From Eubacteriales bacterium (GTDB taxonomy: Bacteria > Bacillota > Clostridia > Oscillospirales > CAG-272): a stretch of 64,000 nt of DNA. Below are positions 1 to 64,000 of this stretch, piece after piece. The translations under genes were made by a program, and so were the position numbers. The stretch is from assembly GCA_045657105.1 (NCBI GenBank), contig JAZOSN010000032.1, positions 12,477 through 76,476 of the forward strand, written 5' to 3'. Each line of letters opens with the position of its first letter. Within the stretch, counting starts at the first letter, position 1. Under the pieces are notes generated by a model, which had not been told where the DNA came from, did no database searches, and worked only from the letters and a program-made list of their open reading frames with translations.

Positions 1-1311
1 ATCGTAAGGGGCGCACCCGAGCTTATCCTTCCAAACGTTGAAAGTATAGTCACTTCAAACGGCAAAATAGACAAGAGCTTTGATAAAAATAAGGTGTACG
101 CGAGAATGCGCGAAATGACCTCTCAGGCAATCAGAGTTCTTGCCGTGGCTCTTTGTGAAAGCCTGCCCGAAAAGGGGCTTGCAGGGCAAAAATTTACGCT
201 TGTCGCGCTCGTAGGAGTGCGTGATAAGGTTCGTAGGGAAGCGAGAGCGGCGGTCGATGAGATACACGGCGCACTCGTTCAGGTAGTGATGCTCACGGGT
301 GATAATAAGGAAACCGCAAGCGCGGTCGCCCGTGAATGCGGAGTAATCGGAAAATTTTCGGACAGTGTTGTCCTTACCGGCGAGGAGCTCTCGAAAATGA
401 GCGATAAAGAGGTGAGCGAGATACTCCCAAGACTCGCGGTCATAGCAAGAGCTCTGCCGGGGGATAAAAGTCGACTCGTTCGTATAGCGCAGGATATGCA
501 GCTCGTCGTCGGAATGACGGGTGACGGAGTAAACGACGCGCCTGCGCTCAAAAAAGCCGATATAGGCTTTGCTATGGGGAGTGGCACCGACGTTGCCAAG
601 GAAGCAGGCGATATAGTCGTGCTTGATAATAATTTTAGGTCGATAGTCAAAGCGGTGCTGTACGGACGGACGATTTTTGCAAGTATACGAAAATTTATAA
701 CCTTTCAGCTCACGATGAACCTGTGCGCGGTCGCAGTGAGTCTTATCGGACCTTTTATCGGAATAGATACTCCGATAAGCGTAATACAGATGCTCTGGGT
801 AAATATAATCATGGATACCCTGGGCGCGCTCGCGTTTGCAGGCGAGGCGGCGGTCAAGGATATAATGAAGGAAAAGCCGAAAAAGCGGAGCGAGGGACTG
901 CTATCAAAATATATGATAGGGCATATCGTCTTTTCGGGGACGGTTACCGTCGCACTCTGCCTTACTTTCCTGTGCAGCAATAAAATAAAAGCCTTTTACG
1001 GCGCTTTTGACGATCCGACAAGACATCTCGGCGCGTTTTTCGGACTGTTCGTTTTTCTCGGAATATTCAACTGCTTCACCGCACGTACCGAGCGCGTAAA
1101 TATCGGCGCGCATCTTGAAAAAAACAGGGCGTTCATCTTAATAATGACGCTCGTTGCGGTAATACAGACGCTTATGATCTATTTCGGCGGAGCGACCTTC
1201 CGAACGCTGCCGCTTAGCTTCACCGAGCTTTCGTTCGTTGTGACTCTCGCCTTTCTCGTCGTTCCTGCGGATACTGTGTGGAAGGTGTTTCTACGGACGA
1301 GGCGTAAATAA
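1..1311 (+). CDS. P-type cation-transporting ATPase (type II, Ca2+-ATPase-like), C-terminal part; 5' end lies outside the window
   Basis: Frame 1 is open from nt 1. The translation carries the P-type hinge motifs MLTGDN and GDGVNDAPALKKADIGFAMG, followed by several hydrophobic C-terminal helices. Confidence 0.85.
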   Translation: MVRGAPELILPNVESIVTSNGKIDKSFDKNKVYARMREMTSQAIRVLAVALCESLPEKGLAGQKFTLVALVGVRDKVRREARAAVDEIHGALVQVVMLTGDNKETASAVARECGVIGKFSDSVVLTGEELSKMSDKEVSEILPRLAVIARALPGDKSRLVRIAQDMQLVVGMTGDGVNDAPALKKADIGFAMGSGTDVAKEAGDIVVLDNNFRSIVKAVLYGRTIFASIRKFITFQLTMNLCAVAVSLIGPFIGIDTPISVIQMLWVNIIMDTLGALAFAGEAAVKDIMKEKPKKRSEGLLSKYMIGHIVFSGTVTVALCLTFLCSNKIKAFYGAFDDPTRHLGAFFGLFVFLGIFNCFTARTERVNIGAHLEKNRAFILIMTLVAVIQTLMIYFGGATFRTLPLSFTELSFVVTLAFLVVPADTVWKVFLRTRRK

Positions 1312-1480
1312 GCAAGACGGATGAGGTGATCCCCGACCGATAATATCTCTGTATGCGAATTTTCGTACAACGGGGTACTACTCATCCACCACTGCGCTTC
1401 GCTTGTGGTCCCCCTTCTCTCGCAAGAGAAGGCTTTGATAGGAAAAGAGCAGTTCGAGTGAACTGCTCTTTAGCTTTTTA

Positions 1481-2878
1481 TCATTCAATCTCCATTACCT
1501 TGCTAACGAAAAACTCTCCGCGCTCCTCGAAATTCTTGAACATATCAAAGCTGGCGCAGGCAGGGGAGAGAAGCACTATGTCGCCCGCTTTTGCTATTTC
1601 TGAGGCAACTCTTACGCTATCTGCGAGGTCTGTCGTTTCGTAAATTTCCGGCTTTTCTACGGCGCTCTTGTACTCCTTAGAGGAAACGAGTGCGCTCTTT
1701 ATCTTGTCTTTCGTTGCACCGCAAAGGATCACCGCCTTCGCCTTTTCGCAAAGGGGCGCGGCGAGCGGCTCGAAGGGAATATTTTTATCGTATCCGCCGC
1801 AGAGAACTATTGTCTTTTGCACAAAATTCGAGAGCGCCGCCGCTGTTCTAGTCGGGCTTGAATCTATCGAACTGTTATAGTATTTTACGCCGCGAAGCTC
1901 GCGTACGAACTGACATCTGTGGGCAACTCCGCCGAAATTCTTTGCTACCTCGCATATCGACTCTGTTGAAACTATGCCGTAAAGCGCACCGATCGCCGCC
2001 ATATAGTTCTCGACGTTGTGGCGTCCGGGAATCTTTATATCCGCGCTTTTCAGTATCGCATTTTCATTATAATATATAGTTCCGTCCTTTTCGTAAACCC
2101 TGTTTTCGCAGTCGGGAACGGATTTTGACGAGAAATATACGACCGTTCCTTTTGCGCTCTTTCCGAGCTCTCTTGTAACGGGGTTCTCCCAATTGAGCAC
2201 GATGCGCGAGGAAGAGTCCTGATATTTCATTACGTTCGCTTTCGCGTCGATGTATTCCTGCATACCGAGATGGTAGTCAAGATGGTTGGGAGTAACGTTC
2301 GTTATGACCGCGATCTCGGGGGATTTTGCCATCGTGTGAAGCTGGAATGAGGAAAGCTCGGCTACCGAATAGCTGTTCTCGTCCATATCGTCAACGCGAG
2401 GGAGCAGAGGAAATCCGATATTTCCGCCGAGGAAGGTGTTTTTGCCGTCAGCTTCGAGGATCTTACTGATCACAGTCGTAGTCGTCGATTTTCCGTCGCT
2501 TCCGGTGATGCCTATCGTGCGAGCGGGGGTGATGTCGAAATAGAGCTGCATCTCAGATGTGATCTCGGCGCCTCTTTTCGCCGCCTCTATAAGCGAGGGC
2601 TTATCGAAACGGATACCCGGCGAGCGGAAAACTATGTCCTCGGTGATGTTTTCAAGATAGTTTTCTCCGCAGATAAGCGTGACTCCCTTGGCTTCAAGCG
2701 AAGCGGAAAGCTCACTTCCCAGCTTTTCGCGGTCCTTCATATCGCGCGCCACGACTCTTGCGCCGTATTTTAGCAAAAAATCAATAAGCGGAAGATTGGA
2801 AACGCCGATGCCGAGCACCGCCGCGCTTTTTCCGTTAAGCATATTTTTAAGATAGATTTCTCTCTCGGTCATGTTCAC
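1481..2878 (-). CDS. murD: UDP-N-acetylmuramoylalanine--D-glutamate ligase
   Basis: 465 aa with an N-terminal Rossmann-like GIGVSN motif and the Mur ligase P-loop GITGSDGKSTTT; length and domain order are typical of MurD. Confidence 0.9.
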   Translation of the reverse strand: MNMTEREIYLKNMLNGKSAAVLGIGVSNLPLIDFLLKYGARVVARDMKDREKLGSELSASLEAKGVTLICGENYLENITEDIVFRSPGIRFDKPSLIEAAKRGAEITSEMQLYFDITPARTIGITGSDGKSTTTTVISKILEADGKNTFLGGNIGFPLLPRVDDMDENSYSVAELSSFQLHTMAKSPEIAVITNVTPNHLDYHLGMQEYIDAKANVMKYQDSSSRIVLNWENPVTRELGKSAKGTVVYFSSKSVPDCENRVYEKDGTIYYNENAILKSADIKIPGRHNVENYMAAIGALYGIVSTESICEVAKNFGGVAHRCQFVRELRGVKYYNSSIDSSPTRTAAALSNFVQKTIVLCGGYDKNIPFEPLAAPLCEKAKAVILCGATKDKIKSALVSSKEYKSAVEKPEIYETTDLADSVRVASEIAKAGDIVLLSPACASFDMFKNFEERGEFFVSKVMEIE

Positions 2879-3079
2879 AGTTTAAAATTCCTTTCGGAAG
2901 AATATTTTGGACTTTTATTGACTATCATATATTATCATTATACATTGAGGAATGGAAGATATCAACAGATTTTTGAATATTTTTTGATTTTTTTGACAAA
3001 ATTGATTTCGCGCTTTAAAGTGACGGCGAAAAAGACTGAAAATTTTTGAAAAAAAGTTAAAAAAACTTGCCGAAAGATG

Positions 3080-3108
3080 TTGACAAATCGAATTTGTTCT
3101 GCTATAAT
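3080..3108 (+). promoter_or_regulatory. sigma-A type promoter for tRNA-Gln
   Basis: Perfect TTGACA (3080-3085), a 17-nt spacer and perfect TATAAT (3103-3108), preceded by an A/T-rich UP-like tract; it lies 40 nt upstream of the tRNA 5' end. Confidence 0.65.
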
Positions 3109-3148
3109 ACAAAACGTCGCCGAAAGTGCGATACCAAACATAAAACGT

Positions 3149-3219
3149 TGGGGAATTGTGTAACGGTAGCACAGCAGACTCTGACTCTGTATGTTGGGGT
3201 TCGAATCCCTATTCCCCAG
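3149..3219 (+). tRNA. tRNA-Gln (anticodon CUG), no encoded CCA
   Basis: Hand-folded cloverleaf: 7-bp acceptor stem UGGGGAA/UUCCCCA, anticodon stem GCAGA/UCUGU with loop CU-CUG-AC, T-loop GGTTCGAATCC, discriminator G. Confidence 0.9.
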
Positions 3220-3225
3220 TAATGC

Positions 3226-3251
3226 AAAGGACGCCTTATGGCGTCCTTTTT
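3226..3251 (+). terminator. intrinsic terminator after tRNA-Gln
   Basis: Stem AGGACGCC/GGCGTCCT with loop TTAT, followed by a T-run. Confidence 0.7.
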
Positions 3252-3265
3252 GCGTTACTGAAAAA

Positions 3266-3283
3266 GGGAATAGGGATTCGAAC
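3266..3283. repeat. inverted 18-nt copy of the tRNA-Gln T-arm/acceptor 3' segment
   Basis: GGGAATAGGGATTCGAAC is the exact reverse complement of 3199-3216 (GTTCGAATCCCTATTCCC). A further direct 10-mer AATCCCTATT occurs at 3382-3391. Confidence 0.8.
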
Positions 3284-3510
3284 AAGGAGGGAGCGAAGCG
3301 GAAGAAAACTCTCCGGGGGAGAGTTTTCGCCGACGTGGGCAACGAGCGGAGCGAGGCGATAGGCGCGCGGCGCGCCGGAAAAATCCCTATTACGATTTAT
3401 GTTGAAAGCGCATCTTAAACGCGGCGGTAGGGGCTGGCGCCCACGACAGCCCGTTTGGCAAGGCGCAGGGCGTGTGAATCACGAAGCGAAAGCGGAGTGA
3501 TTCCGAAAAG

Positions 3511-3753
3511 TTAGTTCTCAAATAACTTCTCCATACTAACACCGAGAATTTTAGCAATTACAAAAATTTCTTTATCGGTAGCACTGCGAAGCTGACCTTC
3601 GAGCTTTGAATAACTTGTTGGATTCATATCATAACCCATGGTCTGTATTTTTGCAATGAAATCCTTTTGCTTGATTCCTTGTTCCTTGCGAAGCTTTTCT
3701 ATATTTCTGCCAACTATGTTGGCGTTTCCGTATTCTTGCTTGCGAGTTTTCAT
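3511..3753 (-). CDS. XRE-family helix-turn-helix transcriptional regulator
   Basis: 80 aa with an HTH_3-like core (IEKLRKEQGIKQKDFIAKI ... SYSKLE ... IAKILGVSMEKLF). Confidence 0.8.
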   Translation of the reverse strand: MKTRKQEYGNANIVGRNIEKLRKEQGIKQKDFIAKIQTMGYDMNPTSYSKLEGQLRSATDKEIFVIAKILGVSMEKLFEN

Positions 3754-3876
3754 GAATTTTATCCTTCTTAGTTCTTTTTTAGAATTATATCTCCGAAAAG
3801 TATTGACAAAATTCCAAAAAAGAATTATAATAAAATAAATTCCAAAACGGAATAATAACTTTGAAGGAGAAACAAG

Positions 3877-4557
3877 ATGAAAGAAGAAAAAATTATTTGC
3901 GAAGGAAATATGGGAGAGAATAAAACTTCCAAAGGGTTACTTATCGGAGCAGTTATATTCATTATCACGGCATTCGCGATGATTCTTTATTGGTATAATA
4001 ATTATGGAACACAACACTATTATGGTGGATATATGGATAAGTTTACTCCGTATACGGAACAATATGATAATGTTTTTGAATTTTATATTTATAACGGCTT
4101 CGATTTTTATTCGGAATGGGCTACAATGTCATTTTGTATGTTGATGATGGCAGCTGTTTGTGTATTGATCAGCATTTTTCTTTGGCTTTTCTGGCGTTGC
4201 GAGCTTACGGTTACCAATAAAAGAGTTTACGGCAAGGCGGCTTTCGGAAAAAGAGTTGATCTTCCGTTAAAACAGATTTCTTCGCTCGGAATGGGAATTT
4301 TTGGACGTGTCAGTGTTTCGACCTCGTCCGGACATATAAGCTTTTGGCTTCTGGAAAACAAAGAAGAAATTTTTGCCGCTATTTCCGAGCTTGTCGGTAA
4401 TTTTCAGGACGTTCCTCAAACCGGTGATAGATCGGGTGCGGCGGAAAGTCCCGAAGATGCAGCGGAAAGTATAAAGAAATTCAAGGAGCTTCTTGACGCA
4501 GGAGTTATAACTCAGGAGGAGTTTGACACGAAAAGAAAACAGATTTTAGGTCTGTGA
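3877..4557 (+). CDS. membrane protein with C-terminal SHOCT domain
   Basis: GGAG RBS; two hydrophobic helices and a PH-like middle region. The C-terminus KKFKELLDAGVITQEEFDTKRKQILGL matches the SHOCT consensus. Confidence 0.75.
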   Translation: MKEEKIICEGNMGENKTSKGLLIGAVIFIITAFAMILYWYNNYGTQHYYGGYMDKFTPYTEQYDNVFEFYIYNGFDFYSEWATMSFCMLMMAAVCVLISIFLWLFWRCELTVTNKRVYGKAAFGKRVDLPLKQISSLGMGIFGRVSVSTSSGHISFWLLENKEEIFAAISELVGNFQDVPQTGDRSGAAESPEDAAESIKKFKELLDAGVITQEEFDTKRKQILGL

Positions 4558-4567
4558 TTACATCAAA

Positions 4568-4596
4568 ACAAAAACACGCCTTCGGGCGTGTTTTTC
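4568..4596 (+). terminator. intrinsic terminator
   Basis: AAAACACGCC-TTCG-GGCGTGTTTT hairpin followed by a T-run. Confidence 0.8.
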
Positions 4597-4604
4597 TCTT
4601 ACAC

Positions 4605-4633
4605 TTGACAATCCGAATTATCTATGCTAAAAT
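4605..4633 (+). promoter_or_regulatory. sigma-A type promoter for upp
   Basis: TTGACA (4605-4610), a 17-nt spacer and TAAAAT (4628-4633), 30 nt upstream of the upp start. Confidence 0.55.
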
Positions 4634-4663
4634 CAAACAAAAGCACAAAAAGAGGGAAGTACA

Positions 4664-5305
4664 ATGAAAAACTACGAAAACGTGGTCATTTTCGACCATC
4701 CGCTTATCAGACACAAGATCGCAATTCTTCGCGACGAAAAAACGAGTATGAAGGAATTTCGTGAGCTCGTTGAGGAGATAACTACCCTTATGACCTACGA
4801 AAGTCTTAAAGACGACGTTCCGACCGTGGAGGTCGAGGTCAAAACCCCGCTCGATATTTGCACTCAGCGTATGGTAAAGGATAACGCCATCGTTATAGTA
4901 CCGATCCTTCGCGCAGGACTCGGTATGGTCAACGGAGTCCACGTTCTTTTCCCGTCGGCAAGAGTAGGGCATATCGGTATGTGCCGTAACGAGGAAACCC
5001 TTGAACCCGAAACCTATTACTGCAAGCTTCCCGACGGCATCGAGGAAAAGCTCGTCGTCGTTGTCGATCCTATGCTTGCAACCGGCGGAAGCGCCTGCGA
5101 CGCTATCGATCTTCTCAAAAAGCGCGGCTGTAAGCATATCAAATTTATGTCGATAATTGGCGCGCCCGAAGGTGTTTCGAGAGTTGCGAAGGCTCACCCG
5201 GACGTTAAGATATACGTTTCCACTCTCGACAGATGCCTGAACGAGCACGGATATATTCTCCCCGGTCTTGGAGATGCAGGCGATAGACTTTTCGGAACTA
5301 AATAA
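4664..5305 (+). CDS. upp: uracil phosphoribosyltransferase
   Basis: 213 aa with N-terminal VIFDHPLIRHKIAILRD, the PRPP-binding loop VVVVDPMLATGGS and C-terminal GDAGDRLFGTK. Confidence 0.92.
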   Translation: MKNYENVVIFDHPLIRHKIAILRDEKTSMKEFRELVEEITTLMTYESLKDDVPTVEVEVKTPLDICTQRMVKDNAIVIVPILRAGLGMVNGVHVLFPSARVGHIGMCRNEETLEPETYYCKLPDGIEEKLVVVVDPMLATGGSACDAIDLLKKRGCKHIKFMSIIGAPEGVSRVAKAHPDVKIYVSTLDRCLNEHGYILPGLGDAGDRLFGTK

Positions 5306-5436
5306 ATTATAAAGAGGCTTTTCTTTGAAAAAGCTTCTTTTTGTTTAAACATGGATAACGTGTGAATTTTGTGTTGACAAGTGTCGATATATGTGGTATA
5401 ATTACTCAAAATTACAGTAAAAGGAGATTTTTTACT

Positions 5437-6993
5437 ATGGCAGGTACGTTTTGGGCGTTTATGCCTGCGATCGTTGCGATCGTGCTCGCCCTACTTACAA
5501 AGCAGGTGTATATTTCGCTTTTCCTCGGAATATTCACAGGAGCGCTTATGTACGTCGGAGGAAATCCTCTGCGCGCGCTCGGCACACTCTATACGGTTAT
5601 GAGCGAAAAGGTCGGATCAAATGTTTCGATTATCGTTTTCCTCGTAGTCCTCGGAATTTTCGTTATTCTTATGCAGAAGTCCGGCGGATCGAGAGCTTAC
5701 GGCGACTGGGCAGGAAATAAGATAAAGTCGAAGAGCGGTGCACTTGCGGCAAGCGCAGGGCTCGGCTGCCTCATCTTCGTTGACGACTATTTCAACTGTC
5801 TTACAGTCGGCTCGGTTATGCGCCCCGTTACCGATAAGTTCAGAGTTTCTCATGCAAAGCTCGCGTGGATAATCGACTCTACGGCGGCTCCCGTTTGTAT
5901 TATCGCTCCCATTTCTTCGTGGGCGGCGGCAGTTTCGGGACAGCTTGAAGGCGACGGACTTATGGTATTCATCAAGACCATACCCTTCAACGTTTATGCG
6001 ATACTTACTATAATTATGGTATTCACCTTCTGCTATTTCAAGCTCGATTTCGGCAAGATGAAGAGAAACGAGATTATAGCAGAGGAAACGGGCGACCTCA
6101 ATGCAGGTGAAACCGATCTTCCCACCGACGAGGACGCGTCTATCGTTTCCAATCCTCGCGGTAAGGTTCGCCACCTCATCGTTCCGGTAATAATTCTTAT
6201 CGCTTGCTGTATCGGCGGAATGATCTACTCGGGATTCTTCTACGATTGGGATGCAGGTGTTTACGGCACAGCCGTTCAGTCGGCAAATGTAATCGAAGCC
6301 TTCTCGAACTGTGATGCAGGATCTTCTCTTGCAATCGGATCGACGATCGCTCTCCTTCTTGTTTCTATTTACTATTCGATAGAGAAGGTCGTTTCCTTCA
6401 AGGAAATAACCGAAAGCTTCACACAGGGCTTTAAGGCGATGGTTCCGGCAATACTCATTCTTACCTTCGCATGGTCGATCTCGGGTATTATGGGTGCTAA
6501 GGGCGGTTATCTTGACGCTCAGGCGTTCGTTGAGGCGAATATGGCAAATATTCCTCAGGCACTCGAATCGCTCTTCCCGGCGATCTTCTTCGTCCTCGCG
6601 TGTGCGATCGCATTTGCAACCGGTACCTCTTGGGGAACCTTCGGCGTTCTCGTTCCGATAGCAGTCACTCTGCTTGGCGGAAGCGGAACTCTCGTATTCC
6701 TCACCGTTTCGGCAACTCTTGGCGGTGCTGTATTCGGCGACCACGTTTCGCCTATCTCGGATACCACTATCCTTGCTTCGACGGGCGGTAACTGTAACCA
6801 CGTTGACCACGTAAAGACTCAGCTTCCGTATGCACTGTCTATGGCGGTCATATCGATAATTTCTTACGTAGTAGCAGGCTTCCTTGCACCCACAGGATCG
6901 GTCGTTGCAGGTCTTGCTATGTGGGCAGTAGCACTCGCGCTCTTTGCTACATTCGTTGCAATGATAAAGCTTGGCGGTAAGAAAAGGGCTTAA
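5437..6993 (+). CDS. Na+/H+ antiporter NhaC-family membrane transporter
   Basis: Polytopic membrane protein of NhaC-like length and pattern. The start is placed at the ATG at 5437 behind an AAGGAG RBS (the ORF opens at 5362). Confidence 0.75.
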   Translation: MAGTFWAFMPAIVAIVLALLTKQVYISLFLGIFTGALMYVGGNPLRALGTLYTVMSEKVGSNVSIIVFLVVLGIFVILMQKSGGSRAYGDWAGNKIKSKSGALAASAGLGCLIFVDDYFNCLTVGSVMRPVTDKFRVSHAKLAWIIDSTAAPVCIIAPISSWAAAVSGQLEGDGLMVFIKTIPFNVYAILTIIMVFTFCYFKLDFGKMKRNEIIAEETGDLNAGETDLPTDEDASIVSNPRGKVRHLIVPVIILIACCIGGMIYSGFFYDWDAGVYGTAVQSANVIEAFSNCDAGSSLAIGSTIALLLVSIYYSIEKVVSFKEITESFTQGFKAMVPAILILTFAWSISGIMGAKGGYLDAQAFVEANMANIPQALESLFPAIFFVLACAIAFATGTSWGTFGVLVPIAVTLLGGSGTLVFLTVSATLGGAVFGDHVSPISDTTILASTGGNCNHVDHVKTQLPYALSMAVISIISYVVAGFLAPTGSVVAGLAMWAVALALFATFVAMIKLGGKKRA

Positions 6994-7010
6994 AGTAAAA
7001 TAAAAGAAAA

Positions 7011-7039
7011 AGCTTCTCGCGCGGCGAGAAGCTTTTTTT
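7011..7039 (+). terminator. intrinsic terminator
   Basis: AGCTTCTCGC-GCG-GCGAGAAGCT hairpin followed by T7. Confidence 0.85.
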
Positions 7040-7128
7040 GTAAAATTCTATGTTTCATTTGACTTTTCATTTATTTTGTGTTATACTTGTCGAAGTGTGC
7101 CAAAATAGCTTGAAAGGAATGACTTATC

Positions 7129-8055
7129 ATGGAAAAAAATAAGACAGGAATATTTACAAATCCAATCATCGTAGCGATAATAGCTATATTCTGTTGCGCG
7201 CTCTGGGGAAGTGCAACGCCATTTATAAAGATAGGATATTCGCTTATGCTCCCTCACGGCGGCGTACCCTCTACGATGCTTTTTGCGGGTATAAGATTTA
7301 CCCTTGCGGGTATTATAACCGTTATAATATTCAGTATCGCGAGAAGAAAATTTCTTTTCCCTAAAAAAGAAAATTTCGGCAAGGTTGCGACAGTAAGCCT
7401 TTTTCAGACCGTAATTCAGTATGTTTTCTTTTACGTGGGACTCTCAAACACCTCGGGTGTAAAGGGAACGATAGCAAGCGGATCGAGCGCGTTTTTCGCA
7501 CTTTTGATCGCTGCTCTCATCTTCAGACAGGAAAAGCTTAGCGTTAAAAAGATAATTGCCTGCATTCTCGGATTCGCGGGAATAGTTGTGGTAAATATAA
7601 GCGGACTCGATCTTACGATGAATTTCACGGGCGACTGCTTCGTGCTCTTTTCCGCGATGAGCGCGGCATTTTCTTCCGTACTTATTAAGCGCTTTTCAAA
7701 AAGCGAGGATCCCGTTACCATAAGCGGTTACCAGTTCATTGTCGGCGGAATCGTTATGATAATAATCGGTCTTGCCTTTGGCGGAAGGGTTACGCTTGGC
7801 GGAACTGACGCGCTTTTAGTGCTCCTCTATCTCGCGCTTCTTTCTGCACTTGCATATTCGCTCTGGGGCATACTTCTCAAATATAATTCGGTATCCAAGG
7901 TTACTATATATAACTTTATGACTCCCGTTTTCGGAGTTCTGCTCTCGAAGGCGCTTCTCAGTGAGCAGAGTAACGTAGATCCTATAAATCTCGTTGTAAC
8001 GCTTCTGCTTATTTGCGGCGGAATTATTATGCTTAACTATAAAAAGGAATCCTGA
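7129..8055 (+). CDS. EamA/DMT-family transporter
   Basis: 308 aa with about 10 hydrophobic helices in two EamA-like halves. Confidence 0.8.
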   Translation: MEKNKTGIFTNPIIVAIIAIFCCALWGSATPFIKIGYSLMLPHGGVPSTMLFAGIRFTLAGIITVIIFSIARRKFLFPKKENFGKVATVSLFQTVIQYVFFYVGLSNTSGVKGTIASGSSAFFALLIAALIFRQEKLSVKKIIACILGFAGIVVVNISGLDLTMNFTGDCFVLFSAMSAAFSSVLIKRFSKSEDPVTISGYQFIVGGIVMIIIGLAFGGRVTLGGTDALLVLLYLALLSALAYSLWGILLKYNSVSKVTIYNFMTPVFGVLLSKALLSEQSNVDPINLVVTLLLICGGIIMLNYKKES

Positions 8056-8090
8056 GTCTGATAGTAAAGTAATTTGCAAAACAATAAATA

Positions 8091-8120
8091 AAACTCCCGA
8101 AAACGGGAGTTTTGTTGTTT
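8091..8120 (+). terminator. intrinsic terminator
   Basis: AAACTCCCG-AAAA-CGGGAGTTT hairpin followed by a T-rich tail. Confidence 0.8.
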
Positions 8121-8217
8121 ACATTGACAAATATATTATCGTGTGATATAATTCTCTCATAATATAATATTTTATATAATATTTTTTGCTTGAAATTATG
8201 TTTTGTTGGGTGTGGTT

Positions 8218-8844
8218 ATGAAGAAAATTTTATTATTTATACTTGTTTTATTTATGATTGTTATTTCGGTTGCATGTGATAGTGAATACGATGATAGATC
8301 AGGGGGTGATAGCGGATCTTCTGACATTGATTTCGGAGATGTCTTTGGAAATATGAACGCCACAAGTAAATTTGAAACCTTGCCGATAGATATGTATATG
8401 ATCGATTACGATTTCGACCTTCTTTGTAAAAAATCAGATGATTATTTTATAGAGATGGACTCTTTGCCGATTCAGGGCGACTTGGCTCCCGTGAACGTTA
8501 AAACTACGCAACAAATATATCTTTCGAGTTCGAGATATTCCTCACGTACGGAATATTACATAGTAGACGATGGTAAGGTCGCAGGATATTTATATACGAT
8601 TTCGAATTCAAATACAATGAAAAACTATTTTCCAAGCGATTTGTGTTATGATATAGAGCCCAAAACGTGTATTTCTGATTCTGGCAATTTTACTTATTGT
8701 TGTTGGAAAACCAAAGATTCATACCTTATTCTCGTTACACCAACTGACTTGGTGGATATAATGGAATATTACGATTGTCATACATCTGTTTATATTTTAC
8801 TTAAAGATTTCAAACAATTTGATTTTTACGATCAAGTTCAGTGA
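8218..8844 (+). CDS. putative lipoprotein, unknown function
   Basis: Signal peptide with lipobox MKKILLFILVLFMIVISVAC; the gene is very A+T-rich compared with its neighbours. Confidence 0.6.
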   Translation: MKKILLFILVLFMIVISVACDSEYDDRSGGDSGSSDIDFGDVFGNMNATSKFETLPIDMYMIDYDFDLLCKKSDDYFIEMDSLPIQGDLAPVNVKTTQQIYLSSSRYSSRTEYYIVDDGKVAGYLYTISNSNTMKNYFPSDLCYDIEPKTCISDSGNFTYCCWKTKDSYLILVTPTDLVDIMEYYDCHTSVYILLKDFKQFDFYDQVQ

Positions 8845-8964
8845 ATATTATAAGTGATGATTCAAAAGCACCCGAAAATTTGATTTCGGATGCTTTTTTT
8901 CTTGACATAAACCTTCCTTTATGGTAAACTCTATATCGTAATAAAAACAAAAGGAAACGTAAAA

Positions 8965-10239
8965 ATGGAATTTAACAGTATTATAAGAGATATAGTCGCC
9001 GAGGCAGAGGAAAAGCTCGCCGAAAAATTCGCCGAGTTTGATAGAATTTCCTTTGAGAACACCTCGCGCGTGCTCGATGCTTTCCGCCGTCACAGAGTAA
9101 GTGACGCCATGTTTGCAGGTACAACGGGATACGGCTATGACGATAAGGGAAGAGATACCCTCGATCTTATATATGCCGACGTTTTCGGCGCCGAGGCGGC
9201 ACTCGTTCGTCATAATATAGTCAACGGAACGCAGACTATCGCTATCGGTCTTTACGGACTTCTCCGTCCGGGTGACGTTATGCTTTCTGTCACGGGCAAG
9301 CCGTACGATACGCTCGAAAAGGTCATCGGAATAAATCCCGACGGAAGTATGAATAAAACGGGTGACGGTTCGCTCGCCGATTTCGGAGTAGAGTACGATC
9401 AGGTAGAGCTCCTTGACGACGGATCGATAGATTTTGACGGTATAAAGGAAAAGCTCGAAAAGTACGGAAAGAGAGTGAAGGTCGTTTTTATACAGCGCTC
9501 GAAGGGATATATGACAAGACCTACACTTTCGGTCTTAACTATCGGAGAAATCGTGAAATTTACAAAGGCTATTTCGGACGCTTACGTGGTCGTTGATAAC
9601 TGCTACGGAGAGTTCTGCGAGAATATCGAGCCCACCGCGGTCGGCGCCGATATGATCCTCGGCTCGCTTATAAAGAACGCAGGCGGCGGAACCGCACTCT
9701 CGGGTGGATATATTGCAGGCACGAAAAGAGCGGTTGAGCTTGCCTCGTACAGACAGACAACCGTCGGTACGGGAAGTGAGGTCGGAGCATCTCTGGGACA
9801 GAACAGAGATATGTTCAGAGGATTTTTCCTCGCTCCGCATACCGTTGCACAGGCACTCAAAACGGCATCTCTTGCGGCGTATGTGTTCGACAGACTCGGC
9901 TTTGTAACCGAGCCCTCCTGGAATGATAACAGATACGATATAATTCAGAGAATACAGTGCGCGAGCCCTGAGGCTCTCTGCGCATTTTGCCGCGGTATCC
10001 AGTTCGCATCTCCGGTAGATTCCTTTGCCGCTCCCGAGCCTTGGGATATGCCCGGATATACCGATCCTGTCATAATGGCGGCAGGTGCTTTCGTGCAGGG
10101 ATCTTCGATCGAGCTCTCGGCAGACGGTCCTATGAGAGAGCCCTTTACCGCGTATCTGCAAGGCGGTCTGACCTATGAGTCGGGCAAGATCGGAGTAATG
10201 TCGGCGGCGAGCGAGATTTTAAGACTTAAAAATAATTAA
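8965..10239 (+). CDS. aluminium-resistance / methionine gamma-lyase family protein (YnbB-like, PLP-dependent)
   Basis: 424 aa; the N-terminal pattern FENTSRVLDAFRRHRVSDAMFAGTTGYGYDDKGRDTLD is characteristic of this family. Confidence 0.75.
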   Translation: MEFNSIIRDIVAEAEEKLAEKFAEFDRISFENTSRVLDAFRRHRVSDAMFAGTTGYGYDDKGRDTLDLIYADVFGAEAALVRHNIVNGTQTIAIGLYGLLRPGDVMLSVTGKPYDTLEKVIGINPDGSMNKTGDGSLADFGVEYDQVELLDDGSIDFDGIKEKLEKYGKRVKVVFIQRSKGYMTRPTLSVLTIGEIVKFTKAISDAYVVVDNCYGEFCENIEPTAVGADMILGSLIKNAGGGTALSGGYIAGTKRAVELASYRQTTVGTGSEVGASLGQNRDMFRGFFLAPHTVAQALKTASLAAYVFDRLGFVTEPSWNDNRYDIIQRIQCASPEALCAFCRGIQFASPVDSFAAPEPWDMPGYTDPVIMAAGAFVQGSSIELSADGPMREPFTAYLQGGLTYESGKIGVMSAASEILRLKNN

Positions 10240-10802
10240 GCAAGACCGAAATATTCGAGAACTGCGGTATAAATTCCCTCTGCAAATAAGTTGGGGTGTT
10301 TATCCATAAGCTCTGCATCGCTCGGATTTGTGATAAATCCAAGCTCGACGAGAGTTGCGGGCATAGTCGTTTTTCTCAGAACGTAAAGGGAAGGGCGAAC
10401 GAAAACTCCGCGGTTGGGTATTCCGGTTTGCTCGGATATGTTTTCGACTATCCGCTCTGCAAGCGCGTATGCAGGAGTCGTCGTACTGTAAACGAAGGCT
10501 TCGGTGCCGGTTGCGGCGCTTATCGTGGACGCGTTGGCATGGATACTTATAAAATAGTCTGCGCCCCAGTTGTTCGCTTCGGAGGCGCGTATGGCAAGGC
10601 TTTCCGAGTTCGAATTTCCAAGGCTCGTTTCGGGTGTCGGACGCGAGAGCTTCACGTCAAAATTCTGATTTGCATTTAAAAGCTCGGCAAGCAGAATTCC
10701 TACCTCGTAGGTGATGTTCTGCTCGTAAAGTCCGTTTCCCTCTGCGCCCGCATTCGGATTTCTGGGGTTGTGCCCCTGGTCTATGAAGATCTTTATTGCC
10801 AT
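10236..10802 (-). CDS. N-acetylmuramoyl-L-alanine amidase (Amidase_3 family)
   Basis: MAIKIFIDQGHN... SIHANA ... ATLVELGFITN motifs. The start is placed at 10802 behind an AAGGAG RBS (the ORF opens at 10853). Confidence 0.85.
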   Translation of the reverse strand: MAIKIFIDQGHNPRNPNAGAEGNGLYEQNITYEVGILLAELLNANQNFDVKLSRPTPETSLGNSNSESLAIRASEANNWGADYFISIHANASTISAATGTEAFVYSTTTPAYALAERIVENISEQTGIPNRGVFVRPSLYVLRKTTMPATLVELGFITNPSDAELMDKHPNLFAEGIYTAVLEYFGLA

Positions 10803-10892
10803 AATATTTTCTCCTTTTTGATGTATTTGTCTTGTATATAATATGCAAGGCAACTGATTTAGTTAAATTTCAAAAACGAAGGACCTTATCAA

Positions 10893-11633
10893 ATGAAATT
10901 TGAAAATATCCGCCGACTGCTCAGCTTTGCGCGCAGGGCGGTCGATGATTACAATATGATAGAAGAGGGCGACAGGATCGCCGTCGGTGTTTCGGGCGGA
11001 AAGGATTCGCTCGCACTGCTCGCCGTTATGCGCGATCTTTCGATCTTTTATCCGAAGAAATTTGAGGTCTGCGCTATAACGCTCGATATGGGATTTACGG
11101 GCGGAAATTTTGACGCGCTCGAAGAGTTTTACAAAGAGCTCGGAGTAGAATACAAAATAGTAAAAACTCAGCTTGCAGAGATTATTTTCGACGTCCGTAA
11201 GGAATCAAATCCCTGCTCGCTATGCGCCCGTATGCGTCGCGGTATCCTTCACGATACTGCCAAGGAGATGGGTTGTAATAAGATTGCGCTCGGTCATCAT
11301 TTTGACGATGTGGTCGATACTTTTATTATGAATCTTTTCAACGAGGGCAGACTCGGCACCTTTTCTCCGGTCACTTTTCTTGACAGAAAACAAATAACCA
11401 TGATAAGACCGCTGGTGCTCGCTCCGGAAAAGGATATAAAATATTTTGCGAGAAAAAACGAACTGCCCGTGAGCGAAAGTCTTTGTCCTGAGGATAAGCA
11501 TACCGATAGGGAAAAGTATAAAATCATGCTCGCCGAGATGGAAAAGACAAACGACGGACTGCGCCACCGCATATTCGGGGCTATAAAAAAGGCGGGACTT
11601 GACGGATATTCGACCGAAGACAAGGAAAATTGA
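10893..11633 (+). CDS. PP-loop ATPase, TtcA-like tRNA 2-thiocytidine biosynthesis family
   Basis: PP-loop SGGKDS plus CSLCARMRRG and LALGHHFDD motifs. Confidence 0.8.
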   Translation: MKFENIRRLLSFARRAVDDYNMIEEGDRIAVGVSGGKDSLALLAVMRDLSIFYPKKFEVCAITLDMGFTGGNFDALEEFYKELGVEYKIVKTQLAEIIFDVRKESNPCSLCARMRRGILHDTAKEMGCNKIALGHHFDDVVDTFIMNLFNEGRLGTFSPVTFLDRKQITMIRPLVLAPEKDIKYFARKNELPVSESLCPEDKHTDREKYKIMLAEMEKTNDGLRHRIFGAIKKAGLDGYSTEDKEN

Positions 11634-11728
11634 ATAAAAATAAATAATTTGGCAAAAATCTATTGACATTTTGTTCACTTTTTGTTATAATTTAAACGTA
11701 GAATAAAACGTCAGGAGGGAAGCCGGAT

Positions 11729-11947
11729 TTGAAGATCATTAAGAGTAAAAAGCTTTGGGTGTCGCTGCTCGTGTTCGGAAGCGTATTTGCCGTTGCCGCG
11801 GTAGCGGTGTTCGTAATGAGCCTTTTCGGAATAAGAGTTTTTGCAACTGCAAGTGCAGAGCTGTTTTTGTGGGATCTTCTTTTCCTCGTGTCGGCACTCG
11901 TGCTCTCCTCTGTAATAATCATCGTTTCGATACATTTGAAGCCATAA
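11729..11947 (+). CDS. small hydrophobic membrane protein (hypothetical)
   Basis: TTG start behind an AGGAGGGA RBS; two predicted TM helices. Short and unconserved-looking, so tentative. Confidence 0.35.
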   Translation: MKIIKSKKLWVSLLVFGSVFAVAAVAVFVMSLFGIRVFATASAELFLWDLLFLVSALVLSSVIIIVSIHLKP

Positions 11948-12108
11948 AATATCGCCGTGCGGAAGGTAAAACGCTTGCCGCACGGTCGTTTTGTGTAAAT
12001 TTTCGATCCGAAACGCGTTGTTTGTAAGAAAATTCATTATGTGTTAACTGTAAGTTCACATAGGTAAAGTACACTAAATATATGCTAAATACGAGAGCGG
12101 AGTAGAAT

Positions 12109-12870
12109 ATGGCTATATCGGTATTTAAAAGATATGAGAAAAAGTTTATACTAAACGCCGAGCAGTACAGAGAAACCGTGGCGTTCGTTCAACAGTATAT
12201 GAACTTCGATAAATACTGTGTTGGCGAAAAGGATTATTCTCTGCTTAATCTCTATTTCGATACTCCCGATAATCTTCTTATCACCCGCTCAACAAGTAAG
12301 CCTACGTATAAGGAAAAGCTTCGTCTGAGAGCTTATTTCCCACCACAAACACATGACGATAAGGTCTTTTTCGAGATAAAAAAGAAATATAAAGGAATAG
12401 TTACGAAAAGACGCGCGGTAATGAGATACGGCGAGGCGCTTGAACTTATTGACACCGGAAAAGCTCCGAAGCTTAAAAAAGAGAGCTACATAGATACTCA
12501 GGTAGCAAAAGAGATAGAATATATGTTCAAAAGATACCCCGGACTCGCTCCTGCGGTATATATCGCCTACGACAGAGTTGCGATGTTTGCAAAGGATAAT
12601 CCGGAGTTCAGACTCACCTTTGACAGAAATATCCGCACGAGAAGGGAAAACGTCAGCTTCGACTACGGCGACTACGGAACTCAGCTCCTTCCCGATGGCT
12701 ATAATCTTATGGAAATAAAGATCTCGGACGCCGTTCCGCTCTGGCTCACGTCCTATCTTTCGGAAAAAGGTCTTTATATGACAGGATTTTCAAAATACGG
12801 GAAAGAATACGAAAAAATGATCACCGGAATAGATCCGGCAGAGGTCCTTCTTGCTTCTGATGATCTTTGA
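12109..12870 (+). CDS. VTC-domain (polyphosphate polymerase-like, CYTH-type tunnel) protein
   Basis: 253 aa with N-terminal FKRYEKKF and a LRLRAY...FFEIKKK...KRR pattern typical of bacterial VTC-domain proteins; paired with a DUF4956-like gene. Confidence 0.7.
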   Translation: MAISVFKRYEKKFILNAEQYRETVAFVQQYMNFDKYCVGEKDYSLLNLYFDTPDNLLITRSTSKPTYKEKLRLRAYFPPQTHDDKVFFEIKKKYKGIVTKRRAVMRYGEALELIDTGKAPKLKKESYIDTQVAKEIEYMFKRYPGLAPAVYIAYDRVAMFAKDNPEFRLTFDRNIRTRRENVSFDYGDYGTQLLPDGYNLMEIKISDAVPLWLTSYLSEKGLYMTGFSKYGKEYEKMITGIDPAEVLLASDDL

Positions 12871-12894
12871 TCTCTTTGAGAAAGGAAAAAATAA

Positions 12895-13593
12895 ATGGAT
12901 AAAATACTTAATTTCGTGATACCGAGTATTCTCGGAAATCAGTTTACCGTAAGAGCAATACTTTCCGTGCTCGGCTCAGCACTCGTTTTCGGAGTGATAC
13001 TGTCGCTTGTTTACATATTCTCTTCGGGAAAGGACCGTTATTCGAGAGGACTTTCGATAACTCTCGTGCTCCTTCCGGTTATTATAGGAACGGTAATTAT
13101 GCTCGTTTCCGATAGCTTTGCAAGAGCGTTCGGACTTGCGGGTGCATTCTCGATAATCCGTTTCAGAAGCACACAGGGCAACCCCAAGGATCTCGCGTAT
13201 ATCTTCGCAGGTCTTGCAGTCGGTCTTGCCTGCGGAATGGGATATATCCTTGCAGGCGCGATAATTACCGCATTTATCTGCATAATACTTATCGTGCTCA
13301 GCTTTATCGGATACGGAACGCCTAAGACTCCCCCGATGCTTCTCAAAATAACCGTTCCCGAAAGCCTTAACTACGTTGGCATTTTTGACGAGTGCCTTGG
13401 AAAATACACAAAGAGCTGGAAGCTCGTAAGAGTCAAGAGCAATAATTTCGGAACGATGTTCGATCTTTCGTATGACGTGCGCCTTAAAAGCGGCATAAAC
13501 GAAAAGGAGTTCATTGACGAGCTCCGTTGCATAAACGGAAATCTCAATATTATGCTCCAAAACAACGCGGCAGATCCCGATATTCTTGTCTGA
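12895..13593 (+). CDS. DUF4956-like membrane protein
   Basis: Four TM helices with IIRFRS/NPKDLAYIF motifs; the usual partner of bacterial VTC-domain genes. Confidence 0.65.
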   Translation: MDKILNFVIPSILGNQFTVRAILSVLGSALVFGVILSLVYIFSSGKDRYSRGLSITLVLLPVIIGTVIMLVSDSFARAFGLAGAFSIIRFRSTQGNPKDLAYIFAGLAVGLACGMGYILAGAIITAFICIILIVLSFIGYGTPKTPPMLLKITVPESLNYVGIFDECLGKYTKSWKLVRVKSNNFGTMFDLSYDVRLKSGINEKEFIDELRCINGNLNIMLQNNAADPDILV

Positions 13594-13600
13594 TAATAAA

Positions 13601-13625
13601 CGGTCCTTTCAAAGGACCGTTTTTC
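13601..13625 (+). terminator. intrinsic terminator
   Basis: CGGTCCT-TTCAA-AGGACCG hairpin followed by T5. Confidence 0.8.
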
Positions 13626-13720
13626 ATTTGCCTTAAAGCATTGACATTTTGCTTTTGGTGGTGTATAATAACTACCGTGTGCTCGCACTAAAATAAAAAT
13701 CGCAGGATAAGGAGAAAATT

Positions 13721-14191
13721 ATGGTAGTTCTTGAAATAAAGGATCTTGGAAAGATCAAGATCGAGCTTGATGCCGAAAACGCGCCGATAAGCTCAGCAAA
13801 TTTCGAAAATCTCGCTCGTGAGGGATTTTACGACGGAATCATTTTCCACAGAGTCATAGCTAATTTTATGATTCAGGGCGGAGATCCGCAGGGTATCGGT
13901 ATCGGCGGAAGCGGAAAGAATATTAAGGGTGAATTTGCCGCAAACGGAGTAAATAACCCCATAAAGCATAAGAGAGGAACGATCTCGATGGCGCGTTCGC
14001 AGAACTTCAACAGCGCGTCCTCGCAGTTCTTTATCTGTCACGTTGACTGTCCCTTCCTTGACGGACAGTACGCCGCTTTCGGACAGGTAGTTGAGGGTAT
14101 CGAGGTGGTCGATCAGATCGCATCGGTCAAGACAGACCTCAGAGATAAGCCGCTTTACGACGTGGTTATCGAAAAAGCATACGTAGAATAA
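13721..14191 (+). CDS. ppiB: peptidylprolyl isomerase, cyclophilin type
   Basis: FHRVIANFMIQGGDP and SMARS...SASSQFFI motifs. Confidence 0.9.
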   Translation: MVVLEIKDLGKIKIELDAENAPISSANFENLAREGFYDGIIFHRVIANFMIQGGDPQGIGIGGSGKNIKGEFAANGVNNPIKHKRGTISMARSQNFNSASSQFFICHVDCPFLDGQYAAFGQVVEGIEVVDQIASVKTDLRDKPLYDVVIEKAYVE

Positions 14192-14199
14192 GAGAGAAA

Positions 14200-14227
14200 C
14201 GCAGATCTTGAAGGTCTGCGTTTTTTG
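14200..14227 (+). terminator. intrinsic terminator
   Basis: CGCAGATC-TTGAA-GGTCTGCG hairpin followed by T6. Confidence 0.8.
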
Positions 14228-14339
14228 TTTGAAAAAACAAGATAAAGGAGTAATTGAGCCGTAATGTCCCTCATATACTGTAACATCGGAATTCCGAAAG
14301 GTCAGGTAAGCGGAGCCGAAAAATATCGGAGGGAAGACA

Positions 14340-14633
14340 ATGCGAAGGGTTTATTCGGATAGATCGGAAGAAAGATGCGAGCAGATCGCGCTTTATATGC
14401 TTGAAAATAACGCCACCGTGAGAAAGGCTGCCGCGCAGTTCGGTATAAGTAAATCGACGGTACATAAGGACGTTACGGGAGTGCTCAAAAAATATAATTA
14501 CCGCCTTTATTTAAAGGTTAAGGAGCTACTTGACGTCAATAAAAGCGAGCGTCATATGCGCGGCGGAGAGGCAACGCGTAAAAAGTACAGTGATATAAAA
14601 CAAAATTCAAAGAACAGAAAAACTCTGCCGTGA
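14340..14633 (+). CDS. spoIIID: sporulation transcriptional regulator SpoIIID
   Basis: ATVRKAAAQFGISKSTVHKDV HTH and C-terminal ERHMRGGEATRKKY match SpoIIID. Confidence 0.85.
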   Translation: MRRVYSDRSEERCEQIALYMLENNATVRKAAAQFGISKSTVHKDVTGVLKKYNYRLYLKVKELLDVNKSERHMRGGEATRKKYSDIKQNSKNRKTLP

Positions 14634-14646
14634 AGCAGAGTTTTTG
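14617..14646. terminator. bidirectional terminator between spoIIID and cysK
   Basis: CTCTGC-CGTGAA-GCAGAG hairpin flanked by an A-run and a T-run, between convergent genes. Confidence 0.7.
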
Positions 14647-14649
14647 TGT

Positions 14650-15576
14650 TTATTTAAACATTTCGCTCGAAAGGTATCTGTCGCCTGTGTCAGGCAGAAG
14701 AACGACGATGGTTTTACCTTCGTTTTCAGGACGCTTTGCAAGCTCTATTGCCGCCGAAAGTGCCGCTCCCGAGGAAATTCCTACGAGAATTCCTTCGCAT
14801 CTTCCGACCTCGCGTCCGAGCACGAGCGCATCGGCGTCCGATACCGTCACGACCTCGTCGTAGATGCCGCGGTCAAGCACGCTTGGAACAAAATTTGCTC
14901 CGATTCCCTGTATAGCGTGAGCACCGGCAACGCCGCCCGAAAGAAGCGGAGAAGCGCTCGGTTCTACCGCAACTACGCGGATTTTTTCATTTTTAGATTT
15001 TAAATATCTTCCGACTCCCGTGATCGTTCCGCCCGTTCCGACGCCTGCTACGAAAAGGTCAATTTCGCCGTCAGTATCCTCCCATATTTCGGGTCCTGTC
15101 GTTTCCTCGTGAGCCTTGGCATTTGCAGGATTGTCAAACTGACTCGGGATAAAGCTGTTCGGTATTTCCTTTGCAAGCTCCTCGGCTTTTGCTATCGAGC
15201 CCTTCATTCCGAGAGAAGCATCGGTAAGGACGAGCTCTGCGCCGTAAGCCTTGATTATCGCTCTGCGCTCCTCGGACATAGAGTCGGGCATAACTATAAC
15301 CGTGCGGTATCCGCGAGATGCTCCGACCGAGGCAAGACCGATTCCGGTGTTTCCCGAGGTCGGCTCGATTATTACCGCGCCTTGTGAAATAAGACCGCGC
15401 GCCTCGGCATCGTCGAGCATAGCTCTGGCGACTCTGTCCTTTGCGCTTCCCGCAGGATTAAGATATTCAAGCTTTGCAATTATTTTCGCTTTGAGCGAGT
15501 ATTTTTTTTCAATGCCGTTCAGTCGGAGAAGGGGAGTCCTTCCGATAAGCTGCTCGGCGGAATTATATATTTTCAA
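14650..15576 (-). CDS. cysK: cysteine synthase A (O-acetylserine sulfhydrylase)
   Basis: 308 aa with LNPAGSAKDR (PLP lysine) and GTGGTITG motifs; TTG start. Confidence 0.92.
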   Translation of the reverse strand: MKIYNSAEQLIGRTPLLRLNGIEKKYSLKAKIIAKLEYLNPAGSAKDRVARAMLDDAEARGLISQGAVIIEPTSGNTGIGLASVGASRGYRTVIVMPDSMSEERRAIIKAYGAELVLTDASLGMKGSIAKAEELAKEIPNSFIPSQFDNPANAKAHEETTGPEIWEDTDGEIDLFVAGVGTGGTITGVGRYLKSKNEKIRVVAVEPSASPLLSGGVAGAHAIQGIGANFVPSVLDRGIYDEVVTVSDADALVLGREVGRCEGILVGISSGAALSAAIELAKRPENEGKTIVVLLPDTGDRYLSSEMFK

Positions 15577-15581
15577 GAGAT

Positions 15582-17036
15582 CTACCGCCCTTCACTTGTG
15601 ATTTCTTGGAGTGATTTTTCAGATAAGGTGCTCGCTTCGGCAAGCCTTGCTTTATGCTTTTTAAGCTGAGATGAGTATATGGCAAAGAACAGAGATGCGA
15701 GAGCCACGACCGAAAGAGCCCAGGAAACGGGGTACATTATGTATATCATAGGTATCGTTCTGTACCTGTCGAATACAGTTGAAAGCCAAAGAATTCGGAA
15801 TCCGCAGACGGTCGTGAGAGATATGAGCGTAGGTGACAAAGAAACACCAAGACCTCTGAGAGATCCGTTTATAACGTCCATCGTTCCGCAAAGGAAATGA
15901 GAAAGGCTGAGTATTGTCATACGCATAGCTCCGAGCATGATAGATGCTTGCGAGTCCTTTATATATATACCGAGAAGCTGCTCTTTGAATATATATGTAA
16001 TAAGACCTAAAACGATCTCAAAGCCAAGCGAGTAAACAAGACAAACGCCGAGAGCTTTCAGTATGCGATCGTATTTTCCTGCGCCTCTGTTTTGTCCTAT
16101 AAAGGTTATTGCCGCCTGATGGAAGGCGTTCGACGTTGTGTATATAAATCCCTCTATGTTGCTCGCTGCGGCGTTTCCGTTAATGACCGTTCCGCCGAAA
16201 ATGTTTATAGATGACTGTGCAACGACATTCGATAGAGAGAAAAGAGTTCCCGAAATACCGGCAGGGAGTCCGACTGCGATTATTGATTTGGTGCATTCTG
16301 AGTCAAATCTTATTTTTCTGAGACAAAGCCTTTGCGGACCTTCAGATCTCGACAGATGAATGAGTATCCATACCATGGCGATATACTGAGATATTACCGT
16401 CGCCGTCGCAACACCGTCAACAGACATATTAAAAAAGCAAACGAAGATAAAATTGAAAATGACGTTTATGACACCGGCACTTGACAGTATCAGAAGGGGA
16501 GTTTTGGAATCTCCGAGCGCGCGAAGTGCGGCAGAGCCGAAGTTGTAGATTATAGTTGCCGGCATCGCGATAAAATATATGCTCATATAAAGCGTCGAGC
16601 CGTCAAGGTGACTCTCGGGAGTTCCCATTAGTACGAGAAGTTGTCTTGATAAGCTGAGTCCGACGATGAAGCATAAAATTCCGGCAACTATGGCTACTGC
16701 AATCGACGTATGTATGTATTTTGATATTTTTTCACTGTTTTTTGCGCCGTATTCCTTCGATACACCGACGCTTACGCCGACCGAAAAACCGATGAAAAGG
16801 TTGACCAGAAGGTTGATAAGCGCTCCGGTTGCACCGACCTGTCCGACTGCGGCGCTTCCGACAAAACGTCCGACGATTATCATATCGGCGGCGTTGAAGG
16901 CGAGCTGCAAAAGACCTGTGAGCATAACCGGAATCGCAAATGCGAGAATAGTTTTGAACAGGTTTCCGTTTAGCGGATCTATAAGCCTTCCACGCTTTTT
17001 ACTTTCAATACTTACTGTGTTTGGAATTTTAACCAC
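15582..17036 (-). CDS. MATE-family efflux transporter
   Basis: 484 aa with 12 TM helices and MATE-like N-terminal IPVMLTGLLQLAFNAADMIIVGRF; GTG start. Confidence 0.85.
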   Translation of the reverse strand: MVKIPNTVSIESKKRGRLIDPLNGNLFKTILAFAIPVMLTGLLQLAFNAADMIIVGRFVGSAAVGQVGATGALINLLVNLFIGFSVGVSVGVSKEYGAKNSEKISKYIHTSIAVAIVAGILCFIVGLSLSRQLLVLMGTPESHLDGSTLYMSIYFIAMPATIIYNFGSAALRALGDSKTPLLILSSAGVINVIFNFIFVCFFNMSVDGVATATVISQYIAMVWILIHLSRSEGPQRLCLRKIRFDSECTKSIIAVGLPAGISGTLFSLSNVVAQSSINIFGGTVINGNAAASNIEGFIYTTSNAFHQAAITFIGQNRGAGKYDRILKALGVCLVYSLGFEIVLGLITYIFKEQLLGIYIKDSQASIMLGAMRMTILSLSHFLCGTMDVINGSLRGLGVSLSPTLISLTTVCGFRILWLSTVFDRYRTIPMIYIMYPVSWALSVVALASLFFAIYSSQLKKHKARLAEASTLSEKSLQEITSEGR

Positions 17037-17164
17037 CAGCTTTCTTTTACTATTTTAGAGTCTATCACTTATTCTTTAAAAAGTCAATAGAAAGAAAAAA
17101 TAATTTACTTGTAAAAGGGATAAATATATGGTATAATATCTTAAAGCCGCATGCGGAGGAAAAT

Positions 17165-17803
17165 ATGAAAACGAAGCTTACAAAAATATATAAGGCACCG
17201 CGTCCGAAAAGAGGACAGGCGGCACTGCCTCGGATCGTGGCGAGAGCTGACGAGCAGTTCGGACGAAAGAATTACGCCGAATATTCGGTAAGAAAAAAGA
17301 TAGAGGGAAGCTATGCGCTGAGCCGCGTGCTTATGATATTTTTTTATATCGTTGCAACGCTTGCATATATCATTTTTTGCTCGGCAGTTAAGATCTTTCT
17401 TTGGTTTCTCGTTGTTCTTCCCGTGTTCGTTATGCTGATCGTCTATCTGACCTGGTGGAGAGTTTCGATAGATTATAAATATACGGTAGATCAAGCCGTT
17501 TTTTGTGTGAAGGCGGTGTATGGCGACAGATACGAGCGTGTCCTTTTTGAAGAAAAAATACGCGAAATCTCGCTTATTGCTCCGTATAAGGACGCCTATG
17601 TATCACAAGTCAATGACTTTATTAAAGACGCCGAAGCGGCGTATGCGATCTCCTCAAAAAAAGCGGACGATATTTATTTTGCCTGCCATACCGACGCGTA
17701 CGGTAAAAAGAAAGCGGTCTTTTTTGAAATGACCTCTCAGGCGCTTGCGGCACTTAAATATTATAACTCAAATGCCACCGTTGCTTCGGATCCAAGAAGA
17801 TAA
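17165..17803 (+). CDS. hypothetical membrane protein
   Basis: GGAGGA RBS and a consensus-like promoter (TTGTAA-17-TATAAT) upstream; two central TM helices; no recognisable family. Confidence 0.5.
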   Translation: MKTKLTKIYKAPRPKRGQAALPRIVARADEQFGRKNYAEYSVRKKIEGSYALSRVLMIFFYIVATLAYIIFCSAVKIFLWFLVVLPVFVMLIVYLTWWRVSIDYKYTVDQAVFCVKAVYGDRYERVLFEEKIREISLIAPYKDAYVSQVNDFIKDAEAAYAISSKKADDIYFACHTDAYGKKKAVFFEMTSQALAALKYYNSNATVASDPRR

Positions 17804-17940
17804 ATTCAACTAAAATTCTCATAATTTTCCATACATAAAACAAATCGCCTCGCTCATAATAATACCAGAGCGGAAAGCAAACCCGCTCGAGTAAAAAATC
17901 AAAGAACGCTTGATGCGTTCTGAGCAAGGAGATTTGTAAA

Positions 17941-18207
17941 ATGGCAGGAAGCAACAAGAACCTCATTCCTGAGGCAAAGGAAGGTCTTAACAAGTTTAAG
18001 ATGGAAGCAGCAGGAGAAGTTGGTGTAAACCTCAAGCAGGGTTACAACGGCGACCTCACCAGCCGTCAGGCAGGTTCCATCGGTGGACAGATGGTTAAGA
18101 ACATCCCTACCATACGAACTATGAAACAGGTCTCTTTCGAGAGAACGAACCGTATCGTAGACGGTCATAAAACCACCGTTCGTTACATAGCGGAGCTGAC
18201 AATTTAA
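17941..18207 (+). CDS. alpha/beta-type small acid-soluble spore protein with an atypical C-terminal tail
   Basis: LIPEAKEGLNKFKMEAAGEVGV and GDLTSRQAGSIGGQMVK are the two conserved SASP blocks; AAGGAG RBS. Confidence 0.8.
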   Translation: MAGSNKNLIPEAKEGLNKFKMEAAGEVGVNLKQGYNGDLTSRQAGSIGGQMVKNIPTIRTMKQVSFERTNRIVDGHKTTVRYIAELTI

Positions 18208-18214
18208 TAATGAG

Positions 18215-18256
18215 CCCTCTTGGACAGCGTTATTGCCATCCAAGAGGGTTGTTTTT
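18215..18256 (+). terminator. intrinsic terminator after the SASP gene
   Basis: 10-bp stem CCCTCTTGGA/TCCAAGAGGG followed by TTGTTTTT. Confidence 0.85.
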
Positions 18257-18278
18257 GTGCACCTCTGCGTTTGTGTGT

Positions 18279-18374
18279 AAAAATGTGTTATTAAGTCGAT
18301 TTTTAATTTGCAAAAATGTGCAAACTTGAAAAAATGTGCAAAATACCTGTTGTAAAACTTGAAAAAGTGTGATA
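18279..18374 (+). repeat. four direct copies of AAAAA(T/G)GTG(C/T/A) in the ATPase promoter region
   Basis: AAAAATGTGTTAT at 18279, AAAAATGTGCAAA at 18312 and 18330, and AAAAAGTGTGATA at 18362. The last overlaps the extended -10 TGTGATATAAT. Confidence 0.6.
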
Positions 18375-18401
18375 TAATATATCCGTACACATATTTGTGA
18401 G

Positions 18402-19703
18402 GTGATTAGTATGAAGCGAAACGCGATAGAAGTACTGCTTAAATGGAAAAACGACGAAGAGCGCAAGCCGATGGTGCTAAAGGGTGCCCGTCAGGTCGGT
18501 AAGACTTGGCTTATGAAGGAATTCGGCAGAAGTTATTACGAAAATTACGTATATTTCAACTTTGACGAGGAAGACGAGCTACAGTCTATCTTTGAAACGA
18601 ATAAGAATCCCAAGAGGATCATAGAGCTGCTTTCCTTGGTTGCGGGAGAAAAAATACTTCCCGGTACTACGCTTGTTATATTTGATGAGATACAAGAGTG
18701 CCCGTCTGCGCTCAACGCCCTGAAATATTTTAGGGAAAAGGCAAACGAATACCACGTGATTGCTGCAGGCAGTCTGCTCGGAACGCTCCTTGCTCAGCCG
18801 AAATCCTATCCCGTGGGGATGGTCAATCTGTTGGATATCCATCCGCTGACCTTCGATGAATTTTTGGATGCTACCGATGAGTCGCTGTATGCCTACTATC
18901 AAAGCATCACCAAAGAACAAGTAATCGAAGAAATCTTCCACAATCGCCTGATGGAAGCGTATAATAACTATCTGATCATCGGCGGAATGCCCGAATGCGT
19001 TGCGTCCTGGGTGAAGCATAAGGATCCGGCAAGAATCACGCAGATCCAGAAGGAGCTTGTTCAGATCTACGAAAACGACTTTTCCAAGCATAACGGAAAA
19101 GTGAACAGCGGAAGAATTTTGCAGGTTTTCCGCAGTATCGTAACTCAGCTTGCAAAGCCTAACGAAAAGTTTATGTACGGCGCAGTAAGGGAAGGCGGCA
19201 GAGCGAGAGACTTTGAGGAAGCTATCGAATGGCTCGTCTCTGCAGGGATGCTGAACCGCGTATACAATCTTTCTAAATTGGAGCATCCGCTGTCCGCTTT
19301 TTGTAAGATGGATCAGTTCAAGCTTTTCGTGTTTGATACGGGACTTCTGAAGTATATGGCTGGCATTGATAACAGCGCAATCCTCTTAAAGACTGACTAT
19401 CAATTTAAGGGGCCTTTGACCGAAAATTACGTTCTTCAGCAGCTGATTGGTCAGTTCGACGTGGATCCTCACTATTATTCGGACAGGAGCGGAGAGATCG
19501 ATTTCGTCCTGCAGAACGGCACTGAGGTTATTCCCGTGGAAGCCAAGGGCGGCGAGGACAAATCCGCACCGACATTTAAGAAATACGTAAACGAGCACCT
19601 CCCAAAGCACGCAGTCCGCTTCTCAAAACGCGGCTACCGCAAGGACGGCTATATCACCAATATGCCGCTGTACCTTGCAAGAAGAATGAAAGATTTGCTG
19701 TGA
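18402..19703 (+). CDS. AAA-family ATPase (AAA_14 N-terminus plus DUF4143-like C-terminus)
   Basis: Walker A GARQVGKT and Walker B LVIFDEIQ; the C-terminal half is typical of the DUF4143 ATPase family. Confidence 0.8.
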   Translation: MISMKRNAIEVLLKWKNDEERKPMVLKGARQVGKTWLMKEFGRSYYENYVYFNFDEEDELQSIFETNKNPKRIIELLSLVAGEKILPGTTLVIFDEIQECPSALNALKYFREKANEYHVIAAGSLLGTLLAQPKSYPVGMVNLLDIHPLTFDEFLDATDESLYAYYQSITKEQVIEEIFHNRLMEAYNNYLIIGGMPECVASWVKHKDPARITQIQKELVQIYENDFSKHNGKVNSGRILQVFRSIVTQLAKPNEKFMYGAVREGGRARDFEEAIEWLVSAGMLNRVYNLSKLEHPLSAFCKMDQFKLFVFDTGLLKYMAGIDNSAILLKTDYQFKGPLTENYVLQQLIGQFDVDPHYYSDRSGEIDFVLQNGTEVIPVEAKGGEDKSAPTFKKYVNEHLPKHAVRFSKRGYRKDGYITNMPLYLARRMKDLL

Positions 19704-19748
19704 GTGAACCAAAACATTAGAGCTGCGAACTGATTTTTTAATGGCCAT

Positions 19749-19764
19749 GTGCGTTTTTTCGCAC
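19749..19764 (+). promoter_or_regulatory. operator-like inverted repeat GTGCG-T6-CGCAC (copy 1)
   Basis: Lies exactly 11 nt upstream of the TATACT hexamer (extended -10 TGTTATACT at 19773-19781) in front of the 19817 gene. 19747-19765 is identical over 19 nt to the reverse complement of 32072-32090. Confidence 0.55.
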
Positions 19765-19816
19765 TATGTCTATGTTATACTGTTATTGTAAAAAACAATT
19801 ATGGAGGATACACACC

Positions 19817-20533
19817 ATGCCTACACCCATCATTTCTACGTTCATTGCCTATTGCGAAACCGAACTCAATCTTCATGACAAGCTTATGGTACAAAAGCTC
19901 ACCGATCCCAATGAAACTTTCTATAAGTCCTTACCTGTATGTATTATTGATGCTGTATTTTCGATTGGCGTTAAATATCAGTCAGTTGAAAAAGCCGAAA
20001 AAACATTTATTGAGTATTTTAATCTCAATATTTCGAGAACACTTCCTATTGTAAACGAATACACGATCAATGATTTTATCAGAGACATGAACGCTTTTGC
20101 TTCATTCGAAGACGCAGCTGTAATTGGCTTCAATAACAGGCAAAGAACATCTTCCGTTAACGGCATTTTGAAGGCGGAAGCGTGCTATCGCGTTGCAGAG
20201 GTGTTCAAAAAGCATAACATCAATACTTTGGAGGATTTTAATAAGTATGCAAATAAGCCTATGCTTGATGCTGATATTCTTAAAGTAAGAGGGCAAGGCA
20301 GCGGAATTATGCTCAAATACCTTTACATGCTTGCGGGCGATGCAAACGAAGTAAAGCCTGATAGACACATGGTTAATTTTATGAAAAAAGTATTTCCTCA
20401 TTTGACCATGTCGACCAAAGACCACCCCGAAATCAAAAAGATTATTGAAGAAACCGTGTTGGAGCTGAAGCCGAAATATCCTCAGCTTACCGAGCGTTTT
20501 CTTGATGTTCTTATTTGGGATCACATGCGTTAA
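19817..20533 (+). CDS. hypothetical protein with a possible helix-hairpin-helix (HhH-GPD-like) segment
   Basis: GGAGGA RBS before the ATG at 19817. VRGQGSGIMLKYLYMLAGDANEVKPDRHMVNFM resembles the HhH-plus-Asp motif of HhH-GPD proteins (weak, by eye). Confidence 0.5.
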   Translation: MPTPIISTFIAYCETELNLHDKLMVQKLTDPNETFYKSLPVCIIDAVFSIGVKYQSVEKAEKTFIEYFNLNISRTLPIVNEYTINDFIRDMNAFASFEDAAVIGFNNRQRTSSVNGILKAEACYRVAEVFKKHNINTLEDFNKYANKPMLDADILKVRGQGSGIMLKYLYMLAGDANEVKPDRHMVNFMKKVFPHLTMSTKDHPEIKKIIEETVLELKPKYPQLTERFLDVLIWDHMR

Positions 20534-20545
20534 GGAGACACCAAT

Positions 20546-21055
20546 ATGGAAGCCCCAAAACCCCCACTTCTCGTTTACAGAGAAAAGATGTCAGAAGTAC
20601 ATACCCCCGAAGAGATCAAGGCAGCGTTCGACGAAAGCCACTATGCCGTATGCTTTAACTACGATCGTGGTCATGGGCGAGCTAAGCACGAATTGTTCGC
20701 GGCAATATGGGAGGTCAATCCCGATGCGATCATTACCGAAGCGGATCTATGCATTATGGCAGTTGAGCCCATCGTGTGGCGTGATCAGCTCCTGCTGATC
20801 GACAAAAACGGCACCAAGGAAACGGCAAATACGATTGCGAAATTCATGGCGGAATCGGGCATCATTTCTTATGAATACCGCATTGTCGACGAGGCGGGCA
20901 TTAAGGTGTGCTTCGGCTCGATTGACGTAAGAAAAGAATCCCCTGCAGTGCGCTTCAAGTGCAATCTGCTCAATGACGGCAACAAGTTACTTTTGACCGC
21001 AAGGCATATGACAAAAGCGGATAGAGAGAAATTAAAACTGAATAAGGAGAATTGA
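20546..21055 (+). CDS. hypothetical protein
   Basis: AAGGAG RBS, tightly packed behind the previous gene; no recognisable motif. Confidence 0.5.
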   Translation: MEAPKPPLLVYREKMSEVHTPEEIKAAFDESHYAVCFNYDRGHGRAKHELFAAIWEVNPDAIITEADLCIMAVEPIVWRDQLLLIDKNGTKETANTIAKFMAESGIISYEYRIVDEAGIKVCFGSIDVRKESPAVRFKCNLLNDGNKLLLTARHMTKADREKLKLNKEN

Positions 21056-21056
21056 A

Positions 21057-21350
21057 ATGACACCGACGCTTAAAAATTATTTAAACAACAACAGATGTTA
21101 TATCGAAAAAGAAGAATTTGACAAGCTGATTTGCCGTGAGGTAATTGAAAACGGCTGGCTTAACGAGTTGCTCGACTTTCTTTATGAATGCGGGGCATCG
21201 GTTTCAACAGAAGTTATCACAAAACAACTAATCGAATTTTATGTGGCAAATAAGGTTTCAAACAACAAAGAAAATGTCGAAGCAAAAATTAGATATTTGC
21301 TCAACAAACATCAAATTATGCTTTTCAAAACTATTCTGGACGAAAATTAG
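21057..21350 (+). CDS. hypothetical protein
   Basis: AAGGAG RBS; the start is 1 nt after the upstream stop; no recognisable motif. Confidence 0.5.
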   Translation: MTPTLKNYLNNNRCYIEKEEFDKLICREVIENGWLNELLDFLYECGASVSTEVITKQLIEFYVANKVSNNKENVEAKIRYLLNKHQIMLFKTILDEN

Positions 21351-21434
21351 TAAGAACAAGCCTTCCGTATAATTCACGAGGGACGAAATCGCGGTCGTTT
21401 ACAACAGCTATATCAAACGAGAAAGGTAAAAACG

Positions 21435-22220
21435 ATGACTGAGTCTAAAGATTTCAAAATTTTCACACTTACATATTCCGGAAAATATACCGGAACGGAT
21501 GAAGAGGTCGTGATTCCCGATGGGGTTAATGTCATAAGTGCCGGTGCCTTTGAGGGAAACAAATCGATAAAAAGCGTTGTCATGCCCAATACCGTTACTT
21601 GCATTGATCCTCGCGCTTTTTGTGGTTGTTCTTTCCTTGAAAAGATCGTGCTTTCGGACAATCTGAAATTTATAGAACCGAGTGCATTCGAAGATTGTAT
21701 CAGCCTTTCTCAGGTTAATCTTCCAAGCAGTCTTAAAGCAATCGGTGCCGGCGCTTTTGAGAATAGCGGGCTCACAAATATTGCTTTTCCTGAAAATGTT
21801 AAGATAATGCCATTTGCTTTTAAAGGTTGTTCGCGCATTGAAGAACTCTATGTGCCATCCGGTGTTTCTTTATCTTCCGATGCGTTTAAAGATTGTAAGA
21901 AATTAACCAAGGTCTGTTTTGAACATGGCACATGTTCCTTAGGCTATGGTTCTTTTGCACATTGCAGTAATCTTACAACGGTGTTGCTTCCTGACGGGGT
22001 TACACGCATTGGTGATAATTCATTCTATTTGTGTGATTCGCTCAAAAAAATATATATTCCTTATACCGTTACCTCTATCGGGCGCTCGTCGTTCTATAGA
22101 ATAGGCAAAAAGAACAAGCTGACAATTCAAGCACCGAAAGGCTCGTATGCAATAAAATACGCCAAGAAAATGCATTTCAAATACGAATATGTCGAAGAGA
22201 ATCCATATGTAAATGGGTAA
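21435..22220 (+). CDS. BspA-type leucine-rich repeat (LRR_5) protein, no signal peptide
   Basis: Repeated units of about 23 aa of the form IP..V..IG..AF..C..L..I. Confidence 0.75.
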   Translation: MTESKDFKIFTLTYSGKYTGTDEEVVIPDGVNVISAGAFEGNKSIKSVVMPNTVTCIDPRAFCGCSFLEKIVLSDNLKFIEPSAFEDCISLSQVNLPSSLKAIGAGAFENSGLTNIAFPENVKIMPFAFKGCSRIEELYVPSGVSLSSDAFKDCKKLTKVCFEHGTCSLGYGSFAHCSNLTTVLLPDGVTRIGDNSFYLCDSLKKIYIPYTVTSIGRSSFYRIGKKNKLTIQAPKGSYAIKYAKKMHFKYEYVEENPYVNG

Positions 22221-22234
22221 AATTTAGAGAACAA

Positions 22235-22268
22235 GCCCTCCGCAATTTTGCGGAGGGCCTGTTCGTTT
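22235..22268. terminator. bidirectional terminator between convergent island genes
   Basis: GCCCTCCGCA-ATTT-TGCGGAGGGC hairpin followed by a T-rich tail. Confidence 0.75.
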
Positions 22269-22270
22269 GA

Positions 22271-23086
22271 TTATCTTGGTCTATAAGCACCACAATTTAG
22301 GGAATTATATTTTGCTGTAATCGAACATTTTGCACTGTTTACACAGTGGCTACATTTATCCAATGCTGCGTGTTCTTGTTTCCTTCGAGCCCATACTTCT
22401 TCCAAATCACGGCGCCTTTGTGCGTGTTGTGCTCGCACGTCCTCTATTCTTCGCCTTTCTGCTTCTTCTTTACGAGCGCGTTCTTCTTGTTTTCGCATTT
22501 CTTCATCATGCTTAAATCTTGCCTCACGATCTCGTTTCAAGACCTCTTCATATTCCGCCGCATCATTTGATGAAGACAACTCTTGTGTTCTATAGGAATA
22601 AGAGGAATAAGAATTCGAGGAATTACCGTCCCCATACGCCTTATCTAAATATTCCATATACTGCTCAAAGCTATCCTCTGTGATTTTTCTTTGTTCCCAG
22701 GCGTCTTTATGGAGTTTTTCCAAAGGAGCTTCAATCGGTTTCATCTCCATATCTATTTTGTTACAAAACGTCTCGTACTCTTTCCGATTCGCCTCCATTT
22801 CATCCAGCACGGCTTTTATGGCGGAATCGTCTTCAATCGCGGCTTCCAAGGGCTTGCTTCCGTTTTTGCGTTCATGGCGTATCTTTTCCTCAAGACGATC
22901 CACTGCTTGATTTCGGAATTCGGACTGCTTTTTTTCAAACTCGTCGGTCTTTTCCTTTTTATTTTTCTTCAACTCACTGAGTCTCTTTAACAGTGAACTA
23001 ATTTTTGCTTTTATTCGCTCTTCCTTTTTCTCCGATTCGTGCCAGTTCTTTTCGTAAATTTCTACCATCTCATAGATGTCTGCCAT
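22271..23086 (-). CDS. K/E-rich coiled-coil protein with a C-terminal cysteine cluster (hypothetical)
   Basis: GGGAGGA RBS before the ATG at 23086; long charged heptad-like sequence; C-terminus CSHCVNSAKCSITAKYNSLNCGAY. Confidence 0.6.
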   Translation of the reverse strand: MADIYEMVEIYEKNWHESEKKEERIKAKISSLLKRLSELKKNKKEKTDEFEKKQSEFRNQAVDRLEEKIRHERKNGSKPLEAAIEDDSAIKAVLDEMEANRKEYETFCNKIDMEMKPIEAPLEKLHKDAWEQRKITEDSFEQYMEYLDKAYGDGNSSNSYSSYSYRTQELSSSNDAAEYEEVLKRDREARFKHDEEMRKQEERARKEEAERRRIEDVRAQHAQRRRDLEEVWARRKQEHAALDKCSHCVNSAKCSITAKYNSLNCGAYRPR

Positions 23087-23106
23087 CTTTTTTCCTCCCA
23101 TTTTTG

Positions 23107-25185
23107 TTACGGTTGAACGTCTCCGTCGCTACAGTGGATAGTCTTGCCAAGCGTTCCGCCGCCTGAATCTTTTTCCACCTGTGCCCACTGAGCAACCGTT
23201 CCTTCGTAATGAATCTCTCCGTCAATACTGTTCAATCCATACGTTACGATACGTTTGAGTGATAGTGGAAGGATCAATTTATCCAAAGCATCGCAATTTG
23301 AAAATGCGCTTCTGCCAATGCTTTCGATGTTTGGAGATAAAACTAATTTCTCTAACTTTTTGCATCCGCTGAAAGCATAAGCTCCGATACTTGTTACAGT
23401 GTCGGGCATAACAATTTCCAAAACCTCTGTACATCCCTCAAACATGTAATCATCTATCTCGGTTATTCCCGCGGGAAGAACAATTTTGGTAAGACCGTAT
23501 TTTGCGGCATTTTTATAATCTCCGCGTTGAGCGTAATTATATGCTTTCAAAATCGGCAGGTAGTTAACGTCGTATTCACTCGTGGTATATCCCATATCAC
23601 TGAGCAGCTCATAAGCGGCTTTGTAGTTGCCGCTATCAGCGTATTCAATCGACATCGCCTCTACTTCATCGATAATGGCGGTCATGATGTCTTTGCTGTC
23701 CTTATAATCCATGATGTCGTAAAAGGCATAATAGGCGTCTGAATAGCGCTTGTTTTGATACATCGCTTTGGCTTGAATATATTTTTCTTCTATATCCTGT
23801 GAGAGCATTGCATTTTCGCATTGCTCTATGTAATCTTGACTGTCTTTATAATCAATAATTGCTTCAAATTTCCCAATCGCATCGGAAAAATGTCCGGATA
23901 GGAATAAAGACACTGCTTCTCGGTAAATGGCTTCCAGCTTTTCGTTTTCAAGGGCTTGTTCACACAGAAGAATATATTCTGCACTGTCTTTATAGTTTCT
24001 GATCAGATCGAAAGCGGTAAGTGCTTCCTCAAAATTACCGCTTTCATAAAGTGCTATCGCAGATCGATACCGCTCCTCAGCTGTTGGCTCATTGTTGTTA
24101 TTCTCTGAGTTTTCTCCCAAGGACAGGACTTTCATGAGTCTGCTGTCGGGATACTCCTTTCTTCCGTGTCCGTCATAGCTAATCGCGCTTATCTTAAAGG
24201 TTGCAGAAAGCTCCTTTGCTGTTGCGTAATAAAGCGTCAAAACTTCTTCGCTTGATCTTCTGTCGATATTTAGAGTAAATACGGTGCTGTCTTTGGATAA
24301 TATATCGCCTGACAAGGTTACGATAGATGAATCTAACAAATTACCATTTGCGTCATATATATTTAAATCGCCCTTTATCTGTGTAACATCTTTATACTTT
24401 TCATTGGTTACCTTGATCTTAAATGCAGTAACATATCCGTCTACATATATGGATCTTTCATCAGATTCGCATTTTTCGACAATAGAAATATGAATATCTT
24501 TACAAGTAGAATCAACATGATTGGCACGAATTGTTCCCAAAGAAAAACAAACGCTTACAATTACAACACAAGAAATCAAACATCCCCAAAGAGCGGGTTT
24601 GTTTGTCCTTTCCGAATCGCCAAATATTGCATAATAAATATATCCCGTTGCAACCAAAAGCAATCCTATCCAGAATAACGCCGATATCGGACGCAATGTG
24701 ATCAAAAGTCTTATTGCGCAAGCAGTGGCACAGCACCAGCCAAAGGACACCACGCCGAATCCTATCACTTCGTGATAGGATTGGATTGTGTCAGACAACG
24801 ACAATTCGTAAGTATAGCCGGTATAACCGCGTTTTTTAAACAGTTGATTTAATTTAGCTCTCAGCTTAAATGATGTAGATTTGCCTACATTCATAAGTGT
24901 GACATAAAGATCATATATCTCCTTGGTTTTCTCGGTAACCTCATAGTTTTCAAGAAAATAAATTAAATCAAGAAGCTGATCTGCTGTGCCATTGTCTTGA
25001 TCGATATGTATTTTTTTGATAGCAAACACAATAGCCGCTATGCACGCACAGCACAATGAAATAATGACAATCGCAGCGTTTCCAAAAGGGATATTATCGT
25101 GATTGATGGAAAATAACAAACTCAATATTCCGCATAATATTGTTGATATCACAATAGATATTTGACCCGAGAACTTATTTTTCAT
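23107..25185 (-). CDS. multi-pass membrane protein with repeated xYKDS helical repeats and a C-terminal BspA-type LRR
   Basis: N-terminal TM helices; three repeats ending in YKDS(A/Q/K); C-terminal LRR_5-like units (ITEIDDYMFEGC..., VTSIGAYAFSGC..., IESIGRSAFSNC...). Start placed at 25185 behind an AAAGGAG RBS. Confidence 0.7.
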   Translation of the reverse strand: MKNKFSGQISIVISTILCGILSLLFSINHDNIPFGNAAIVIISLCCACIAAIVFAIKKIHIDQDNGTADQLLDLIYFLENYEVTEKTKEIYDLYVTLMNVGKSTSFKLRAKLNQLFKKRGYTGYTYELSLSDTIQSYHEVIGFGVVSFGWCCATACAIRLLITLRPISALFWIGLLLVATGYIYYAIFGDSERTNKPALWGCLISCVVIVSVCFSLGTIRANHVDSTCKDIHISIVEKCESDERSIYVDGYVTAFKIKVTNEKYKDVTQIKGDLNIYDANGNLLDSSIVTLSGDILSKDSTVFTLNIDRRSSEEVLTLYYATAKELSATFKISAISYDGHGRKEYPDSRLMKVLSLGENSENNNNEPTAEERYRSAIALYESGNFEEALTAFDLIRNYKDSAEYILLCEQALENEKLEAIYREAVSLFLSGHFSDAIGKFEAIIDYKDSQDYIEQCENAMLSQDIEEKYIQAKAMYQNKRYSDAYYAFYDIMDYKDSKDIMTAIIDEVEAMSIEYADSGNYKAAYELLSDMGYTTSEYDVNYLPILKAYNYAQRGDYKNAAKYGLTKIVLPAGITEIDDYMFEGCTEVLEIVMPDTVTSIGAYAFSGCKKLEKLVLSPNIESIGRSAFSNCDALDKLILPLSLKRIVTYGLNSIDGEIHYEGTVAQWAQVEKDSGGGTLGKTIHCSDGDVQP

Positions 25186-25273
25186 AACAAACAAGCTCCT
25201 TTCCGAAATGTATACAGAAATTATACCACATTTTGAATGTCTTTTCAACAGTTATTAGTTATCCAAACTGCTA

Positions 25274-26353
25274 TCAATTTGTTTTAAACAGAGAGGAATA
25301 ATAGACCTGATACCAATTAAGAATAATGGAATATTTCAATTCCAACACCGCAAGAGCCTTTGTTGACATATAATGCGTTTTTCCGATAAATCCGCAAAAC
25401 CAATCGTCAAGACCAAGCGTTGAAAGCGTTTGATTGGTGTAATTGTCCATTCCATGTTCAAGGTAATAGCCACACCGAGCTTTGTTTGCTGCTTCATAGG
25501 CAAAGCCCATATCGTAAAAGTAGCAATCTTTCATCGCGTCGCGGATGGCCATAAACACCTCGTCGCGCGTGGCGGGGATATCGGATAGAGAGCAAACGCC
25601 GTCTGCTATCAGATGCTCCGCGTTCTGCGTCCAAGTGTTAGTGCCGTGGGAAAGGCCAATCAGCTTCAAAAGCTCGTGATACGTTTGTGGATAAGTGAGC
25701 GCAATCATCTGCTTAATTACTTTCTCACCGCCAATACCTGCTAATTTCTCAAAATTTCCCGTCAAAAGTCGGTGCTTGACCTCGCGGTCGTTCAAGTCAA
25801 TGTCATCCATACAAACTCCCGTAGCCTTTTCGCGTCGCTTGCAAATGTTGGTCGTATATAACAGCGATTTTTGATAATGTGAGAAGGTCGCCTCGGACAG
25901 CGCAAGATAACTTTCGTCGGTCATATCTGCGACTCTGAGCTTTTGGGCATAGGGTAGATAGGTTTCAAAGGGAATGTCAAAGCCGTCGGCTTTCATTCTT
26001 TCGCCGCACGCGCAGGTGTGGTCACGCAGATCGAATACACATTTGCCGTTCAACCATTCCACTGTCTTGCATTTGGGGCAATAGTAGTGCGCGGGGAGCG
26101 GATTTTCGTCTGTCGCACCAAGCAGATATGCCACAAGGCAGGAGGCAACCGTGTTTTTGACAACCATTTGTTCATTCGCTTGCTTTACTTCGGCACGGAG
26201 CCTGAAAAGATCGTAAAAGTATTTTCCAACCTCGTATTGCATAAAGGCTTGTTTTTCGCTATAAAAGCGGTTAACGATACACAGATCAGGCATATCACCG
26301 TAAAGCTCAAATATGCGTTTGTACGCTCTATCCCAGATTTCTTTTTCGGTCAT
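25274..26353 (-). CDS. shortened PolC-like protein (PHP-domain Zn-finger segment plus downstream helical segment); probably not a polymerase
   Basis: ENPLPAHYYCPKCKTVEW, CACGERMKADGFDIPFETYLPY and IGLSHGTNTWTQNAEHLIADGVCSLSDIPATRDEVF parallel PolC segments recalled from memory (NPLPPHYVCPNCK, DIPFETFLGF, SGLSHGTDVWLGNAQELI...CTLSEVIGCRDDIM). At 359 aa it is far shorter than PolC. Confidence 0.6.
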   Translation of the reverse strand: MTEKEIWDRAYKRIFELYGDMPDLCIVNRFYSEKQAFMQYEVGKYFYDLFRLRAEVKQANEQMVVKNTVASCLVAYLLGATDENPLPAHYYCPKCKTVEWLNGKCVFDLRDHTCACGERMKADGFDIPFETYLPYAQKLRVADMTDESYLALSEATFSHYQKSLLYTTNICKRREKATGVCMDDIDLNDREVKHRLLTGNFEKLAGIGGEKVIKQMIALTYPQTYHELLKLIGLSHGTNTWTQNAEHLIADGVCSLSDIPATRDEVFMAIRDAMKDCYFYDMGFAYEAANKARCGYYLEHGMDNYTNQTLSTLGLDDWFCGFIGKTHYMSTKALAVLELKYSIILNWYQVYYSSLFKTN

Positions 26354-27339
26354 ATTTCAATCCCCGCAATTCTTTTTCCTTCTTTGGTATAATTCAAAGA
26401 TCCGTATATGTTCCTTGCCTCGTTCTCACAAAGCATAATTCTTTGCGCGCCAAGCAAGAGAGGGAGGTCGATTTCATCTTTGAGGTAGCGGCTAATTGGG
26501 ATGAGTAGTCGTTCCTCGTCGCAAAGCTCGCTACGCACATACTCCAAATCCATATAATTGTGAATGCACTCGTGATATGCCACACTGTCACGGTCAATAA
26601 AATATCCGTATGCCGTCATGTCGCTGCCATCTGTCATCGGACGTTCACCCTCGGTACAAGTAGACGTGAGCACGAACAGATCTGCAAAGGTGGTGGGGCG
26701 CGTATATTTTCCAAGTACGGTTTTTAAAATATCCCCTTTTTTGAACGGTGTCGGGAAGGAAAACCACATATTTCGGAATACCTCTTGGAAAATTTCTGTA
26801 TACTTCACGTCAGAAAGATAACGGCTTTCATCAACTCGCACGATTTCCTTTTCAAGATTGAAACGAACGAAAATCTTTATATCCACCTTTCCAATATAAG
26901 TCTTCACGAATTCTATGAAATTTGGCTGCGGTATATCAATATCATTAACTTTCATAGAAGTTACAGAGAACGAATATGCCTCTTCAAAGGTGTGAAAGAG
27001 TGTAGTCTCCTCATACCAATTATCATCAAAATACTCTCGATAGGAATATACGGCATTCGGCTCTTTCTGAAAAAATTCTTGAATCAAATAATTTTCAATT
27101 TTCATATATCTTCTCAAAAAACGATGAAGCAATCGTTGCGGAAGATTAAAACGCCCTGCGGGAATGACGCAATCTTCAGAATTATCAAGAATATTTAGCC
27201 ATGCCGTATGCTTTTCCTCAAGCGTATGGTTTTTGCTCTGCCACACGAGCCATGCGGATTCAAGTGCAGTGGGTTCGTAGCCGATCTTTTCCCAATGCGC
27301 ACGAATGTCTTGCGAGTTAATAAAATCATAAATCTTCAT
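26350..27339 (-). CDS. hypothetical protein
   Basis: Start placed at the ATG at 27339 behind an AAGGAAAA RBS, 13 nt after the upstream stop; the stop overlaps the next start (ATGA-type overlap at 26350-26353). Confidence 0.55.
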   Translation of the reverse strand: MKIYDFINSQDIRAHWEKIGYEPTALESAWLVWQSKNHTLEEKHTAWLNILDNSEDCVIPAGRFNLPQRLLHRFLRRYMKIENYLIQEFFQKEPNAVYSYREYFDDNWYEETTLFHTFEEAYSFSVTSMKVNDIDIPQPNFIEFVKTYIGKVDIKIFVRFNLEKEIVRVDESRYLSDVKYTEIFQEVFRNMWFSFPTPFKKGDILKTVLGKYTRPTTFADLFVLTSTCTEGERPMTDGSDMTAYGYFIDRDSVAYHECIHNYMDLEYVRSELCDEERLLIPISRYLKDEIDLPLLLGAQRIMLCENEARNIYGSLNYTKEGKRIAGIEI

Positions 27340-27352
27340 TTTTAATTTTCCT

Positions 27353-27733
27353 TTATTTTTGACGCAATAATAAATAATCATAATGTGCAGATCCGTCGTT
27401 AACGATTCGAATTGAAAGATTTTTTCCAAAAATATTGAATTCCGATTCAATCAATTCTATCAGCTTTGGCTCATTTAAGGTGGGATTAAGATAAATCGTG
27501 ACTTTCTTCTTTTTGATCTCCACACGCCCACGCGGATAATAATTATACAGATGTCCGTTCGTGATGTTGCGATAAAGCTTCGCCCACTCTGCTTTGTGAT
27601 TGAAATTTTCACCGGACTTTGATGAATATTCAACCGCTTCAAGTGCATTTCCATATTCATCGCAAGCAACCTTCCGTGTAATCAACCTTCCTTGCTGAGG
27701 ATCGCACCAAAATATTCCTTTATATAATTCCAT
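27353..27733 (-). CDS. hypothetical protein (126 aa)
   Basis: An ORF in operon context; features GIFWCDP and YNYYPRGRVEI segments that I cannot assign to a family. Confidence 0.5.
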   Translation of the reverse strand: MELYKGIFWCDPQQGRLITRKVACDEYGNALEAVEYSSKSGENFNHKAEWAKLYRNITNGHLYNYYPRGRVEIKKKKVTIYLNPTLNEPKLIELIESEFNIFGKNLSIRIVNDGSAHYDYLLLRQK

Positions 27734-27796
27734 ATCTTTTCATACACCTTCTCACATTTTTTCATTGATATTGAACCTTGAATCAGCATCGTAATA

Positions 27797-28420
27797 CTAA
27801 AGATCTTCAAAGCGAATTTTGTTCATTTCGGCACATTTTTCCGCACACGAGCCGCTGTGACCCTTGACGACGAGATCGGGGTGTACATACCCTGAAATCT
27901 GACGCGGCATCGGGCTGCCGTCGTTAAGTGTTTTGCCGAATGCCGCGGGTTCAAAAACTGTATTTTCCCCTAAAACGGTTATTTCGCGAAGCTTTTCACA
28001 TATTCCGAAAGCATTTCCTCGCACAAGCTCAAGCGACTTGGGAAGTGTAATTTTGCGAATCGAAGAGCCTGAAAACGCACCCACGTCAATCACAAGAATA
28101 CCCTCGGGAATCGTAAGTGAGTCAAGTGTCGCATTGTACCCAAAGGTACACGCTCCGATAACCTCGACAGAACCGTCGCTTGGAATGGTACATTGGTTAA
28201 GTCCCAAGACAAGTGTCCTTGTGTCTCGGTGAATGAGACAACCGTTCGTGTATGAAAAATCGGTATTCCCCTCAGCTACTTTGATCGTTTCAACACCGTC
28301 AAAGGCATACGCCATAAGCAAGGTTTCCGAAACACTTTCCGCTTCTGCGGGGATGGTCAGAACACCATCGCCGTCATTCAAAATATCGATAATAACTCCC
28401 GATTCAATTACTGTTTTCAT
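27797..28420 (-). CDS. BspA-type leucine-rich repeat (LRR_5) protein, cytoplasmic
   Basis: Repeats such as VEVIGACTFGYNATLDSLTIPEGILVIDVGAFSGSSIRKITLPKSLELVRGNAFGICEKL; no signal peptide. Confidence 0.7.
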   Translation of the reverse strand: MKTVIESGVIIDILNDGDGVLTIPAEAESVSETLLMAYAFDGVETIKVAEGNTDFSYTNGCLIHRDTRTLVLGLNQCTIPSDGSVEVIGACTFGYNATLDSLTIPEGILVIDVGAFSGSSIRKITLPKSLELVRGNAFGICEKLREITVLGENTVFEPAAFGKTLNDGSPMPRQISGYVHPDLVVKGHSGSCAEKCAEMNKIRFEDL

Positions 28421-28489
28421 TTTTATATCTCCTTTACAGATTTAATTATCAAAAATGTATTTGTATGCGTTAAAGAATAAGGGATTGCT

Positions 28490-29092
28490 TTATTTCCATC
28501 TTTCATCCGCCCAATCTATTGCTTCGTTTCTGCCCATATCAAGCAGACATGCTCGGTATCCATCTGCATACTGTGCAGGAATGATCTTAACTACTTTGCT
28601 TCCGTTTCCGTCATAGAAGCTGACACTTACCGTATCTTCCGTTTCTTGTCTTATGATAAAGCCCGAGGTTATCTTTCTCCTTTCATATCCCTCGATCGGC
28701 GTAACGGAATAATAGGAATACAGTCCTTCCTCAGAGCAATCCCATGTATCTACGATCGTTCCGTTTATTACTGCACTCCAGTGCCCGGACATCGAAATAA
28801 TATATCGTCCCTTGGGATGGATTTCACAAAATTCATGGGCACTTACACGAGAACCGTCATCCTTTTTAGGTATAGCTACTCTTGGGAATCCCAAAACTTT
28901 TTCAACATAGCTTCTTGGGTTTCCAGGAGAATTGAAGTCCTTTGCTCCCGTTATCTTTTTGTGAGCATTAAGACCTCGTTGCACATCCATATAGTCCATT
29001 CCGCAGGTGACTGAAATTGCTCGTTTTACACAGTCATCAACAAGCAAATGCCTCGGATGAGCGTTGTAGTATCTGAAGTTACTGTTCTCCAT
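28490..29092 (-). CDS. hypothetical protein with a possible Cys-His-Asp (papain-like) triad
   Basis: DDCVKRAISVTCG near the N-terminus and SGHWSAVINGTIVDTWD about 85 aa later resemble papain-like/C39-like peptidase cores (by eye only). Confidence 0.45.
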   Translation of the reverse strand: MENSNFRYYNAHPRHLLVDDCVKRAISVTCGMDYMDVQRGLNAHKKITGAKDFNSPGNPRSYVEKVLGFPRVAIPKKDDGSRVSAHEFCEIHPKGRYIISMSGHWSAVINGTIVDTWDCSEEGLYSYYSVTPIEGYERRKITSGFIIRQETEDTVSVSFYDGNGSKVVKIIPAQYADGYRACLLDMGRNEAIDWADERWK

Positions 29093-29095
29093 ATT

Positions 29096-29356
29096 TTAGC
29101 TCCTTTCTTTCATAATGCGGTTATATTCATCACGGTATTCTCGCAGTGTAGCACCGTTTGCGGCAGAATAGTGATCCTCTGGGAATCCGTCGTATTCCCA
29201 GCCGCAGTGTCCGCAGATGTAGTAATTATCGAGTGTTTTTTGCCCGCAAACAGGGCAAAGTATAACGGTGTAAATATCGTCTACGACGGTCCCGAGCTCA
29301 GGTAACTCGCATCCGACAAATTCCCCGCGTATTGCGGCGTAAATGTTTTCTTTCAT
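29096..29356 (-). CDS. CPCC-family cysteine-rich (zinc-ribbon) protein
   Basis: CPVCGQKTLDNYYICGHCGWEYDGFPED matches the Cys_rich_CPCC pattern. Confidence 0.7.
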   Translation of the reverse strand: MKENIYAAIRGEFVGCELPELGTVVDDIYTVILCPVCGQKTLDNYYICGHCGWEYDGFPEDHYSAANGATLREYRDEYNRIMKERS

Positions 29357-29365
29357 AAACTCTCC

Positions 29366-29692
29366 TTAAAATCTGTATTTGGCAGCAGTCTGCGCAAGCC
29401 ATTCTTCTGCTTTTCTTACACCGCTTTCCGAGCTTTCAAATTCTGCTCGTTCAAAATCGGTTTTGTTTCCGCCAAGATGCCAAGGCTGGATTATATAGCT
29501 TTCGGCAATCAAACGAAATGTGCTTTCTTCGCCGCTTGATATGTCCACGTAAACGCGGTAGTTAAACGTTCGTGCACTCACACACCCTTGATCGGGAAGT
29601 GTGCCCATAGAGCCCGAGTAGGTGTTTGTAACAAAACGCCCTTCGTGCTTGCTTACAAGCCAATGATAATGCGTCAGATCAATCTTCGACAT
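29366..29692 (-). CDS. hypothetical protein
   Basis: GGAGG RBS 6 nt before the ATG at 29692; overlaps the 3' end of the upstream gene by 14 nt (translational coupling). Confidence 0.5.
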   Translation of the reverse strand: MSKIDLTHYHWLVSKHEGRFVTNTYSGSMGTLPDQGCVSARTFNYRVYVDISSGEESTFRLIAESYIIQPWHLGGNKTDFERAEFESSESGVRKAEEWLAQTAAKYRF

Positions 29693-30335
29693 AGTTAACC
29701 TCCACATTTATGACTTGTACCTTGTTGTGCTTCAACTTTTGGGTGGGATAATTCGGGCATACAGCAATAAATACCTGTCTGCCGAGTCTTGCAAGTTCGT
29801 CAATATAAGGAGAAACGTCTACAGATTCATCAATACGATCAAAAAAGTGGTAAATAAATATAGGACGAGAATCACCGTTGTTCGTATCTATATTTAATGT
29901 TGTTAAGAATTTTTCGAAAGACAATAGAACTTTTTCTGACATCGGCAGGCACGAGGTAGATGAACGCATATCCTCATCGGCGAAAACGTGGCAGGTGTTA
30001 ATGTTACGGGCTCGCCTTTTTTTCTCGTACTCTTGAGTATCAGGCAGAGAAAAAAATCTTTTTTCTTTCGTGAAGTTAACACCCATAGTGTGTTCTGCAT
30101 CCGCCGAGTAGATATAGCAAATGTCATACTCCTTTTTGTCTATTTCAACACACCCGTGGATAATAGATTCGTGAGGTATGTGGATACCTGTGGCTTGATC
30201 CCCTCTGTACGTTCCCGTCATTGCCTCTATAAATAGCATATATTTGTCGCTGTTAGTTCCCTTAAAGCACATAATCGGTGTTTCAAGGGTTATCTCTCCG
30301 CTGCTATCATTAAAATCAATTCGTTTTACCTTCAT
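29679..30335 (-). CDS. hypothetical protein, possible degenerate ABC/SMC-like ATPase
   Basis: The N-terminal strand-loop FKGTNSDKYMLFIEAM sits where a Walker A would be but lacks GK(S/T). The C-terminal PIFIYHFFDRIDESVD...LARLGRQVFIAV resembles Walker B/D-loop. Confidence 0.45.
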   Translation of the reverse strand: MKVKRIDFNDSSGEITLETPIMCFKGTNSDKYMLFIEAMTGTYRGDQATGIHIPHESIIHGCVEIDKKEYDICYIYSADAEHTMGVNFTKEKRFFSLPDTQEYEKKRRARNINTCHVFADEDMRSSTSCLPMSEKVLLSFEKFLTTLNIDTNNGDSRPIFIYHFFDRIDESVDVSPYIDELARLGRQVFIAVCPNYPTQKLKHNKVQVINVEVNYVED

Positions 30336-30396
30336 ACCGAATTCCTTTCTTTACATGAAACTGTGGTGGTTGTAAATTCAGTATAACATATAGCAT

Positions 30397-30412
30397 GTGC
30401 GAAAAAACCACC
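30397..30412 (-). promoter_or_regulatory. operator-like repeat (copy 2, GGTGG-T6-CGCAC in gene sense)
   Basis: Lies 11 nt upstream of the minus-strand TATACT (extended -10 TGTTATACT = 30380-30388), directly in front of the 30335<-25274 operon. Confidence 0.5.
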
Positions 30413-30415
30413 ATC

Positions 30416-30447
30416 AAAAAAGCAAGAGCATAAAACTCTTGCTTTTT
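30416..30447 (-). terminator. intrinsic terminator after the WYL regulator gene
   Basis: AGCAAGAG/CTCTTGCT stem flanked by an A-run and a T-run, 10 nt after the stop at 30457. Confidence 0.75.
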
Positions 30448-30456
30448 ATAAAAATA

Positions 30457-32028
30457 TTACGTGTCTATTCTGAAATCAATTTCGGGGATACACTTTTTTA
30501 ACTTCTCGATATCGATACAGTCGGCAGTTTCTTGATCAACTCGCAAAATTTGAAGATTTTTAGCTTCATATATTGGCGAAAGATCCAACTTTTGCGCACC
30601 GTGCAGTTGTAATCTTGTAAGGGCGTTGCATTTATTAATGGGTGAAAGATCTGCGGTTCCGGGTTTTATAATATCAAGCTCTTTCAAGCGCGGAAGATCT
30701 TTGATAAATGAAATATCAATTTTATCTCCGCCGCCAATATACACCTTCTCGCTGTTGATATAATCTGACAGCATATTCCAATCGGTAACGACCGATGCGT
30801 CGTAAATTTTAATAGTTTTAACAGCTTCCACTCTTTCCGATAGAGACATCGCCTTGTGTTTTTTGAAATTACTTAATCCTACATTTAGCATTTTACCGAT
30901 CAGTAAACAGTTTTTAGATATTGTAGTATTACACGAGTAAAATTCTATATCTTGGTCGTTTTGAATATATCGAATCTTCATCATCCGCGCCATGCTTTGC
31001 AATCTATATCGCAGATCTTGTGGCTCGATTACATCAACACTATCTGCATGGTGTAGTGCAAAGCGGAAAACATCTTCGAAATTCGCGCTGAACGTGATCT
31101 CTCGAAAAACAGAATTTGTTTTTGTAATATTGACCCTCGTGCCAAACTCATCAATAACATCACCGATGCCGCTCTCGGTTGCGCGCAACTTTATATATCC
31201 GATTTCGCCTTCTTGCATATAGGGGTGCTGAAGCAAATATTCACGAACATCTTTGTAAAGCTCGGATTCAGCCTTTGAATCAAGGATAGTAATCTCCGTC
31301 ATTTTGTCAATTCTGTAGTGTCTTAACTTTTTTTCCCCGAGTATCGTTCCGATTACATAATATCTACCATGCGATGTAACTATGTGATACGGATTGAAAG
31401 TGATTTTATCATTTGAAATTCGGTGCAGCTCCTTGTCGGATGCATATTGACATTCATAGAATGAAACCTGTCTGCGTACTCCACGTGAATGGGCTACATT
31501 TTCTTCGGTTTTAAAATTTAGAGCTTCACTAAGCGCATTAAGATTATCCGCAAAAGTATTACTTTCAGAAGCAAAAGCCTTGCTTTCACTGAATTCTCCA
31601 ACGTTGCTTGCGTTTTTATTTCTGGAAAATCTGGTCAGCTTTTCGACAAGCTTTTTGGAGGCTTCTGCATCAAGATTTTTATCAAATTTTACATGATCGA
31701 TCAAAAGCAAAAGTTCGCCTTTGGAGAAACGTTCTTTTTGTGCAAGGTAAATGTCGGTCATAACACCCTTAGTGTTCTTACGTTTTTCCTTACTGTATTT
31801 AACGGCATAAGGATTATTACCTTTTTCGTCACAAAGCTCTTTGAATTTTTCAATATTCTCGCGAACGGTCTTTGGCGTTACTTCTATAGCAAATTTTTCT
31901 TTAAGTCTGTTTGCTATTTCGGTACATGTCATTTTTTTGATCTTTCCGGTTCTTATATCTAGTCGTCCGGTTTCTTTTTGCAGTATATTGAGTATTCCTA
32001 CTGCAACCATTCTTTTATCACTGCTCAT
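30457..32028 (-). CDS. HTH-WYL domain transcriptional regulator with a C-terminal leucine-rich-repeat extension
   Basis: AGGAGG RBS before the ATG at 32028. N-terminal wHTH-like MTCTEIANRLKEKF..., WYL-like core GRYYVIGTILGEKKLRHYRIDKM, and C-terminal LRR units (LKELDII..., LTRLQLHG..., LQILRV). Confidence 0.7.
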   Translation of the reverse strand: MSSDKRMVAVGILNILQKETGRLDIRTGKIKKMTCTEIANRLKEKFAIEVTPKTVRENIEKFKELCDEKGNNPYAVKYSKEKRKNTKGVMTDIYLAQKERFSKGELLLLIDHVKFDKNLDAEASKKLVEKLTRFSRNKNASNVGEFSESKAFASESNTFADNLNALSEALNFKTEENVAHSRGVRRQVSFYECQYASDKELHRISNDKITFNPYHIVTSHGRYYVIGTILGEKKLRHYRIDKMTEITILDSKAESELYKDVREYLLQHPYMQEGEIGYIKLRATESGIGDVIDEFGTRVNITKTNSVFREITFSANFEDVFRFALHHADSVDVIEPQDLRYRLQSMARMMKIRYIQNDQDIEFYSCNTTISKNCLLIGKMLNVGLSNFKKHKAMSLSERVEAVKTIKIYDASVVTDWNMLSDYINSEKVYIGGGDKIDISFIKDLPRLKELDIIKPGTADLSPINKCNALTRLQLHGAQKLDLSPIYEAKNLQILRVDQETADCIDIEKLKKCIPEIDFRIDT

Positions 32029-32072
32029 ATTTGCCTCCTGTAGTTTTGTATCACTATTATAGTAAGCACAAA

Positions 32073-32088
32073 GTGCGAAAAAACGCAC
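32073..32088 (-). promoter_or_regulatory. operator-like inverted repeat GTGCG-T6-CGCAC (copy 3)
   Basis: Lies 11 nt upstream of the minus-strand TATAAT (32056-32061) in front of the WYL regulator gene. A second extended -10 (TGTGATATAAT, minus strand) lies just upstream. Confidence 0.55.
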
Positions 32089-32330
32089 ATTGATATTATA
32101 TCACAGATCTTTTAATTTGTCAAATTCCTGAAGCGCCATGCGGAGGGTGTTGCCACTGTAATATTTGACTTTAAGTGAAGGAGATCGTCACAGTTTGATA
32201 AGGACGTTTTCTACATATTAGACGATGTTGAAATACGGGTTCCCCCTTATAGGGTAATTATTGAATTTGGGTTGAAAACGTTCTTTTTTGATATGATTCC
32301 GTCCAAATCCGTATTGATTACGTAAGTAGA

Positions 32331-32380
32331 ACTGCTCTAAATCGTTCTAATCGATGATAATCGTTTCTAAACGCTTCTCA
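32331..32380. repeat. five tandem 10-bp units (consensus aTCGtTCTAA)
   Basis: ACTGCTCTAA ATCGTTCTAA TCGATGATAA TCGTTTCTAA ACGCTTCTCA, in exact 10-nt register. Confidence 0.6.
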
Positions 32381-32553
32381 ATAATATATCCTTTAAAAAT
32401 CGTCTGTCCTTTAGAAATGATAGAGTTTCGAGAAGCTTTTGCGGTCATTTTCTTTTGGAAATAACTATCGTTTTCAACGCAAAATCATTTTAATATGACA
32501 AGAAGAATGACTTTCATTCAGAGACGCAACCGAGGGTAGAAAATCCCTGTTCT

Positions 32554-32780
32554 TCATTTCTGAAAGAGGGTCATTTTCATTTCGTAAAGAGCATCATCAC
32601 TCTCGAAAAGAACATCATCCGTCATATTGAAACGAGAGCACTTCATCATATCGAAAGGGCGGCGGCATCATTTCAAAACGAAAGTTTTGCCTTCCATTAA
32701 TCTAAAAAGAAATCCAAAATAAATCTGAATGACTCATTTCAAAATGATAGATGATATATCATCTTGAAATGAAAGATACG
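32554..32780. repeat. iteron-like array of about 8 degenerate units of 17-28 bp (core TCAT..TC..GAAAG)
   Basis: Units start at 32554, 32571, 32594, 32615, 32643, 32668, 32734 and 32759. Each has TCAT(T/C) followed by a (T)GAAA(G) core. Confidence 0.55.
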
Positions 32781-32799
32781 AACAATTCCCATAAAAGAC

Positions 32800-32833
32800 G
32801 GTCCGTACCGAGAGGTGCGGACCATATTTTTTT
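32800..32833 (+). terminator. possible intrinsic terminator at the end of the ORF-free segment
   Basis: GGTCCG/CGGACC stem with a 12-nt loop, then ATATTTTTTT. The stem is short, so this is tentative. Confidence 0.4.
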
Positions 32834-33076
32834 GTGAAAAATTTTTTGTATTTTTCTTGAAATACCCCCTTTTTGCAAAGCATTTATTATTTACAAAAGC
32901 AAAATTGGAGGTGAGAGGGATGTATAGAACTTCGTGACTAAAATTTTTGTAGGGAAGAACAAATAACGAAAAAACGCTGCCCGATTAAAAAAGCAGTTTC
33001 GGGCAATAATAGAAAGGAAGGATTTTACTATGATGAATTGTGTTTTGATGCAGAGGACTCGTGAAGGTGAGGTGCT

Positions 33077-33259
33077 GTGGCTACGGAATCAAACACTATT
33101 AATATAAGTGAAAAAAAGAAAAATCTCGTTATGGAACAGCTATGGCTTACCTATTTTAACGACAGTCTTTTAAAAAGCGGCGTAATATCGAAAGATGAGC
33201 ACGAGAGAATGCGTGTGATCATCAAAAACCGCTCTTTTCGTATAGAACAGCAAGGGTAA
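33077..33259 (+). CDS. small hypothetical protein upstream of the recombinase
   Basis: GTG start behind a GGTGAGG RBS; 60 aa, helical-looking (LWLTYFNDSLLKSGVISKDEHERMRVII); followed by a hairpin with a T-run. Confidence 0.45.
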   Translation: MATESNTINISEKKKNLVMEQLWLTYFNDSLLKSGVISKDEHERMRVIIKNRSFRIEQQG

Positions 33260-33266
33260 GTATTAT

Positions 33267-33304
33267 GGGCGGCGAAATTTATTTTGCCGCCCGTGACTTT
33301 TTTT
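33267..33304 (+). terminator. intrinsic terminator after the small ORF
   Basis: GGGCGGC/GCCGCCC stem followed 4 nt later by T8. Confidence 0.55.
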
Positions 33305-33314
33305 GTGAAGTCTA

Positions 33315-33343
33315 TTGAAAAAGTTAAATCTTTGTGATATAAT
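33315..33343 (+). promoter_or_regulatory. sigma-A type promoter for the recombinase gene
   Basis: TTGAAA (33315-33320), a 17-nt spacer and TATAAT (33338-33343) with an upstream TGTGA extended -10. Confidence 0.55.
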
Positions 33344-33383
33344 GAAACAAGGTAATGATATAACGAACTTTTGGAGGAAAGAT

Positions 33384-35141
33384 ATGGATATACATAATAT
33401 TCGTCAGGAAATTCGATATAAGTCTATATTCGATGTGCCTATGCGCGTGACCTACTATGCCCGCGTTTCATCGGAGTCGGACGAGCAGTTAAATTCTCTG
33501 GGCAACCAGATCAATTATTACGAAGACTTTATCAAGAAGAATCCCGCTTGGGTGTTTATCAGCGGATATATCGACGAGGGTCTGTCCGGTATTTCCACGA
33601 AAAAGCGCGAGAACTTCAACCGCATGATCGAAGATGCGGCACAAGATAAGTTTGACCTTATTATCACAAAGGAAATCTCCCGTTTTGCCCGTAACACGCT
33701 GGACTCCATTCAGTACACCCGCCAGCTTCTCGGCTACGGCGTAGGCGTGTTTTTTCAGAACGATAATATCAACACTCTCGACGAGGATTCCGAGCTGAGA
33801 CTCTCGATTATGTCCTCTATCGCGCAGGACGAGCTGAGAAAGCTTTCCAGCCGCGTGAAATTCGGTCATCAGCAGGCGATCAAGCAGAATGTGGTTCTCG
33901 GCAACAATCGCATCTTCGGCTACAAGAAGAACAACAAACGCCTTGTGATTGACGAGGATGAAGCTCCGATGGTCAGAGAATTGTTCGAGCTTTATGCCAC
34001 CGACAACTACAGCATGAAGCAGATCGAAAAGATCTTCTGGGACAAGGGCTACCGCAATCACAACGGCAAGAAGATAGCACACTCCACCATGGCAAATATG
34101 ATCGCCAACCCCAAATACAAGGGCTACTACGTGGGCAACAAAGTGAAGGTCGTTGATATGTTCACCAAAAAGCAGAAGTTCCTGCCGCCCGAGGAATGGG
34201 TCATGTTCAAGGATGAAAGCGGTGAGATCGTACCGGCAATTGTTAGCGAAGAGCTTTGGGAAAGCGCCAATGTAGTTCTACGCCGCAGAAGCGAGGACGT
34301 GAAGAACCGTCAAGGCATTTGCAATCACGCCAATCTGCTTACGGGAAAGCTTTTCTGTACCGACTGCGGTACGCCTTATTACCGCAGAGAGTCCAAGGAC
34401 AAAGAGGGCAACAAAAACAGCAAGTGGGTATGCTCAAACAAAATCAACAGCGGCAAGGATGCCTGCGCTTCGTTCCCCGTTTACGAGGAGGAGATCAAGC
34501 CGGTCCTGTTCGAGGTGTTTAGGGACACCAAGGACAGCTCCGCCGCAATGATGCTTGAATACGAAAAGCTTTATCTGTCTATGACTGCAAACGGCAAGCT
34601 TGACAAAATGATCGCCAAGCGGGAGGGAATCATTGATCTTGCAAACAAGAAAAAGAGCGCGCTTCTGAAACTCGTTGCCGAAGGGAATATCAACGGCAAG
34701 GACTTTAAGGAAATGACCGAAGCGTGCAACAAAGAGATCCACGATGCCGAGGCAGAGCTGATTGAACTGAAAAATCAGCAGGAGTCTAGCGAGGAATTTA
34801 AGAAGCATATGGAAAAGGTGCGTGCCGTTCTCAGGGCTGCCGAGCGTGATATCGAAATGGGCGAGATTTCCAAGGATTTTATTGACACCTTTATTGATAA
34901 GATTTTTGTCACACCTTTTGAGGACAAAACCGTGGAGCTTCGCATCAAGATCTTCACCGGAGAAACCACCGAAAGATACCTCAAAAAACTCAAAGGTCGT
35001 GCTTGTATCATCACTACACCATCTGCCCGAAGCGAAGAAAATGCCGTAAATACAGGGGGCTCCGACCCTCAAAGTCGTACGGGACACACGATTAAGAAGA
35101 TGGTCGAGAAGTACGAGAACGACCTTAAAAACAACAAATAA
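33384..35141 (+). CDS. large serine recombinase (resolvase N-terminal domain, recombinase domain, zinc ribbon, coiled coil)
   Basis: GGAGGA RBS before the ATG at 33384. N-terminal RVTYYARVSSESDEQLNSLGNQ (catalytic Ser region), ITKEISRFARN, a Cys-rich CTDCGTPYYRR...WVCSNK segment, and a long coiled-coil tail. Confidence 0.9.
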   Translation: MDIHNIRQEIRYKSIFDVPMRVTYYARVSSESDEQLNSLGNQINYYEDFIKKNPAWVFISGYIDEGLSGISTKKRENFNRMIEDAAQDKFDLIITKEISRFARNTLDSIQYTRQLLGYGVGVFFQNDNINTLDEDSELRLSIMSSIAQDELRKLSSRVKFGHQQAIKQNVVLGNNRIFGYKKNNKRLVIDEDEAPMVRELFELYATDNYSMKQIEKIFWDKGYRNHNGKKIAHSTMANMIANPKYKGYYVGNKVKVVDMFTKKQKFLPPEEWVMFKDESGEIVPAIVSEELWESANVVLRRRSEDVKNRQGICNHANLLTGKLFCTDCGTPYYRRESKDKEGNKNSKWVCSNKINSGKDACASFPVYEEEIKPVLFEVFRDTKDSSAAMMLEYEKLYLSMTANGKLDKMIAKREGIIDLANKKKSALLKLVAEGNINGKDFKEMTEACNKEIHDAEAELIELKNQQESSEEFKKHMEKVRAVLRAAERDIEMGEISKDFIDTFIDKIFVTPFEDKTVELRIKIFTGETTERYLKKLKGRACIITTPSARSEENAVNTGGSDPQSRTGHTIKKMVEKYENDLKNNK

Positions 35142-35195
35142 GTAAGTTTATTACTGCATTTTAAACCGAAACGAAATACCTTTTCGGTTTGAGAA

Positions 35196-35228
35196 AGCGG
35201 GAGGCCCGGTGCTTCCTGCTTTTTCTTT
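35196..35228 (+). terminator. intrinsic terminator downstream of the recombinase
   Basis: 9-bp stem AGCGGGAGG/CTTCCTGCT (two G-U pairs) with loop CCCGGTG, then TTTTCTTT. Confidence 0.6.
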
Positions 35229-35298
35229 GCTTATTTATATAATATTTATATATATTATTTTTGTTAACTATTGAAAAATCGCAAAAAATGTGTTATAA

Positions 35299-37329
<2,031 letters not shown>

Positions 37330-37340
37330 CGGAGAAAGAT

Positions 37341-38615
37341 ATGCTGTTTGATAATGTAAAGATCTATTTAAAAGCAGGGGACGGCGGAAACGGCGCAGTT
37401 TCATTCAGGCGTGAAAAGTACGTTTCGCACGGCGGTCCTGACGGCGGTGACGGCGGAAACGGCGGAAATATCATTTTCACTGTCGATGAGGGGCAGAATA
37501 CCCTTACCTATTACAAATACAAGAGAAAATTCAAGGCAGAAAACGGATTAAACGGAAGCGGCTCGAAGTACCACGGCAAAAGAGGCGAAGATCTCATTCT
37601 TCCCGTGCCGCCCGGAACTGTAATAAAGGACGCAGGTAGCGGACTTGTCATTAAGGATATGTCTGAATGTGACAGCTACGTCATATGTAAGGGCGGACGC
37701 GGCGGTTGGGGAAACCATCATTTCGCAACCCCCACAAGACAGATCCCGCGCTTCGCAAAGCCCGGACTTGTCGGCGAGGAAAAGGAGATAATCCTTGAAC
37801 TCAAAATGATAGCCGACGTCGGTCTTATCGGATTTCCTAACGTCGGAAAATCCTCGATACTTTCGATGATCTCGTCTGCAAGACCGAAGATCGCCGATTA
37901 CCATTTTACAACTCTTGCACCGAATATCGGAGTCGTTTCGGTAGGTGACGAGAGAGGATTTGTCGCCGCTGATATTCCCGGACTTATCGAGGGTGCGGCG
38001 GACGGTATCGGACTCGGACATTCATTCCTTCGCCACGTTGACAGATGCAGACTTCTTCTGCACGTCGTCGATATATCGGGCAGTGAGGGCAGAGATCCCA
38101 TCGACGATATTATCGCGATAAATGCAGAGCTTGAAAAATACAGTCCCGAGCTTGCAAAGCGTCCGCAGATAATAGTTGCCAATAAATGCGACCTTCTTCC
38201 GAACGATGCAGATCTCTCTGAATTTGAGGAGTTTGCAAAGGTGAGAGGCAGTCAGGTCATCTACGTCTGCGCTCCGATAGGAGAGGGAATACAGGAAATG
38301 GTCAATAAGACCTTTGAGGCTCTCCAAGGACTGCCGCCTATCAAGATATACGAGGCGGAATATAAAGAACCCGATCTCGAAGCGGATACCACGAGCCACG
38401 AGTTCTCGATACACAGAGAGGACGACCTGTTTATAGTCGAGGGAGAATGGCTTCGCCGTGTTATGAACTCGGTAAACTTCTCGGACAGAGAATCGCTTAT
38501 GTTCTTCCAGAGAGTGCTCCGCAACAGCGGCGTTATCTCGGCGCTCGAAGATGCGGGAGTATCGGACGGAGATACGGTAAGTATATACGATTTCGAATTT
38601 GACTACGTAAAATAG
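37341..38615 (+). CDS. obgE: GTPase Obg/CgtA
   Basis: Glycine-rich Obg fold (GDGGNGAVSFRREKY...GGPDGGDGGNGG), G1 GFPNVGKSS, and a C-terminal OCT-like domain. Confidence 0.93.
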   Translation: MLFDNVKIYLKAGDGGNGAVSFRREKYVSHGGPDGGDGGNGGNIIFTVDEGQNTLTYYKYKRKFKAENGLNGSGSKYHGKRGEDLILPVPPGTVIKDAGSGLVIKDMSECDSYVICKGGRGGWGNHHFATPTRQIPRFAKPGLVGEEKEIILELKMIADVGLIGFPNVGKSSILSMISSARPKIADYHFTTLAPNIGVVSVGDERGFVAADIPGLIEGAADGIGLGHSFLRHVDRCRLLLHVVDISGSEGRDPIDDIIAINAELEKYSPELAKRPQIIVANKCDLLPNDADLSEFEEFAKVRGSQVIYVCAPIGEGIQEMVNKTFEALQGLPPIKIYEAEYKEPDLEADTTSHEFSIHREDDLFIVEGEWLRRVMNSVNFSDRESLMFFQRVLRNSGVISALEDAGVSDGDTVSIYDFEFDYVK

Positions 38616-38674
38616 CTTTTTCCGAATATATCGCATAAGACTTGTACCACTACAAATATTCGGAGGAAAAAGAC

Positions 38675-39775
38675 TTGTTTACACTTACACAAAGCGAAAA
38701 GAATATGCTTGAAAAGCTCGGCGACGCGGTGAAAAGATACCGCGCTCTCGAGGAGATGCTTGGAGATCCCGAGGTGATCTCCGATCATAAGCAGTACACA
38801 AAGCTTATGAGAGAGTATAAATCTCTTGCTAAAATCGCCGAAAAATACGGCGAATTTACAAAGCTCGACGGGGAGTGCGGCGACCTTCGCGAAATGCTCG
38901 ATATGGAGGACGACGAGGAAATGCGCGCTCTTGCAAAAGAGGATCTCGATAAAAACGAGGATATAATGCGCGCGCTTATCGACGAGCTTCGCATACTTAT
39001 TTTGCCGAGGGATCCTAACGATGACAAGAACGTTATCGTCGAGATACGTGGCGGCGCAGGCGGCGAAGAGGCGGCTCTGTTTGCAAACTCGCTTTACAGA
39101 ATGTACTCTATGTACTGCGCTTCTGCGGGATATAAGACCGAGATAATCGGAGCAAACGAAACCGAGCTCGGCGGATACAAGGAAATCGACTTTATGATCG
39201 AGGGTGACGGCGCGTACTCGCGCTTCAAATTCGAGAGCGGCGTTCACAGAGTTCAGAGAGTTCCCGAAACCGAAACACAAGGAAGAATACACACATCTAC
39301 CGTAACCGTTGCGGTTCTCCCCGAGGCAGAGGAGATCGAGGTCGTCATAAATCCTGCGGACATTATAATCGAATCCTGCAAATCGAGCGGAGCGGGCGGT
39401 CAGCACGTCAATAAGACCGAATCGGCAGTCCGCCTTACACATAAGCCGACAGGTATAGTCGTCGAATGTCAGGAGGAGCGAAGTCAGTTCAAGAACCGCG
39501 ATAAGGCGATGAAGGTGCTTCGCGCAAAGCTTCAAGATATGCAGGAACGTGAGCAGAACGATAAGATCACGAGCGAGAGAAAGAGTCAGGTCGGAACGGG
39601 CGACCGAAGCGAGCGTATCCGTACCTATAACTATCCGCAGGGAAGGGTTACCGACCATAGAATAGGACTTACCCTCTACTCTCTCGAAAATTTCCTCAAC
39701 GGAAACATTCAGGAAATGATAGACGCGCTTATTACCGCAGATACGTCGGAAAAATTAAAGAACAGTGAATTTTGA
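38675..39775 (+). CDS. prfA: peptide chain release factor 1
   Basis: PET-like and GGQ (SGAGGQHVNKTESAVRLTH) motifs. Start tentatively placed at the TTG at 38675 behind a GGAGGA RBS (the ORF opens at 38642; an ATG at 38705 is the alternative). Confidence 0.9.
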   Translation: MFTLTQSEKNMLEKLGDAVKRYRALEEMLGDPEVISDHKQYTKLMREYKSLAKIAEKYGEFTKLDGECGDLREMLDMEDDEEMRALAKEDLDKNEDIMRALIDELRILILPRDPNDDKNVIVEIRGGAGGEEAALFANSLYRMYSMYCASAGYKTEIIGANETELGGYKEIDFMIEGDGAYSRFKFESGVHRVQRVPETETQGRIHTSTVTVAVLPEAEEIEVVINPADIIIESCKSSGAGGQHVNKTESAVRLTHKPTGIVVECQEERSQFKNRDKAMKVLRAKLQDMQEREQNDKITSERKSQVGTGDRSERIRTYNYPQGRVTDHRIGLTLYSLENFLNGNIQEMIDALITADTSEKLKNSEF

Positions 39776-39779
39776 TAAA

Positions 39780-40823
39780 ATGTCTGAAAAGCATATAAAT
39801 ACGAAAATAGTAAATTATCCGGACGGGGCGGGAATGAAAGAGGCGGCAGAGCTTATAAAGGGCGGCGCGCTTGTGGCTTTCCCGACCGAAACGGTCTACG
39901 GACTCGGAGCGAACGCTCTTAGAACCGACGCCGCAGAAAAAGTATATGCCGCAAAGGGCAGACCGTCTGATAATCCGCTTATAATTCATCTTGCAAAAGC
40001 TGATGATGCAGAGAAATATTGCGAGGTTACCGAGGAGTTTTCAAGACTTACAAGGGCGTTTACTCCCGGACCTATCACCGTTGTTATGAAGAAAAAGGAT
40101 ATTATTCCGAGCACGGTAACGGGAGGTCTTGATACCGTTGCTGTCAGAATACCGAGGCATAATGTCGCAAGAGAGCTTATTGCTCTTTCGGGAGTTCCGA
40201 TAGCCGCTCCGTCGGCAAACCTTTCGGGCAGACCGTCTACCACCTCGGCAGATCACGTTATATCGGATATGTTCGGGCGTATTGATATGATAATCGACGG
40301 CGGAGAGTCGGACATCGGTCTTGAATCAACGATAGTGGCAGTAGTCGGAGAGAACAAGTTAAAGCTTTTAAGACCGGGTGCAGTGACTGTCGAAATGCTT
40401 GAAAACGAGGGCTTCGAGGTCACGCTTGATAAGGCGGTCACCGAAAAGCTGACAGAGGGCGAAAAGCCTGCCGCACCCGGTATGAAATACCGCCATTACG
40501 CACCGGGAGCACCGGTTGCACTCGTTGAGGGTGAGGACGTAAAACGTACCGAATTTATGGCGAAATTTGCAAACGATCCCACGGTCGCACTCGTCTGCTT
40601 TGACGAAGATGAGGCGATAAAGACTGCTTCAAACGCCTTCGTTATCGGCAGTAAAAATGATCCTGAGGGACAGGCTCACAGACTTTTTTCGCTGCTTCGC
40701 TCCTTTGACGATAAACGCGAGATAAAGCAGATATACGCGCCGCTTCCCGATAAAAGCGGTATAGGACTTGCAATATTCAACCGTATGCTCAAAGCATCGG
40801 GATATACGGTAATAGAACTTTAA
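39780..40823 (+). CDS. tsaC: L-threonylcarbamoyladenylate synthase (Sua5/YwlC type, with C-terminal Sua5 domain)
   Basis: FPTETVYGLGANA and SAPSANLSGRPS motifs; 347-352 aa depending on the start (GTG at 39765 or ATG at 39780). Confidence 0.85.
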   Translation: MSEKHINTKIVNYPDGAGMKEAAELIKGGALVAFPTETVYGLGANALRTDAAEKVYAAKGRPSDNPLIIHLAKADDAEKYCEVTEEFSRLTRAFTPGPITVVMKKKDIIPSTVTGGLDTVAVRIPRHNVARELIALSGVPIAAPSANLSGRPSTTSADHVISDMFGRIDMIIDGGESDIGLESTIVAVVGENKLKLLRPGAVTVEMLENEGFEVTLDKAVTEKLTEGEKPAAPGMKYRHYAPGAPVALVEGEDVKRTEFMAKFANDPTVALVCFDEDEAIKTASNAFVIGSKNDPEGQAHRLFSLLRSFDDKREIKQIYAPLPDKSGIGLAIFNRMLKASGYTVIEL

Positions 40824-40860
40824 CACATAAAAGAACATAAAGCTGAAAGGATTTTTCCAA

Positions 40861-43098
40861 ATGGCAAAGAAAAAGGTAAGTAAAGAACATAAGGCGGACG
40901 ATATAGTCGCTCCCATAGTAGATCAGCCCATAACCGAAACGGTAGAGAAGAACTATATGCCCTACGTTATGAGCGTTATTATCTCGCGCGCTATCCCCGA
41001 GATAGACGGCTTCAAGCCCGCCCATAGAAAAGTACTCTATACTATGTATAAGCAGGGACTTCTTACAGGACCGAGAACCAAGAGTGCAAACGTCGTCGGA
41101 CAGACGATGAAAATACACCCTCACGGCGACGCGTCGATATACGATACCCTCGTTAGGCTTACGAGAGGACACGAGGCTCTGCTTCACCCGTTCGTTGACT
41201 CGAAGGGAAGCTTTGGTAAGCATTACAGCAGCGATATGGCGTATGCCGCACCCCGTTATACCGAGGTAAAGCTCGACCCCTTCTGCGCCGAGATTTTCAG
41301 AGGAATTGATAAGACCGCAGTTGAGATGGTGCCTAACTACGATAATACTATGGTCGAGCCTGTTCTTCTTCCTACGACCTTCCCGAACATTCTCGTTTCG
41401 GCAAATATGGGTATCGCGGTCGGTATGGCGAGCCGTATCTGCTCGTTTAACCTCGCAGAGGTCTGCGACGGCGCGATACAGGTTCTTCGCAACCCGAACA
41501 CCGATGCCGATCAGATGCTCGATATAATCAAAGCTCCCGATTTTCAAGGCGGAGCGTATATAATTTACGACAGAAAGCAGCTCTCCGATATATATTCGAC
41601 AGGTCGCGGAAGCTTCACTATGCGCGCGAAATACGTCTACGATAAATCGTCGAACTGTATAGATATAATCGAAATACCTTATTCGACCTCGCTCGAAGCT
41701 ATAATGAAGCGCCTTACCGAGCTCGTCAAGAACGGAAGCCTTAAAGAGGTTTCGGATTTCCGTGACGAGATCGACCTCAAAGGCTTCAAGCTCACTCTCG
41801 ATCTGAAACGCGGAGTCGATCCCGATAAGCTTATGAATAAGCTTTACAGGCTCACACCGCTCGAGGACGATTTCTCGTGTAACTTCAACGTGCTTATCGA
41901 TAGCGTTCCTATGCAGATCGGTGTCGTTGAGATACTTAAAGAGTGGATACGCTTCCGCATGGGTTGTGTCAGACGCGAGCTTGGCTTTGACCTCGGCAAG
42001 AAGGAAGAAAGACTCCACCTTCTCGAAGGACTTCGCGAGATACTTCTCGATATAGACAAGGCGATCAAGATTATCCGCGAAACAAAGAACGATAAGGACG
42101 TCGTTCCCAACCTTATGACAGGATTCAGAATAGATGAGGTTCAGGCAGAATTTATCGCAGAGATCAAGCTCCGTCACTTAAACCGCGAGTATATAATCTC
42201 GCGTCTTGACGAGATAAAGAAGCTTACCGAGGATATAGCAGAGCTCAGAGATATTATTACCAGCGATTCGAAGCTCAAAAACTATATTGCAAAGCAGCTT
42301 AAAGAAATCAAGGCAAAGTACGGCAAGGAAAGACGTACCGAGCTTATCTACGCCGAGGATATCGTAAACGAGCCCGAAGAGGTAGTGGTCGATACTACTC
42401 CCGTGCATCTCGTTCTCTCGAAGGAGGGCTATTTCAAGAAAATATCCATGCAGTCCCTTCGCGGAAATGACGCGCAGACCTTCAAGGACGGCGACTCGCT
42501 CAGAGTCGAGGAGGACGCGACCAATAGCGACGATCTGATATTCTTTACGGATAAAGCACAGTGCTATAAGTCGAATGCATCTGCGTTCGATTACAGTAAA
42601 GCATCTGCGCTCGGCGACTTTGCCGCGGCAAAGCTCGGAATGGATAAGGACGAAAAGGTCGTCTTTATGAAGGCTATAAAGGGTAATAATTACGGAGTCG
42701 GCAACTTTATGTTCTTCTTTGAAAACGGAAAGGGCGTAAAGATCCCGGTTCTCGCATACGAAACGAAGACAAACAGAAAGAAGCTCGTCGGAGCATTCTC
42801 GGACGTTTCTCCGATAGTTTCGGTGATTTATGAGGACTCTCCCGTAGAGCTGCTCATGATCTCGAATGCAAAGCGCGGTATCGTTATAAGCAGTAATCTT
42901 GTTCCTGTAAAGTCGTCGAGATCGTCACAGGGCGTTACCATATTCGCACTTAAAGGCGGTCAGAAGCTTGCCGCAGTGCTCACAGATTTTGCCGATAAAT
43001 TTACGAGCGCAAAATCACTTAAAAAGATAAAAATACCCGCTACCGGTATCGCAATAGATGAGTACGATGCCGAAAAACAACAAATCAAGCTTATTTAA
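40861..43098 (+). CDS. type IIA topoisomerase subunit A homolog (GyrA/ParC family)
   Basis: YMPYVMSVIISRAIPEIDGFKPAHRKVLY, HPHGDASIYDTLVRL and the catalytic-Tyr region AAPRYTE; a C-terminal beta-pinwheel-like region. No B subunit is adjacent. Confidence 0.85.
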   Translation: MAKKKVSKEHKADDIVAPIVDQPITETVEKNYMPYVMSVIISRAIPEIDGFKPAHRKVLYTMYKQGLLTGPRTKSANVVGQTMKIHPHGDASIYDTLVRLTRGHEALLHPFVDSKGSFGKHYSSDMAYAAPRYTEVKLDPFCAEIFRGIDKTAVEMVPNYDNTMVEPVLLPTTFPNILVSANMGIAVGMASRICSFNLAEVCDGAIQVLRNPNTDADQMLDIIKAPDFQGGAYIIYDRKQLSDIYSTGRGSFTMRAKYVYDKSSNCIDIIEIPYSTSLEAIMKRLTELVKNGSLKEVSDFRDEIDLKGFKLTLDLKRGVDPDKLMNKLYRLTPLEDDFSCNFNVLIDSVPMQIGVVEILKEWIRFRMGCVRRELGFDLGKKEERLHLLEGLREILLDIDKAIKIIRETKNDKDVVPNLMTGFRIDEVQAEFIAEIKLRHLNREYIISRLDEIKKLTEDIAELRDIITSDSKLKNYIAKQLKEIKAKYGKERRTELIYAEDIVNEPEEVVVDTTPVHLVLSKEGYFKKISMQSLRGNDAQTFKDGDSLRVEEDATNSDDLIFFTDKAQCYKSNASAFDYSKASALGDFAAAKLGMDKDEKVVFMKAIKGNNYGVGNFMFFFENGKGVKIPVLAYETKTNRKKLVGAFSDVSPIVSVIYEDSPVELLMISNAKRGIVISSNLVPVKSSRSSQGVTIFALKGGQKLAAVLTDFADKFTSAKSLKKIKIPATGIAIDEYDAEKQQIKLI

Positions 43099-43122
43099 AG
43101 AGTAAAACAAGGAGGTTGTTTT

Positions 43123-44910
43123 ATGTCAAATAAAAACAGACATCAAAACAAAAACACGCCGTCAACGCGCGAGATACTCGTGCGGATCGTTGCGGGCTTC
43201 CTCGGCTTTCTTATGATCTTTTCTATTCTTGTGGTTGCTATCGAGGCGTATGCAAATACGGCTGTCGATCTTAAAATCGGAGAAGAAATAGACGTCGGTC
43301 TTTTTTACGGAAGTGATCTTGCCGAAAGCTTTACGGTAAATACGAGCAAGGGATTTCGTCTTGAAATCCCTTGTGACGACGGCTATCTTTCCTTTGACGA
43401 TGCAAGCGAGGCAAAGGTTATTTCGATAACCGCGGGCAAAAATCTTATAAAGAGTGACGGTACCTACGTCGAAGCGGCGGAGAACGTAGATCCGAGCATT
43501 GGCGGATACAGAGTTATGATCTCCTCTTACTCGACTAAGGTAGGCGGATCGTCAAAAAACGATAATATAGTGCTTTTCCGTCCGTCAAGCGCTACGACCG
43601 GATCGTTTAGTAAGGAAAATATCCGCGGATATATAAGCAGAATAGAAGATACCGTTGAAAAGCTTGGAAGCTACGCTTTTCCGGCGTACGTTGACGGAGA
43701 ATACTATATCTGCCTCGGCGGATTTGCAACTGCCGAAAGAGCAGAGAATTTTCTCAGTGCATTTGAGGCCTCGTATATCTGCGAGGGAAGCGTCGTGGCT
43801 CCCGATGAAAACGCCTATTCTGTAATAGACTATCAGACCAACACCGTTATCGGTCATTTTAAGGGAATTGACGCTCTTTACGTAACTCCTGTTGCAAACG
43901 AGATTTTCTCATCGCATCTCGGAGAAACCTATTACGGCAGACTCAGAATTAAAAGCCAAAATAGCGCTTTCGAGATCGTGAATACTCTGCATATGGAGGA
44001 ATACGTCGCGTCGCGTCTTTCGGTTGAGGTAAATACCTCATGGAACGACGAGGCTCTCAAAGCGGCGGCTACCGTCGTGAGAACAAACGCGTATTCTTCT
44101 CTTGACGACAGATCGACACATAAAAACGACGGATTTGACTACTGCACGAATTCTCACTGCGGTAAATATAATGGTTGCGGAAACGTAAACGGCAATATCG
44201 AAAAGACAGTAGATGCAACGAAAAATATGGTCATAAAGAGCGGCGGCGAGCTTATAAACGCTCTATACGGCTCGACCTACGGCGGAGCGACCGTTTCGCT
44301 TTCCGAGGCGTACGGTGAGATCATGGCAGGTAAGGGAAGCTATCTCGCAGGTCAGATCGTGGCTTGGGAGGATTTCGAAAACCGCTCGGGCGGCAGATGG
44401 AAGAGCGAGATAAGCCAGTACGAGCTCTACGAGCTTCTTTCTCAGAGAGTCGCGGACTGTCCGCTGGAAGGTAACGTTTCAGAGATCAAGGTGTTAAAGC
44501 GCTCGCAGAGCGGACTTTACGTCACCGAAATCGAATTTACCGATATTTTCGGGAATAAACTTGTTGTTTCGGGAAGTGAAACTATAAGAAATCTGCTTTC
44601 GGGAACGCTTAAAAGCGCGAACTTTGTCGTGGGTGTCGCGGGAAGCGAGGTGACCGAGATCACGCCGAAATATAATTCAGAAACCAAGGAAACGACAACT
44701 GCCGAAACGACTGTGAAGCTTGACGGCACATACGGAAATTTCGTTTTCGTCGGACGCGGTGTCGGAAGCGGACTCGGACTTAGCCTCAACGGAGTAAACG
44801 ACCTTGCAAACAAGGGATATTCTTACGAGAATGCATACGTCGATATGATCAAGATCTATTATAAGGACGTTGACGTCGAGCTGATAGTGACAAGCGACGG
44901 AGCGATATGA
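43123..44910 (+). CDS. SpoIID/LytB-domain protein with an N-terminal membrane anchor
   Basis: MEEYVASRLSVEVNTSWNDEALKAAATVVRTNAY and STYGGAT resemble the SpoIID amidase-enhancer domain. Confidence 0.75.
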   Translation: MSNKNRHQNKNTPSTREILVRIVAGFLGFLMIFSILVVAIEAYANTAVDLKIGEEIDVGLFYGSDLAESFTVNTSKGFRLEIPCDDGYLSFDDASEAKVISITAGKNLIKSDGTYVEAAENVDPSIGGYRVMISSYSTKVGGSSKNDNIVLFRPSSATTGSFSKENIRGYISRIEDTVEKLGSYAFPAYVDGEYYICLGGFATAERAENFLSAFEASYICEGSVVAPDENAYSVIDYQTNTVIGHFKGIDALYVTPVANEIFSSHLGETYYGRLRIKSQNSAFEIVNTLHMEEYVASRLSVEVNTSWNDEALKAAATVVRTNAYSSLDDRSTHKNDGFDYCTNSHCGKYNGCGNVNGNIEKTVDATKNMVIKSGGELINALYGSTYGGATVSLSEAYGEIMAGKGSYLAGQIVAWEDFENRSGGRWKSEISQYELYELLSQRVADCPLEGNVSEIKVLKRSQSGLYVTEIEFTDIFGNKLVVSGSETIRNLLSGTLKSANFVVGVAGSEVTEITPKYNSETKETTTAETTVKLDGTYGNFVFVGRGVGSGLGLSLNGVNDLANKGYSYENAYVDMIKIYYKDVDVELIVTSDGAI

Positions 44911-44920
44911 AGTAAAACGA

Positions 44921-44953
44921 AAACTCACTACCTTTGAAAGTAGTGAGTTTTTT
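44921..44953 (+). terminator. intrinsic terminator
   Basis: 11-bp stem AAACTCACTAC/GTAGTGAGTTT followed by a T-run. Confidence 0.85.
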
Positions 44954-44998
44954 GCAAACAAAGTTAAGGCGTTGTGTTTTACACAACGCCTTAGTTTC

Positions 44999-45226
44999 TA
45001 TCGGGCCCCGCTTTTGCCGTGGGTCAAGAAATATAACCCTGCTTTTTAGTCAGGGTGGTGTCCTCTCCGATGCTTTACGGTGCTCCCAACGTCCCACGAA
45101 AGCCGTGACAAAAGCAGGGCTAAGTGAGGAGGTCTGCACTCCGGCGCGGAAGTTTATCCGGACTCCAATATCAGTTTGTAGGTTTATTTACCTGACATTT
45201 CCACGCACAAAGCAGGATGCCCGATA
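44999..45226. ncRNA. candidate structured non-coding RNA (unclassified; orientation unresolved)
   Basis: ORF-free gap between convergent genes. The ends pair over about 40 nt in four consecutive helices, enclosing several hairpins. The element is flanked by hairpins at 44966-44992 and 45237-45289. See findings. Confidence 0.45.
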
Positions 45227-45236
45227 ACAGAATATT

Positions 45237-45289
45237 CGGAAAGATGCCGGAAAATACCTTGTTGAGCCCGGCATCTTCCGTCTTTTTTC
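45237..45289. terminator. strong hairpin with a T-run (a + strand terminator; may also end the minus-strand DUF1292 gene)
   Basis: CGGAAAGATGCCGG/CCGGCATCTTCCG stem with a 17-nt loop, then TCTTTTTTC on the + strand. Confidence 0.7.
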
Positions 45290-45336
45290 TTTCCGTTATT
45301 ATTGTGCTCAAAAAAGCTCGGTTTAAAAGCGGAAAA

Positions 45337-45657
45337 TTATTCCGCGTCGTAATCTATCTCGGAAAAGAGAAGATCGTCGAAAACGTCTGCGATGCGCTCG
45401 TATTCGTCGTCGTCCTCGATGGTACAGAGCGAAACGTCGCCGTTTTCTTCCTCTTCAACCTTGAGAATTACGTATTCCTCTGCCTCGGAGCCGTCCTCGT
45501 TTACGGGAGCGAGTGCATAGTAGATCGAGCCGTCGTCTGCCTGATAGGTTTCGATAAGCTCGAATTTGGACTCAGTGCCGTCCTCTTCATCGGTAAGTGT
45601 GAGTATGCCGAACTCCTCTTCGGGGAGCTCTGCGCCGTTCTTTATTTCGTCGTTCAT
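45337..45657 (-). CDS. DUF1292-family acidic protein
   Basis: LTDEEDGTESKFELIETYQADDGSIYYALAPV...EEYVILKVEEEENGD is the typical DUF1292 pattern. Confidence 0.8.
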   Translation of the reverse strand: MNDEIKNGAELPEEEFGILTLTDEEDGTESKFELIETYQADDGSIYYALAPVNEDGSEAEEYVILKVEEEENGDVSLCTIEDDDEYERIADVFDDLLFSEIDYDAE

Positions 45658-45845
45658 TACTTAAATTTCCTTTCTTACTGTGATGGATATATTCTACACT
45701 ATTTTTACCTTTATGTCAAGGTCTTTGGGAATTTAATTGTTAAAGATTTTTCTGCAAAGTGGGCGGGGAATATAATTAAAATCGGGAAGCCTTTGCTTCC
45801 CGATTTTTTCTCTTCGGCCGAATAAGCCTGATTTTCGTTTCGCTT

Positions 45846-46064
45846 TTACTCTTCTGCCGTATCGAGAAGAGGAGTTCTCTCTCTGAAAAGCAGAGAAATG
45901 CACCATATAGCGGCAACGCCGACGAGCGAATAGATTATTCTGCTTCCAACGGCGTCCTGACCGCCGAAAATCCAAGCTACAAAATCATAGCCGAAAAAAC
46001 CGATACTGCCCCAGTTGAGTCCTCCGACGATTGCGAGGAGAAGGGCTATTCTGTCAATAATCAT
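45846..46064 (-). CDS. DUF378-family small membrane protein
   Basis: ALLLAIVGGLNWGSIGFFGYDFVAWIFGG is the DUF378 signature. Confidence 0.8.
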   Translation of the reverse strand: MIIDRIALLLAIVGGLNWGSIGFFGYDFVAWIFGGQDAVGSRIIYSLVGVAAIWCISLLFRERTPLLDTAEE

Positions 46065-46180
46065 TTTTTCAGACCTTTCTTTGGGTATGCGCCCGACAAT
46101 ATGATTTTGTGAATTTTCGAGCGCAAGATTATTTTGTGCTTTAAAACATAAATTATGCGAAATATATTAAGCCAACTTTT

Positions 46181-46215
46181 TCAAAAAATAAACGGCAGAT
46201 CTTTGTCTGCCGTTT
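46181..46215 (-). terminator. intrinsic terminator
   Basis: AAACGGCAGA/TCTGCCGTTT stem with a T-run on the minus strand. Confidence 0.8.
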
Positions 46216-46220
46216 GTGTT

Positions 46221-47246
46221 TTAAGCTTTGGGAGCCGAGGGATTTTCTTCTTCAAGCTCAGGAAGTGCTTCGCTTCCGAAGGTGAGGTCGATCTTTCCCG
46301 CATTTACCGTGACGGTCATAGTTCCGGGGGCGCTTTCAAGAAGCTCCTCTGCCGATTCGTCCTTTTGTCCGATAGAATTGCCGCTAAGGAGTATTTCTCC
46401 CTCTGTTATCGCTATTTTACGGAAATACGAGAGTCTGTCGTATTTGGTGGAAAGAACGAGATCTCCTGTTTCAAGAGTTACCGACATATTACGGAACTCG
46501 GTACTGAGAAGCGAAACGTTAGAGGATTTGGTATCTACCGTAACGTTCTCGGCGATCACACCACTTGCGGTGAAGTTTGTGGCTGTCGCGAAATATTCGA
46601 AGCTCGTTACGTTTGAGTTTCCGAGCGTGATCTCGGAATTGCTGCCTGCTATCGTCATAGCCGCCGCGTTTATGTTGCTTATTTCGAGCGTACTGTCGGT
46701 TGCAGTAAACGAGAGGTCGCAGTCCTTATCAATGTCCGCTACTCTGAGGTTTGCTCCCGAGTCGCAGTTTACGTTGATCTTGGATACATCGGCGTCGTTA
46801 CCAATGTAAATGTGTATCTCGCGCTCGCCGTTTGAGGTGTCGAAGTTAAAAAACGAGCGGAGAGTTTTCCATACGCCACTGAATCTTACTCCCGCACCGT
46901 CGAGGTTGAAATAGTCGAGAATGGATATTTTGTTCGATACGGTGAGAACCTTTTCGCCGGATGCGGCAACGTAGGTGTTTTCGTTGAAGTTTATGAGAGT
47001 TACCGAAGACGTTTCGGCGTTTCCGTGAACCTCGACCTTGCAGTCCGTAACGTCGATGTTTACCATCGAGAAGGTCTGACCGGTGAGAAGAACCTCAGTG
47101 ACGACGTTTCCGTCTTCATTTACGAGTGTGTTTCCGTCGATTGCGGCGTCGTTTGGTGCCTTATCTCTTGCCTGTGCACAAAGAATAAGTCCGCCTACGA
47201 TGAAAACGAGAGCTATGAAAATACTGATTATAGATGCGCCTTTCAC
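46221..47246 (-). CDS. DUF4097-like putative adhesin / beta-strand repeat protein with an N-terminal TM anchor
   Basis: TM helix followed by repetitive V/T/N-rich beta-strand segments; the start overlaps the stop of the upstream DUF1700-like gene. Confidence 0.6.
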   Translation of the reverse strand: MKGASIISIFIALVFIVGGLILCAQARDKAPNDAAIDGNTLVNEDGNVVTEVLLTGQTFSMVNIDVTDCKVEVHGNAETSSVTLINFNENTYVAASGEKVLTVSNKISILDYFNLDGAGVRFSGVWKTLRSFFNFDTSNGEREIHIYIGNDADVSKINVNCDSGANLRVADIDKDCDLSFTATDSTLEISNINAAAMTIAGSNSEITLGNSNVTSFEYFATATNFTASGVIAENVTVDTKSSNVSLLSTEFRNMSVTLETGDLVLSTKYDRLSYFRKIAITEGEILLSGNSIGQKDESAEELLESAPGTMTVTVNAGKIDLTFGSEALPELEEENPSAPKA

Positions 47247-48145
47247 AGTTTCTCACATCCTTTCCTTGCTTTTTCGGCGATGCGCTTTACGCGTACGACG
47301 AGTGCTTTAAAGATGACGGACGCTTTTGAAAGTATCCAGGGAATGAGCTTTATTGCGATGTTGTAGAGAATAACCGAAACGAGAATGGTTGCACCTGCTA
47401 CGATAAGAGCAAACCCCACCTCGTGCATACCGACGTATCTCGGCTCCTGCATTATCTGCGTAACTCCGTAGAGCAGGGCGACTATCGAGGTAAGACCGCC
47501 GCCGCAAACTACTGCGATTATTCCGAATATAAGAGCTACAACGAGCGCCGCGAGCGCAAAATAGAGTCCGAAGAGCGCGCCGATAGATACGAACGATCCG
47601 AACAGTATAAGAGGGAAGGCAAGAACCGTAAGTACAGTGAATATAAGCGTGGGTGCCTTATTTTCCGCTCTTTCAGTAAGTCTTTTGACAAACGACTTCT
47701 TGTCCGACTCAGTCTTTTTCTTGTAAGAAACGATCGGAGTCATATCTACCGTAACGACGTCGTCGCTCTTATCGGAGAACGAAGACTCCCCGGAAGTCGC
47801 TTCCTTTTCGGGTACGGTATCTATTTTCTTTGTTTCCTCGTCGGTGACGACCGGAGCCTCGCTCTGTTTTTCGGAAACGGGACGCGTTATGATGGTTGCC
47901 TCGTTTTCGTCCTGAACCTCCGGCTCTTTTTCCTCGGTGTGTCTGGTTCTGGAAAGATATTCTTCCATTGAGGAGCGAGCGAGCATCGCGATATTTTCGC
48001 CGCTTGCACTCTTTTCAAACTCCGTATCGGAAAGAGCTTCGATCTTTCCCGAAATAAGAGCACTCTGCTCGTTTATAAATTCGGGAGATGCACCCTGATC
48101 TCTCAGTGCGCTTTGGAACTCTTCCAAAAATTGCTGTCTGGTCAT
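47243..48145 (-). CDS. DUF1700-like membrane protein
   Basis: N-terminal MTRQQFLEEFQSALRD... helical domain, an acidic linker and C-terminal TM helices; GGAGG RBS. Confidence 0.55.
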   Translation of the reverse strand: MTRQQFLEEFQSALRDQGASPEFINEQSALISGKIEALSDTEFEKSASGENIAMLARSSMEEYLSRTRHTEEKEPEVQDENEATIITRPVSEKQSEAPVVTDEETKKIDTVPEKEATSGESSFSDKSDDVVTVDMTPIVSYKKKTESDKKSFVKRLTERAENKAPTLIFTVLTVLAFPLILFGSFVSIGALFGLYFALAALVVALIFGIIAVVCGGGLTSIVALLYGVTQIMQEPRYVGMHEVGFALIVAGATILVSVILYNIAIKLIPWILSKASVIFKALVVRVKRIAEKARKGCEKL

Positions 48146-48272
48146 TACGGCCTCCTTGCTTAAAATATGTAAAATGTGATCGTTTATAAAAATATTTGCA
48201 AAATGCTACTTGATTATTTTCGGTAAAATGATATACTGTTATGTGTAATGATACCGAAAGGAAAATAAAACT

Positions 48273-48896
48273 ATGAGAATGAGAAAAAAGAAGAATAGCG
48301 AGGCAAGACTTGAAGCCTGCGCCGAGCTTATAATAAACACTCCCGAGGAGATCGAAATCTACCGCGACAGATTTCCCGTTTGTCTTGAAATCGGTTGCGG
48401 CAAGGGCGGATTTATCCGTGATACCGCCAAAAGATACCCCGACCGCCTTTTTATTGCCGCTGAGCTTCAAACCTCTGCTATCATAACTGCGCTTGAAAAT
48501 TCAAAGGCGGCAGAGCTTACCAACGTCCGTTTTATGAACGTGAACGCGATGAACCTCGGTGAATATTTTAAAAAGGGTGACGTCAAAGAGATATATCTTA
48601 ATTTCTCGGATCCTTGGCCGAAAAAAGGACACACCAAGCGCCGTCTTACCTATCGCGCCTTCCTCGACGTTTATAAAAATATCCTTGCCGACGACGGTAA
48701 GATAATAATGAAAACCGATAACGACGGACTTTTTGAATTTTCGCTCGAAGAATTCCGCGAGTGCGGTTGGTCGCTTGATAAGATCACCTACGACCTGCAT
48801 TCTGAGGACTGGGCTAAGGACAATATTATGACCGAGTACGAAAAGAACTTTTCGTCACAGGGAATAAGCATCAAATCGCTCGAAGCAAGACCTTAA
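48273..48896 (+). CDS. trmB: tRNA (guanine46-N7)-methyltransferase
   Basis: LEIGCGKGGF SAM motif and FSDPWPKKGHTKRRL motif. Confidence 0.9.
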   Translation: MRMRKKKNSEARLEACAELIINTPEEIEIYRDRFPVCLEIGCGKGGFIRDTAKRYPDRLFIAAELQTSAIITALENSKAAELTNVRFMNVNAMNLGEYFKKGDVKEIYLNFSDPWPKKGHTKRRLTYRAFLDVYKNILADDGKIIMKTDNDGLFEFSLEEFRECGWSLDKITYDLHSEDWAKDNIMTEYEKNFSSQGISIKSLEARP

Positions 48897-48899
48897 CGC

Positions 48900-49331
48900 T
48901 CAGCTTTTTTTGAAAATACTGACGTATTCCTCGCTTTTTTCGTCTTTAAGTCCCTTTTTGTGCTTTTTGCCCGCGAAAATATATATCGGAGCGATTATAG
49001 CGTAAAGGAACAGGAAAACGAAGAGCATAACCGGAGTCTTATAGTTAAGACTGTAACCCGCAAGTCCCGCACAGATAAGAAGGGACGCGAGAGTCGCCAT
49101 AAAATGAGCGAGCAGTCTGAGCGCAAAATGAATTCTTACCGCATCGAATATCATATCGCAAACTGAAAGAAAAAGCGCCAGGAGAAAAACGATAAGCGAG
49201 TTTTTAAGCGGTATTGCGGGAGTTATAGTTCCCGTAAGACCGGAAAAAATCAGAATGAAAAAATACATTACGGTAAAGACTGCACAGGAAGATGACAGTA
49301 TCTTTCCTGCCTTGCTTAAATATTTTTTCAT
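48900..49331 (-). CDS. hypothetical membrane protein (4 TM helices)
   Basis: Hydrophobic 143-aa ORF with an RBS and a TTGAAA-N16/17-TATAAT promoter upstream. Confidence 0.5.
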   Translation of the reverse strand: MKKYLSKAGKILSSSCAVFTVMYFFILIFSGLTGTITPAIPLKNSLIVFLLALFLSVCDMIFDAVRIHFALRLLAHFMATLASLLICAGLAGYSLNYKTPVMLFVFLFLYAIIAPIYIFAGKKHKKGLKDEKSEEYVSIFKKS

Positions 49332-49631
49332 TTGAGCATATCACCCTTTCTTCTGTCACTTGCGACAGTTACGCTTATATTATTATAGCACATAATTTTC
49401 AGTTTTCAAGTGGGAAAAGATAAAAATTACACATTGTTAAAAAATAACTGCGAAAATCTCCGCGGCAAAATACGCCGCTCGGAGATTTTTTCTTTTGATA
49501 AATTAAAATATATTATATATAGTATAAAAATTCACGATATTTATTGACATATAGAAAAAAAGGGTGTATAATAAAACAGAATATGCAAAATTATGCAAAT
49601 ACTTTACAGAACTTATTTTTTGAGGTTAGTT

Positions 49632-50048
49632 ATGACAAGAAGAGAAGCACGCGAAGCTTTGTTTAAGCTTATATACGAAAGACCGTTTCACTCGGAAGAA
49701 GACGCTCGCGAAACTGCCGAGAGAGAAATGAGAGAAATGGGGCTTGACGACTCATATATCATAGGGGGATTTTCGGGAACGTTTGATAATATCGATGAAA
49801 TAGACGCTCTCATATCCGAAAGCGCAATCGGCTGGAAGCTCGGACGTCTTTCCAAGGTATCTCACGCTATTATGCGCCTTGCCTGCTATGAGATGCTCTA
49901 TACCGATCTGCCGGTAAGGATCGCTATAAACGAGGCAGTTGAGCTTGCGAAAAAGTACGATCACGATCAGGCGCCCTCGTTCATCAACGGAATACTTAAC
50001 TCGATAGCCGATAAAAAAGATCTTAAAAACAAGCCGGAGAATAAATAA
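49632..50048 (+). CDS. nusB: transcription antitermination factor NusB
   Basis: MTRREAREALFKLIYE... and AINEAVELAKKY...FINGILN motifs; start placed at the ATG at 49632. Confidence 0.9.
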   Translation: MTRREAREALFKLIYERPFHSEEDARETAEREMREMGLDDSYIIGGFSGTFDNIDEIDALISESAIGWKLGRLSKVSHAIMRLACYEMLYTDLPVRIAINEAVELAKKYDHDQAPSFINGILNSIADKKDLKNKPENK

Positions 50049-50049
50049 A

Positions 50050-50961
50050 ATGCTTTATCTCGGTATAGATACGAGTAACTATACGACCTCGGCGGCACTT
50101 GTTTCCGAAGACGGGAAAATAGTTGCAGACTCGCGCCTTCCGGTAAGTGTTGGAAACGGCGAGCGCGGTATCCGTCAGTCGGACGCTGTATTCACACATA
50201 TAAAAAATCTGCCCGAGGTCATGCACGCGCTCGGCGAGATAAGATCTCTTGCGGCGGTAGGCGTTTCTTATGCGCCGCGCGACGTTAAGGGTTCTTATAT
50301 GCCTTGCTTTCTTTCGGGTGTTGCATCGGCGCATAGCGTGTCGGCGGCGGCAAATATTCCTTGCCTTGAATTTTCGCATCAAGCAGGACATATCGCGGCG
50401 GCAGTCTGTACGACGGGTAGGGAAGATCTGCTAAATGAAAAATTCCTCGCCTTTCACGTTTCCGGCGGAACTACCGATCTGCTCCTTGTTGACAGACTCG
50501 AAATAACACAGATAGGCGGAACGCTCGATCTGAACGCCGGTCAGGCGATAGACAGAGTCGGCGTTATGCTCGGACTTGAATTTCCCTGCGGAAAGGAGCT
50601 CGAAAGAATATCCGATCCGATTGGAAGTGTAAAGCCGATGTCCTGCGTGAAGGGAACTGAGTGTAACCTTTCGGGACTTGAAAACAGGGCGTCCGATATG
50701 CTTAAAAAGGGAGAGTCGCCGTCAAGGATTGCGGCGTTCACTCTTGCAAGCGTTCTCGAAACGCTTGATAAGATGTGCAAAAATGCACTTGACAGCTACG
50801 GAGAGCTTCCGGTAGTATTTGCAGGCGGAGTTACCGCAAACAAATATATAAAGAGCGCTCTCGAAAAGAAATATAACGCTATATTCACTCTGCCCGAGTA
50901 TTCGAGAGATAACGCGGTCGGAACTGCTTATCTGACTCGCAAAAAGATGCTCGGATTTTAA
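50050..50961 (+). CDS. Kae1/TsaD-like (peptidase M22 / ASKHA fold) protein
   Basis: LGIDTSNYTTSAAL N-terminus, SHQAGH metal-site-like motif and FAGGVTANKY C-terminal motif. Confidence 0.7.
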   Translation: MLYLGIDTSNYTTSAALVSEDGKIVADSRLPVSVGNGERGIRQSDAVFTHIKNLPEVMHALGEIRSLAAVGVSYAPRDVKGSYMPCFLSGVASAHSVSAAANIPCLEFSHQAGHIAAAVCTTGREDLLNEKFLAFHVSGGTTDLLLVDRLEITQIGGTLDLNAGQAIDRVGVMLGLEFPCGKELERISDPIGSVKPMSCVKGTECNLSGLENRASDMLKKGESPSRIAAFTLASVLETLDKMCKNALDSYGELPVVFAGGVTANKYIKSALEKKYNAIFTLPEYSRDNAVGTAYLTRKKMLGF

Positions 50962-50974
50962 AAAGGACCGAAAA

Positions 50975-52201
50975 ATGATAAACGAAAGAGAATGTCCGAT
51001 ACTTACCGTATCGCAGATAACTCAGTATATAAAAGCGATGTTTTCATCGGACGCTCTTGTACAGAGTATTTCGGTGAGAGGAGAGATCTCTAACCTCGTA
51101 GAGCGCGGCGGTCATATGTACTTAACGCTCAAAGACGAGGGCGCGGTGATAAAGGCGGTCATATTCCGCTCGTCACTTGCGAGAATAAAATTCCGTCCCG
51201 AAAACTCAATGACTGTCGTTGCTCACGGGCGTATAAACGTTTACGAGCAGAGCGGGCAGTATCAGCTTTACGTTGATATGATCGAGCCCGAGGGTGTCGG
51301 TGCGCTTGCAAAAGCGTACGAGCAGCTTAAAAACAAGCTTGAAGCAGAAGGACTCTTTTCGCTCGAAAGAAAGAAGAAACTTCCGTATATTCCAAAGACC
51401 GTCGGAGTCATAACATCTCCTGCGGGGGCGGCGGTAAGAGATATTATAAACGTAATGACAAGACGCTTTCCCGCGTCGAAAATGATCCTCTATCCTGCGC
51501 TCGTGCAGGGCGAGGGTGCCGCAAAGCAGCTTGTTGAGGCGGTAAGATATTTTAACAGGGTAAAGAGCGTTGACGTTATTATAATCGGACGCGGCGGAGG
51601 CTCTATCGAGGACCTCTGGGCGTTCAATGACGAAATACTTGCAAGAACGGTGGCGGCGTCCGAGATACCGATAATTTCGGCAGTCGGACACGAGAGCGAT
51701 TTCACAATATGCGATTTCGTTGCCGACATGAGAGCTCCCACGCCCTCTGCGGCGGCAGAGCTCGCAGTACCCGACGCCATAGAGCTCTCCTCGCGTATTT
51801 CGGCTCTTGATTCAAGGCTTAAAGGTGCTTTGTCAAACCGTTTGAAAAGAGCGCGCAGAGATCTTGAAAACCTCACAGGTCGCAGAGTTATGAAATCTCC
51901 TGCGGCAGTGCTTGACGATAAAAATATGCGACTTTCGCATATTACCGACAGACTTGACTCGTCCTACTCTCGGACGGTGTCCGAAAAACGCGCCGAGTTT
52001 GTAAAGAAAATATCACAGCTCGAAGCACTAAGTCCGCTTTCGGTGCTCTCGCGCGGATATTCGGTAGCGTTTGATAAGGACGGAAAGCTTGTTAAAAACG
52101 TTTCGGACGTGAAAAAGCAAGATAAAATAACTATTTGTGTATCTGATGGAAGGATAAGCGCCGAGGTCTGCGGCGTAGAGAAGGATAATGGCAGAAAATA
52201 A
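50975..52201 (+). CDS. xseA: exodeoxyribonuclease VII large subunit
   Basis: OB-fold N-terminus, GVITSPAGAAVRD, IIIGRGGGSIEDLWAFN and SAVGHESDFT motifs. Confidence 0.9.
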   Translation: MINERECPILTVSQITQYIKAMFSSDALVQSISVRGEISNLVERGGHMYLTLKDEGAVIKAVIFRSSLARIKFRPENSMTVVAHGRINVYEQSGQYQLYVDMIEPEGVGALAKAYEQLKNKLEAEGLFSLERKKKLPYIPKTVGVITSPAGAAVRDIINVMTRRFPASKMILYPALVQGEGAAKQLVEAVRYFNRVKSVDVIIIGRGGGSIEDLWAFNDEILARTVAASEIPIISAVGHESDFTICDFVADMRAPTPSAAAELAVPDAIELSSRISALDSRLKGALSNRLKRARRDLENLTGRRVMKSPAAVLDDKNMRLSHITDRLDSSYSRTVSEKRAEFVKKISQLEALSPLSVLSRGYSVAFDKDGKLVKNVSDVKKQDKITICVSDGRISAEVCGVEKDNGRK

Positions 52202-52418
52202 AAGCTTTGAAGAGATGCTGAGTGAGCTTGAAAAGATAGTGTCAAGGCTCGAAACGGGCGATATTGCACTTGAAGAGGCGCTTGAAATGTATAAAAGCGG
52301 AACGCTTCTTGCAAAAGAGTGCTCAAAACTGCTCGAAGAGGCAGAAAAACAGATAAAAATACTCGTAAACGAGAACGGAGAGCTTAAAGAAAGCGACTTC
52401 TCGGGGAATAAAGAATGA
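52188..52418 (+). CDS. xseB: exodeoxyribonuclease VII small subunit
   Basis: 76 aa with SFEEMLSELEKIVSRLETGDIALEEAL; overlaps the xseA 3' end. Confidence 0.85.
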   Translation: MAENKSFEEMLSELEKIVSRLETGDIALEEALEMYKSGTLLAKECSKLLEEAEKQIKILVNENGELKESDFSGNKE

Positions 52419-53302
52419 ACGAAACCAAACTGAAAAGCGCGCTTGCAGAATCTGCCGCGCTTGTTGAAAAAAGACTTGATACTCTCCTTAGTGAAAGAGA
52501 TAGCGACTTCTGTATGCTTACCGATGCGGCAAGATATTCGGTGCTCGGAGGCGGAAAACGTATCCGCGCATTTCTGACGACCGAATTTGCAAGACTCGGC
52601 GGAGATATGTCGGACAGAGCACTGACTTATGCGGCAACGCTCGAAATGATACACGCCGCATCTCTTATACACGACGATCTGCCCTGTATGGACGATGACG
52701 ATATGAGGCGCGGAAAGCCTTCATGTCATATCGCGTATCCCGAAGCGACCGCGCTTCTCGCAGGCGATGCTCTTATGATATATCCCTACGAGGTGATAAG
52801 CGCACTTGACGGCGCACCCGACAGGGAAAAGCTCGAAGCGATAAAGATACTTTCACGCTCGTCGGGAATGTACGGTATGATCGGCGGTCAACAGATGGAT
52901 ATTTCGGGCGGAGCTCTCTCGCAGGAAAAGCTCGAAAAGCTCCAAGGACTTAAAACCGGACGTATGATACGCGCCGCCTGCCTGCTCGGATGCATAGCAT
53001 CGGGACATTTCGAGGGAAGCCCTCTTTACGAGGCGGCAAAGGTGTATGCCGACAAGGTCGGACTGACTTTTCAGATAATCGACGATCTGCTTGACGTTAC
53101 GGGCGACCCGACTCTGCTCGGCAAGAAGGTTGGAGTTGACGCAAAGAGCGATAAGGTCACCTTTGCGACTCTTATGCCTTACGAGGAGGCAGTCGATCTT
53201 GCGGCTATGTATACCGCAGAGGCATGTGTTGCTATATCCGCATTCGAGGGCTCGCAGACGCTATCCGATCTTGCACAGATGCTCCTGCTTCGTAACAGCT
53301 GA
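52415..53302 (+). CDS. ispA: polyprenyl (farnesyl) diphosphate synthase
   Basis: First DDxxD (LIHDDLPCMDDDDMRRG) and second DDxxD (FQIIDDLLD) motifs. Confidence 0.88.
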   Translation: MNETKLKSALAESAALVEKRLDTLLSERDSDFCMLTDAARYSVLGGGKRIRAFLTTEFARLGGDMSDRALTYAATLEMIHAASLIHDDLPCMDDDDMRRGKPSCHIAYPEATALLAGDALMIYPYEVISALDGAPDREKLEAIKILSRSSGMYGMIGGQQMDISGGALSQEKLEKLQGLKTGRMIRAACLLGCIASGHFEGSPLYEAAKVYADKVGLTFQIIDDLLDVTGDPTLLGKKVGVDAKSDKVTFATLMPYEEAVDLAAMYTAEACVAISAFEGSQTLSDLAQMLLLRNS

Positions 53303-53304
53303 TT

Positions 53305-54084
53305 ATGAGAATAGATAAATATCTTTTTGAAAAAGGTCACGCTCAGAGCCGTCAGAAGGCAAGGGAGATAGTTGAGGCGGGTTTTGTTTATATCGACGGA
53401 AAACAGATAACAAAGCCGTCCTACGACTTTGATCCCGAGCTTAAAGTGCCCGAGGTTAAGGGAAAGCCGTACGTTTACGTCAGTCGCGGCGGAGTCAAGC
53501 TCGAGCACGCGCTAAGATGCTTCGATATAGATGTGGACGGACTCGTTTGTGCCGATATAGGCTCGTCAACGGGAGGTTTTACCGATTGTCTGCTTCGCGG
53601 CGGAGCGAAAAAGGTCTTTGCAATAGATAGCGGAAGCGACCAGCTTCACGAAAGCCTCAGATCAAACGGCAAGGTCGTCGTTATGGAGAATTTCAATGCA
53701 AGAGAGCTTGGCGAGGAGATCCTTGGAGAAAAGGTCGATATTGCCGTGTGCGATCTCTCGTTCATTTCTCAAAGGCTTATATATCCTCCCGTAACGAGGA
53801 TACTTAAAGAAAACGGACTGTTTATAAGTCTTATAAAGCCGCAGTTCGAGGCAGGCAGAGAATACCTCTCGAAAAGCGGAATAGTAAAAGATAAAAAAAT
53901 ACATAAAAAAGTGATAGACTCACTGCTTTCTGCGGCATCAGAGCATAAGCTTTACTGCTACGGAGTGAGCGTTTCACCTATACAGGGCGGAGATGGAAAT
54001 ATCGAATATCTTGCGCTTTTCAGGCTTTGCGAGCCGAAAAACGCGGAAAACTGTATTTTCCGAACGCCGGACGGAATAATCTGA
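53305..54084 (+). CDS. tlyA: TlyA-family rRNA (cytidine-2'-O)-methyltransferase
   Basis: N-terminal S4 domain (MRIDKYL...SRQKAREIV) and FtsJ-like DIGSSTGGFTDC motif. Confidence 0.88.
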   Translation: MRIDKYLFEKGHAQSRQKAREIVEAGFVYIDGKQITKPSYDFDPELKVPEVKGKPYVYVSRGGVKLEHALRCFDIDVDGLVCADIGSSTGGFTDCLLRGGAKKVFAIDSGSDQLHESLRSNGKVVVMENFNARELGEEILGEKVDIAVCDLSFISQRLIYPPVTRILKENGLFISLIKPQFEAGREYLSKSGIVKDKKIHKKVIDSLLSAASEHKLYCYGVSVSPIQGGDGNIEYLALFRLCEPKNAENCIFRTPDGII

Positions 54085-54106
54085 CTGATAAAAGGAGGCC
54101 TAGTCC

Positions 54107-54967
54107 TTGAAATACGATTTCAAAAAAGTTGCGGTCATACCCAATATTCATAAGGACGCGGGATTTTTATACACCCGTGAGCTGATTTCATATCTTGAAA
54201 AATCCTACGAGGTTCTGCTTTGTGAGGAGCTTTCGACACTTGCGGAAAAAAGCTCGGCAAGGGCAGTGTCCGACAGTGAGCTGTTTTCTGCCGATCTTAT
54301 AATCGTTCTCGGCGGCGACGGCACGATACTTCGCGCTTCGGGTAAGGCTGCTCTTTCGGATACGCCTATTATAGGAATAAATCTCGGACGGCTCGGATAT
54401 ATCGCAGAGCTCGAAACCACCGATATACCGAAGATCGTCGAAATACTTTCGGGTGAGCTTGAAACAGAGGAGCGCACCATGATAGAGGCGGAGGTCGTCC
54501 GCGACGGAAGAAAGATCGTTTCCGAGATTATCGGACTCAACGACGCGGCGATCGTCCGTGCTTCCGGACTCGGAGTCGTCGAGGTTGAGCTCTTCTGTAA
54601 TTCGAACGCGGTCTATAAGTACCGCGGTGACGGACTTATCGTATCGACCGCTACGGGATCGAGCGCGTACTCAATGTCGGCAGGCGGTCCGGTTCTCGAT
54701 ACGAGCCTTGACTGTATTTCGGTAACTCCGATATGTGCACATTCTCTCAGATGCCGTCCTATCGTATTTTCGGGCGAGTCGGTGTTCGAGGTCAAAAGCA
54801 TAGCAACTCCCGATCACGCGAAACTTTCGGTGGACGGAGAGGAAATATGCGATCTCGAAGGAAACGACGTTGTGAGAATAAAGAAATCAAAATACGTTAC
54901 AAAGCTTCTGAGATCGGGCGAGAGCAGCTTCTGCGGTATACTCTACCGTAAGATGTCCGACGTCTGA
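54107..54967 (+). CDS. nadK: NAD kinase
   Basis: GGDGT(ILRA) and GDGLIVSTATGSSAYSMSAGGP motifs; TTG start behind a GGAGG RBS. Confidence 0.88.
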   Translation: MKYDFKKVAVIPNIHKDAGFLYTRELISYLEKSYEVLLCEELSTLAEKSSARAVSDSELFSADLIIVLGGDGTILRASGKAALSDTPIIGINLGRLGYIAELETTDIPKIVEILSGELETEERTMIEAEVVRDGRKIVSEIIGLNDAAIVRASGLGVVEVELFCNSNAVYKYRGDGLIVSTATGSSAYSMSAGGPVLDTSLDCISVTPICAHSLRCRPIVFSGESVFEVKSIATPDHAKLSVDGEEICDLEGNDVVRIKKSKYVTKLLRSGESSFCGILYRKMSDV

Positions 54968-54990
54968 ACAGATTTTAACGGAGAGAAAAA

Positions 54991-55449
54991 ATGAAAAACG
55001 AAAGACAGTCTAAAATAATAGAACTGATAAATAAATACGATATTGAAACTCAGGAGGCGCTTCTCGATAAGCTTCGCGAGGAGGGCTTTGACGTAACTCA
55101 GGCAACCGTTTCGAGAGATATTAAGGCGCTCAATATCGTAAAAACATCAATGAGGGGACTCGGATACAAGTACGCCGTCAAAAGCAGTAGCGAGGACCGT
55201 CCGAGTGCAAAATATGCAAATATTCTGCGAGAGGCGGCGCTTTCGGTCGTGTCGGCAGGAAATCTTGTCATAGTCAGAACGTATGCAGGTATGGCAGATG
55301 CGTCTGCCGCGGCAATAGACCTTGTTTGGCATAACGATATTCTCGGAAGCATCGCGGGCGACGATACGATATTCGTTGCAACGGCAGATGCGAGATCTGC
55401 CGAAAATCTTGCGGGTAAAATAAACGAGGTGCTTGGCACTCGGGGCTAA
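54991..55449 (+). CDS. argR: arginine repressor
   Basis: N-terminal wHTH (RQSKIIELI...TQATVSRDIKAL) and C-terminal GSIAGDDTIFV motif. Confidence 0.9.
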   Translation: MKNERQSKIIELINKYDIETQEALLDKLREEGFDVTQATVSRDIKALNIVKTSMRGLGYKYAVKSSSEDRPSAKYANILREAALSVVSAGNLVIVRTYAGMADASAAAIDLVWHNDILGSIAGDDTIFVATADARSAENLAGKINEVLGTRG

Positions 55450-55482
55450 GCGATAAACTTTAAGAGAAGGGAGGCGGAAATA

Positions 55483-57180
55483 ATGCTCTCGTCTATGCAT
55501 ATAGAAAATATAGCGGTAATAAAAAGTCTGGACGTTGATTTCCCAAAAGGATTTTCTGCACTCACGGGTGAAACCGGAGCAGGTAAATCAATACTTATAG
55601 ATTCGCTCAGTATGCTTCTGGGAGCAAAGACCGAGCGTGAGCTTGTCAGAGCGGGCGAGGAGATTGCCTCTGTTTCGGCTATTTTTTCGGATATTTCGAA
55701 AAGCACCGCCGAAAAGCTTGCACTTATCGGGATCGAGCCTGACGAGGAAGGCTCTGTCTTTCTTCAAAGAAGCGTGACCTCGGACGGAAAATCCAAGGCA
55801 AAGATAAACGGTTGCACCTATCCGCTTTCTCTGCTTCGTGAGGTAGGAGCCCTGCTTGTAAATATTCACGGACAGCTGGATAACAGGGATATTTTCGACG
55901 AAAAGACATATATTCCGCTCGTTGACTCATATGCAGATCTGACTTCGCTTTGTGAAAAATACCGCGAGCAGTACAGAAAAATGACCTCTGCGCTCTCTGA
56001 GATCGAACGCCTTTCGAGCGATGAGCGTGAGAAGGAGCGCAGGATAGAACTGCTCACCTATCAGATAAACGATATTGAGGCGGCGGATCTCAAAGAGGGT
56101 GAGGAGCAGGGGCTTGATAACGAAAAGCGAATGCTTAAAAACTTCCGCCAGATAGCAAAGCAGGTAAGCACGGTCTACCGCGCACTTTATAAAAACGACA
56201 AGGGAATGTCGGCTTCAAGGCTTGTGGATATTGCACGCGATAATTTGGAAACAATGACCGAGTTCGTACCCGAAGCCGCAGAATATGCCGAGCGTCTTTA
56301 CGAGATAGGCTTCGAGATGGAGCATATAGCCGAAAGCGTGATGTCTGCGCTTGGGAGCGAGCATAGCGATCCCGAAAGACGCCTTGACGAGATAGAAACA
56401 AGACTTGATACTATACACAAGTTAAAGCGTAAATACGGAAGCACGGTAGAGCAGGTGATAGAGTATCTCGAAAAAGCGAGAGCTGAGCTTGACGATATAC
56501 TGCTTTCCGACGATAAAATAAAAGAGCTCGAAAAAGAGGTCGCGATCTGCCGCGAAAAGGCACTCGCGCTTGCAAAGGAGCTTTCGGGAAAGAGAAGAAA
56601 TGCGGCAGAGGTGCTTTCTGAAAAAATAAGCTCTGAAATACGCTTTCTCGATATGGAAAAGGTTAAATTCTCGGTCGAGATATCGACTCTTTACGACGAA
56701 AAACGAGATGTTCTTTTCACAAAGGACGGTATCGACAAAGTAGAATTTCTCGTATCGACCAACCCGGGTGAGCCGCCGAAGCCTCTTTCGAAGATCGCCT
56801 CGGGCGGTGAAGCGGCGAGAATACTTCTTGCCATAAAATGCGTGCTCACGAGCGCGGATAATATAGAAACGCTCATCTTTGACGAGATAGATACGGGAGT
56901 GTCGGGTAAGACCTCTCAGAAGATAGGGCTTAAACTCAGGGAGCTCTCAAAGAACTTGCAGATACTTTGCATAACCCATTCGGCGCAGGTCGCGGCAACC
57001 GCTATGCACCACTTCAAGATAAAGAAAAATATTCTTGACGGACGTGCACAGACAGAGCTTGCTATGCTCGATAAGGCAGGACGCGTCGATGAAATATCGC
57101 GAATTATGGGCGGCGTGAACATTACCGAAAAAATAAGAGAATCCGCGGCAGAAATGCTCGAAAATGCGGAAGATCTTTAA
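55483..57180 (+). CDS. recN: DNA repair protein RecN
   Basis: Walker A LTGETGAGKS, a long coiled coil, signature SGGEAARILLA and Walker B LIFDEIDTGVSG. Confidence 0.92.
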   Translation: MLSSMHIENIAVIKSLDVDFPKGFSALTGETGAGKSILIDSLSMLLGAKTERELVRAGEEIASVSAIFSDISKSTAEKLALIGIEPDEEGSVFLQRSVTSDGKSKAKINGCTYPLSLLREVGALLVNIHGQLDNRDIFDEKTYIPLVDSYADLTSLCEKYREQYRKMTSALSEIERLSSDEREKERRIELLTYQINDIEAADLKEGEEQGLDNEKRMLKNFRQIAKQVSTVYRALYKNDKGMSASRLVDIARDNLETMTEFVPEAAEYAERLYEIGFEMEHIAESVMSALGSEHSDPERRLDEIETRLDTIHKLKRKYGSTVEQVIEYLEKARAELDDILLSDDKIKELEKEVAICREKALALAKELSGKRRNAAEVLSEKISSEIRFLDMEKVKFSVEISTLYDEKRDVLFTKDGIDKVEFLVSTNPGEPPKPLSKIASGGEAARILLAIKCVLTSADNIETLIFDEIDTGVSGKTSQKIGLKLRELSKNLQILCITHSAQVAATAMHHFKIKKNILDGRAQTELAMLDKAGRVDEISRIMGGVNITEKIRESAAEMLENAEDL

Positions 57181-57217
57181 AATAAACAATAATTTCTCAA
57201 AATAAAGGAGTATAAAA

Positions 57218-58447
57218 ATGACACTTTACGAAGAACTCAAAGCGCGCGGTCTTGTAGCGCAGGTAACAGACGAGCAGGAGATCGCGGATCTTATAAATAA
57301 CGGAAAGGCGACCTTCTATATCGGCTTCGATCCTACCGCAGATTCGCTTACAGCAGGACACTTTATGGCTCTTACTCTTATGAAAAGACTTCAAGACGCG
57401 GGCAATAAGCCGATAGCTCTTGTCGGCGGCGGAACCGGTATGATCGGAGATCCGTCCGGCAGAACCGATATGAGAAGAATGATGACCAGGGAGATAGTTG
57501 ATCATAACTGCGAATGCTTCAAAAAGCAGATGAGCCGTTTTATCGATTTTTCCGAGGGCAAGGCGCTTATGGTAAATAACGGCGATTGGCTTCTTGCACT
57601 TAACTACGTTGAATTTCTCCGCGATGTCGGACCTCATTTCAGCGTAAACAAGATGCTTTCGGCAGAGTGCTATAAGCAAAGACTCGAAAAGGGACTTTCC
57701 TTCCTTGAATTTAACTATATGCTTATGCAGAGCTACGACTTCTACGAGCTCTTCAATAGATACGGCTGTAATCTCCAATGCGGCGGCGACGATCAGTGGT
57801 CGAATATGCTCGGAGGAACCGAGCTTATCCGCCGTAAGCTCGGAAAAGACGCGTACGCGCTTACCATCACGCTTCTTTGTGACTCCAACGGAAACAAGAT
57901 GGGTAAGACCGCAGGAAACGCGGTATGGCTTGATCCCGAAAAGACCTCGCCCTACGATTTCTTCCAGTATTGGAGAAACGTCGGAGATGCGGACGTCATA
58001 AAATGTATCAAGATGCTTACCTTCCTGCCGCTTGATCAGATTGCCGAGATGGAGGCTTGGGAGGGCTCTGCGCTCAACCGCGCAAAGGAAATTCTTGCGT
58101 ATGAGCTTACAAAGCTCGTTCACGGCGAGCAGGAGGCAGAGAAGGCACTCGGCGCGGCAAGATCGCTCTTCGGTGCAGGAAACGCATCGGCAGATATGCC
58201 TACGACCGAGCTTACCGCAGAGGATTTCACCGACGGCAGAATAAGTGTTATCGGTATGATGCTTAAAGCTAAGCTCGCCTCCTCGGGAAGAGATGCAAGA
58301 ACTCTTATCGGTCAGGGCGGTATCGCGCTCTGCGATGAAAAGGTTACCGATATGACTACCTCGCTTGCTATCGAGGATTTCGACGGCAAGGATATAGTTA
58401 TAAAGAAGGGTAAGAAGGTACACCACAAGTTCGTCGTCAAGAAATAA
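57218..58447 (+). CDS. tyrS: tyrosine--tRNA ligase
   Basis: Class I HIGH-type motif (TADSLTAGH), KMGKT (KMSKS-type) motif and a C-terminal S4-like domain. Confidence 0.93.
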   Translation: MTLYEELKARGLVAQVTDEQEIADLINNGKATFYIGFDPTADSLTAGHFMALTLMKRLQDAGNKPIALVGGGTGMIGDPSGRTDMRRMMTREIVDHNCECFKKQMSRFIDFSEGKALMVNNGDWLLALNYVEFLRDVGPHFSVNKMLSAECYKQRLEKGLSFLEFNYMLMQSYDFYELFNRYGCNLQCGGDDQWSNMLGGTELIRRKLGKDAYALTITLLCDSNGNKMGKTAGNAVWLDPEKTSPYDFFQYWRNVGDADVIKCIKMLTFLPLDQIAEMEAWEGSALNRAKEILAYELTKLVHGEQEAEKALGAARSLFGAGNASADMPTTELTAEDFTDGRISVIGMMLKAKLASSGRDARTLIGQGGIALCDEKVTDMTTSLAIEDFDGKDIVIKKGKKVHHKFVVKK

Positions 58448-58476
58448 TCAAATTTACTCAAAAGGCGGTAAAACCG

Positions 58477-59403
58477 ATGAATTTAACTCCAAAGGAAAGA
58501 TTTGCAGAGAAAATGCGCTACCTGTCGGGTGATGGTATGCTCACCTTTGCCGAAAATGCAGAGCTCGCGCCCCTTTCCACCTTCAAGATAGGCGGAAAAG
58601 CGGATTTTATCGTCAAAGCATATACAAGAGAGTGCCTTGTGAGCGCCGTCAGGGCGGCAAGAGAATGCAAGATCAAATATACCGTCGTGGGAAACGGAAG
58701 CAATATTCTGTTTCCCGACGTACGCTACGAGGGTGTGGTAATTCTCACTACCGGAATGACAACTGTCAGCGTTGAAGGAAACAAAATATACGCCGACTGC
58801 GGATATTCCTTTACCTCGCTCGCCTTGCAGGCACAGAAAAAAGAACTCAGCGGACTTGAATTTGCTTACGGAATTCCGGGAAGCGTCGGCGGCGCGGTCT
58901 TTATGAACGCGGGCGCGTACGACGGAGAAATAAAAAACGTCGTTACAAAGACATTCTGGTACGACAGTATAAACGACTGCTTCGGAGAATTTTCTCTCGA
59001 GGAAAACTGCTTCGGGTACAGAGAAAGCATCTATCAGAAAAAGGACGGATATATCATACTCGGTGCAGAGTTTGAGCTTGCCTCGGCAGACGGTAGTGCG
59101 GTGCTTGAAAAAATGCAGGGCTTTATGCGCGCAAGGCAGGAAAAGCAACCGCTCGAATATCCGAGCGCAGGAAGCACGTTCAAGCGCGCTCCCGGATATT
59201 TTACCGCAAAGCTTATAGACGAGGCCGGAATGAAGGGATACTCGGTAGGAGGAGCTCAGGTTTCCGAAAAGCACGCCGGATTCGTTATAAACCGCGATAA
59301 CGCTACCGCACAGGACGTCAAAAGACTCGTTTCGGATATACAGAAGGCGGTCTACGAAAACAGCGGCGTAAGGATCGAATGTGAAATCAGAATAATAGAA
59401 TAA
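58477..59403 (+). CDS. murB: UDP-N-acetylmuramate dehydrogenase
   Basis: FAD-binding region (TFKIGGKADF...GNGSNILF) and C-terminal SAGSTFKRAPG...GGAQVSEKHAGFVIN. Confidence 0.92.
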   Translation: MNLTPKERFAEKMRYLSGDGMLTFAENAELAPLSTFKIGGKADFIVKAYTRECLVSAVRAARECKIKYTVVGNGSNILFPDVRYEGVVILTTGMTTVSVEGNKIYADCGYSFTSLALQAQKKELSGLEFAYGIPGSVGGAVFMNAGAYDGEIKNVVTKTFWYDSINDCFGEFSLEENCFGYRESIYQKKDGYIILGAEFELASADGSAVLEKMQGFMRARQEKQPLEYPSAGSTFKRAPGYFTAKLIDEAGMKGYSVGGAQVSEKHAGFVINRDNATAQDVKRLVSDIQKAVYENSGVRIECEIRIIE

Positions 59404-59415
59404 ACGGAAAATATC

Positions 59416-60294
59416 ATGCAAATTATCATACTTACGGGAATGTCGGGCGCGGGTAAATCAAGCGCAGGACAGGCACTTGAAGATTTTGGATACTATAAGG
59501 TGGATAATATGCCGGTATCCATGCTTCGCGAGTTTGCCGAGCTTTGTCATAACTCCGAGCTTCGACACAAGGATATAGTATATACCGTGGATATTCGTGC
59601 GGAAAGAGAATTTTCGACACTGCTCGATACGGTTGAAAAAATAAAGAAAGAATTTGACTGCAAATTCAGAATAATATTTATGGACGCTTCCGACGAGGCG
59701 ATAATCGCCAGATATAAGGAAAGCCGCCATATCCACCCTTACGTCGTTTCTGAGGGAATTCCGCTTGCTGAGGCTCTCGTGCGCGAGCGCGGAGTGCTTT
59801 CTGTGCTCAGAGAGGCGGCAAACGACGTTATAGATACGACGAGTCTTAGAAGCGCACAGATGCGAGATATGCTTTCGGATATACTCGATAAAGAGAAGCC
59901 GGGCAGGTTTACGCTTACCTGTATGACCTTCGGCTTCAAATACGGCGCGCCGACAGATGCCGATCTCGTTTTTGACGTCAGATGCTTTGCAAATCCGCAT
60001 TACGATCCGAATCTCAGACCGCTTACCGGACTTGATAAGGTCATAAGAGATTTTGTCTTCGATGACCGAAACGCCGTCAAGTTTCTCGATAAGCTCGACG
60101 ATATGCTTTCGTTTATGATACCTCTCTATATTGAAGAGGGCAAGGCTCATCTTACGGTAGCTATCGGTTGTACCGGCGGACGGCATCGCTCGGTGGCTAT
60201 TGCATACGAGATCTGCGACAGAATTGAAAAGAAAATTAATGATATAAGAACGGTGCTCTGTCACCGCGATATTGACAAATACAAAAGCACGTAA
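59416..60294 (+). CDS. rapZ: RNase adapter / nucleotide-binding protein RapZ (YvcJ)
   Basis: Walker A LTGMSGAGKS and C-terminal IGCTGGRHRSVA motif. Confidence 0.9.
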   Translation: MQIIILTGMSGAGKSSAGQALEDFGYYKVDNMPVSMLREFAELCHNSELRHKDIVYTVDIRAEREFSTLLDTVEKIKKEFDCKFRIIFMDASDEAIIARYKESRHIHPYVVSEGIPLAEALVRERGVLSVLREAANDVIDTTSLRSAQMRDMLSDILDKEKPGRFTLTCMTFGFKYGAPTDADLVFDVRCFANPHYDPNLRPLTGLDKVIRDFVFDDRNAVKFLDKLDDMLSFMIPLYIEEGKAHLTVAIGCTGGRHRSVAIAYEICDRIEKKINDIRTVLCHRDIDKYKST

Positions 60295-60326
60295 ATATCT
60301 AAAAAACACGAAAGGAATGGGTAAAA

Positions 60327-61226
60327 ATGTCCTTTTCTTCCGAAATAAAAACAAACGTAAGCGCGGTAAATGTAAAAGCGCCCTGTTGCAGGGCCTCGGT
60401 TCTTTACGGAATACTTTTTTCTCAGAACGACTTTACGGGAGCGCCGCTTAGCTTCACGACCGATAACGAGGGCGTAGCAAATCTTTTTACCGCCATGATG
60501 CGCTCGACCTTCGGCACGAAGGTTACCTTTACGGTAGCAGAGCGTCTTTCGAGATCGAGAGAAGCGCAGAGCGTCTATCGTCTTGATTATCCCGGACTTG
60601 ATATTATGAATAATATAAACGAAAAATTTTCAAGCCGTGAAATAATCAAGGAAGACCTGTTTTTCTGTCAGAACTGCGCGAGCGCTTTTTTGAGAGGACT
60701 TTTCCTCTCCTGCGGATCTGTTACCGATCCGAACAGTGGATACCATCTTGAATTCTCTGTGTCGAACGATAAAAAATGCTTCGCACTTATGGAGTATTTT
60801 AATGCAAACGGATTTCCCGCAAGACGAACGGTCAGACGTGGCGTATCCTCGCTTTATATGAAGGAGAGCGAGAGCATCGAGGATTTTATGACCTTTATAG
60901 GCGCGGCTCAGGCATCACTTTCAATTATGAATGCGAAAATAGTGCGCGATATACGAAATAACGTCAACAGACGAATGAACTGCGATTCAGCAAACCTCTT
61001 TAAGACTACGGGAGCCGCTACGGCGCAGTCACACGCGATAAAGCATCTTATGGAAACGGGAAGATTTGATTTTCTCCCCGATCAGCTTAAAGAAACCGCA
61101 AGACTCAGACTCGAAAATCCGCAGGCATCGCTTGGAGAGCTTGCAGAGCTTCACAGTGAAAGTATAAGCAAGTCGGGTGTTAGCCACAGACTTGCCAAAA
61201 TAGTGGATTTCGATACCAATAACTGA
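60327..61226 (+). CDS. whiA: DNA-binding sporulation/division regulator WhiA
   Basis: MSFSSEIK N-terminus, LAGLIDADG-like middle (FLRGLFLSCGSV) and C-terminal HTH (LGELAELHSESISKSGVSHRL). Confidence 0.9.
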   Translation: MSFSSEIKTNVSAVNVKAPCCRASVLYGILFSQNDFTGAPLSFTTDNEGVANLFTAMMRSTFGTKVTFTVAERLSRSREAQSVYRLDYPGLDIMNNINEKFSSREIIKEDLFFCQNCASAFLRGLFLSCGSVTDPNSGYHLEFSVSNDKKCFALMEYFNANGFPARRTVRRGVSSLYMKESESIEDFMTFIGAAQASLSIMNAKIVRDIRNNVNRRMNCDSANLFKTTGAATAQSHAIKHLMETGRFDFLPDQLKETARLRLENPQASLGELAELHSESISKSGVSHRLAKIVDFDTNN

Positions 61227-61254
61227 AAAAAATAAAGGAAAGGAGCAATACGGT

Positions 61255-64000
61255 ATGAGAGATTTCGTTCATCTTCATTTGCATAGTGAATATAGCCTGC
61301 TTGACGGCGCCTGCCGTATTGCTGATATTCCCAAAAGAGCAAAGGAGCTCGGGCAGAGCGCAGTTGCAATCACCGATCACGGCGTAATGTACGGAGTCGT
61401 TGATTTTTATAAGGCTTGTAAAAGCGAGGGAATAAAGCCGATAATCGGTTGCGAGGTCTATCTTGCCGAAGGTAGTCGCTTTGATAAAAAGCATACAGGA
61501 AGATATTTCAACACGCACCTCGTACTGCTCGTCAAAAACGAGATCGGATATAAAAATCTTTCCTACCTCGTTTCTTCGGCGTTTACCGAAGGATTTTACG
61601 TAAAGCCGAGAATAGATCTTGAAATTCTCAGAGAGCATTCTGAGGGACTCGTATGTCTTTCGGGTTGCCTTTCGGGATATATGGCAAGGGCTGTCCTTGC
61701 CGACGACGTCGATGCGGCGGAAAATTTCGCAATCAGAATGAAAGCGATCTTCGGCGAGGATTTCTATATCGAGGTGCAGGATCAGGGGCTCGCAGACCAA
61801 AAGAAGGTAAGTGCAGAGCTCTTTAAGCTGTCAAAGAAAAACGGCATCGGACTCGTTGCAACAAATGACGCTCACTATATTTCAAGGCAGGACGCTAAGG
61901 TCCAGTCTATACTCGTTTGTGTCCAGACAGGAAATAAGCTCTCGGACGGAAATCCGCTCGGATTTGAAAGTGACGAGTTCTATCTCAAAGATGCTTCAGA
62001 GATGGAAATGCTCTTTGCAGACATACCCGAGGCTCTTGAAAATACGGTGAAAATAGCCGAAAAATGTAACTACGATTTTGAGTTCGGAAAATTGAAGCTT
62101 CCGACCTATACGCCTGAGGACGGATCCTCTCCGCGCGATCTTCTTAAAAGACTTGCCTATGAGGGATACGAGAAGAAAAAAGCCGAGGGTAAGATCGTTT
62201 TTACAGATAAGCATACCGAAGACGACTATAAGGCTCGCATACTTTACGAGCTTCTTATGATAGAAAAGATGGGGTATTCGCAGTATTATCTCATCGTGCG
62301 CGACTTTGTGAATTACGCAAAGGAAAACGGCATACAGACAGGACCCGGGCGTGGATCGGGCGCGGGAAGCCTCGTCGCCTATCTCGTCGGAATAACCGAT
62401 GTTGATTCAATTAAATACGAGCTTCTTTTCGAGAGATTTTTAAATCCCGAAAGAGTAAGTATGCCCGATTTTGATATTGATTTTTGCTATATCCGCCGAG
62501 ATGAGGTAATAAAATACGTTATTTCGCGGTACGGCGAGGATAGGGTATCTCAGATAATAACCTTCGGTACCCTTGCGGCAAGAGCGGCGGTCCGTGATGT
62601 CGGGCGCGTGCTCGGAATGTCGTACGACGAGGTCGATAAGGTTTCGAAGATGATCCCGAGAGATCTCAAAATCACACTTGCCGACGCTCTGAAATCGAGT
62701 AAAGAGCTCGCAGAGGCGTACGCTTCGAGCGTCGAAACGAAAACTCTCATTGATTATGCTTCCAAGATAGAAGGAATGCCGAGGCACGCCTCTACCCACG
62801 CGGCAGGCGTCGTTATAACAAAGGATCCCGTCTGCTCCTATCTGCCGCTTGCGACCAACGGAGATAACGTCGTAACTCAGTTTGATATGGATACGGTGGC
62901 AAATCTCGGACTGCTTAAATTCGATTTTCTTGCGCTTCGTAACCTCACTATAATTGCCGACGCGGAAAACGAGATAAGAAAGACCGAGCCTGATTTCTCG
63001 ATAGAGAAGGTTGGCTTTGACGATCCCGAAACCTACGAGCTTTTCGCTCAGGGAAGGACCGAGGGTGTTTTCCAGTTTGAGTCCTCGGGTATAAAGAGGC
63101 TTCTTGTAAATATGAAGCCGAAAAATATCGAGGATATTATGCTCGCGCTCTCGCTTTACCGCCCCGGCCCTATGGATTCGATACCGCGTTTCCTTGAAAA
63201 CAGAAAAGATCCGTCCAAGGTCACATATAAGACCGAACAGCTTAGAGATATACTCGAAAATACATCGGGTTGTATAATCTATCAGGAGCAGGTCATGCAG
63301 ATCTGCCGAAAGATAGCAAATTACTCCTACGGTAAGGCGGATATGGTGCGCCGCGCTATGTCCAAGAAGAAGACCGAGGAGATGGAAAAGGAACGTGCAA
63401 CCTTCGTTTCGGGCGCGATGGATAACTTTATTCCCGAGCAGACCGCAAACGAAATATTTGACGAGATGGCAAGCTTTGCAAGGTATGCCTTCAATAAGTC
63501 GCATGCGGCGGCGTACTCGATAACCTCGTACAGAACGGCGTATCTCAAAGCGCACTACGGCGCACAGTATTATGCCGCACTGCTTACCTCGGTTATGGGA
63601 AATACTCCGAAAATGTCCGAATATATCGCAGATGCGCGCAAAATGGGACTTTCGGTCCTGCCGCCCGATATTAACGAAAGCGGTGCCGGATTTACTGTTT
63701 GCGAAAGCAAGATAAGATTCGGACTTGCCGCAGTAAAGGGTGTCGGAGAAGCACTTGCAAACGCTATTTCGGCAGAGCGCGCAGGCGGTGATTATAAGTC
63801 CTTTGACGACTTTATCGAAAGAATGACTTGCAGGGAGCTTAACAGACAGTCGCTTCTCGCTCTTATAAGCGTAGGCGCGTTTGATAGCCTCGGTATCGCC
63901 AGAAGCGCTCTCGTTGAATCGCTCGATATAGTTCTCGAAAACGCGTCTGCCGCAAAAAGACGAAATCTCGACGGACAGCTTGATCTCTTTTCCGCACTTT
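61255..64000 (+). CDS. dnaE: DNA polymerase III alpha subunit (DnaE type), 3' end outside the window
   Basis: AAAGGAG RBS; PHP N-terminus FVHLHLHSEYSLLDGA...ITDHGVMYG, palm GRGSGAGSLVAY...PDFDIDF, and FNKSHAAAYS. The frame stays open to the window end (it is not in the ORF track because it has no stop). Confidence 0.9.
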   Translation, partial: MRDFVHLHLHSEYSLLDGACRIADIPKRAKELGQSAVAITDHGVMYGVVDFYKACKSEGIKPIIGCEVYLAEGSRFDKKHTGRYFNTHLVLLVKNEIGYKNLSYLVSSAFTEGFYVKPRIDLEILREHSEGLVCLSGCLSGYMARAVLADDVDAAENFAIRMKAIFGEDFYIEVQDQGLADQKKVSAELFKLSKKNGIGLVATNDAHYISRQDAKVQSILVCVQTGNKLSDGNPLGFESDEFYLKDASEMEMLFADIPEALENTVKIAEKCNYDFEFGKLKLPTYTPEDGSSPRDLLKRLAYEGYEKKKAEGKIVFTDKHTEDDYKARILYELLMIEKMGYSQYYLIVRDFVNYAKENGIQTGPGRGSGAGSLVAYLVGITDVDSIKYELLFERFLNPERVSMPDFDIDFCYIRRDEVIKYVISRYGEDRVSQIITFGTLAARAAVRDVGRVLGMSYDEVDKVSKMIPRDLKITLADALKSSKELAEAYASSVETKTLIDYASKIEGMPRHASTHAAGVVITKDPVCSYLPLATNGDNVVTQFDMDTVANLGLLKFDFLALRNLTIIADAENEIRKTEPDFSIEKVGFDDPETYELFAQGRTEGVFQFESSGIKRLLVNMKPKNIEDIMLALSLYRPGPMDSIPRFLENRKDPSKVTYKTEQLRDILENTSGCIIYQEQVMQICRKIANYSYGKADMVRRAMSKKKTEEMEKERATFVSGAMDNFIPEQTANEIFDEMASFARYAFNKSHAAAYSITSYRTAYLKAHYGAQYYAALLTSVMGNTPKMSEYIADARKMGLSVLPPDINESGAGFTVCESKIRFGLAAVKGVGEALANAISAERAGGDYKSFDDFIERMTCRELNRQSLLALISVGAFDSLGIARSALVESLDIVLENASAAKRRNLDGQLDLFSAL

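Follow-up and report, generated by a model that had tools for sequence, protein, structure and literature searches.

A T6-CGCAC motif stands upstream of the first gene of a transcription unit at three of three sites in the 64-kb window (the whole stretch of 64,000 nucleotides analysed), and at each of them the gap to the -10 hexamer is exactly 11 nt. This arrangement is real and far beyond chance. Judged from sequence, the WYL-type sensor-regulator encoded on the island itself most likely docks at this motif. That this winged HTH-WYL-WCX-LRR protein is an activator of the DriD/PafBC/SiwR kind, acting on hybrid promoters without a -35 box, is a tentative reading (rough probability 0.45). The motif copies and the promoter elements around them are the following.

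19746 to 19764, + strand: putative operator of site 1, C-ATG-TGCG-TTTTTT-CGCAC, in which both 5-nt arms of the inverted repeat are complete around a T6 spacer; it occupies about -39 to -24 of the cassette promoter.
19773 to 19781, + strand: extended -10 of site 1, TGT-TATACT, with the hexamer at 19776-19781 preceded by TATGT of the TRTG type.
25220 to 25248, - strand: internal sigma-A-type promoter, TTGAAA-17-TGgTATAAT, before the 713-aa gene and without the motif.
30380 to 30388, - strand: extended -10 of site 2, TGT-TATACT, with the hexamer at 30385-30380.
30397 to 30412, - strand: motif of site 2, GGTGG-TTTTTT-CGCAC, the proximal half-site and T6 tract only.
32056 to 32061, - strand: -10 hexamer of P2, TATAAT, 11 nt past site 3, with neither a -35 nor a TG extension.
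32073 to 32088, - strand: putative operator of site 3, GTGCG-TTTTTT-CGCAC, spanning about -39 to -24 relative to P2 and about +1 to +16 relative to P1.
32095 to 32123, - strand: P1 of the regulator gene, a perfect TTGACA-17 nt-TG-a-TATAAT.

Sites 1 (+, 19749-19764) and 3 (-, 32088-32073) both read GTGCGTTTTTTCGCAC, and their identity extends over 19 nt, ATGTGCGTTTTTTCGCACT (19747-19765 against the reverse complement of 32072-32090); site 2 (-, 30412-30397) is the variant copy GGTGGTTTTTTCGCAC. An unbiased repeat search of positions 17000-35400 returned sites 1 and 3 as the inverted-repeat pair I1 and sites 1 and 2 as I3. The composite TTTTTTCGCAC-N11-TATAMT is present three times in the window with 3e-5 expected, and the 11-mer TTTTTTCGCAC alone three times with 0.04 expected. 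When up to three mismatches are allowed, the 16-mer has 5 matches (1.0 expected), a count reached in 0 of 100 shuffles. The shared layout consists of a distal arm at about -39 to -35, the T6 tract at -34 to -29, the proximal CGCAC at -28 to -24, 11 bp and the -10. Only motif and -10 are common to the three sites; spacers, leaders and first genes are unrelated. The first-pass annotation had proposed a genome-wide scan for the motif. It was not found elsewhere in the window, the composite was absent from 185,579 representative genomes, and viral contigs gave only chance matches to it.

All coordinates and sequences given in that annotation for motif copies and -10 hexamers were borne out on re-reading. 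Its 16-nt inverted repeat is intact as a unit at site 1, but at site 3 the distal arm erodes among relatives, and site 2 lacks it and is not palindromic (the arms pair at 2 of 5 positions). The element that counts is the proximal T6-CGCAC with its fixed spacing, not the whole repeat. The three motif promoters do lack a good -35, as had been claimed: nothing good is found at spacings of 16-18 nt, and GTTTTT matches at 1 of 6 positions. The local norm is a near-consensus -35 with a TGn -10, as in promoters 17109, 18350, 25248, 33315, 35271 and P1. The -10 elements are of the standard sigma-A type, with TGn. Extended -10 elements of the TRTG type are able to support transcription without a -35, so an activator may not be strictly required at sites 1 and 2. 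The regulator gene had been assigned a -35-less promoter, and a perfect TATAAT does lie 11 nt past site 3 (a hexamer like this would fall at a fixed offset by chance with a probability of about 0.001-0.002), but a perfect promoter, P1, is found directly upstream too. P1 is the sole 12/12 promoter match within 17-36 kb, and site 3 begins about 7 nt past its -10. The three motif promoters had also been said to drive all three transcription units of the island; these promoters stand, but a fourth, motif-free one (25248-25220) lies inside the long operon.

The units form part of a mobile gene island of an uncultured gut Clostridium, with a serine recombinase at its boundary and accessory cargo.

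19817 to 22220, + strand: transcription unit 1 (the 19817 cassette), with genes for proteins of 238 aa (phrog_29694), 169 aa, 97 aa and 261 aa (LRR_5/BspA type).
22229 to 22264, both strands: bidirectional intrinsic terminator between the convergent units, with a 16-bp stem (10 GC pairs) on the - strand and a 10-bp stem on the + strand.
22271 to 30335, - strand: transcription unit 2 (the 30335 operon), with genes in the order 218 aa, 113 aa, 86 aa (Cys_rich_CPCC), 200 aa (phrog_3754), 207 aa (LRR_5), 126 aa, about 329 aa, 359 aa (PolC-fragment-like), 713 aa (membrane/TPR/LRR_5) and 276 aa.
30416 to 30442, - strand: intrinsic terminator of the regulator gene, GCAAGAG...CTCTTGC plus a T run, directly upstream of site 2 and kept in relatives.
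30457 to 32028, - strand: regulator gene, 523 aa, with a winged HTH (about 1-95), a linker, WYL (about 190-250), WCX (about 279-350) and a C-terminal LRR domain (about 390-523).

PADLOC recognised no defence system in the cargo of the island. Searches of the cargo proteins gave neither a sigma-like nor any other DNA-binding domain, and several of the island's proteins are without a recognisable domain.

In all related metagenomic loci retrieved (4 distinct sequences per site) the stretch from motif to -10 is free of indels, which do occur just outside it, in the length of an A-run in the site 1 leader and in the T run upstream of site 2. What is invariant is the promoter-proximal half, T6-CGCAC (about -34 to -24), together with the spacing. 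The distal arm of site 3, GTGCG here, is GTGAG or GTGAA in relatives with the proximal arm unchanged, and that of site 2 is GGTAC or GATAC. The site 1 operator is kept in L028, L032/L033 and L034; the conserved block opens exactly at CATGTGCG, and the DNA upstream is unalignable. At site 3, conservation opens abruptly at the P1 -35. The extended -10 is unchanged in four distinct relatives at site 1 and in all relatives at site 2, and the P2 hexamer in L001, L002, L019, L020 and L024, where flanking bases vary. Variable positions in the promoter block number 0 of about 38 in the elements versus 6 of about 57 elsewhere (p about 0.04), a comparison of limited power to separate elements because the motif-bearing relatives are all close and their promoter blocks nearly identical.

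The three units and the WYL gene are inherited together in L020 and L028, where a homologue of the 19817 cassette adjoins the WYL operon; the core order of unit 2 (218-108-90-193-...-PolC-like) is kept in these loci and in L019. Upstream of cassette homologues of 80-83% identity that lie beside other regulators (L029, L030) the motif is absent. By sequence comparison, then, the motif tracks the WYL gene rather than the cassette, and its being a selectively maintained promoter element, common to three units that travel with that gene, is supported. The motif is co-inherited with the WYL gene, is absent beside other regulators and falls within the promoter region of the regulator itself, so the arrangement is best read as a WYL regulon that is specific to the island and autoregulated. 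The first-pass annotation had reached this reading, which survives with the corrections given above; its plain HTH-WYL regulator has to be amended, as the protein also bears the LRR domain.

The regulator scores 30.7 bits against Pfam WYL (cut-off 21.8), a sub-threshold 17.3 bits against WCX, and E 1.5e-19 in its PADLOC WYL match. Its residues 33-346 align with a canonical 325-aa WYL/WCX protein and residues 5-354 with an R. albus WYL protein; the LRR domain is similar to the LRRs of Roco and internalin proteins (E 6e-13). In an AF2 model the N-terminus has the topology H-H-H-beta-beta, although the model is poor (pLDDT 49). Among all PDB sequences, a 19-sequence profile of the HTH-WYL-WCX part found only DriD (E 1.8e-10) and PafC/PafB/PafBC; neither BrxR nor CapW was among the matches, with this profile or with one of 4 sequences. 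The best Foldseek matches are PafBC-RNAP and DriD. The WYL strand reads RYYVI (family consensus xYYLIG), and RWHVR, the motif of the CapW/BrxR repressors (PMC11662680), is absent from it. Such kinship with activators does not prove activator function.

In the most likely mechanism, known from the activators DriD, PafBC and SiwR, the motif would be an operator forming the upstream half of three hybrid promoters without a -35 box, and the consensus promoter P1 would supply the regulator constitutively. Once its sensor domains are triggered, probably by single-stranded DNA at the WYL domain and by some ligand at the LRR domain, the regulator would bind the operators and recruit or adapt RNA polymerase with its housekeeping sigma-A to the -10 elements, so that both the 19817 cassette and the 30335 operon would be switched on. 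In front of its own gene the regulator, once bound, would sit at about +1 to +16 of P1 and -39 to -24 of P2, so that, as we propose, P1 would be occluded while P2 takes over. The motif with its fixed geometry and conservation, its joint occurrence with the regulator gene, and the domains and kinship of the regulator are observed. We infer that the WYL-LRR protein binds the motif and that binding activates transcription, and likewise the identities of the ligands.

Several known systems resemble this one. DriD, a homodimeric wHTH-WYL-WCX activator of Caulobacter crescentus and the best sequence-profile and fold match of the island regulator, has its own promoter among its targets (PMC13004042; PMC9186387). 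It binds a palindromic site where the -35 is missing; in every promoter that DriD regulates, this site overlaps the -35 position and keeps one and the same distance to the -10 (PMC13004042), a geometry that argues for the activator reading. DriD differs in lacking an LRR domain, in serving a chromosomal DNA-damage regulon and in its site, a 20-bp palindrome, whereas the island motif has 5-bp arms around T6, one of them dispensable. The host here is also different, a Firmicute with extended -10 promoters, and the island regulator gene has an extra consensus promoter upstream of its site. In mycobacteria, PafBC uses hybrid promoters composed of a canonical -10 and an element at -23 to -28 without a -35, with one HTH reading the DNA (PMC8635444), and SiwR, a homodimer, binds a 19-bp imperfect palindrome between -35 and -10 in which the -26 region is essential (PMC10693628). 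In the island motif invariance is limited to the arm beside the -10, CGCAC at about -28 to -24; this asymmetry matches the '-26 element' (-23 to -28) of sigma adaptation by PafBC and SiwR and again suggests an activator. PafBC is, however, a heterodimer of two WYL proteins without an LRR domain, found in Actinobacteria and controlling a global regulon of about 150 genes.

A repressor of the BrxR/CapW type, acting on the same motif with opposite sign, is unlikely but the strongest of the competing explanations. At rest it would occlude the -35/spacer region of two extended -10 promoters and block P1 at its transcription start, and release by a ligand would de-repress the island. BrxR and CapW, also wHTH-WYL-WCX proteins, are encoded on mobile phage-defence islands and control their own gene and neighbouring operons; the setting here, with its recombinase boundary and accessory cargo, is similar. 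To our knowledge, every WYL regulator so far characterised from a mobile or defence island is a repressor, which counts against an activator. So does the position of site 3 some 7 nt past the -10 of a 12/12 consensus promoter, a layout classic for repressors under negative autoregulation and identical with that of R-BOX1, just downstream of the BrxR promoter (PMC9122601). The half-repeat at site 2 recalls the second BrxR site, where a single half-repeat is kept and one repeat is enough for repression (PMC9122601), and the TRTG-extended -10 elements could make the promoters of sites 1 and 2 active unaided. Simple occlusion, however, has no need of an exact -10 spacing at 3 of 3 sites (0.001-0.002 by chance for the hexamer), nor does it account for target promoters without the -35 that is the local norm. 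BrxR/CapW operators are about 20-27 bp long and have no fixed -10 distance, the repressor clade's RWHVR and profile match are missing, and PADLOC recognised no defence system in the cargo. An activator is favoured because of the profile restricted to DriD and PafBC, the fixed -10 distance and the missing -35.

Another binder is improbable, be it a transcription factor of the host, a further protein of the island or an alternative sigma using T6-CGCAC as a -35-like element. Binding by the WYL protein is a prediction, the asymmetric conserved element would suit a sigma-type -35, and domain-less island proteins are available; yet the cargo has no detected sigma-like or other DNA-binding domain, the -10 elements are ordinary sigma-A ones with TGn, and the motif follows the WYL gene and not the cassette. 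Against a host-wide factor, the motif does not recur in the window nor the composite in the representative genomes. A sigma-54 reading was rejected on its spacing.

Slightly less probable still is a promoter module without a dedicated binder, a T-tract or UP-like element plus -10 copied within the island and kept as a promoter. The T6 tract coincides with the upstream DNA that RNA polymerase contacts, and like-placed A/T tracts with differing flanks occur in the R. albus and Butyrivibrio promoters described below. Copying, however, sits poorly with sites that share motif and -10 among otherwise unrelated sequences, the conserved GC-rich arms (palindromic at sites 1 and 3) would have no role in a plain UP element, and at site 3, downstream of a complete promoter, an UP element would be functionless. 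A 5-bp leader hairpin, GUGCG-U6-CGCAC, serving as attenuator or stabiliser would be transcribed from P1 and is weakly flagged by a terminator scan, but it is disfavoured and very improbable, as it lies upstream of the -10 and outside the transcript at sites 1 and 2, and its stem is broken, without compensation, at site 2 and in the site 3 relatives (GTGAG, GTGAA). Nor is the fold of the leader unusual (z -1.77), and there is no Rfam match.

Two parallel cases in Clostridia are counted for the reading in which the motif is an operator of an activating WYL protein. On R. albus pRUMAL01 a distant WYL gene (25% identity) has a canonical promoter, and two downstream cargo genes, homologous to island cargo, each have a module that lacks a -35 and ends in ATATGTTATACT. 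A TGTGCA-A7-TGTACA repeat that immediately follows the WYL gene of Butyrivibrio pCY186 stops 11 nt short of a TGT-extended -10.

The motif under study is present in the promoter region of a WYL regulator gene and in two neighbouring promoters. The regulator is a 523-aa WYL-WCX protein with a probable N-terminal winged HTH and a C-terminal LRR domain (gene 30457-32028, minus strand). The neighbouring promoters are those of the cassette beginning at 19817 (unit 1, with a 238-aa protein as its first gene product) and of the minus-strand operon beginning at 30335 (unit 2). The three sites are as follows.

Site 1, in front of unit 1: 19749-19764, plus strand, GTGCGTTTTTTCGCAC, followed by 11 nt and then TGT-TATACT
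Site 2, in front of unit 2: 30412-30397, minus strand, GGTGGTTTTTTCGCAC, followed by 11 nt and then TGT-TATACT
Site 3, in front of the regulator gene: 32088-32073, minus strand, the 16-mer of site 1, GTGCGTTTTTTCGCAC, followed by 11 nt and then TATAAT

A first-pass annotation, made from the sequence alone, had described these copies as an inverted repeat at a constant 11 nt from the -10 box, with sites 1 and 3 identical over 19 nt. On re-reading the window, all three coordinates are exact, the 19-nt identity is borne out and the 11-nt gap is exact at every site. The inverted repeat fails at site 2, where the arms pair at only 2 of 5 positions. In the 64 kb the composite TTTTTTCGCAC-N11-TATAMT is observed three times against 3e-5 expected, and the 11-mer TTTTTTCGCAC by itself three times against 0.04. 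The 16-mer with up to three mismatches has five matches in the window (1.0 expected), and in an unbiased repeat search the site pairs are among the island's top inverted repeats (I1, I3). Chance is excluded as the origin of the arrangement. The invariant arm of the motif lies at about -28 to -24. At 16-18 nt spacing the best -35 match at sites 1-3 is 1/6, whereas neighbouring promoters have near-consensus -35 boxes.

Several other accounts of the motif were considered and rejected. In a sigma-54 reading (TCGCAC taken as TGGCAC), the GC dinucleotide is misplaced by 2 nt at site 3 and missing at site 1. Copying of the promoter through gene duplication does not fit first genes that are not paralogues. 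A match to GCGTTTTTTCG at 32955-32977, a possible fourth site, is the T-tail of a terminator-like hairpin.

A perfect promoter, P1 (TTGACA-17-TG-a-TATAAT, 32123-32095, minus strand), the only 12/12 sigma-70-type promoter of the region, lies immediately upstream of site 3. Since the motif starts about 7 nt past the -10 of P1, it covers about +1 to +16 of P1 and -39 to -24 of the promoter P2, formed with the downstream TATAAT. Only P2 had been recognised earlier as the promoter of the regulator gene; its TATAAT is where it was placed, 11 nt after site 3, and P1 had been overlooked. Similarly, the motif had been assigned to all three transcription units of the island. The three sites stand, but the long minus-strand unit also has an internal promoter without the motif (TTGAAA-17-TGgTATAAT, 25248-25220), in front of the gene for a 713-aa protein.

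The WYL domain of the regulator is recognised by Pfam PF13280 (30.7 bits, cut-off 21.8) and by the PADLOC WYL model (E 1.5e-19, residues 193-350), and it is matched in 18 of 19 family members. A WCX extension follows it. [quoted passage not shown] At the N-terminus there are only sub-threshold HTH matches (residues 32-64). The AF2 model has helices at 3-19, 35-46 and 52-67 and strands at 76-81 and 90-95 (pLDDT 65-79), the N-terminus aligns with P0004 and with a WYL protein of R. albus, and HTH_11 or HTH_12 is found in a few family members; all this is consistent with an N-terminal winged HTH. Over longer stretches, residues 33-346 align with P0004 and residues 5-354 with the R. albus protein. 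The stretch from about residue 390 to 523 is an LRR domain resembling those of Roco proteins and internalins (E 6e-13). The AF2 model, built from a 3-sequence alignment and poor overall (pLDDT 49), has a helix-helix-helix-hairpin N-terminus and an LRR solenoid at usable confidence; it served only for domain order and for Foldseek ranking, in which PafBC-RNAP and DriD take the top ranks. A profile built from the HTH-WYL-WCX part of 19 family sequences, run against the whole PDB, matches only DriD (1.8e-10), PafC, PafB and PafBC, with no match to BrxR or CapW chains at E<=1. Such family profiles are required, as phmmer with residues 1-353 finds no match in the PDB. The WYL strand reads RYYVI in the regulator and xYYLIG in the family, and RWHVR is absent.

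The HTH-WYL-WCX-LRR architecture is widespread: at least 100 clusters at 50% identity (P0131-P0279) have representatives of 500-750 aa that align with the regulator over their full length at 24-37% identity. Some reach 600-900 aa, which points to additional domains at the C-terminus. No published description of a WYL-LRR regulator was found in a literature search. The regulator has few close relatives: a set of 5.8 billion proteins includes three, and with the regulator or family members as query none was found in 185,579 representative genomes or among viral contigs.

Phage-defence islands and SOS-independent DNA-damage responses increasingly turn out to have WYL regulators as their main switches. 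To our knowledge few of these proteins have been dissected, and neither Clostridia nor LRR-bearing forms are represented among them. Regulators of the wHTH-WYL-WCX class bind, as dimers, a particular operator in their own promoter or an adjacent one. In the activator subgroup the regulator contacts RNA polymerase and raises transcription, and an ssDNA ligand promotes DNA binding. The repressor subgroup (CapW/BrxR), associated with anti-phage defence, binds without ligand to a palindromic operator overlapping the promoter or just downstream of it. The known wHTH-WYL-WCX regulators fall into these two groups, and RWHVR in the WYL strand marks the CapW/BrxR clade (PMC11662680), within which sequences are highly conserved. 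Among the activators, DriD has sites that overlap the missing -35 position, and all promoters under its control have the same spacing between site and -10 (PMC13004042); it also acts on its own promoter (PMC13004042; PMC9186387). PafBC uses a -26 element (-23 to -28) and a -10 without a -35, with the DNA read by one HTH only (PMC8635444). SiwR is a homodimer that binds a 19-bp imperfect palindrome between -35 and -10, of which the -26 region is essential (PMC10693628). The repressor BrxR binds an inverted repeat located just past its own promoter; its second site conserves a single half-repeat, one repeat being enough for repression (PMC9122601).

Homologues of the regulator, of the first unit 2 gene and of the first unit 1 gene led to related metagenomic loci (L001, L002, L009, L019-L024, L027, L028 and L032-L034). 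At site 1, L032/L033 and L034 have the complete palindrome, and L028 (T7-GCAC) departs from it by one base. Conservation starts exactly at C-ATGTGCG, and the DNA upstream is unalignable and carries other genes. At site 3 the distal arm is GTGCG in the window, GTGAG in L001/L002/L024 and GTGAA in L019/L020; T6-CGCAC, both -10 hexamers and the P1 -35 are fixed across relatives, and conservation sets in abruptly at that -35. At site 2, T6-CGCAC and the -10 are invariant. The other half there reads GGTGG, GGTAC or GATAC, so that site 2 has no distal arm at all. The 11-nt gap is kept at all three sites and in all relatives; indels between motif and -10 are found in none of the loci and are present just outside this interval. 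The site 1 leader has a second small inverted repeat (19782-19803, plus strand), ATTGT-AAAAA-ACAAT, with short arms around an A tract in an operator-like design. It is kept in relatives with a differing length of the A run.

TTTTTTCGCAC-N8-TGTTATACT has no match in 185,579 representative genomes and none in viral contigs, and in metagenomes it has one true relative (L009) and one chance match within a response-regulator gene. The looser TTTTTTCGCAC-N11-TATAMT has nine matches in viral contigs, all single and unrelated. The three units travel together: locus L020 has the regulator, the operon and the convergent cassette, and in L028 site 1 accompanies the cassette and site 2 the operon, with the C-terminus of the regulator at the contig end. 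Homologues of the cassette (80-83% identity) that adjoin other regulators lack the motif and have other repeats instead. These are a direct repeat GGTGCATAG, three times, in the promoter of the 238-aa-gene homologue next to an AraC-type gene (L029 9800-10000) and a direct repeat AAATACACATAAA, twice, next to a gene for a 302-aa HTH_11 protein (L030 9880-10000). A single cargo cassette has apparently been placed under different regulators by re-wiring. The co-inheritance in L020 and L028 and the absence in L029 and L030, a comparison confounded with sequence distance, are the best available evidence that would tie the motif to the WYL-LRR gene.

The motif is best read as a candidate operator of an island-specific regulon of the WYL protein. 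An activator design is favoured by the fixed 11-nt gap, the arm at about -28 to -24, the missing -35 and the kinship with DriD and PafBC. The constant distance to the -10, the motif over the -35/-26 region and the lack of a functional -35 are also the points of likeness to the hybrid promoters of DriD, PafBC and SiwR. A model that combines activation of units 1 and 2 and of P2 with occlusion of P1 accounts for all features, and we give it a probability of roughly 0.45. P1 would provide the sensor constitutively. Once activated, the regulator would bind all three sites, turning on units 1 and 2 and P2 and simultaneously occluding P1.

Pure repression by the WYL-LRR protein is the strongest competitor, though we consider it less likely than the combined model. 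The motif is located at the start site of the perfect P1, in a position like that of R-BOX1 of BrxR, and the TRTG-extended -10 elements of sites 1 and 2 may function without an activator. The fixed spacing to the -10, the invariant arm and a -35 that is missing where near-consensus boxes are the local norm favour the activator instead; the kin of the regulator are DriD and PafBC, and it further differs from CapW/BrxR in having RYYVI, not RWHVR, in its WYL strand and no recognised anti-phage defence system beside it. Recognition of the motif by a different binder is improbable, and a promoter module that works without any binder slightly more so. An RNA hairpin or terminator is very improbable: relatives have a broken stem, sites 1 and 2 lie outside the transcript, and the z-score of the fold is only -1.77.

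A broader reading than the combined model is quite speculative. WYL-LRR proteins could form a large and so far unstudied group of cytoplasmic sensor-activators in gut Clostridia, in which LRR and WYL domains jointly gate polymerase recruitment of the DriD/PafBC kind. The LRR domain would be a protein or ligand sensor and the WYL domain an ssDNA sensor. Cargo would join the regulon via a portable -35-less 'plug' promoter (half-operator, T-tract, 11 bp, TGTTATACT), and variable cassettes on mobile islands would enter it simply by carrying this promoter.

The system would be new in pairing WYL control with an LRR-bearing regulator and candidate -35-replacing operators on a Firmicute mobile island. 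If activation is correct, the -35-replaced, fixed-distance promoter design of DriD, PafBC and SiwR would be general and recognisable from sequence alone. Targets of uncharacterised WYL regulators could then be found by a simple rule, and there would be a way into the large WYL-LRR family and its unannotated cargo (LRR_5, PolC-fragment-like and CPCC proteins). The significance rises if the family is a general activator class with portable hybrid promoters. Sigma-adaptation-type control, known from DNA-damage regulons of Actinobacteria and Alphaproteobacteria, would then, for a class of sensor-activators, reach modular mobile islands of Firmicutes as well. If the protein is a repressor instead, this is another fairly ordinary case of BrxR-like island control.

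Parallels on plasmids are few and were found post hoc. In pRUMAL01 of R. albus 7 (L035), the WYL protein is 25% identical to the regulator and its gene has a canonical promoter (TTGCAA-17-TGcTATAAT). Two cargo genes downstream are each behind a copy of one -35-less module, CACCGCCG-N-T5/6-..CCCATC..-ATATGTTATACT. Plasmid and island share cargo families, an LRR_5 protein and a homologue of a 126-aa protein. In pCY186 of Butyrivibrio proteoclasticus (L036 4020-4065), TGTGCA-A7-TGTACA, 8 nt and TGT-TATTAT precede the gene after the WYL gene, which itself follows mcrBC-like genes. This repeat, the sole such match in 27.7 kb of four plasmid loci, ends 11 nt before the TGT-extended -10, the geometry of sites 1 and 2 with different arms. 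Both plasmids fit a pattern in which the regulator has a canonical promoter and its targets have hybrid ones. The LRR protein beside the R. albus WYL gene was rejected as an unfused version of the C-terminal LRR domain, having no similarity to that domain and matching LRR_5 cargo. The two pRUMAL01 modules are intergenic and about 90 nt long (4040-4120 and 5905-5985), with CACCGCCG, a T-tract, ATATGTTATACT and a terminator-like hairpin (ATACCGAAG...CTTCGGTAT and a T run) ahead of the ribosome-binding site. A promoter directly before such a hairpin suggests an attenuator or a portable cassette junction.

The island itself (about 17.1-35.2 kb) lies between a MatE transporter gene and the housekeeping genes ligA-obg-prfA-sua5-parC-spoIID. 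Its G+C is below that of the surroundings, and a large serine recombinase is encoded at its right end (33315-35141). The host, a spore-forming Clostridium-like bacterium that is uncultured, is seen in animal-gut metagenomes only, and among sequencing runs the locus is found only in gut metagenome DNA. The cargo is mostly unannotated and includes LRR_5/BspA-type proteins, a Cys_rich_CPCC zinc ribbon and the phage-found families phrog_29694 and phrog_3754. Among 10 operon proteins PADLOC recognises the WYL protein alone and no known defence system, and no Rfam family is found in the region. A 359-aa protein (25274-26353, minus strand) matches two stretches of PolC-type DNA polymerase III (NF001688, E 1.4e-44), roughly palm/finger, and is far too short for a polymerase. 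Two diverged paralogues of it, with a protein weakly similar to the DnaA ATPase, are found in L019 (7474-9584) and L020 (5018-7242) as conserved members of the motif-bearing operon.

Between the regulator promoter and the serine recombinase unit there is about 1.1 kb (32140-33300) without a convincing ORF or Rfam match. It has loosely repeated CATCAT...GAAA(A/C)G segments at 32540-32700 and a strong hairpin at 32800-32823, and it could be a degraded gene, a recombinase attachment region or a non-coding RNA. What lies to the left of the cassette varies: in the window it is an AAA_14/DUF4143 ATPase gene (18402-19703, plus strand) with its own consensus-like promoter (18350-18378), ending 46 nt before site 1, in L028 and L032 a LexA/CI-like HTH_3-Peptidase_S24 gene, and in L034 a LysM/CAP gene. 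The LexA/CI-like protein was rejected as the binder, its gene being missing from the window and L034 with the motif still there. Within the cassette, the LRR_5 gene (21435-22220) is missing in L020 and L032. The 30 nt at 21353-21382, after the gene for a 97-aa protein, are 73% identical to 22228-22257, where the bidirectional terminator behind the LRR_5 gene begins (repeat D6), and this gene looks like an insertion that duplicated the terminator.

Follow-up and report, generated by a model that had tools for sequence, protein, structure and literature searches.

A miniature, putatively non-catalytic paralogue of the DNA polymerase PolC carried as cargo on a clostridial mobile island

Why would a mobile island carry a small relative of the replicative DNA polymerase PolC? 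The question was raised by a preliminary description of the 64,000-nucleotide stretch of DNA analysed here (the window), which pointed to a PolC-like open reading frame (ORF) of 359 codons within an island. Both observations are borne out. The ORF, which we call mini-PolC, displays a colinear resemblance to PolC far above chance and sits in an island of low GC content with a large serine recombinase at its boundary (Table 1). The dnaE gene used in that description for comparison extends from position 61204 to the end of the window.

Table 1. Features of the mini-PolC locus (window coordinates; residue numbers refer to mini-PolC)
Position	Strand	Feature	Remarks
20546..21055	+	169-aa ORF	convergent; no known domain
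22229..22264	.	strong bidirectional terminator-like hairpin	closes the minus-strand array
23107..25248	-	713-aa membrane/TPR-like/LRR_5 protein	immediately downstream of mini-PolC
25274..26353	-	mini-PolC coding sequence	359 aa + stop; predicted non-catalytic paralogue of the PolC palm-N/Zn-finger/fingers core
25277..25858	-	residues 166-359, fingers domain	
25859..25882	-	residues 158-165, SHYQKSLL	putative remnant of the third-Asp strand, KLD(I/L)LGH
25883..25942	-	residues 138-157, putative excision scar	at the position of PolC's DxD strand, remaining palm core and thumb
25961..26104	-	residues 84-131, putative Zn-finger module	NPLPAHYY-CPKC...D...CAC-G...DGFDIPFET
26120..26353	-	residues 1-78, N-terminal palm helices	Y18-G19, R29 and E33 retained
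26350..27339	-	329-aa ORF, upstream	from ATG at 27339; 4-nt overlap with mini-PolC; no known domain
27353..27733	-	126-aa ORF, same operon	no known domain; not found in related loci
27797..28420	-	207-aa BspA-type LRR_5 protein	in some related cassettes
28490..29092	-	200-aa protein	matches phrog_3754
29096..29356	-	86-aa Cys-rich CPCC zinc-ribbon protein	co-conserved with mini-PolC
29366..29707	-	113-aa ORF	in part of the related cassettes
29679..30335	-	218-aa protein	co-conserved with mini-PolC; no database match
30457..32088	-	WYL/WCX-domain putative regulator	head of the gene array
32095..32123	-	consensus sigma-70-type promoter	upstream of the array; 12/12 hexamer matches, TG extension; pattern match
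33315..35141	+	large serine recombinase (Resolvase + Recombinase + Zn_ribbon_recom)	right edge of the island, beside ligA

Profile searches align residues 3-135 of mini-PolC with positions 830-966 of the NCBIfam PolC model PRK00448 (E=1.4e-44) and residues 209-354 with positions 924-1061 of TIGR01405 (E=3.9e-42), and the NCBIfam PolC models are matched only at approximately 830-966 and 1150-1300. Among PolC entries of the PDB, 3f2b is matched with E=9.6e-32 and 9qpc with E=1e-29. The similarity suspected earlier is highly significant, with E values of the order of 1e-44 for NCBIfam and 1e-32 for the structures. The curated PolC cut-offs, which are whole-protein scores for the full NTD-OB-PHP(Exo)-Pol3-(HhH)2 architecture, are missed (NF001688, 152.1 vs 873 bits; TIGR01405, 144.1 vs 1043 bits). 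At the level of single domains DNA_pol3_finger (PF17657) passes its gathering threshold over residues 174-251 (25.6 bits vs 22), whereas the polymerase core, DNA_pol3_alpha (PF07733), falls below it (14.3 vs 23.9 bits); several relatives with longer middle segments pass the latter.

An AlphaFold (AF2) model of mini-PolC is confident (pLDDT 91.2, pTM 0.90), residues 143-155 forming the sole disordered stretch. It was calculated from a deep alignment, an earlier model from a shallow one having been poor (pLDDT 70, TMq 0.37). Foldseek superposes the model on five PolC structures (3f2b, 3f2c, 9qpc, 9qrl and 9qrn) with TMq values of 0.77-0.81 and E values of 1e-16 to 1e-17, compared to TMq values of 0.53-0.56 for DnaE-type structures, and returned no fold or enzyme beyond the C-family polymerases. 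The palm-N/fingers fold of PolC is thus present in the predicted model, and the superposition proposed in the preliminary description supports the assignment.

Which parts of the polymerase remain? Mini-PolC begins at the first residues of the polymerase core (position 7 of PF07733) and is colinear with PolC of G. kaustophilus (3F2B/3F2C) and E. faecium (9QPC/9QRL/9QRN) over the palm helices, Zn finger and fingers, although PolC is of approximately 1,400-1,500 residues. The match takes in the palm's N-terminal half, the four-Cys Zn finger and the greater part of the fingers; absent are the N-terminal domain, OB, PHP, exonuclease, thumb, catalytic strands and the (HhH)2/clamp-binding C-terminus. 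The three segments recognised at the outset, namely the Zn-finger segment, GLSHGT..W..NAE...RD and YMSTKALAVLE in place of YMFPKAHAAAY, are confirmed, as is the loss of the DID-type metal site, the DxD being gone in alignments to PolC. Two points need correction. The Zn finger had been assigned to the PHP domain, which in longer relatives lies entirely upstream of the Zn-finger segment, and the protein had been said to lack palm and fingers, of which the N-terminal half and the greater part, respectively, are present, PF17657 scoring above threshold.

In the palm helices the triphosphate loop of PolC, VGSRGSVGSS, reads MVVKNTVASC. The four Cys of the putative Zn finger, which in PolC lies between the exonuclease/PHP part and the active site, are Cys92, Cys95, Cys114 and Cys116; none of them varies in the family or in any class of relatives. 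The middle segment, from the DxD to the third catalytic Asp, is 122 residues long in PolC and approximately 24 in mini-PolC, so that some 100 residues have gone. No DxD occurs in the scar, where Asp143 is nearly invariant, the alignment register there being uncertain by 1-3 residues between two alignments. The third Asp is replaced by a family-invariant Gln161, and Ser163 is likewise invariant. The fingers retain the motifs GLSHGT.TW..NAE (233-246), Arg263-Asp264 and Arg293-x-Gly295, and the C-terminus is the common end point of all mini forms. The PolC-specific His of the GLSHGT motif (H1185, here His236) and Tyr (Y1274) are kept. The former belongs to an aromatic pocket, H1185, F1276, H1280 and Y1284, described as 'strictly conserved in PolC' (PMC12592400). 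The other three members correspond to Ser330, Leu334 and Glu338, within the degenerate nucleotide-pocket motif YMSTKALAVLE (328-338).

The catalytic dyad of PolC is D972/D974 in E. faecium (PMC12592400), and the Asp triad is present in all 19 full-length PolCs compared; the mini-PolC family has no DxD and at most a vestigial Asp143. With neither the DxD dyad nor the third Asp nor the Gly/Ser triphosphate loop left, the conclusion that mini-PolC would be unable to polymerise or to proofread DNA is well supported. The earlier judgement that it cannot be a polymerase is upheld: at most one of three catalytic carboxylates is left, and the GS loop, thumb, PHP, exonuclease and clamp-binding C-terminus are missing.

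Of 96 positions at least 90% conserved in PolC, the mini-PolC family retains 35. At a further 18, many of them at the former active site, PolC's residue has given way to another one that the family in turn conserves to at least 90%. The pattern points to retuning rather than decay. Cleft residues that are unlike PolC yet family-invariant are Lys66, Cys72, Asp143, His159, Gln161, Ser163, Arg293, Tyr328 and Ser330, although these could instead be purely structural. Might the first six constitute the active site of a different enzyme? The substituted positions do include Cys, His, Asp and Ser and cluster at the old active site, but the Foldseek search finds no likeness to other enzyme folds, the stretch adjoining Asp143 is predicted to be disordered and the cleft residues are not common to other classes of mini-PolC. 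We consider a new catalytic activity very improbable.

Is this a functional gene? Given its partial coverage of PolC and its missing active site, mini-PolC could be thought a functionless pseudogene or an assembly fragment of a full-length polC. Eleven copies were compared and all are intact, with a median dN/dS of 0.12 (range 0.08-0.21; 55 pairs, dS approximately 1); the remodelled linker is likewise low at 0.16. Start, end and length are the same in at least 120 sequence clusters (90% identity), and identity with full-length PolCs does not go beyond about 30-35%. Mini-PolC is, for these reasons, a real gene kept by purifying selection. The start codon overlaps the stop of the upstream 329-aa ORF (ATGA) and is preceded by a ribosome-binding site, GGGGA, an arrangement indicative of translational coupling between the two, and the compact, confidently modelled fold displays a clean excision and no truncation. 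The fragment explanation, a concern of the preliminary description, can for practical purposes be set aside.

Mini-PolC appears to be one member of a deep radiation of catalytically dead, small PolC paralogues. In the data examined here all members are from Clostridia, and many of the loci inspected are on integrative elements. Dozens of clusters at 50% identity are stand-alone mini forms, the cluster representatives including 33 stand-alone and 32 N-terminally extended mini forms. The extension is HTH_3 (E=1e-15), and an N-terminal XRE helix-turn-helix (HTH) occurs in about a third of the related clusters. The HTH-fused family amounts to at least 807 clusters at 90% identity, and one divergent sub-family of 330-residue proteins has more than 3,000 member sequences. 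Mini forms are 30-45% identical to one another. In a crude neighbour-joining tree the window family falls inside a clade of 35 members, all of them mini forms, and other minis are mixed with longer forms.

A phage or plasmid origin was considered and rejected, as searches of phage, plasmid, IMG/VR and BFVD collections gave no close relative. There is no match to mini-PolC among the PHROG phage protein families; tblastn against phage and plasmid collections found only PolC-type genes with full-length palm and thumb, at no more than 35% identity; IMG/VR gave one longer, probably active form and no close relative; BFVD viral structures gave only polymerases of at least 790 residues with TMq of 0.55 or less.

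Two known groups appear to belong to the same lineage as mini-PolC. These are the exonuclease-less or otherwise shortened PolC variants of Clostridia and Negativicutes (Timinskas et al. 2014, PMC3919608) and the compact PHP-palm-fingers proteins of plasmids and phages, here class E (for example L024). Both share with mini-PolC the C-terminal end ...WYK.xYPxEF and an occurrence in Clostridia and their mobile elements, and they look like intermediate steps of one reduction series. They differ in keeping the PHP domain, the full palm and thumb (about 120 residues from the DxD to the third Asp) and mostly the Asp triad, none of which is found in mini-PolC; they may still be polymerases.

Closer in character are the HTH_3(XRE)-mini-PolC fusions (for example P0143 and P0343), which appear to carry the same inactive module at approximately 30% identity to the window protein. 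The Zn finger and finger motifs are kept, the catalytic Asp residues lost and the thumb shortened, and these proteins too are from gut Clostridia. They differ in having a DNA-binding domain of approximately 80 residues at the N-terminus, in being encoded by solitary regulator genes, and in a middle segment of 51-88 residues with more of the pocket motifs preserved (the Gly of RG; FPKAH). They are annotated merely as 'helix-turn-helix domain-containing protein'. The window protein itself has no HTH, which is present only in the sister family.

What then might mini-PolC do? The reading we favour, and to which we give an even chance, is of an ancient miniaturised PolC paralogue, a pseudo-polymerase that acts by binding, with the HTH-fused sisters using the same module as a sensor. 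The catalytic strands and thumb would have been excised from PolC, leaving palm helices, Zn finger and fingers in a PolC-like fold that works through binding rather than catalysis. The remnant polymerase cleft or the Zn-finger face could recognise a ligand, be it a nucleotide-like molecule, a nucleic-acid end or a protein, and the signal might be handed on by protein-protein contact to products of the same operon. Fused to an XRE HTH, the module would serve as the input domain of a one-component transcription factor. The existence of these fusions in a very large sister family lends the binding or sensory role indirect support, with the caveat that there the module could be a dimerisation or a second DNA-binding domain rather than a sensor. 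The nucleotide-pocket motifs are more degraded in the window family than in the HTH-fused forms and so a dNTP-like ligand is disfavoured for the window protein.

A broader version is possible, though we hold it only tentatively. Mini-PolC might be a hitherto unrecognised, widely re-used sensor module of gut Clostridia and their mobile elements, with its origin in the replicase cleft that binds nucleotide and template. Copies that stand alone would report a replication- or invader-related signal (perhaps a nucleotide, a DNA end or an anti-replisome protein) to varying operon partners in conflict systems, whether of defence or counter-defence, and HTH-fused copies would convert the same signal into transcriptional control. 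If true, this would be the first non-catalytic signalling family to derive from a C-family DNA polymerase. Distant mini-PolCs occupy differing gene contexts among the loci inspected, and the radiation may have no single function.

The neighbourhood of the gene bears on these proposals. Mini-PolC closes a cargo operon of the serine-recombinase island; such islands surround it in the window, L001, L006 and L029, and it belongs to the cargo of an integrative element. A 16-nt direct repeat brackets the island. Around mini-PolC a cassette is conserved in 13 loci. The 329-aa ORF has an orthologue in L007 (70% identity) and a distant relative in L001, and in most other loci its place is taken by a CX5R phosphatase-like gene of approximately 155 codons with a weak DSPc match. 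The 200-aa protein accompanies mini-PolC in all related loci with enough flank; its invariant residues (Cys21...His104-Trp...Asp115-Thr-Trp-Asp-Cys) would be compatible, as a guess, with a papain-like fold and triad. The 218-aa protein has a Walker-B/D-loop-like motif, RPIFIY.FFDR.DE..D, and no P-loop lysine, and we speculate that it may be a degenerate ABC ATPase. Downstream, the order of mini-PolC followed by a large LRR_5 protein recurs in L005, L008 and L029, a promoter-like site being found by pattern matching at the 713-aa gene (25248-25220), and the convergent 169-aa ORF is conserved near mini-PolC in nine related loci. The co-conserved partners gave no usable match in Pfam, even at E values of up to 5, or in the PDB, whether searched with single sequences or with profiles.

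Could a partner supply the missing half of a polymerase split in trans? This was rejected, as a profile of the missing PolC palm and thumb scores no more than 3.5 bits on all partners. Look-alikes of catalytic motifs do occur, 'IPDIDIE' in the ~155-aa partner and 'NDIDIP' in the 329-aa ORF, the latter not conserved in the 329-aa family. The ~155-aa protein was likewise discarded as a polymerase half, being rather phosphatase-like.

The preliminary description suggested mimicry of PolC, and a decoy or guard can be envisaged in which mini-PolC titrates or senses an anti-replicase factor (a phage or plasmid protein, toxin or inhibitor), such that PolC is protected or the neighbouring genes are triggered. 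The fold copies the PolC core and not that of DnaE (TMq approximately 0.8 vs 0.55), the PolC-specific Zn finger and His236 are retained, the mobile island also holds the WYL regulator and a separate candidate defence ATPase, PDC-S01, and distant relatives lie beside conflict-type genes (McrBC-like, Cas4-like, PARG-like and an FtsH-like protease). A mimic tracking one essential target would be expected to stay close to it, however, and PolC identity is low, three of the four strictly conserved pocket residues are swapped (F1276 to Ser, H1280 to Leu, Y1284 to Glu) and mini forms differ mutually by 55-70%. The HTH fusions are a poor fit, and the phage, IMG/VR and BFVD searches revealed no close relative on phage or viral contigs. 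Neither mini-PolC nor five cassette partners match a defence model of PADLOC-DB v2, the only matches in the island being the WYL regulator and PDC-S01; membership of a known defence or phage family was rejected on the negative PADLOC and PHROG results. On balance a decoy or guard seems unlikely.

The descent of mini-PolC from a replicase also invites the idea that it docks on the host replisome (DnaN, DnaX/tau, DnaE, SSB or helicase), either recruiting it to the mobile element or acting as a dominant-negative brake on host replication. P-loop ATPases are recurrent neighbours of mini-PolCs: AAA ATPases are immediately upstream in L001, L027 and L028, and a DnaB_C-like ATPase is encoded two genes upstream of the mini-PolC in L029, whereas P0233 joins such an ATPase to an inactive mini-PolC. 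However, the whole C-terminal part of PolC, with the QLSLF-type clamp-binding motif at the end of the full-length enzymes, is missing together with the OB, (HhH)2 and thumb parts that bind DNA, and no replication initiator or origin was recognised in the island. We regard modulation of replication as rather improbable.

A binding role for a dead polymerase has an analogy, though no homology, in ImuB of the ImuA-ImuB-DnaE2 mutasome, a polymerase paralogue under selection that has lost its catalytic carboxylates. ImuB is usually described as an adaptor between partners; it keeps a clamp-binding motif and works beside an active polymerase encoded next to it. It belongs to the Y-family, with another fold, and nothing like its active polymerase neighbour is found beside mini-PolC. 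ImuB is needed for induced mutagenesis though not itself a polymerase (PMC3919608).

Two comprehensive surveys divide C-family polymerases into four groups, PolC and DnaE1-3, all treated as active enzymes, and both excluded from the outset any sequence whose active site was not intact (PMC3919608, PMC12926913). The mini-PolC radiation is what that filter concealed. In the literature searched we found no description of inactive paralogues of the bacterial replicase family, nor of a mini-PolC 'pseudo-polymerase' family of gut Clostridia. Should mini-PolC prove to be a sensor or adaptor, it would provide a new domain type with which to annotate many 'hypothetical' and 'HTH domain-containing' proteins of the gut microbiome and might tie the biology of mobile elements to replication status. 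Automatic annotation occasionally, and misleadingly, labels genes of this kind 'DNA polymerase III alpha subunit (gram-positive type)'.

The gene for mini-PolC, the shortened PolC-like protein of the island, starts with an ATG that shares ATGA with the stop of the upstream ORF and has a GGGGA ribosome-binding site ahead of it. Residues 3-135 match positions 830-966 of the NCBIfam PolC model PRK00448 (E=1.4e-44) and residues 209-354 match 924-1061 of TIGR01405 (E=3.9e-42). In the PDB, the PolC structures of G. kaustophilus (3f2b, E=9.6e-32) and E. faecium (9qpc, E=1e-29) are each matched in two blocks. The Pfam family DNA_pol3_finger passes its gathering score (25.6 against 22 bits) and PF07733, the start of the polymerase core, gives a sub-threshold match. 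By sequence comparison the resemblance to PolC is colinear and far beyond chance, and mini-PolC is almost certainly derived from PolC. The preliminary description had reported PolC-like segments in PolC order, whilst allowing that searches might detect no similarity; the NCBIfam and PDB matches are highly significant, and the three segments quoted are true counterparts of the PolC Zn finger, of GLSHGTDVWLGNAxELI...CRDDIM and of YMFPKAHAAAY. The dnaE used there for comparison is also present.

Coordinates of features in the window and in related loci
Locus	Feature	Position	Strand	Remarks
Window	16-nt direct repeat	17668-17683 and 33273-33288		15/16 identical
Window	Hairpin	33263-33296		contains right repeat copy
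Window	SASP-like ORF	17941-18207	+	left island edge
Window	Three direct 17-18-nt repeats	18304-18371
Window	AAA_14/DUF4143-type ATPase	18402-19703	+
Window	BspA-type LRR_5 protein	21435-22220	+
Window	Strong terminator	22264-22229		ends minus-strand array
Window	276-aa coiled-coil protein		-	after 713-aa protein
Window	713-aa membrane/LRR_5 protein (BspA-type)	23107-25248	-	after mini-PolC
Window	Three 144-nt direct repeats	23684-23994		in 713-aa protein gene
Window	Mini-PolC	25274..26353	-	359 aa
Window	Ser330 codon of mini-PolC	25364-25366
Window	Tightly packed ORFs		-	after WYL/WCX gene: 218, 113, 86 (CPCC zinc ribbon), 200, 207 (LRR_5), 126, 329 aa, then mini-PolC
Window	BspA-type LRR_5 protein	27797-28420	-
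Window	200-aa partner	28490-29092	-	always co-occurs; invariant Cys21, His104, Asp115
Window	218-aa partner	29679-30335	-	always co-occurs; Walker-B-like RPIFIY.FFDR.DE, no P-loop lysine
Window	WYL/WCX regulator	30457-32088	-	heads array; C-terminus LRR-like by eye
Window	Consensus sigma-70 promoter	32123-32095	-	perfect match; precedes array
Window	Large serine recombinase	33315-35141		right island edge
Window	dnaE	61204 to window end
L003	SASP-annotated gene	7000-7206
L005	~155-aa phosphatase-like protein	9543-10004		equivalent position in 10 other loci; absent from window
L024	683-aa protein	9281-11332
L027	FtsH-like protease	5536-6855
L028	FtsH-like protease	5590-6909
L029	Tandem mini-PolC paralogues	5734-7014 and 7001-8122		overlapping
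L031	P0450/P0453	7001-7996

Mini-PolC opens with the initial residues of the polymerase core and not within the PHP domain. In longer relatives PHP lies wholly upstream of the core segment (residues 212-358 of the relative P0202, with the core from 479), so the Zn finger belongs to the N-terminal palm, just before the DxD strand, and not to PHP as had been proposed. Everything N-terminal of the core (NTD, OB, PHP, exonuclease) is missing, as is PolC's C-terminal stretch of roughly 130 residues, which in full-length PolCs closes with a QLSLF-type motif. A replisome recruiter or replication brake is improbable, the clamp-binding end being absent. The earlier view that the HxH PHP motif, exonuclease, palm and fingers are all lacking holds for the first two only, since both the fingers (about residues 160-359) and the N-terminal palm half (1-137) are kept. 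The stretch from DxD to the third Asp, comprising catalytic strands and thumb, measures about 24 residues as against 122 in all full-length PolCs examined.

A first AlphaFold model, from a shallow family alignment, had a pLDDT of 70 and left the halves unplaced. Addition to the alignment of HTH-fused relatives, a sister family with an XRE helix-turn-helix N-terminal to the mini-PolC module, gave a single domain predicted with high confidence (pLDDT 91.2, pTM 0.90), in which residues 143-155, exactly at the excision scar, are the sole disordered stretch. The structural comparison suggested in the preliminary description came out in favour of PolC: a Foldseek search of the PDB returned five PolC structures (E=1e-16 to 1e-17, query-normalised TM-score 0.77-0.81) and DnaE-type polymerases (0.53-0.56), with no match beyond these. 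The scores to PolC indicate that the retained parts pack as they do there.

Nineteen full-length PolCs were aligned with the different short classes. Common to every class are Y18-G19, R29 and E33 of the palm helices, the whole Zn-finger module (N84-P-L86..H89-Y90-C92..C95...D108...C114-x-C116...G124..P128-x-E130) and, in the fingers, P222, L228, G233-L-S-H236-G-T238..W241..N244-A245, R263-D264, R293-x-G295, W318 and Y328. In the window family the Gly/Ser loop is gone (VGSRGSVGSS to MVVKNTVASC), as are the DxD dyad, the third Asp (KLD(I/L)LGH to SHYQKSLL, with Gln161 invariant) and the thumb. The dyad segment reads KLRVADMTD, in which only Asp143 is nearly invariant, its register differing by 1-3 residues between three alignments. 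Judged on these residues, mini-PolC can be neither a polymerase nor a proofreading nuclease, in agreement with the earlier statements that the DID-type metal site appears replaced and polymerase activity is precluded; the proposed inventory of ligands gives four Zn-finger cysteines retained, dyad and third Asp lost.

H1185, F1276, H1280 and Y1284 of the E. faecium enzyme are aromatic residues strictly conserved in PolC (PMC12592400). Only H1185 survives, as His236, the others being replaced by Ser330, Leu334 and Glu338. The query aligns to 96 positions at which PolC is conserved to 90% or more. Of these, the mini-PolC family keeps 35, varies at 43 and at 18 carries another residue, one that reaches the same 90% conservation within the family (K66, C72, D143, H159, Q161, S163, S330 and L334 among them). 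The former active site gives the impression of retuning rather than decay; a gain of new enzymatic activity is very improbable. An F-to-S change at the F1276 position, where Ser330 is invariant in the family, lowers the susceptibility of E. faecium PolC to PolC inhibitors (PMC12592400), a curiosity only, as mini-PolC is not a polymerase.

A protein search with mini-PolC gave 338 clusters at E ≤1e-3, the best 120 of which are all 54-100% identical and, a few truncated entries apart, 349-376 aa long. Eleven loci came from species-representative genomes and four from contig look-ups, and ten distinct intact copies entered the selection test. Over 55 pairs the Nei-Gojobori dN/dS ranges from 0.08 to 0.21 with a median of 0.12, the median dS being about 1; broken down by region it is 0.10 (palm-N/Zn), 0.16 (linker), 0.14 (fingers) and 0.14 (tail). 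Mini-PolC is under purifying selection. When 1.84 billion representatives were searched exhaustively, even the best full-length PolCs reached no more than about 30-35% identity in the blocks that match: mini-PolC is an old paralogue and not a piece of the resident polC. In view of the dN/dS, the intact copies and this distance, a functionless pseudogene fragment, the alternative raised at the outset, is extremely improbable.

Among the best 150 representatives at 50% identity from the exhaustive search are proteins that share a fingers end point (...WYK.xYPxEF) and differ upstream. The clusters covering both core ends divide into 33 of stand-alone minis (331-497 aa), 32 of minis extended N-terminally by 75-90 aa, 42 of forms that are mid-size or fit no other class, many of them beginning with PHP, and 19 of full-length PolCs. 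The extension is an XRE-type HTH (HTH_3, E=1e-15), one being a sub-threshold FtsK-gamma winged helix; the HTH-fused family comprises at least 807 clusters, annotated only as 'helix-turn-helix domain-containing protein'. All PolCs and most PHP-containing forms have an intact catalytic triad; nearly every stand-alone or HTH-fused mini has lost it, with the middle segment reduced from about 120 to 98 or fewer residues, whilst the four Zn-finger cysteines are unchanged in all classes. Stand-alone clusters share only 30-45% identity, and a crude NJ tree places the window family within a 35-member clade of minis only. Where a source is named, it is a MAG of Clostridia, Eubacteriales, Oscillospiraceae, Ruminococcaceae or Lachnospiraceae, in several cases from yak or roe-deer gut. 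The same module is re-used in thousands of proteins, HTH fusions included. A more reduced sub-family of ~330 aa (P0450/P0453) keeps the Zn finger and a VRKGKY motif, and is very abundant in metagenomes since one 90%-identity cluster holds 3,273 sequences.

What might such a protein do? Mini-PolC is a non-catalytic, Zn-finger-containing, PolC-derived fold. A decoy that mimics PolC would suit the mobile, conflict-like setting but is unlikely, since residue-level similarity is low, the PolC-specific pocket has been lost and the minis diverge freely from one another. The module would act by binding. Recognition or sensing is the most economical reading because the non-HTH domain of one-component regulators is normally the input domain and because the former cleft carries family-invariant replacements; we consider the case for and against a binding or sensor mechanism evenly balanced.

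Two surveys of C-family polymerases (PMC3919608, PMC12926913) recognise only PolC and DnaE1-3. Both set aside sequences whose active site was not intact, and the second survey, from 2026, dropped 'strongly diverged or truncated sequences' before phylogenetic analysis. Full-text literature searches for inactive, paralogous or PolC-like forms turned up no relevant account; as far as these show, a catalytically dead C-family paralogue of such small size, with HTH fusions, is undescribed. Inactive polymerase paralogues are a known kind, for example ImuB.

Mini-PolC is carried on an integrative island of about 17 kb (GC 0.37-0.44 as against about 0.47-0.50 in the flanks), set between housekeeping genes: MatE and a PLP enzyme to the left; ligA, obg, prfA, sua5 and gyrA to the right. 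The window and the related loci L001, L006 and L029 all have a large serine recombinase less than 10 kb away. L001 is flanked by TnpV and DUF6809 genes, which we take to be typical of clostridial integrative elements. The unnamed ORFs of the array have no Pfam, PADLOC or PDB match; the 200-aa protein matches phrog_3754, a family without assigned function. Membrane helices are predicted in the 713-aa protein. In L005, L008, L016 and L029, too, mini-PolC genes are followed by LRR_5 genes, and WYL genes lie near relatives in L018 and L031.

In the 13 related loci with enough flank, genes for 190-218-aa, CPCC and 187-200-aa proteins precede mini-PolC in a constant order, even where mini-PolC identity falls to 57%; the one partial exception is L003, where no 218-aa relative was detected. 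Nine loci have a convergent 169-aa gene on the downstream side. The 200-aa and 218-aa partners have no structural match and the latter no family match, the former matching only phrog_3754. Directly upstream, in 11 of 12 loci, the gene for a protein of ~155 aa overlaps mini-PolC by 4 nt; this partner has a Cys-X5-Arg signature (CQCDFGQSRS) and weak phosphatase matches (Pfam DSPc, E=1.7e-4, below threshold; DUSP12, E=0.17). A 329-aa ORF takes its place in the window and L007. Mini-PolC is translationally coupled to a variable upstream partner. A split polymerase was rejected because a profile of the missing PolC segment matches none of the upstream or cassette partners.

Further afield, HTH-fused forms are solitary genes adjoining other XRE regulators, LRR_5 proteins or a serine recombinase, and distant stand-alone forms sit in long one-directional arrays with differing neighbours (PARG-like, metallophosphatase, Cas4-like/DUF2779 and PcfJ in L025). 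L027 and L028, which represent two divergent sub-families, have a soluble FtsH-like AAA + Peptidase_M41 protease (439 aa) directly upstream of mini-PolC, with DUF4143 ATPase and McrBC-like genes nearby. The order in L029 is DnaB_C-like ATPase, two tandem mini-PolC genes, LRR_5 proteins and DUF4368 serine recombinase; in P0233 a DnaB_C-like ATPase is directly fused to an inactive mini-PolC. What these contexts share is a setting in mobile-element cargo regions, with P-loop NTPases often as neighbours and with partners that vary. The phage, plasmid, IMG/VR and BFVD collections searched hold no close relative. The sole IMG/VR match is the phage-borne, compact PolC-like 683-aa protein of L024, which has lost the PHP HxH, has no exonuclease and a shortened thumb, and keeps DxD and the third Asp; it may represent a minimal polymerase that is still active, midway in the series of reductions.

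Some smaller features of the island deserve mention. The 16-nt repeat that brackets it, the right copy lying just upstream of the recombinase gene, could be due to chance or related to an attachment site. The AAA_14/DUF4143-type ATPase matches the PADLOC candidate defence family PDC-S01 (E=2e-167), and the repeats just upstream of its start look like operator sites; similar ATPases occur near mini-PolC relatives in L027 and L028. The ORF at the left edge resembles, by eye, an alpha/beta-type small acid-soluble spore protein, and in the unrelated locus L003 a Pfam SASP-annotated gene stands directly beside the cassette.

Follow-up and report, generated by a model that had tools for sequence, protein, structure and literature searches.

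The question raised by this locus is whether a run of small, tightly packed minus-strand genes next to a WYL-domain regulator is a functional unit and, if so, of what kind. The stretch of DNA under analysis, hereafter "the window", comprises 64,000 nt from Eubacteriales bacterium GCA_045657105.1 (contig JAZOSN010000032.1, 12,477-76,476). We find a real, co-regulated cassette that matches no described system and is apparently undescribed. The best explanation for the run of genes (P1 to P8) is that it makes up one arm, arm A, of a co-regulated, horizontally mobile two-operon cassette that occupies about 19.75-32.1 kb of the window.

Layout and shared operators of the cassette

An earlier note on this DNA had described a nine-gene operon at 25274-30335. 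It listed only eight intervals, however, and eight minus-strand ORFs are present; all eight were correctly placed and oriented (Table 1). Packing is as tight as had been described (overlaps, or gaps of at most 70 nt): from the coordinates, P1 and P2 overlap by 14 nt and P7 and P8 by 4 nt, and the gaps from P2 to P7 are, in order, 9, 3, 69, 63 and 13 nt, with a maximum of 69 nt. A scan of the minus strand within the block yielded no convincing internal terminator.

The block had also been taken as the whole unit, but the real unit is larger. Two more co-oriented genes follow P8, one encoding a membrane/TPR-like/LRR_5 protein (25188-23107) and the other a coiled-coil protein with a Cys-rich tail (23101-22271), and only then comes the first strong terminator (22264-22229). 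The same pair lies 3' of P8 in two other loci (L006 and L009). Given a promoter-like site at 25248-25220, the pair may also be transcribed separately. A convergent partner operon, arm B, also belongs to the cassette; it is conserved and always accompanies arm A, in either convergent (window, L002, L006) or divergent (L127, L129) orientation. The low-GC island that carries the window cassette is flanked by MatE and ligA, and a defence candidate, a PDC-S01 gene (E = 2e-167), is found nearby at 18402-19703.

Table 1. Coordinates of the cassette features in the window.
Feature	Position	Strand	Description
P1	29679..30335	-	218 aa; SMC/Rad50-like ABC-ATPase-head-like protein
P2	29366..29692	-	108 aa; no family match
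P3	29096..29356	-	86 aa; CPCC zinc-ribbon protein
P4	28490..29092	-	200 aa; two-domain protein, Cys/His/Asp
P5	27797..28420	-	207 aa; cytoplasmic BspA-type LRR protein; variable slot
P6	27353..27733	-	126 aa; no family match; variable slot
P7	26350..27339	-	329 aa; no family match; variable slot
P8	25274..26353	-	359 aa; PolC-derived pseudo-polymerase; cassette anchor
Two co-oriented downstream genes	22271..25188	-	probably same transcription unit as arm A
Bidirectional terminator between convergent arms	22229..22264	.	16-pair stem, 10 GC pairs; detected on both strands
Regulator	30457..32028	-	523 aa from ATG 32028; HTH-WYL-WCX with unusual C-terminal LRR tail
WYL gene promoter and operator copy 1	32073..32123	-	TTGACA-17-TATAAT with TG (32123-32095), then palindrome
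WYL gene intrinsic terminator	30416..30447	-	13-bp stem and U-run, -16.4 kcal/mol, z = -5.4
Arm A promoter/operator	30365..30412	-	operator copy 2 and extended -10; flanked by GGTGGTT/AACCACC
Arm B promoter/operator	19749..19781	+	operator copy 3, perfect palindrome 19749-19764; extended -10 TGT-TATACT (19773-19781)
Arm B partner operon	19817..22220	+	four genes, HhH-GPD-like protein first
Arm B first gene	19817..20533	+	238 aa; HhH-GPD-like (DNA-glycosylase-like) protein; assignment marginal, E about 0.04-0.06
Arm B second gene	20546..21055	+	169-aa protein
Arm B third gene	21057..21350	+	97-aa protein
Arm B fourth gene	21435..22220	+	BspA-type LRR protein

The regulator matches Pfam WYL (E = 3e-7), WCX (E = 0.007) and the PADLOC WYL profile (E = 1.6e-19). 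Its ATG is preceded by a GGAGG ribosome-binding site, and an alternative 543-aa ORF starting at GTG would overlap the operator. Both its terminator, directly 5' of the block, and an operator copy before the block were found as the earlier note had placed them. The latter is one of three exact copies of the 12-mer GTTTTTTCGCAC in 64 kb, where 0.03 are expected; three or more copies occurred in 0 of 100 shuffles. The WYL gene, arm A and arm B have one copy each, directly 5' and in the orientation of that unit. Copy 1 (32088-32073) is a perfect, hairpin-forming palindrome, GTGCG-T6-CGCAC (z = -3.4), while copy 2 retains the 12-mer GTTTTTTCGCAC (30408-30397) and has a degenerate left half-site; the extended -10 of arm A, TGT-TATACT (30388-30380), lies 11 nt 3' of this 12-mer.

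Control of the block by the WYL regulator, which had been proposed, stands in part: block and WYL promoter have a common sequence element here, but the regulator is unique to this locus and not conserved with the cassette. At other loci the block has no homologue of it as a neighbour, and its distant relatives do not adjoin block genes. One locus (L097) has a WYL protein of unrelated architecture near the cassette, and most others have a different HTH protein of ~290 aa. Arms A and B again have promoter motifs in common at other loci, but these motifs differ from those of the window. In the simplest reading, in which regulator and operator are paired from position alone, the adjacent WYL-WCX-LRR protein would bind the GTGCG-T6-CGCAC palindrome at the promoters of its own gene, arm A and arm B.

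A conserved core and a mosaic slot

About 20 further contigs from Clostridia carry the core genes in an unchanged order, P1-(P2)-P3-P4-slot-P8, and in different genomic contexts. Conservation as a block, which the earlier note had named both as a check and, if absent, as a refutation, was found for the core, but not for all eight genes as one set: P1, P3, P4 and P8 make up the core, and P2 and P5-P7 occupy variable positions. Among 18 other P8-anchored cassettes, P1 is present in 15, P3 with P4 in 13 and P2 in 4; in P8-anchored loci, P3 and P4 always occur as a pair. An independent search anchored on P4 recovered the same families at 38-67% identity in three loci: L127 (P1, AAA+, P3, P4, a phosphatase-like protein and a PolC-like protein), L128 (a P1::P3 fusion, P4 and a phosphatase-like protein) and L129 (P4 and a PolC-like protein). 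Adjacent arm A genes show 4-nt start/stop overlaps, and dN/dS values of 0.07-0.20 for P2, P3, P4, P5, P7 and P8 indicate purifying selection. All loci come from metagenome-assembled genomes of related, uncultured Clostridia of gut and rumen, and common ancestry of a single element therefore accounts for part of the synteny. Flanks vary among loci, as expected of a mobile cassette: a large serine recombinase lies near the cassette in the window, L002, L007 and L011, while the L004 cassette sits among housekeeping genes.

Between P4 and P8, content is variable: P5, P6 and P7 fill this slot in the window, and other loci have a CX5R phosphatase-like protein, an AAA+ ATPase or a second PolC-like paralogue there. 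A MazF/PemK gene is found 3' of P8 in some loci, and the phosphatase-like, AAA+ and PemK proteins are of conflict type. P5 occurs otherwise only in L002 and L004. No match to P6 or P7 was obtained in Pfam and related family searches, but copies exist in L098 (64% identity for P6, 52% for P7) and L008 (70% for P7).

For most block proteins, Pfam, NCBIfam, PHROGs and the PDB gave no family match; P2 is one of them (Pfam, PHROGs and NCBIfam were among the searches run). Three assignments of the earlier note were nevertheless borne out: the LRR call for P5 (BspA-type; LRR_5, E = 1.6e-12), the CPCC zinc ribbon of P3 (PF14206, 30.5 bits with the cutoff at 24.5; phrog_6332, E = 3e-11) and the PolC likeness of P8 (NCBIfam PRK00448, E = 1.4e-44, with 152 bits against a cutoff of 873; PDB 3f2b, E = 1e-31 at about 30% identity). 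In P4, an N-terminal domain (about residues 1-135) with invariant Cys21, His104, Asp115 and Asp118 precedes a small, mostly beta C-terminal domain. The N-domain matches phrog_3754 (E = 4e-21) and phage-protein structures in BFVD (E down to 1e-10), and phages often encode it as a protein on its own (80 IMG/VR loci). The peptidase-like reading of P4 agrees with the invariant residues and their secondary-structure placement only; a PDB fold search found no neighbour.

P8 is a reduced PolC. Its alignment is limited to PolC residues 830-966 and about 1160-1300 and covers the fingers, where the motif GLxHGTxxW is kept, and the first palm segment, whose Cys4 zinc finger is invariant (PDB 3f2b, 9qpc). 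It has 360 aa versus about 1440 aa in PolC, and lacks the N-terminal, OB, PHP and exonuclease domains, the thumb, the second palm half, and the beta-clamp-binding and HhH domains. The catalytic pair of Enterococcus faecium PolC is D972/D974 (PMC12592400); in P8 the PDIDLNF motif is down to a single Asp, the first being kept and the second lost. Judged by these losses, P8 looks inactive and can probably no longer polymerise. Full-length P8 proteins of ~365 aa form at least 120 clusters at 90% identity.

P1 was described as a degenerate ABC/SMC-like ATPase, and here the evidence is divided. The Walker A position reads RGxYSD instead of GxxGxGK[ST], without the lysine, and the H-loop histidine is missing, while a signature-like motif (LSESD) and a Walker-B-like motif (RPIFIYxxFDRIDE) are retained. 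Foldseek matches, obtained with a low-confidence model (pLDDT 52), are weak but consistent, and mostly involve Rad50/SMC/RecF heads. Against this, profile searches, including HMM versus PDB, gave no match, the hhalign probability was 0.05, and the ATPase assignment failed every statistical test. The predicted structure suggests an inactive-looking SMC/Rad50-type ATPase head that would have lost its nucleotide-binding lysine; ATP hydrolysis is unlikely because both the Walker A lysine and the H-loop histidine are absent. The P1 of the window is a rare variant (31-39% identity to the common type), and its identity to other loci is about 35%, compared with 73-83% for P8, a further sign of mosaicism. 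In six P1 homologues, a CPCC domain is fused at the C-terminus, which, like the overlaps and dN/dS values, speaks for functional coupling within arm A.

Candidate functions

Our best guess, a tentative one, is that the cassette would be an inducible, defence-type conflict system. Other WYL regulators release their targets upon a nucleic-acid or damage signal; the WYL-WCX-LRR protein would likewise repress all three units and release them on such a signal. The two dead DNA enzymes, P1 and P8, might assemble with the zinc ribbon P3 into a non-catalytic recognition module. This module would detect a DNA structure, or else a foreign protein directed against the replisome or the SMC machinery, and enzyme-like partners would then execute the response. 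The proposal of a phage-defence-type module survives in so far as a multi-component unit of unknown kind co-occurs elsewhere. On the other side, none of the eight block proteins matches any of 5027 PADLOC models, a result that extends to the arm B proteins; known defence genes are not enriched around the other loci, and the WYL regulator is unconserved.

A somewhat unlikely alternative is that the cassette serves a mobile element rather than the host, as a takeover, interference or anti-defence module. Once the element is induced, the two dead proteins, PolC and the SMC/Rad50-like head, would serve as dominant-negative mimics that poison or titrate the host replisome, defence complexes of the SMC-/ABC-ATPase type or the replication of a competitor element. 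Pseudo-enzymes suit mimicry, the N-domain of P4 is a common phage protein, large serine recombinases and TnpV/DUF6809 transposon genes are often linked, the island is low in GC, and regulators change along with the element. However, the cassettes of L004, L127 and L128 lie among housekeeping genes with no recombinase in view, genes for replication, transfer or packaging are absent beside the cassette, and P8 has no relatives in IMG/VR, INPHARED or PLSDB except true polC at about 30% identity.

WYL regulators such as PafBC and DriD run DNA-damage responses in other bacteria, and a chromosomal module of that kind for damage or replication stress, not aimed at invaders, can also be envisaged: the dead polymerase would be a checkpoint or blocker, and the glycosylase-like protein would act in repair. 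All recognisable domains are indeed DNA-related (PolC, SMC/Rad50-like head, Zn ribbon, HhH-GPD). We consider this improbable, since the patchy distribution has the look of horizontal transfer, content is mosaic, the conserved regulator is not WYL, and toxin-like and phage-derived components are present.

We give an equally small probability to the alternative of the earlier note, an array of orphan immunity genes, in which each gene would protect against a different polymorphic toxin and some products would be target mimics. The products are small, unrelated and cytoplasmic, content between P4 and P8 varies, LRR proteins are a recognised immunity class in heterogeneous polyimmunity loci, and fusions of immunity domains are known (PMC3482391); L004 has an RHS-repeat gene in its vicinity, and a gene for a 1943-aa protein lies 5' of the L005 cassette. 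Yet a Pfam search gave no Imm, SUKH or SuFu match, and no gene with a recognisable toxin domain adjoins the cassette in the window or in most loci. Core order is fixed down to 38-57% identity, start/stop overlaps point to translational coupling, catalytic motifs are intact in the CX5R phosphatase-like protein, the AAA+ ATPase, PemK and P4 (Cys/His/Asp), and a second, co-inherited operon is linked to and co-regulated with the block.

Lastly, a chance grouping of genes that are unrelated or in decay and include a polC fragment, a reading suggested by the many products without a family and by the partial PolC of P8, is effectively refuted by the at least 120 P8 clusters, the dN/dS of 0.07-0.20, the conserved synteny and the mere 30% or so of identity to real PolC, which does not befit a recent fragment.

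Comparison with known systems

The uncharacterised phage family phrog_3754 resembles the N-domain of P4, but the phage versions, of about 130 aa, stand alone without its extra C-terminal domain, and they occur in a variety of genomic modules, where no other block gene is close by. Poly-immunity loci (Zhang et al. 2012, PMC3482391) likewise have runs of small, unrelated cytoplasmic proteins that include LRR proteins, with content that varies between strains. The cassette differs from them in its conserved core order, its enzyme-like members, and its linked second operon with common operators, and has neither an adjoining toxin nor an Imm-family match.

ABC/SMC-type ATPases are the basis of several defence systems (Lamassu LmuB, Wadjet JetC, Gabija GajA, Septu PtuA, PARIS AriA). 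P1 would share with them the topology of a SMC/Rad50/RecF-like head, as judged from the model and from its signature-like and Walker-B-like motifs, and it too belongs to a multi-gene cassette with enzyme-like partners. In contrast, P1 lacks the Walker A lysine, the H-loop histidine and a coiled coil, has only about 190-220 aa and matches no PADLOC or Pfam HMM, and the cassette has no nuclease partner (TOPRIM, HNH, Cap4).

WYL regulators reportedly control defence islands, BrxR with BREX and CapW with CBASS. In the cassette, none of the genes under the regulator's putative control fits a BREX, CBASS or other PADLOC model, and the regulator has an additional C-terminal LRR domain, is not conserved with the cassette and is only predicted to bind the operator. 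Nonetheless, the likeness in arrangement is threefold: a gene for an HTH-WYL-WCX protein adjoins the system, a palindromic site lies in both the promoter of the regulator and the promoter(s) of the adjacent operon, and the predicted behaviour is induction by derepression.

Gene layout and promoters

The block consists of eight minus-strand genes, P1 to P8 (arm A). The earlier note had counted nine; the eight intervals and lengths that it listed agree with a six-frame list of open reading frames, and only the count is to be corrected. Its description of tight packing holds: P1 and P2 overlap by 14 nt, P7 and P8 overlap by 4 nt, and the remaining gaps are 9, 3, 69, 63 and 13 nt. A terminator scan detected no convincing minus-strand terminator within the block. 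The terminator placed between the WYL regulator gene and P1 is confirmed as a strong hairpin followed by a U-run (−16.4 kcal/mol, z = −5.4). Downstream of P8, two co-oriented genes reach a bidirectional terminator. In two other loci (L006 and L009), P8 is trailed by an equivalent pair (77% and 52% identity), and therefore the pair may be part of the arm A transcription unit.

Coordinates of the features in the window
Feature	Position	Strand	Remark
MatE gene	15582-17036
SASP-like ORF	17941-18207	+	resembles alpha/beta-type small acid-soluble spore protein; odd C-terminus
AAA_14/DUF4143 ATPase	18402-19703	+	PADLOC candidate single-gene defence system PDC-S01 (E = 2.4e-167)
Putative operator and promoter	19749-19781	+	palindrome GTGCGTTTTTTCGCAC, then TGTTATACT; directly upstream of arm B
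GTTTTTTCGCAC copy	19753-19764	+	before arm B
Arm B	19817-22220	+	four genes (238, 169 and 97 aa, and a 261-aa BspA LRR protein)
Bidirectional terminator	22264-22229
Coiled-coil protein	23101-22271	-	Cys-rich C-terminus; second gene after P8
Membrane/TPR-like/LRR_5 protein	25188-23107	-	directly after P8
P8	26353-25274	-	PolC-like
P7	27339-26350	-
P6	27733-27353	-
P5	28420-27797	-	LRR protein
P4	29092-28490	-	Cys-His-Asp protein
P3	29356-29096	-	CPCC zinc ribbon
P2	29692-29366	-
P1	30335-29679	-	possible SMC/Rad50-like head
GTTTTTTCGCAC copy	30408-30397		before P1; 11 nt on, extended -10 TGT-TATACT
WYL gene	32028-30457	-	HTH-WYL-WCX-LRR regulator; LRR-like extension at 30457-31000
GTTTTTTCGCAC copy	32084-32073		WYL promoter, directly after perfect TTGACA-17-TATAAT
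WYL promoter	32095-32123
Non-coding stretch	32124-33076		WYL gene to recombinase, ~950 nt
Iteron-like cluster	32622-32769
19-nt inverted repeat	32734-32772
Recombinase promoter	33315-33343
Large serine recombinase	33315-35141	+	Resolvase + Recombinase + Zn_ribbon_recom; abuts ligA
ligA	35320

The motif GTTTTTTCGCAC is present in three exact copies in 64 kb, compared with 0.03 expected, and none of 100 shuffled sequences contained three. Two of the three copies form the perfect palindrome GTGCG-T6-CGCAC, and each is followed 11 nt on by TGTTATACT or TATAAT. Three copies so placed are the layout expected of one DNA-binding protein acting on its own gene and on two operons. The adjacent HTH-WYL-WCX protein (WYL, E = 3e-7, above cutoff; WCX, E = 0.007; PADLOC WYL, E = 1.6e-19) is, by its position, the obvious candidate for binding GTGCG-T6-CGCAC. 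Of the WYL/operator control claimed for the block, the predicted operator sites are present and suitably placed; the proposed pairing with the WYL protein is positional. The third copy of the putative operator ties arm B, which is convergent to arm A, to the same predicted control.

The C-terminal LRR-like extension of the WYL protein (~150 aa, with weak LRR_4 and internalin matches) sets it apart from its relatives in JGI metagenomes, which are 25-27% identical and lack this tail. No closer relative was found, and none of these proteins is encoded beside block genes; a different WYL protein accompanies the cassettes of locus L097. The window operator motif was not found in the other cassette loci. 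There, the promoters of arms A and B again have motifs in common, GCACCA-N4-TGTCGC...TGATATAAT and TTTCAAATTTTT...CGTGTGTTATAAT, with another protein as the regulator. The two-arm design with shared promoter motifs is conserved; its parts are not. A reading of the common motif as a sporulation-sigma promoter was rejected, as the elements fit an extended -10 promoter of the sigma-A type.

Two further observations concern the stretch from the WYL gene to the recombinase. The promoters of these two genes diverge and are inverted copies of each other with 79% identity, TTGAMA-17-TGTGATATAAT. The non-coding stretch contains the inverted repeat and the iteron-like cluster, in which all four window matches to TTTCRANATGA lie within 150 nt (0.71 expected).

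The conserved unit exceeds the eight-gene block, as arm A has a second set of families as its companion. This set is made up of a ~290-aa HTH regulator, a larger c29/c31/c17-type protein, proteins of ~170, ~136 and ~100 aa and, often, an LRR protein. In the window and in L002, L006, L007, L011 and L013 these families converge on arm A, and in L127 and L129 they diverge from it; those of the window arm B are found alongside the block in most other loci. The first arm B protein has no Pfam match and carries an HhH-GPD-like motif, GQGSGI...KPDRH. The profile of its c31-type orthologues shows a marginal match to AGOG/endonuclease III (E = 0.04-0.06) in which the hairpin-Asp motif lines up, and ends in an Fe-S-like Cys cluster (C-x5-C-x2-C-x4-C); the window protein aligns with the same profile region in hhalign at E = 0.0016 and 16% probability. 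A glycosylase-like nature of this protein is a lead, not a result.

Apparently inactivated DNA enzymes and other block proteins

The assignment of P8 as PolC-like was corroborated by matches to the PolC equivalog model (E = 1.4e-44) and to Geobacillus PolC (3f2b, E = 1e-31). The match to NCBIfam PRK00448 is not full-length and scores 152 bits, below the curated cutoff of 873. It is confined to two pieces, one at residues 3-143 (model positions 830-966), which corresponds to the first palm segment, the other at residues 209-355, which corresponds to the fingers (DNA_pol3_finger, 25.6 vs a cutoff of 22). The thumb and the second half of the palm are missing, with 66 aa where PolC has ~185. In an alignment of 32 family members, the Cys4 zinc finger typical of PolC is kept (C92, C95, C114 and C116 are invariant), and the catalytic motif PDIDLNF is reduced to its first Asp, D143, which is followed by MTDES or TVPEN. 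The second Asp of the pair is thus absent, and so is the third palm carboxylate, lost with the missing half. Because activity of Enterococcus faecium PolC requires the aspartate pair D972/D974 (PMC12592400), P8 is almost certainly not a polymerase.

Relatives of P8 form at least 120 clusters at 90% identity, and are full-length (~365 aa) and 54-83% identical. The idea that P8 is a recent fragment of a polC pseudogene was rejected because of its divergence and the purifying selection. The family was not found in IMG/VR; INPHARED and PLSDB yielded only true polC, and the census paper on Pol III alpha does not describe a short PolC-derived family. Tandem PolC-like paralogues, ~31% identical to each other, exist inside single cassettes (L001, 8872-11098; L098, 2978-5374; L097, 638-5066), and L097 has two complete mini-cassettes in tandem.

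P1 had been labelled a degenerate ABC/SMC-like ATPase, a plausible putative assignment: the order of motifs resembles that of ABC/SMC proteins, and HMM searches against Pfam, NCBIfam and PDB gave no match. Its N-terminus is a beta-hairpin/loop/helix in which the Walker A site reads RGxYSD (RGxYSDLALDL; KGTNSDKYM in the window copy), without the lysine of the consensus GxxGxGK[ST]. In the alignments, LSESD is found ~30 residues ahead of an invariant RPIFIYxxFDRIDE, and GRQVFIAV without His follows. In ABC/SMC ATPases the signature motif, the Walker B/D-loop and the H-loop follow one another in this order, but P1 lacks the lysine and the histidine; it is a resemblance of motifs only, and the signature segment is missing from the common P1 variant (188-197 aa). 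Comparison of the P1 profile with an ABC transporter ATPase was insignificant (hhalign probability 0.05). The structural model is poor (pLDDT 52) because only six homologues were usable; Foldseek searches with it retrieved almost exclusively Rad50, SMC, cohesin heads and RecF (E = 2e-3 to 0.5, TM ~0.26). The window copy is a rare variant with only five close relatives among 5.8 billion proteins. Six P1 homologues (P0248, P0250, P0260, P0279, P0280 and P0291) are natural fusions with a CPCC domain at the C-terminus, and a P1::P3 fusion gene is found in L128 (7244-8008).

The CPCC zinc ribbon of P3 was verified (PF14206, 30.5 bits vs a gathering threshold of 24.5), and Pfam classifies P5 as a BspA-type LRR protein, in agreement with the LRR call of the first reading. 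The model of P4 is confident (pLDDT 93.6) and places three invariant residues as might be expected of a papain-like cysteine peptidase: Cys21 at the start of helix 21-30, His104 at the start of strand 104-109 and Asp115 at the end of strand 112-115. No fold match with E < 0.2 was found among PDB entries. The N-domain of P4 corresponds to phrog_3754 (E = 4e-21) and resembles phage proteins in BFVD, all uncharacterised. As a lone gene of ~130 aa it is present in 80 IMG/VR contigs, none of which carries other block genes. The phage neighbourhoods of P4 homologues are inconsistent, with head genes once and replication genes in others, and give no functional clue.

Scans of P1-P8 against PADLOC, Pfam, NCBIfam and PHROGs returned only CPCC, LRR_5, PolC-fragment and two unknown-function PHROG matches. 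P2, P6 and P7 had no match in these libraries or in PDB sequence searches, PDB sequence searches with the P1 and P4 profiles found nothing, and looking up the exact P7 sequence in the contig index likewise gave no result.

Conservation, exchange and mobility

Conservation of the genes as a block elsewhere, on which the earlier note had made its proposal depend, was observed: the core is conserved across other Clostridia contigs. Contigs were collected via P8 relatives and came from metagenome-assembled genomes of yak, roe deer and other gut Clostridia, Eubacteriales, Oscillospiraceae and Lachnospiraceae. Loci were compared by tblastn and clustering of open reading frames, and occupancy was counted over 18 other P8-anchored cassettes. 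P1 is present in 15 of the 18, and P3 and P4 in 13, never one without the other. A protein of 150-170 aa with an intact CX5R phosphatase motif, missing from the window, is found in 11. The remaining families are less frequent: P7-type proteins in five, P2 in four, P5 in two and P6 in one. The variable slot between P4 and P8 also holds an AAA+ ATPase in L002 and a second PolC-like paralogue in L001 and L098; in several loci a PemK/MazF gene follows P8. The minimal cassette is the P1-P8 pair with a 50-aa protein (L096 and L097).

A search anchored on P4 recovered its partnership with P1, P3 and PolC-like proteins again, at 38-67% identity. L127 contains P1, AAA+, P3, P4, phosphatase-like and PolC-like genes; L128 has the P1::P3 fusion, P4 and the phosphatase-like gene; L129 has P4 and a PolC-like protein. 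In L127 (10151-16378), the PolC-like gene is followed by genes for a 1209-aa SNF2/ResIII helicase, a MoxR-like AAA ATPase and a DUF2201 protein, which may be a further module. In the distant cassette of L129 (9149-10665), YpsA (SLOG) and HAD_SAK_2 proteins are encoded between P4 and the PolC-like gene.

Pairwise dN/dS values range from 0.07 to 0.20 for P2, P3, P4, P5, P7 and P8. The flanks of the cassette vary by locus; the L004 copy lies among rpoB, rpsT and iPGM, with an SASP gene directly upstream. Large serine recombinases are found near the cassette in the window, L002, L007 and L011. Compared with other loci the window copy is a mosaic, with P1 ~35% identical and P8 73-83%. The GC content between the MatE gene and ligA is lower (0.37-0.43 vs ~0.48), which suggests an integrated element of ~18 kb. 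Altogether, these data establish a mobile, modular and probably co-regulated cassette. All domains that can be recognised in it are DNA-related, and two of them are apparently inactivated enzymes.

Possible functions and novelty

A reading of the locus as a junk cluster is excluded. Our tentative preference, at somewhat less than even odds, is for an inducible defence-type conflict system. Several features argue for it: a fixed core with a swappable slot, slot occupants typical of conflict systems (MazF, AAA+, phosphatase-like and LRR proteins), a phage-derived P4 domain, predicted WYL-type control in the window and an adjoining candidate defence gene, PDC-S01. The PADLOC search proposed in the earlier note (PADLOC-DB 2.0) did not return a credible match for P1-P8; the sole matches in the block were zinc-ribbon noise between P3 and Cas12 (E ≥ 0.002). 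Arm B proteins had no match either, only the neighbouring DUF4143 ATPase did, and known defence genes are not enriched in the flanks of other cassette loci.

The main competing view, with perhaps one chance in four, is that the cassette acts on behalf of the mobile element that carries it, for instance as a dominant-negative mimic of the host's PolC or SMC-type complexes. A damage-response module is improbable. We give equally little credit to an array of orphan immunity genes of polymorphic-toxin systems, the alternative raised in the earlier note: LRR proteins are the only class in the block compatible with it; no Imm-type Pfam match at E < 0.1 was found among the block proteins, nor a SUKH or SuFu match, and no toxin domain was recognised in the neighbouring genes.

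Beyond generic domains, no component of the cassette matches Pfam, NCBIfam, PHROGs (by function), PADLOC or PDB. The searchable literature describes neither the short PolC-derived family nor the gene set, and searches on CPCC, PolC decoys, PolC-like domains and WYL with LRR gave nothing relevant. The cassette appears to be new in composition. If functional, it would add two families that appear undescribed in searchable libraries and literature, a 360-aa PolC-derived pseudo-polymerase and an SMC/Rad50-like head that has no lysine and occurs fused to CPCC zinc ribbons. A further addition would be a new modular architecture of fixed recognition core, swappable effector slot and partner operon. 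The locus provides a handle on the function of phrog_3754, a phage family found in many viral contigs, and is tractable by experiment, with ~12 kb, a candidate regulator and a defined 16-bp putative operator. There is also a case for asking what bacteria or their mobile elements use inactivated copies of essential DNA enzymes for, be it decoys, dominant-negative inhibitors or sensors of DNA structure.

If its role proves to be defence, the cassette would count as a new system of a known category. A more specific speculation, to which we assign a low probability, is a decoy-based immune sensor built of pseudo-enzymes. The dead replicase copy P8 and the dead P1 with its zinc ribbon would be baits, bound by proteins with which phages or plasmids take over or block the replisome and the machinery of chromosome maintenance. 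Engagement of the baits would then activate interchangeable effectors, namely the AAA+ ATPase, MazF, the Cys-His-Asp and phosphatase-like proteins, and the glycosylase-like arm B. If true, this would give guard/decoy immunity a bacterial equivalent that is assembled from pseudo-enzymes.
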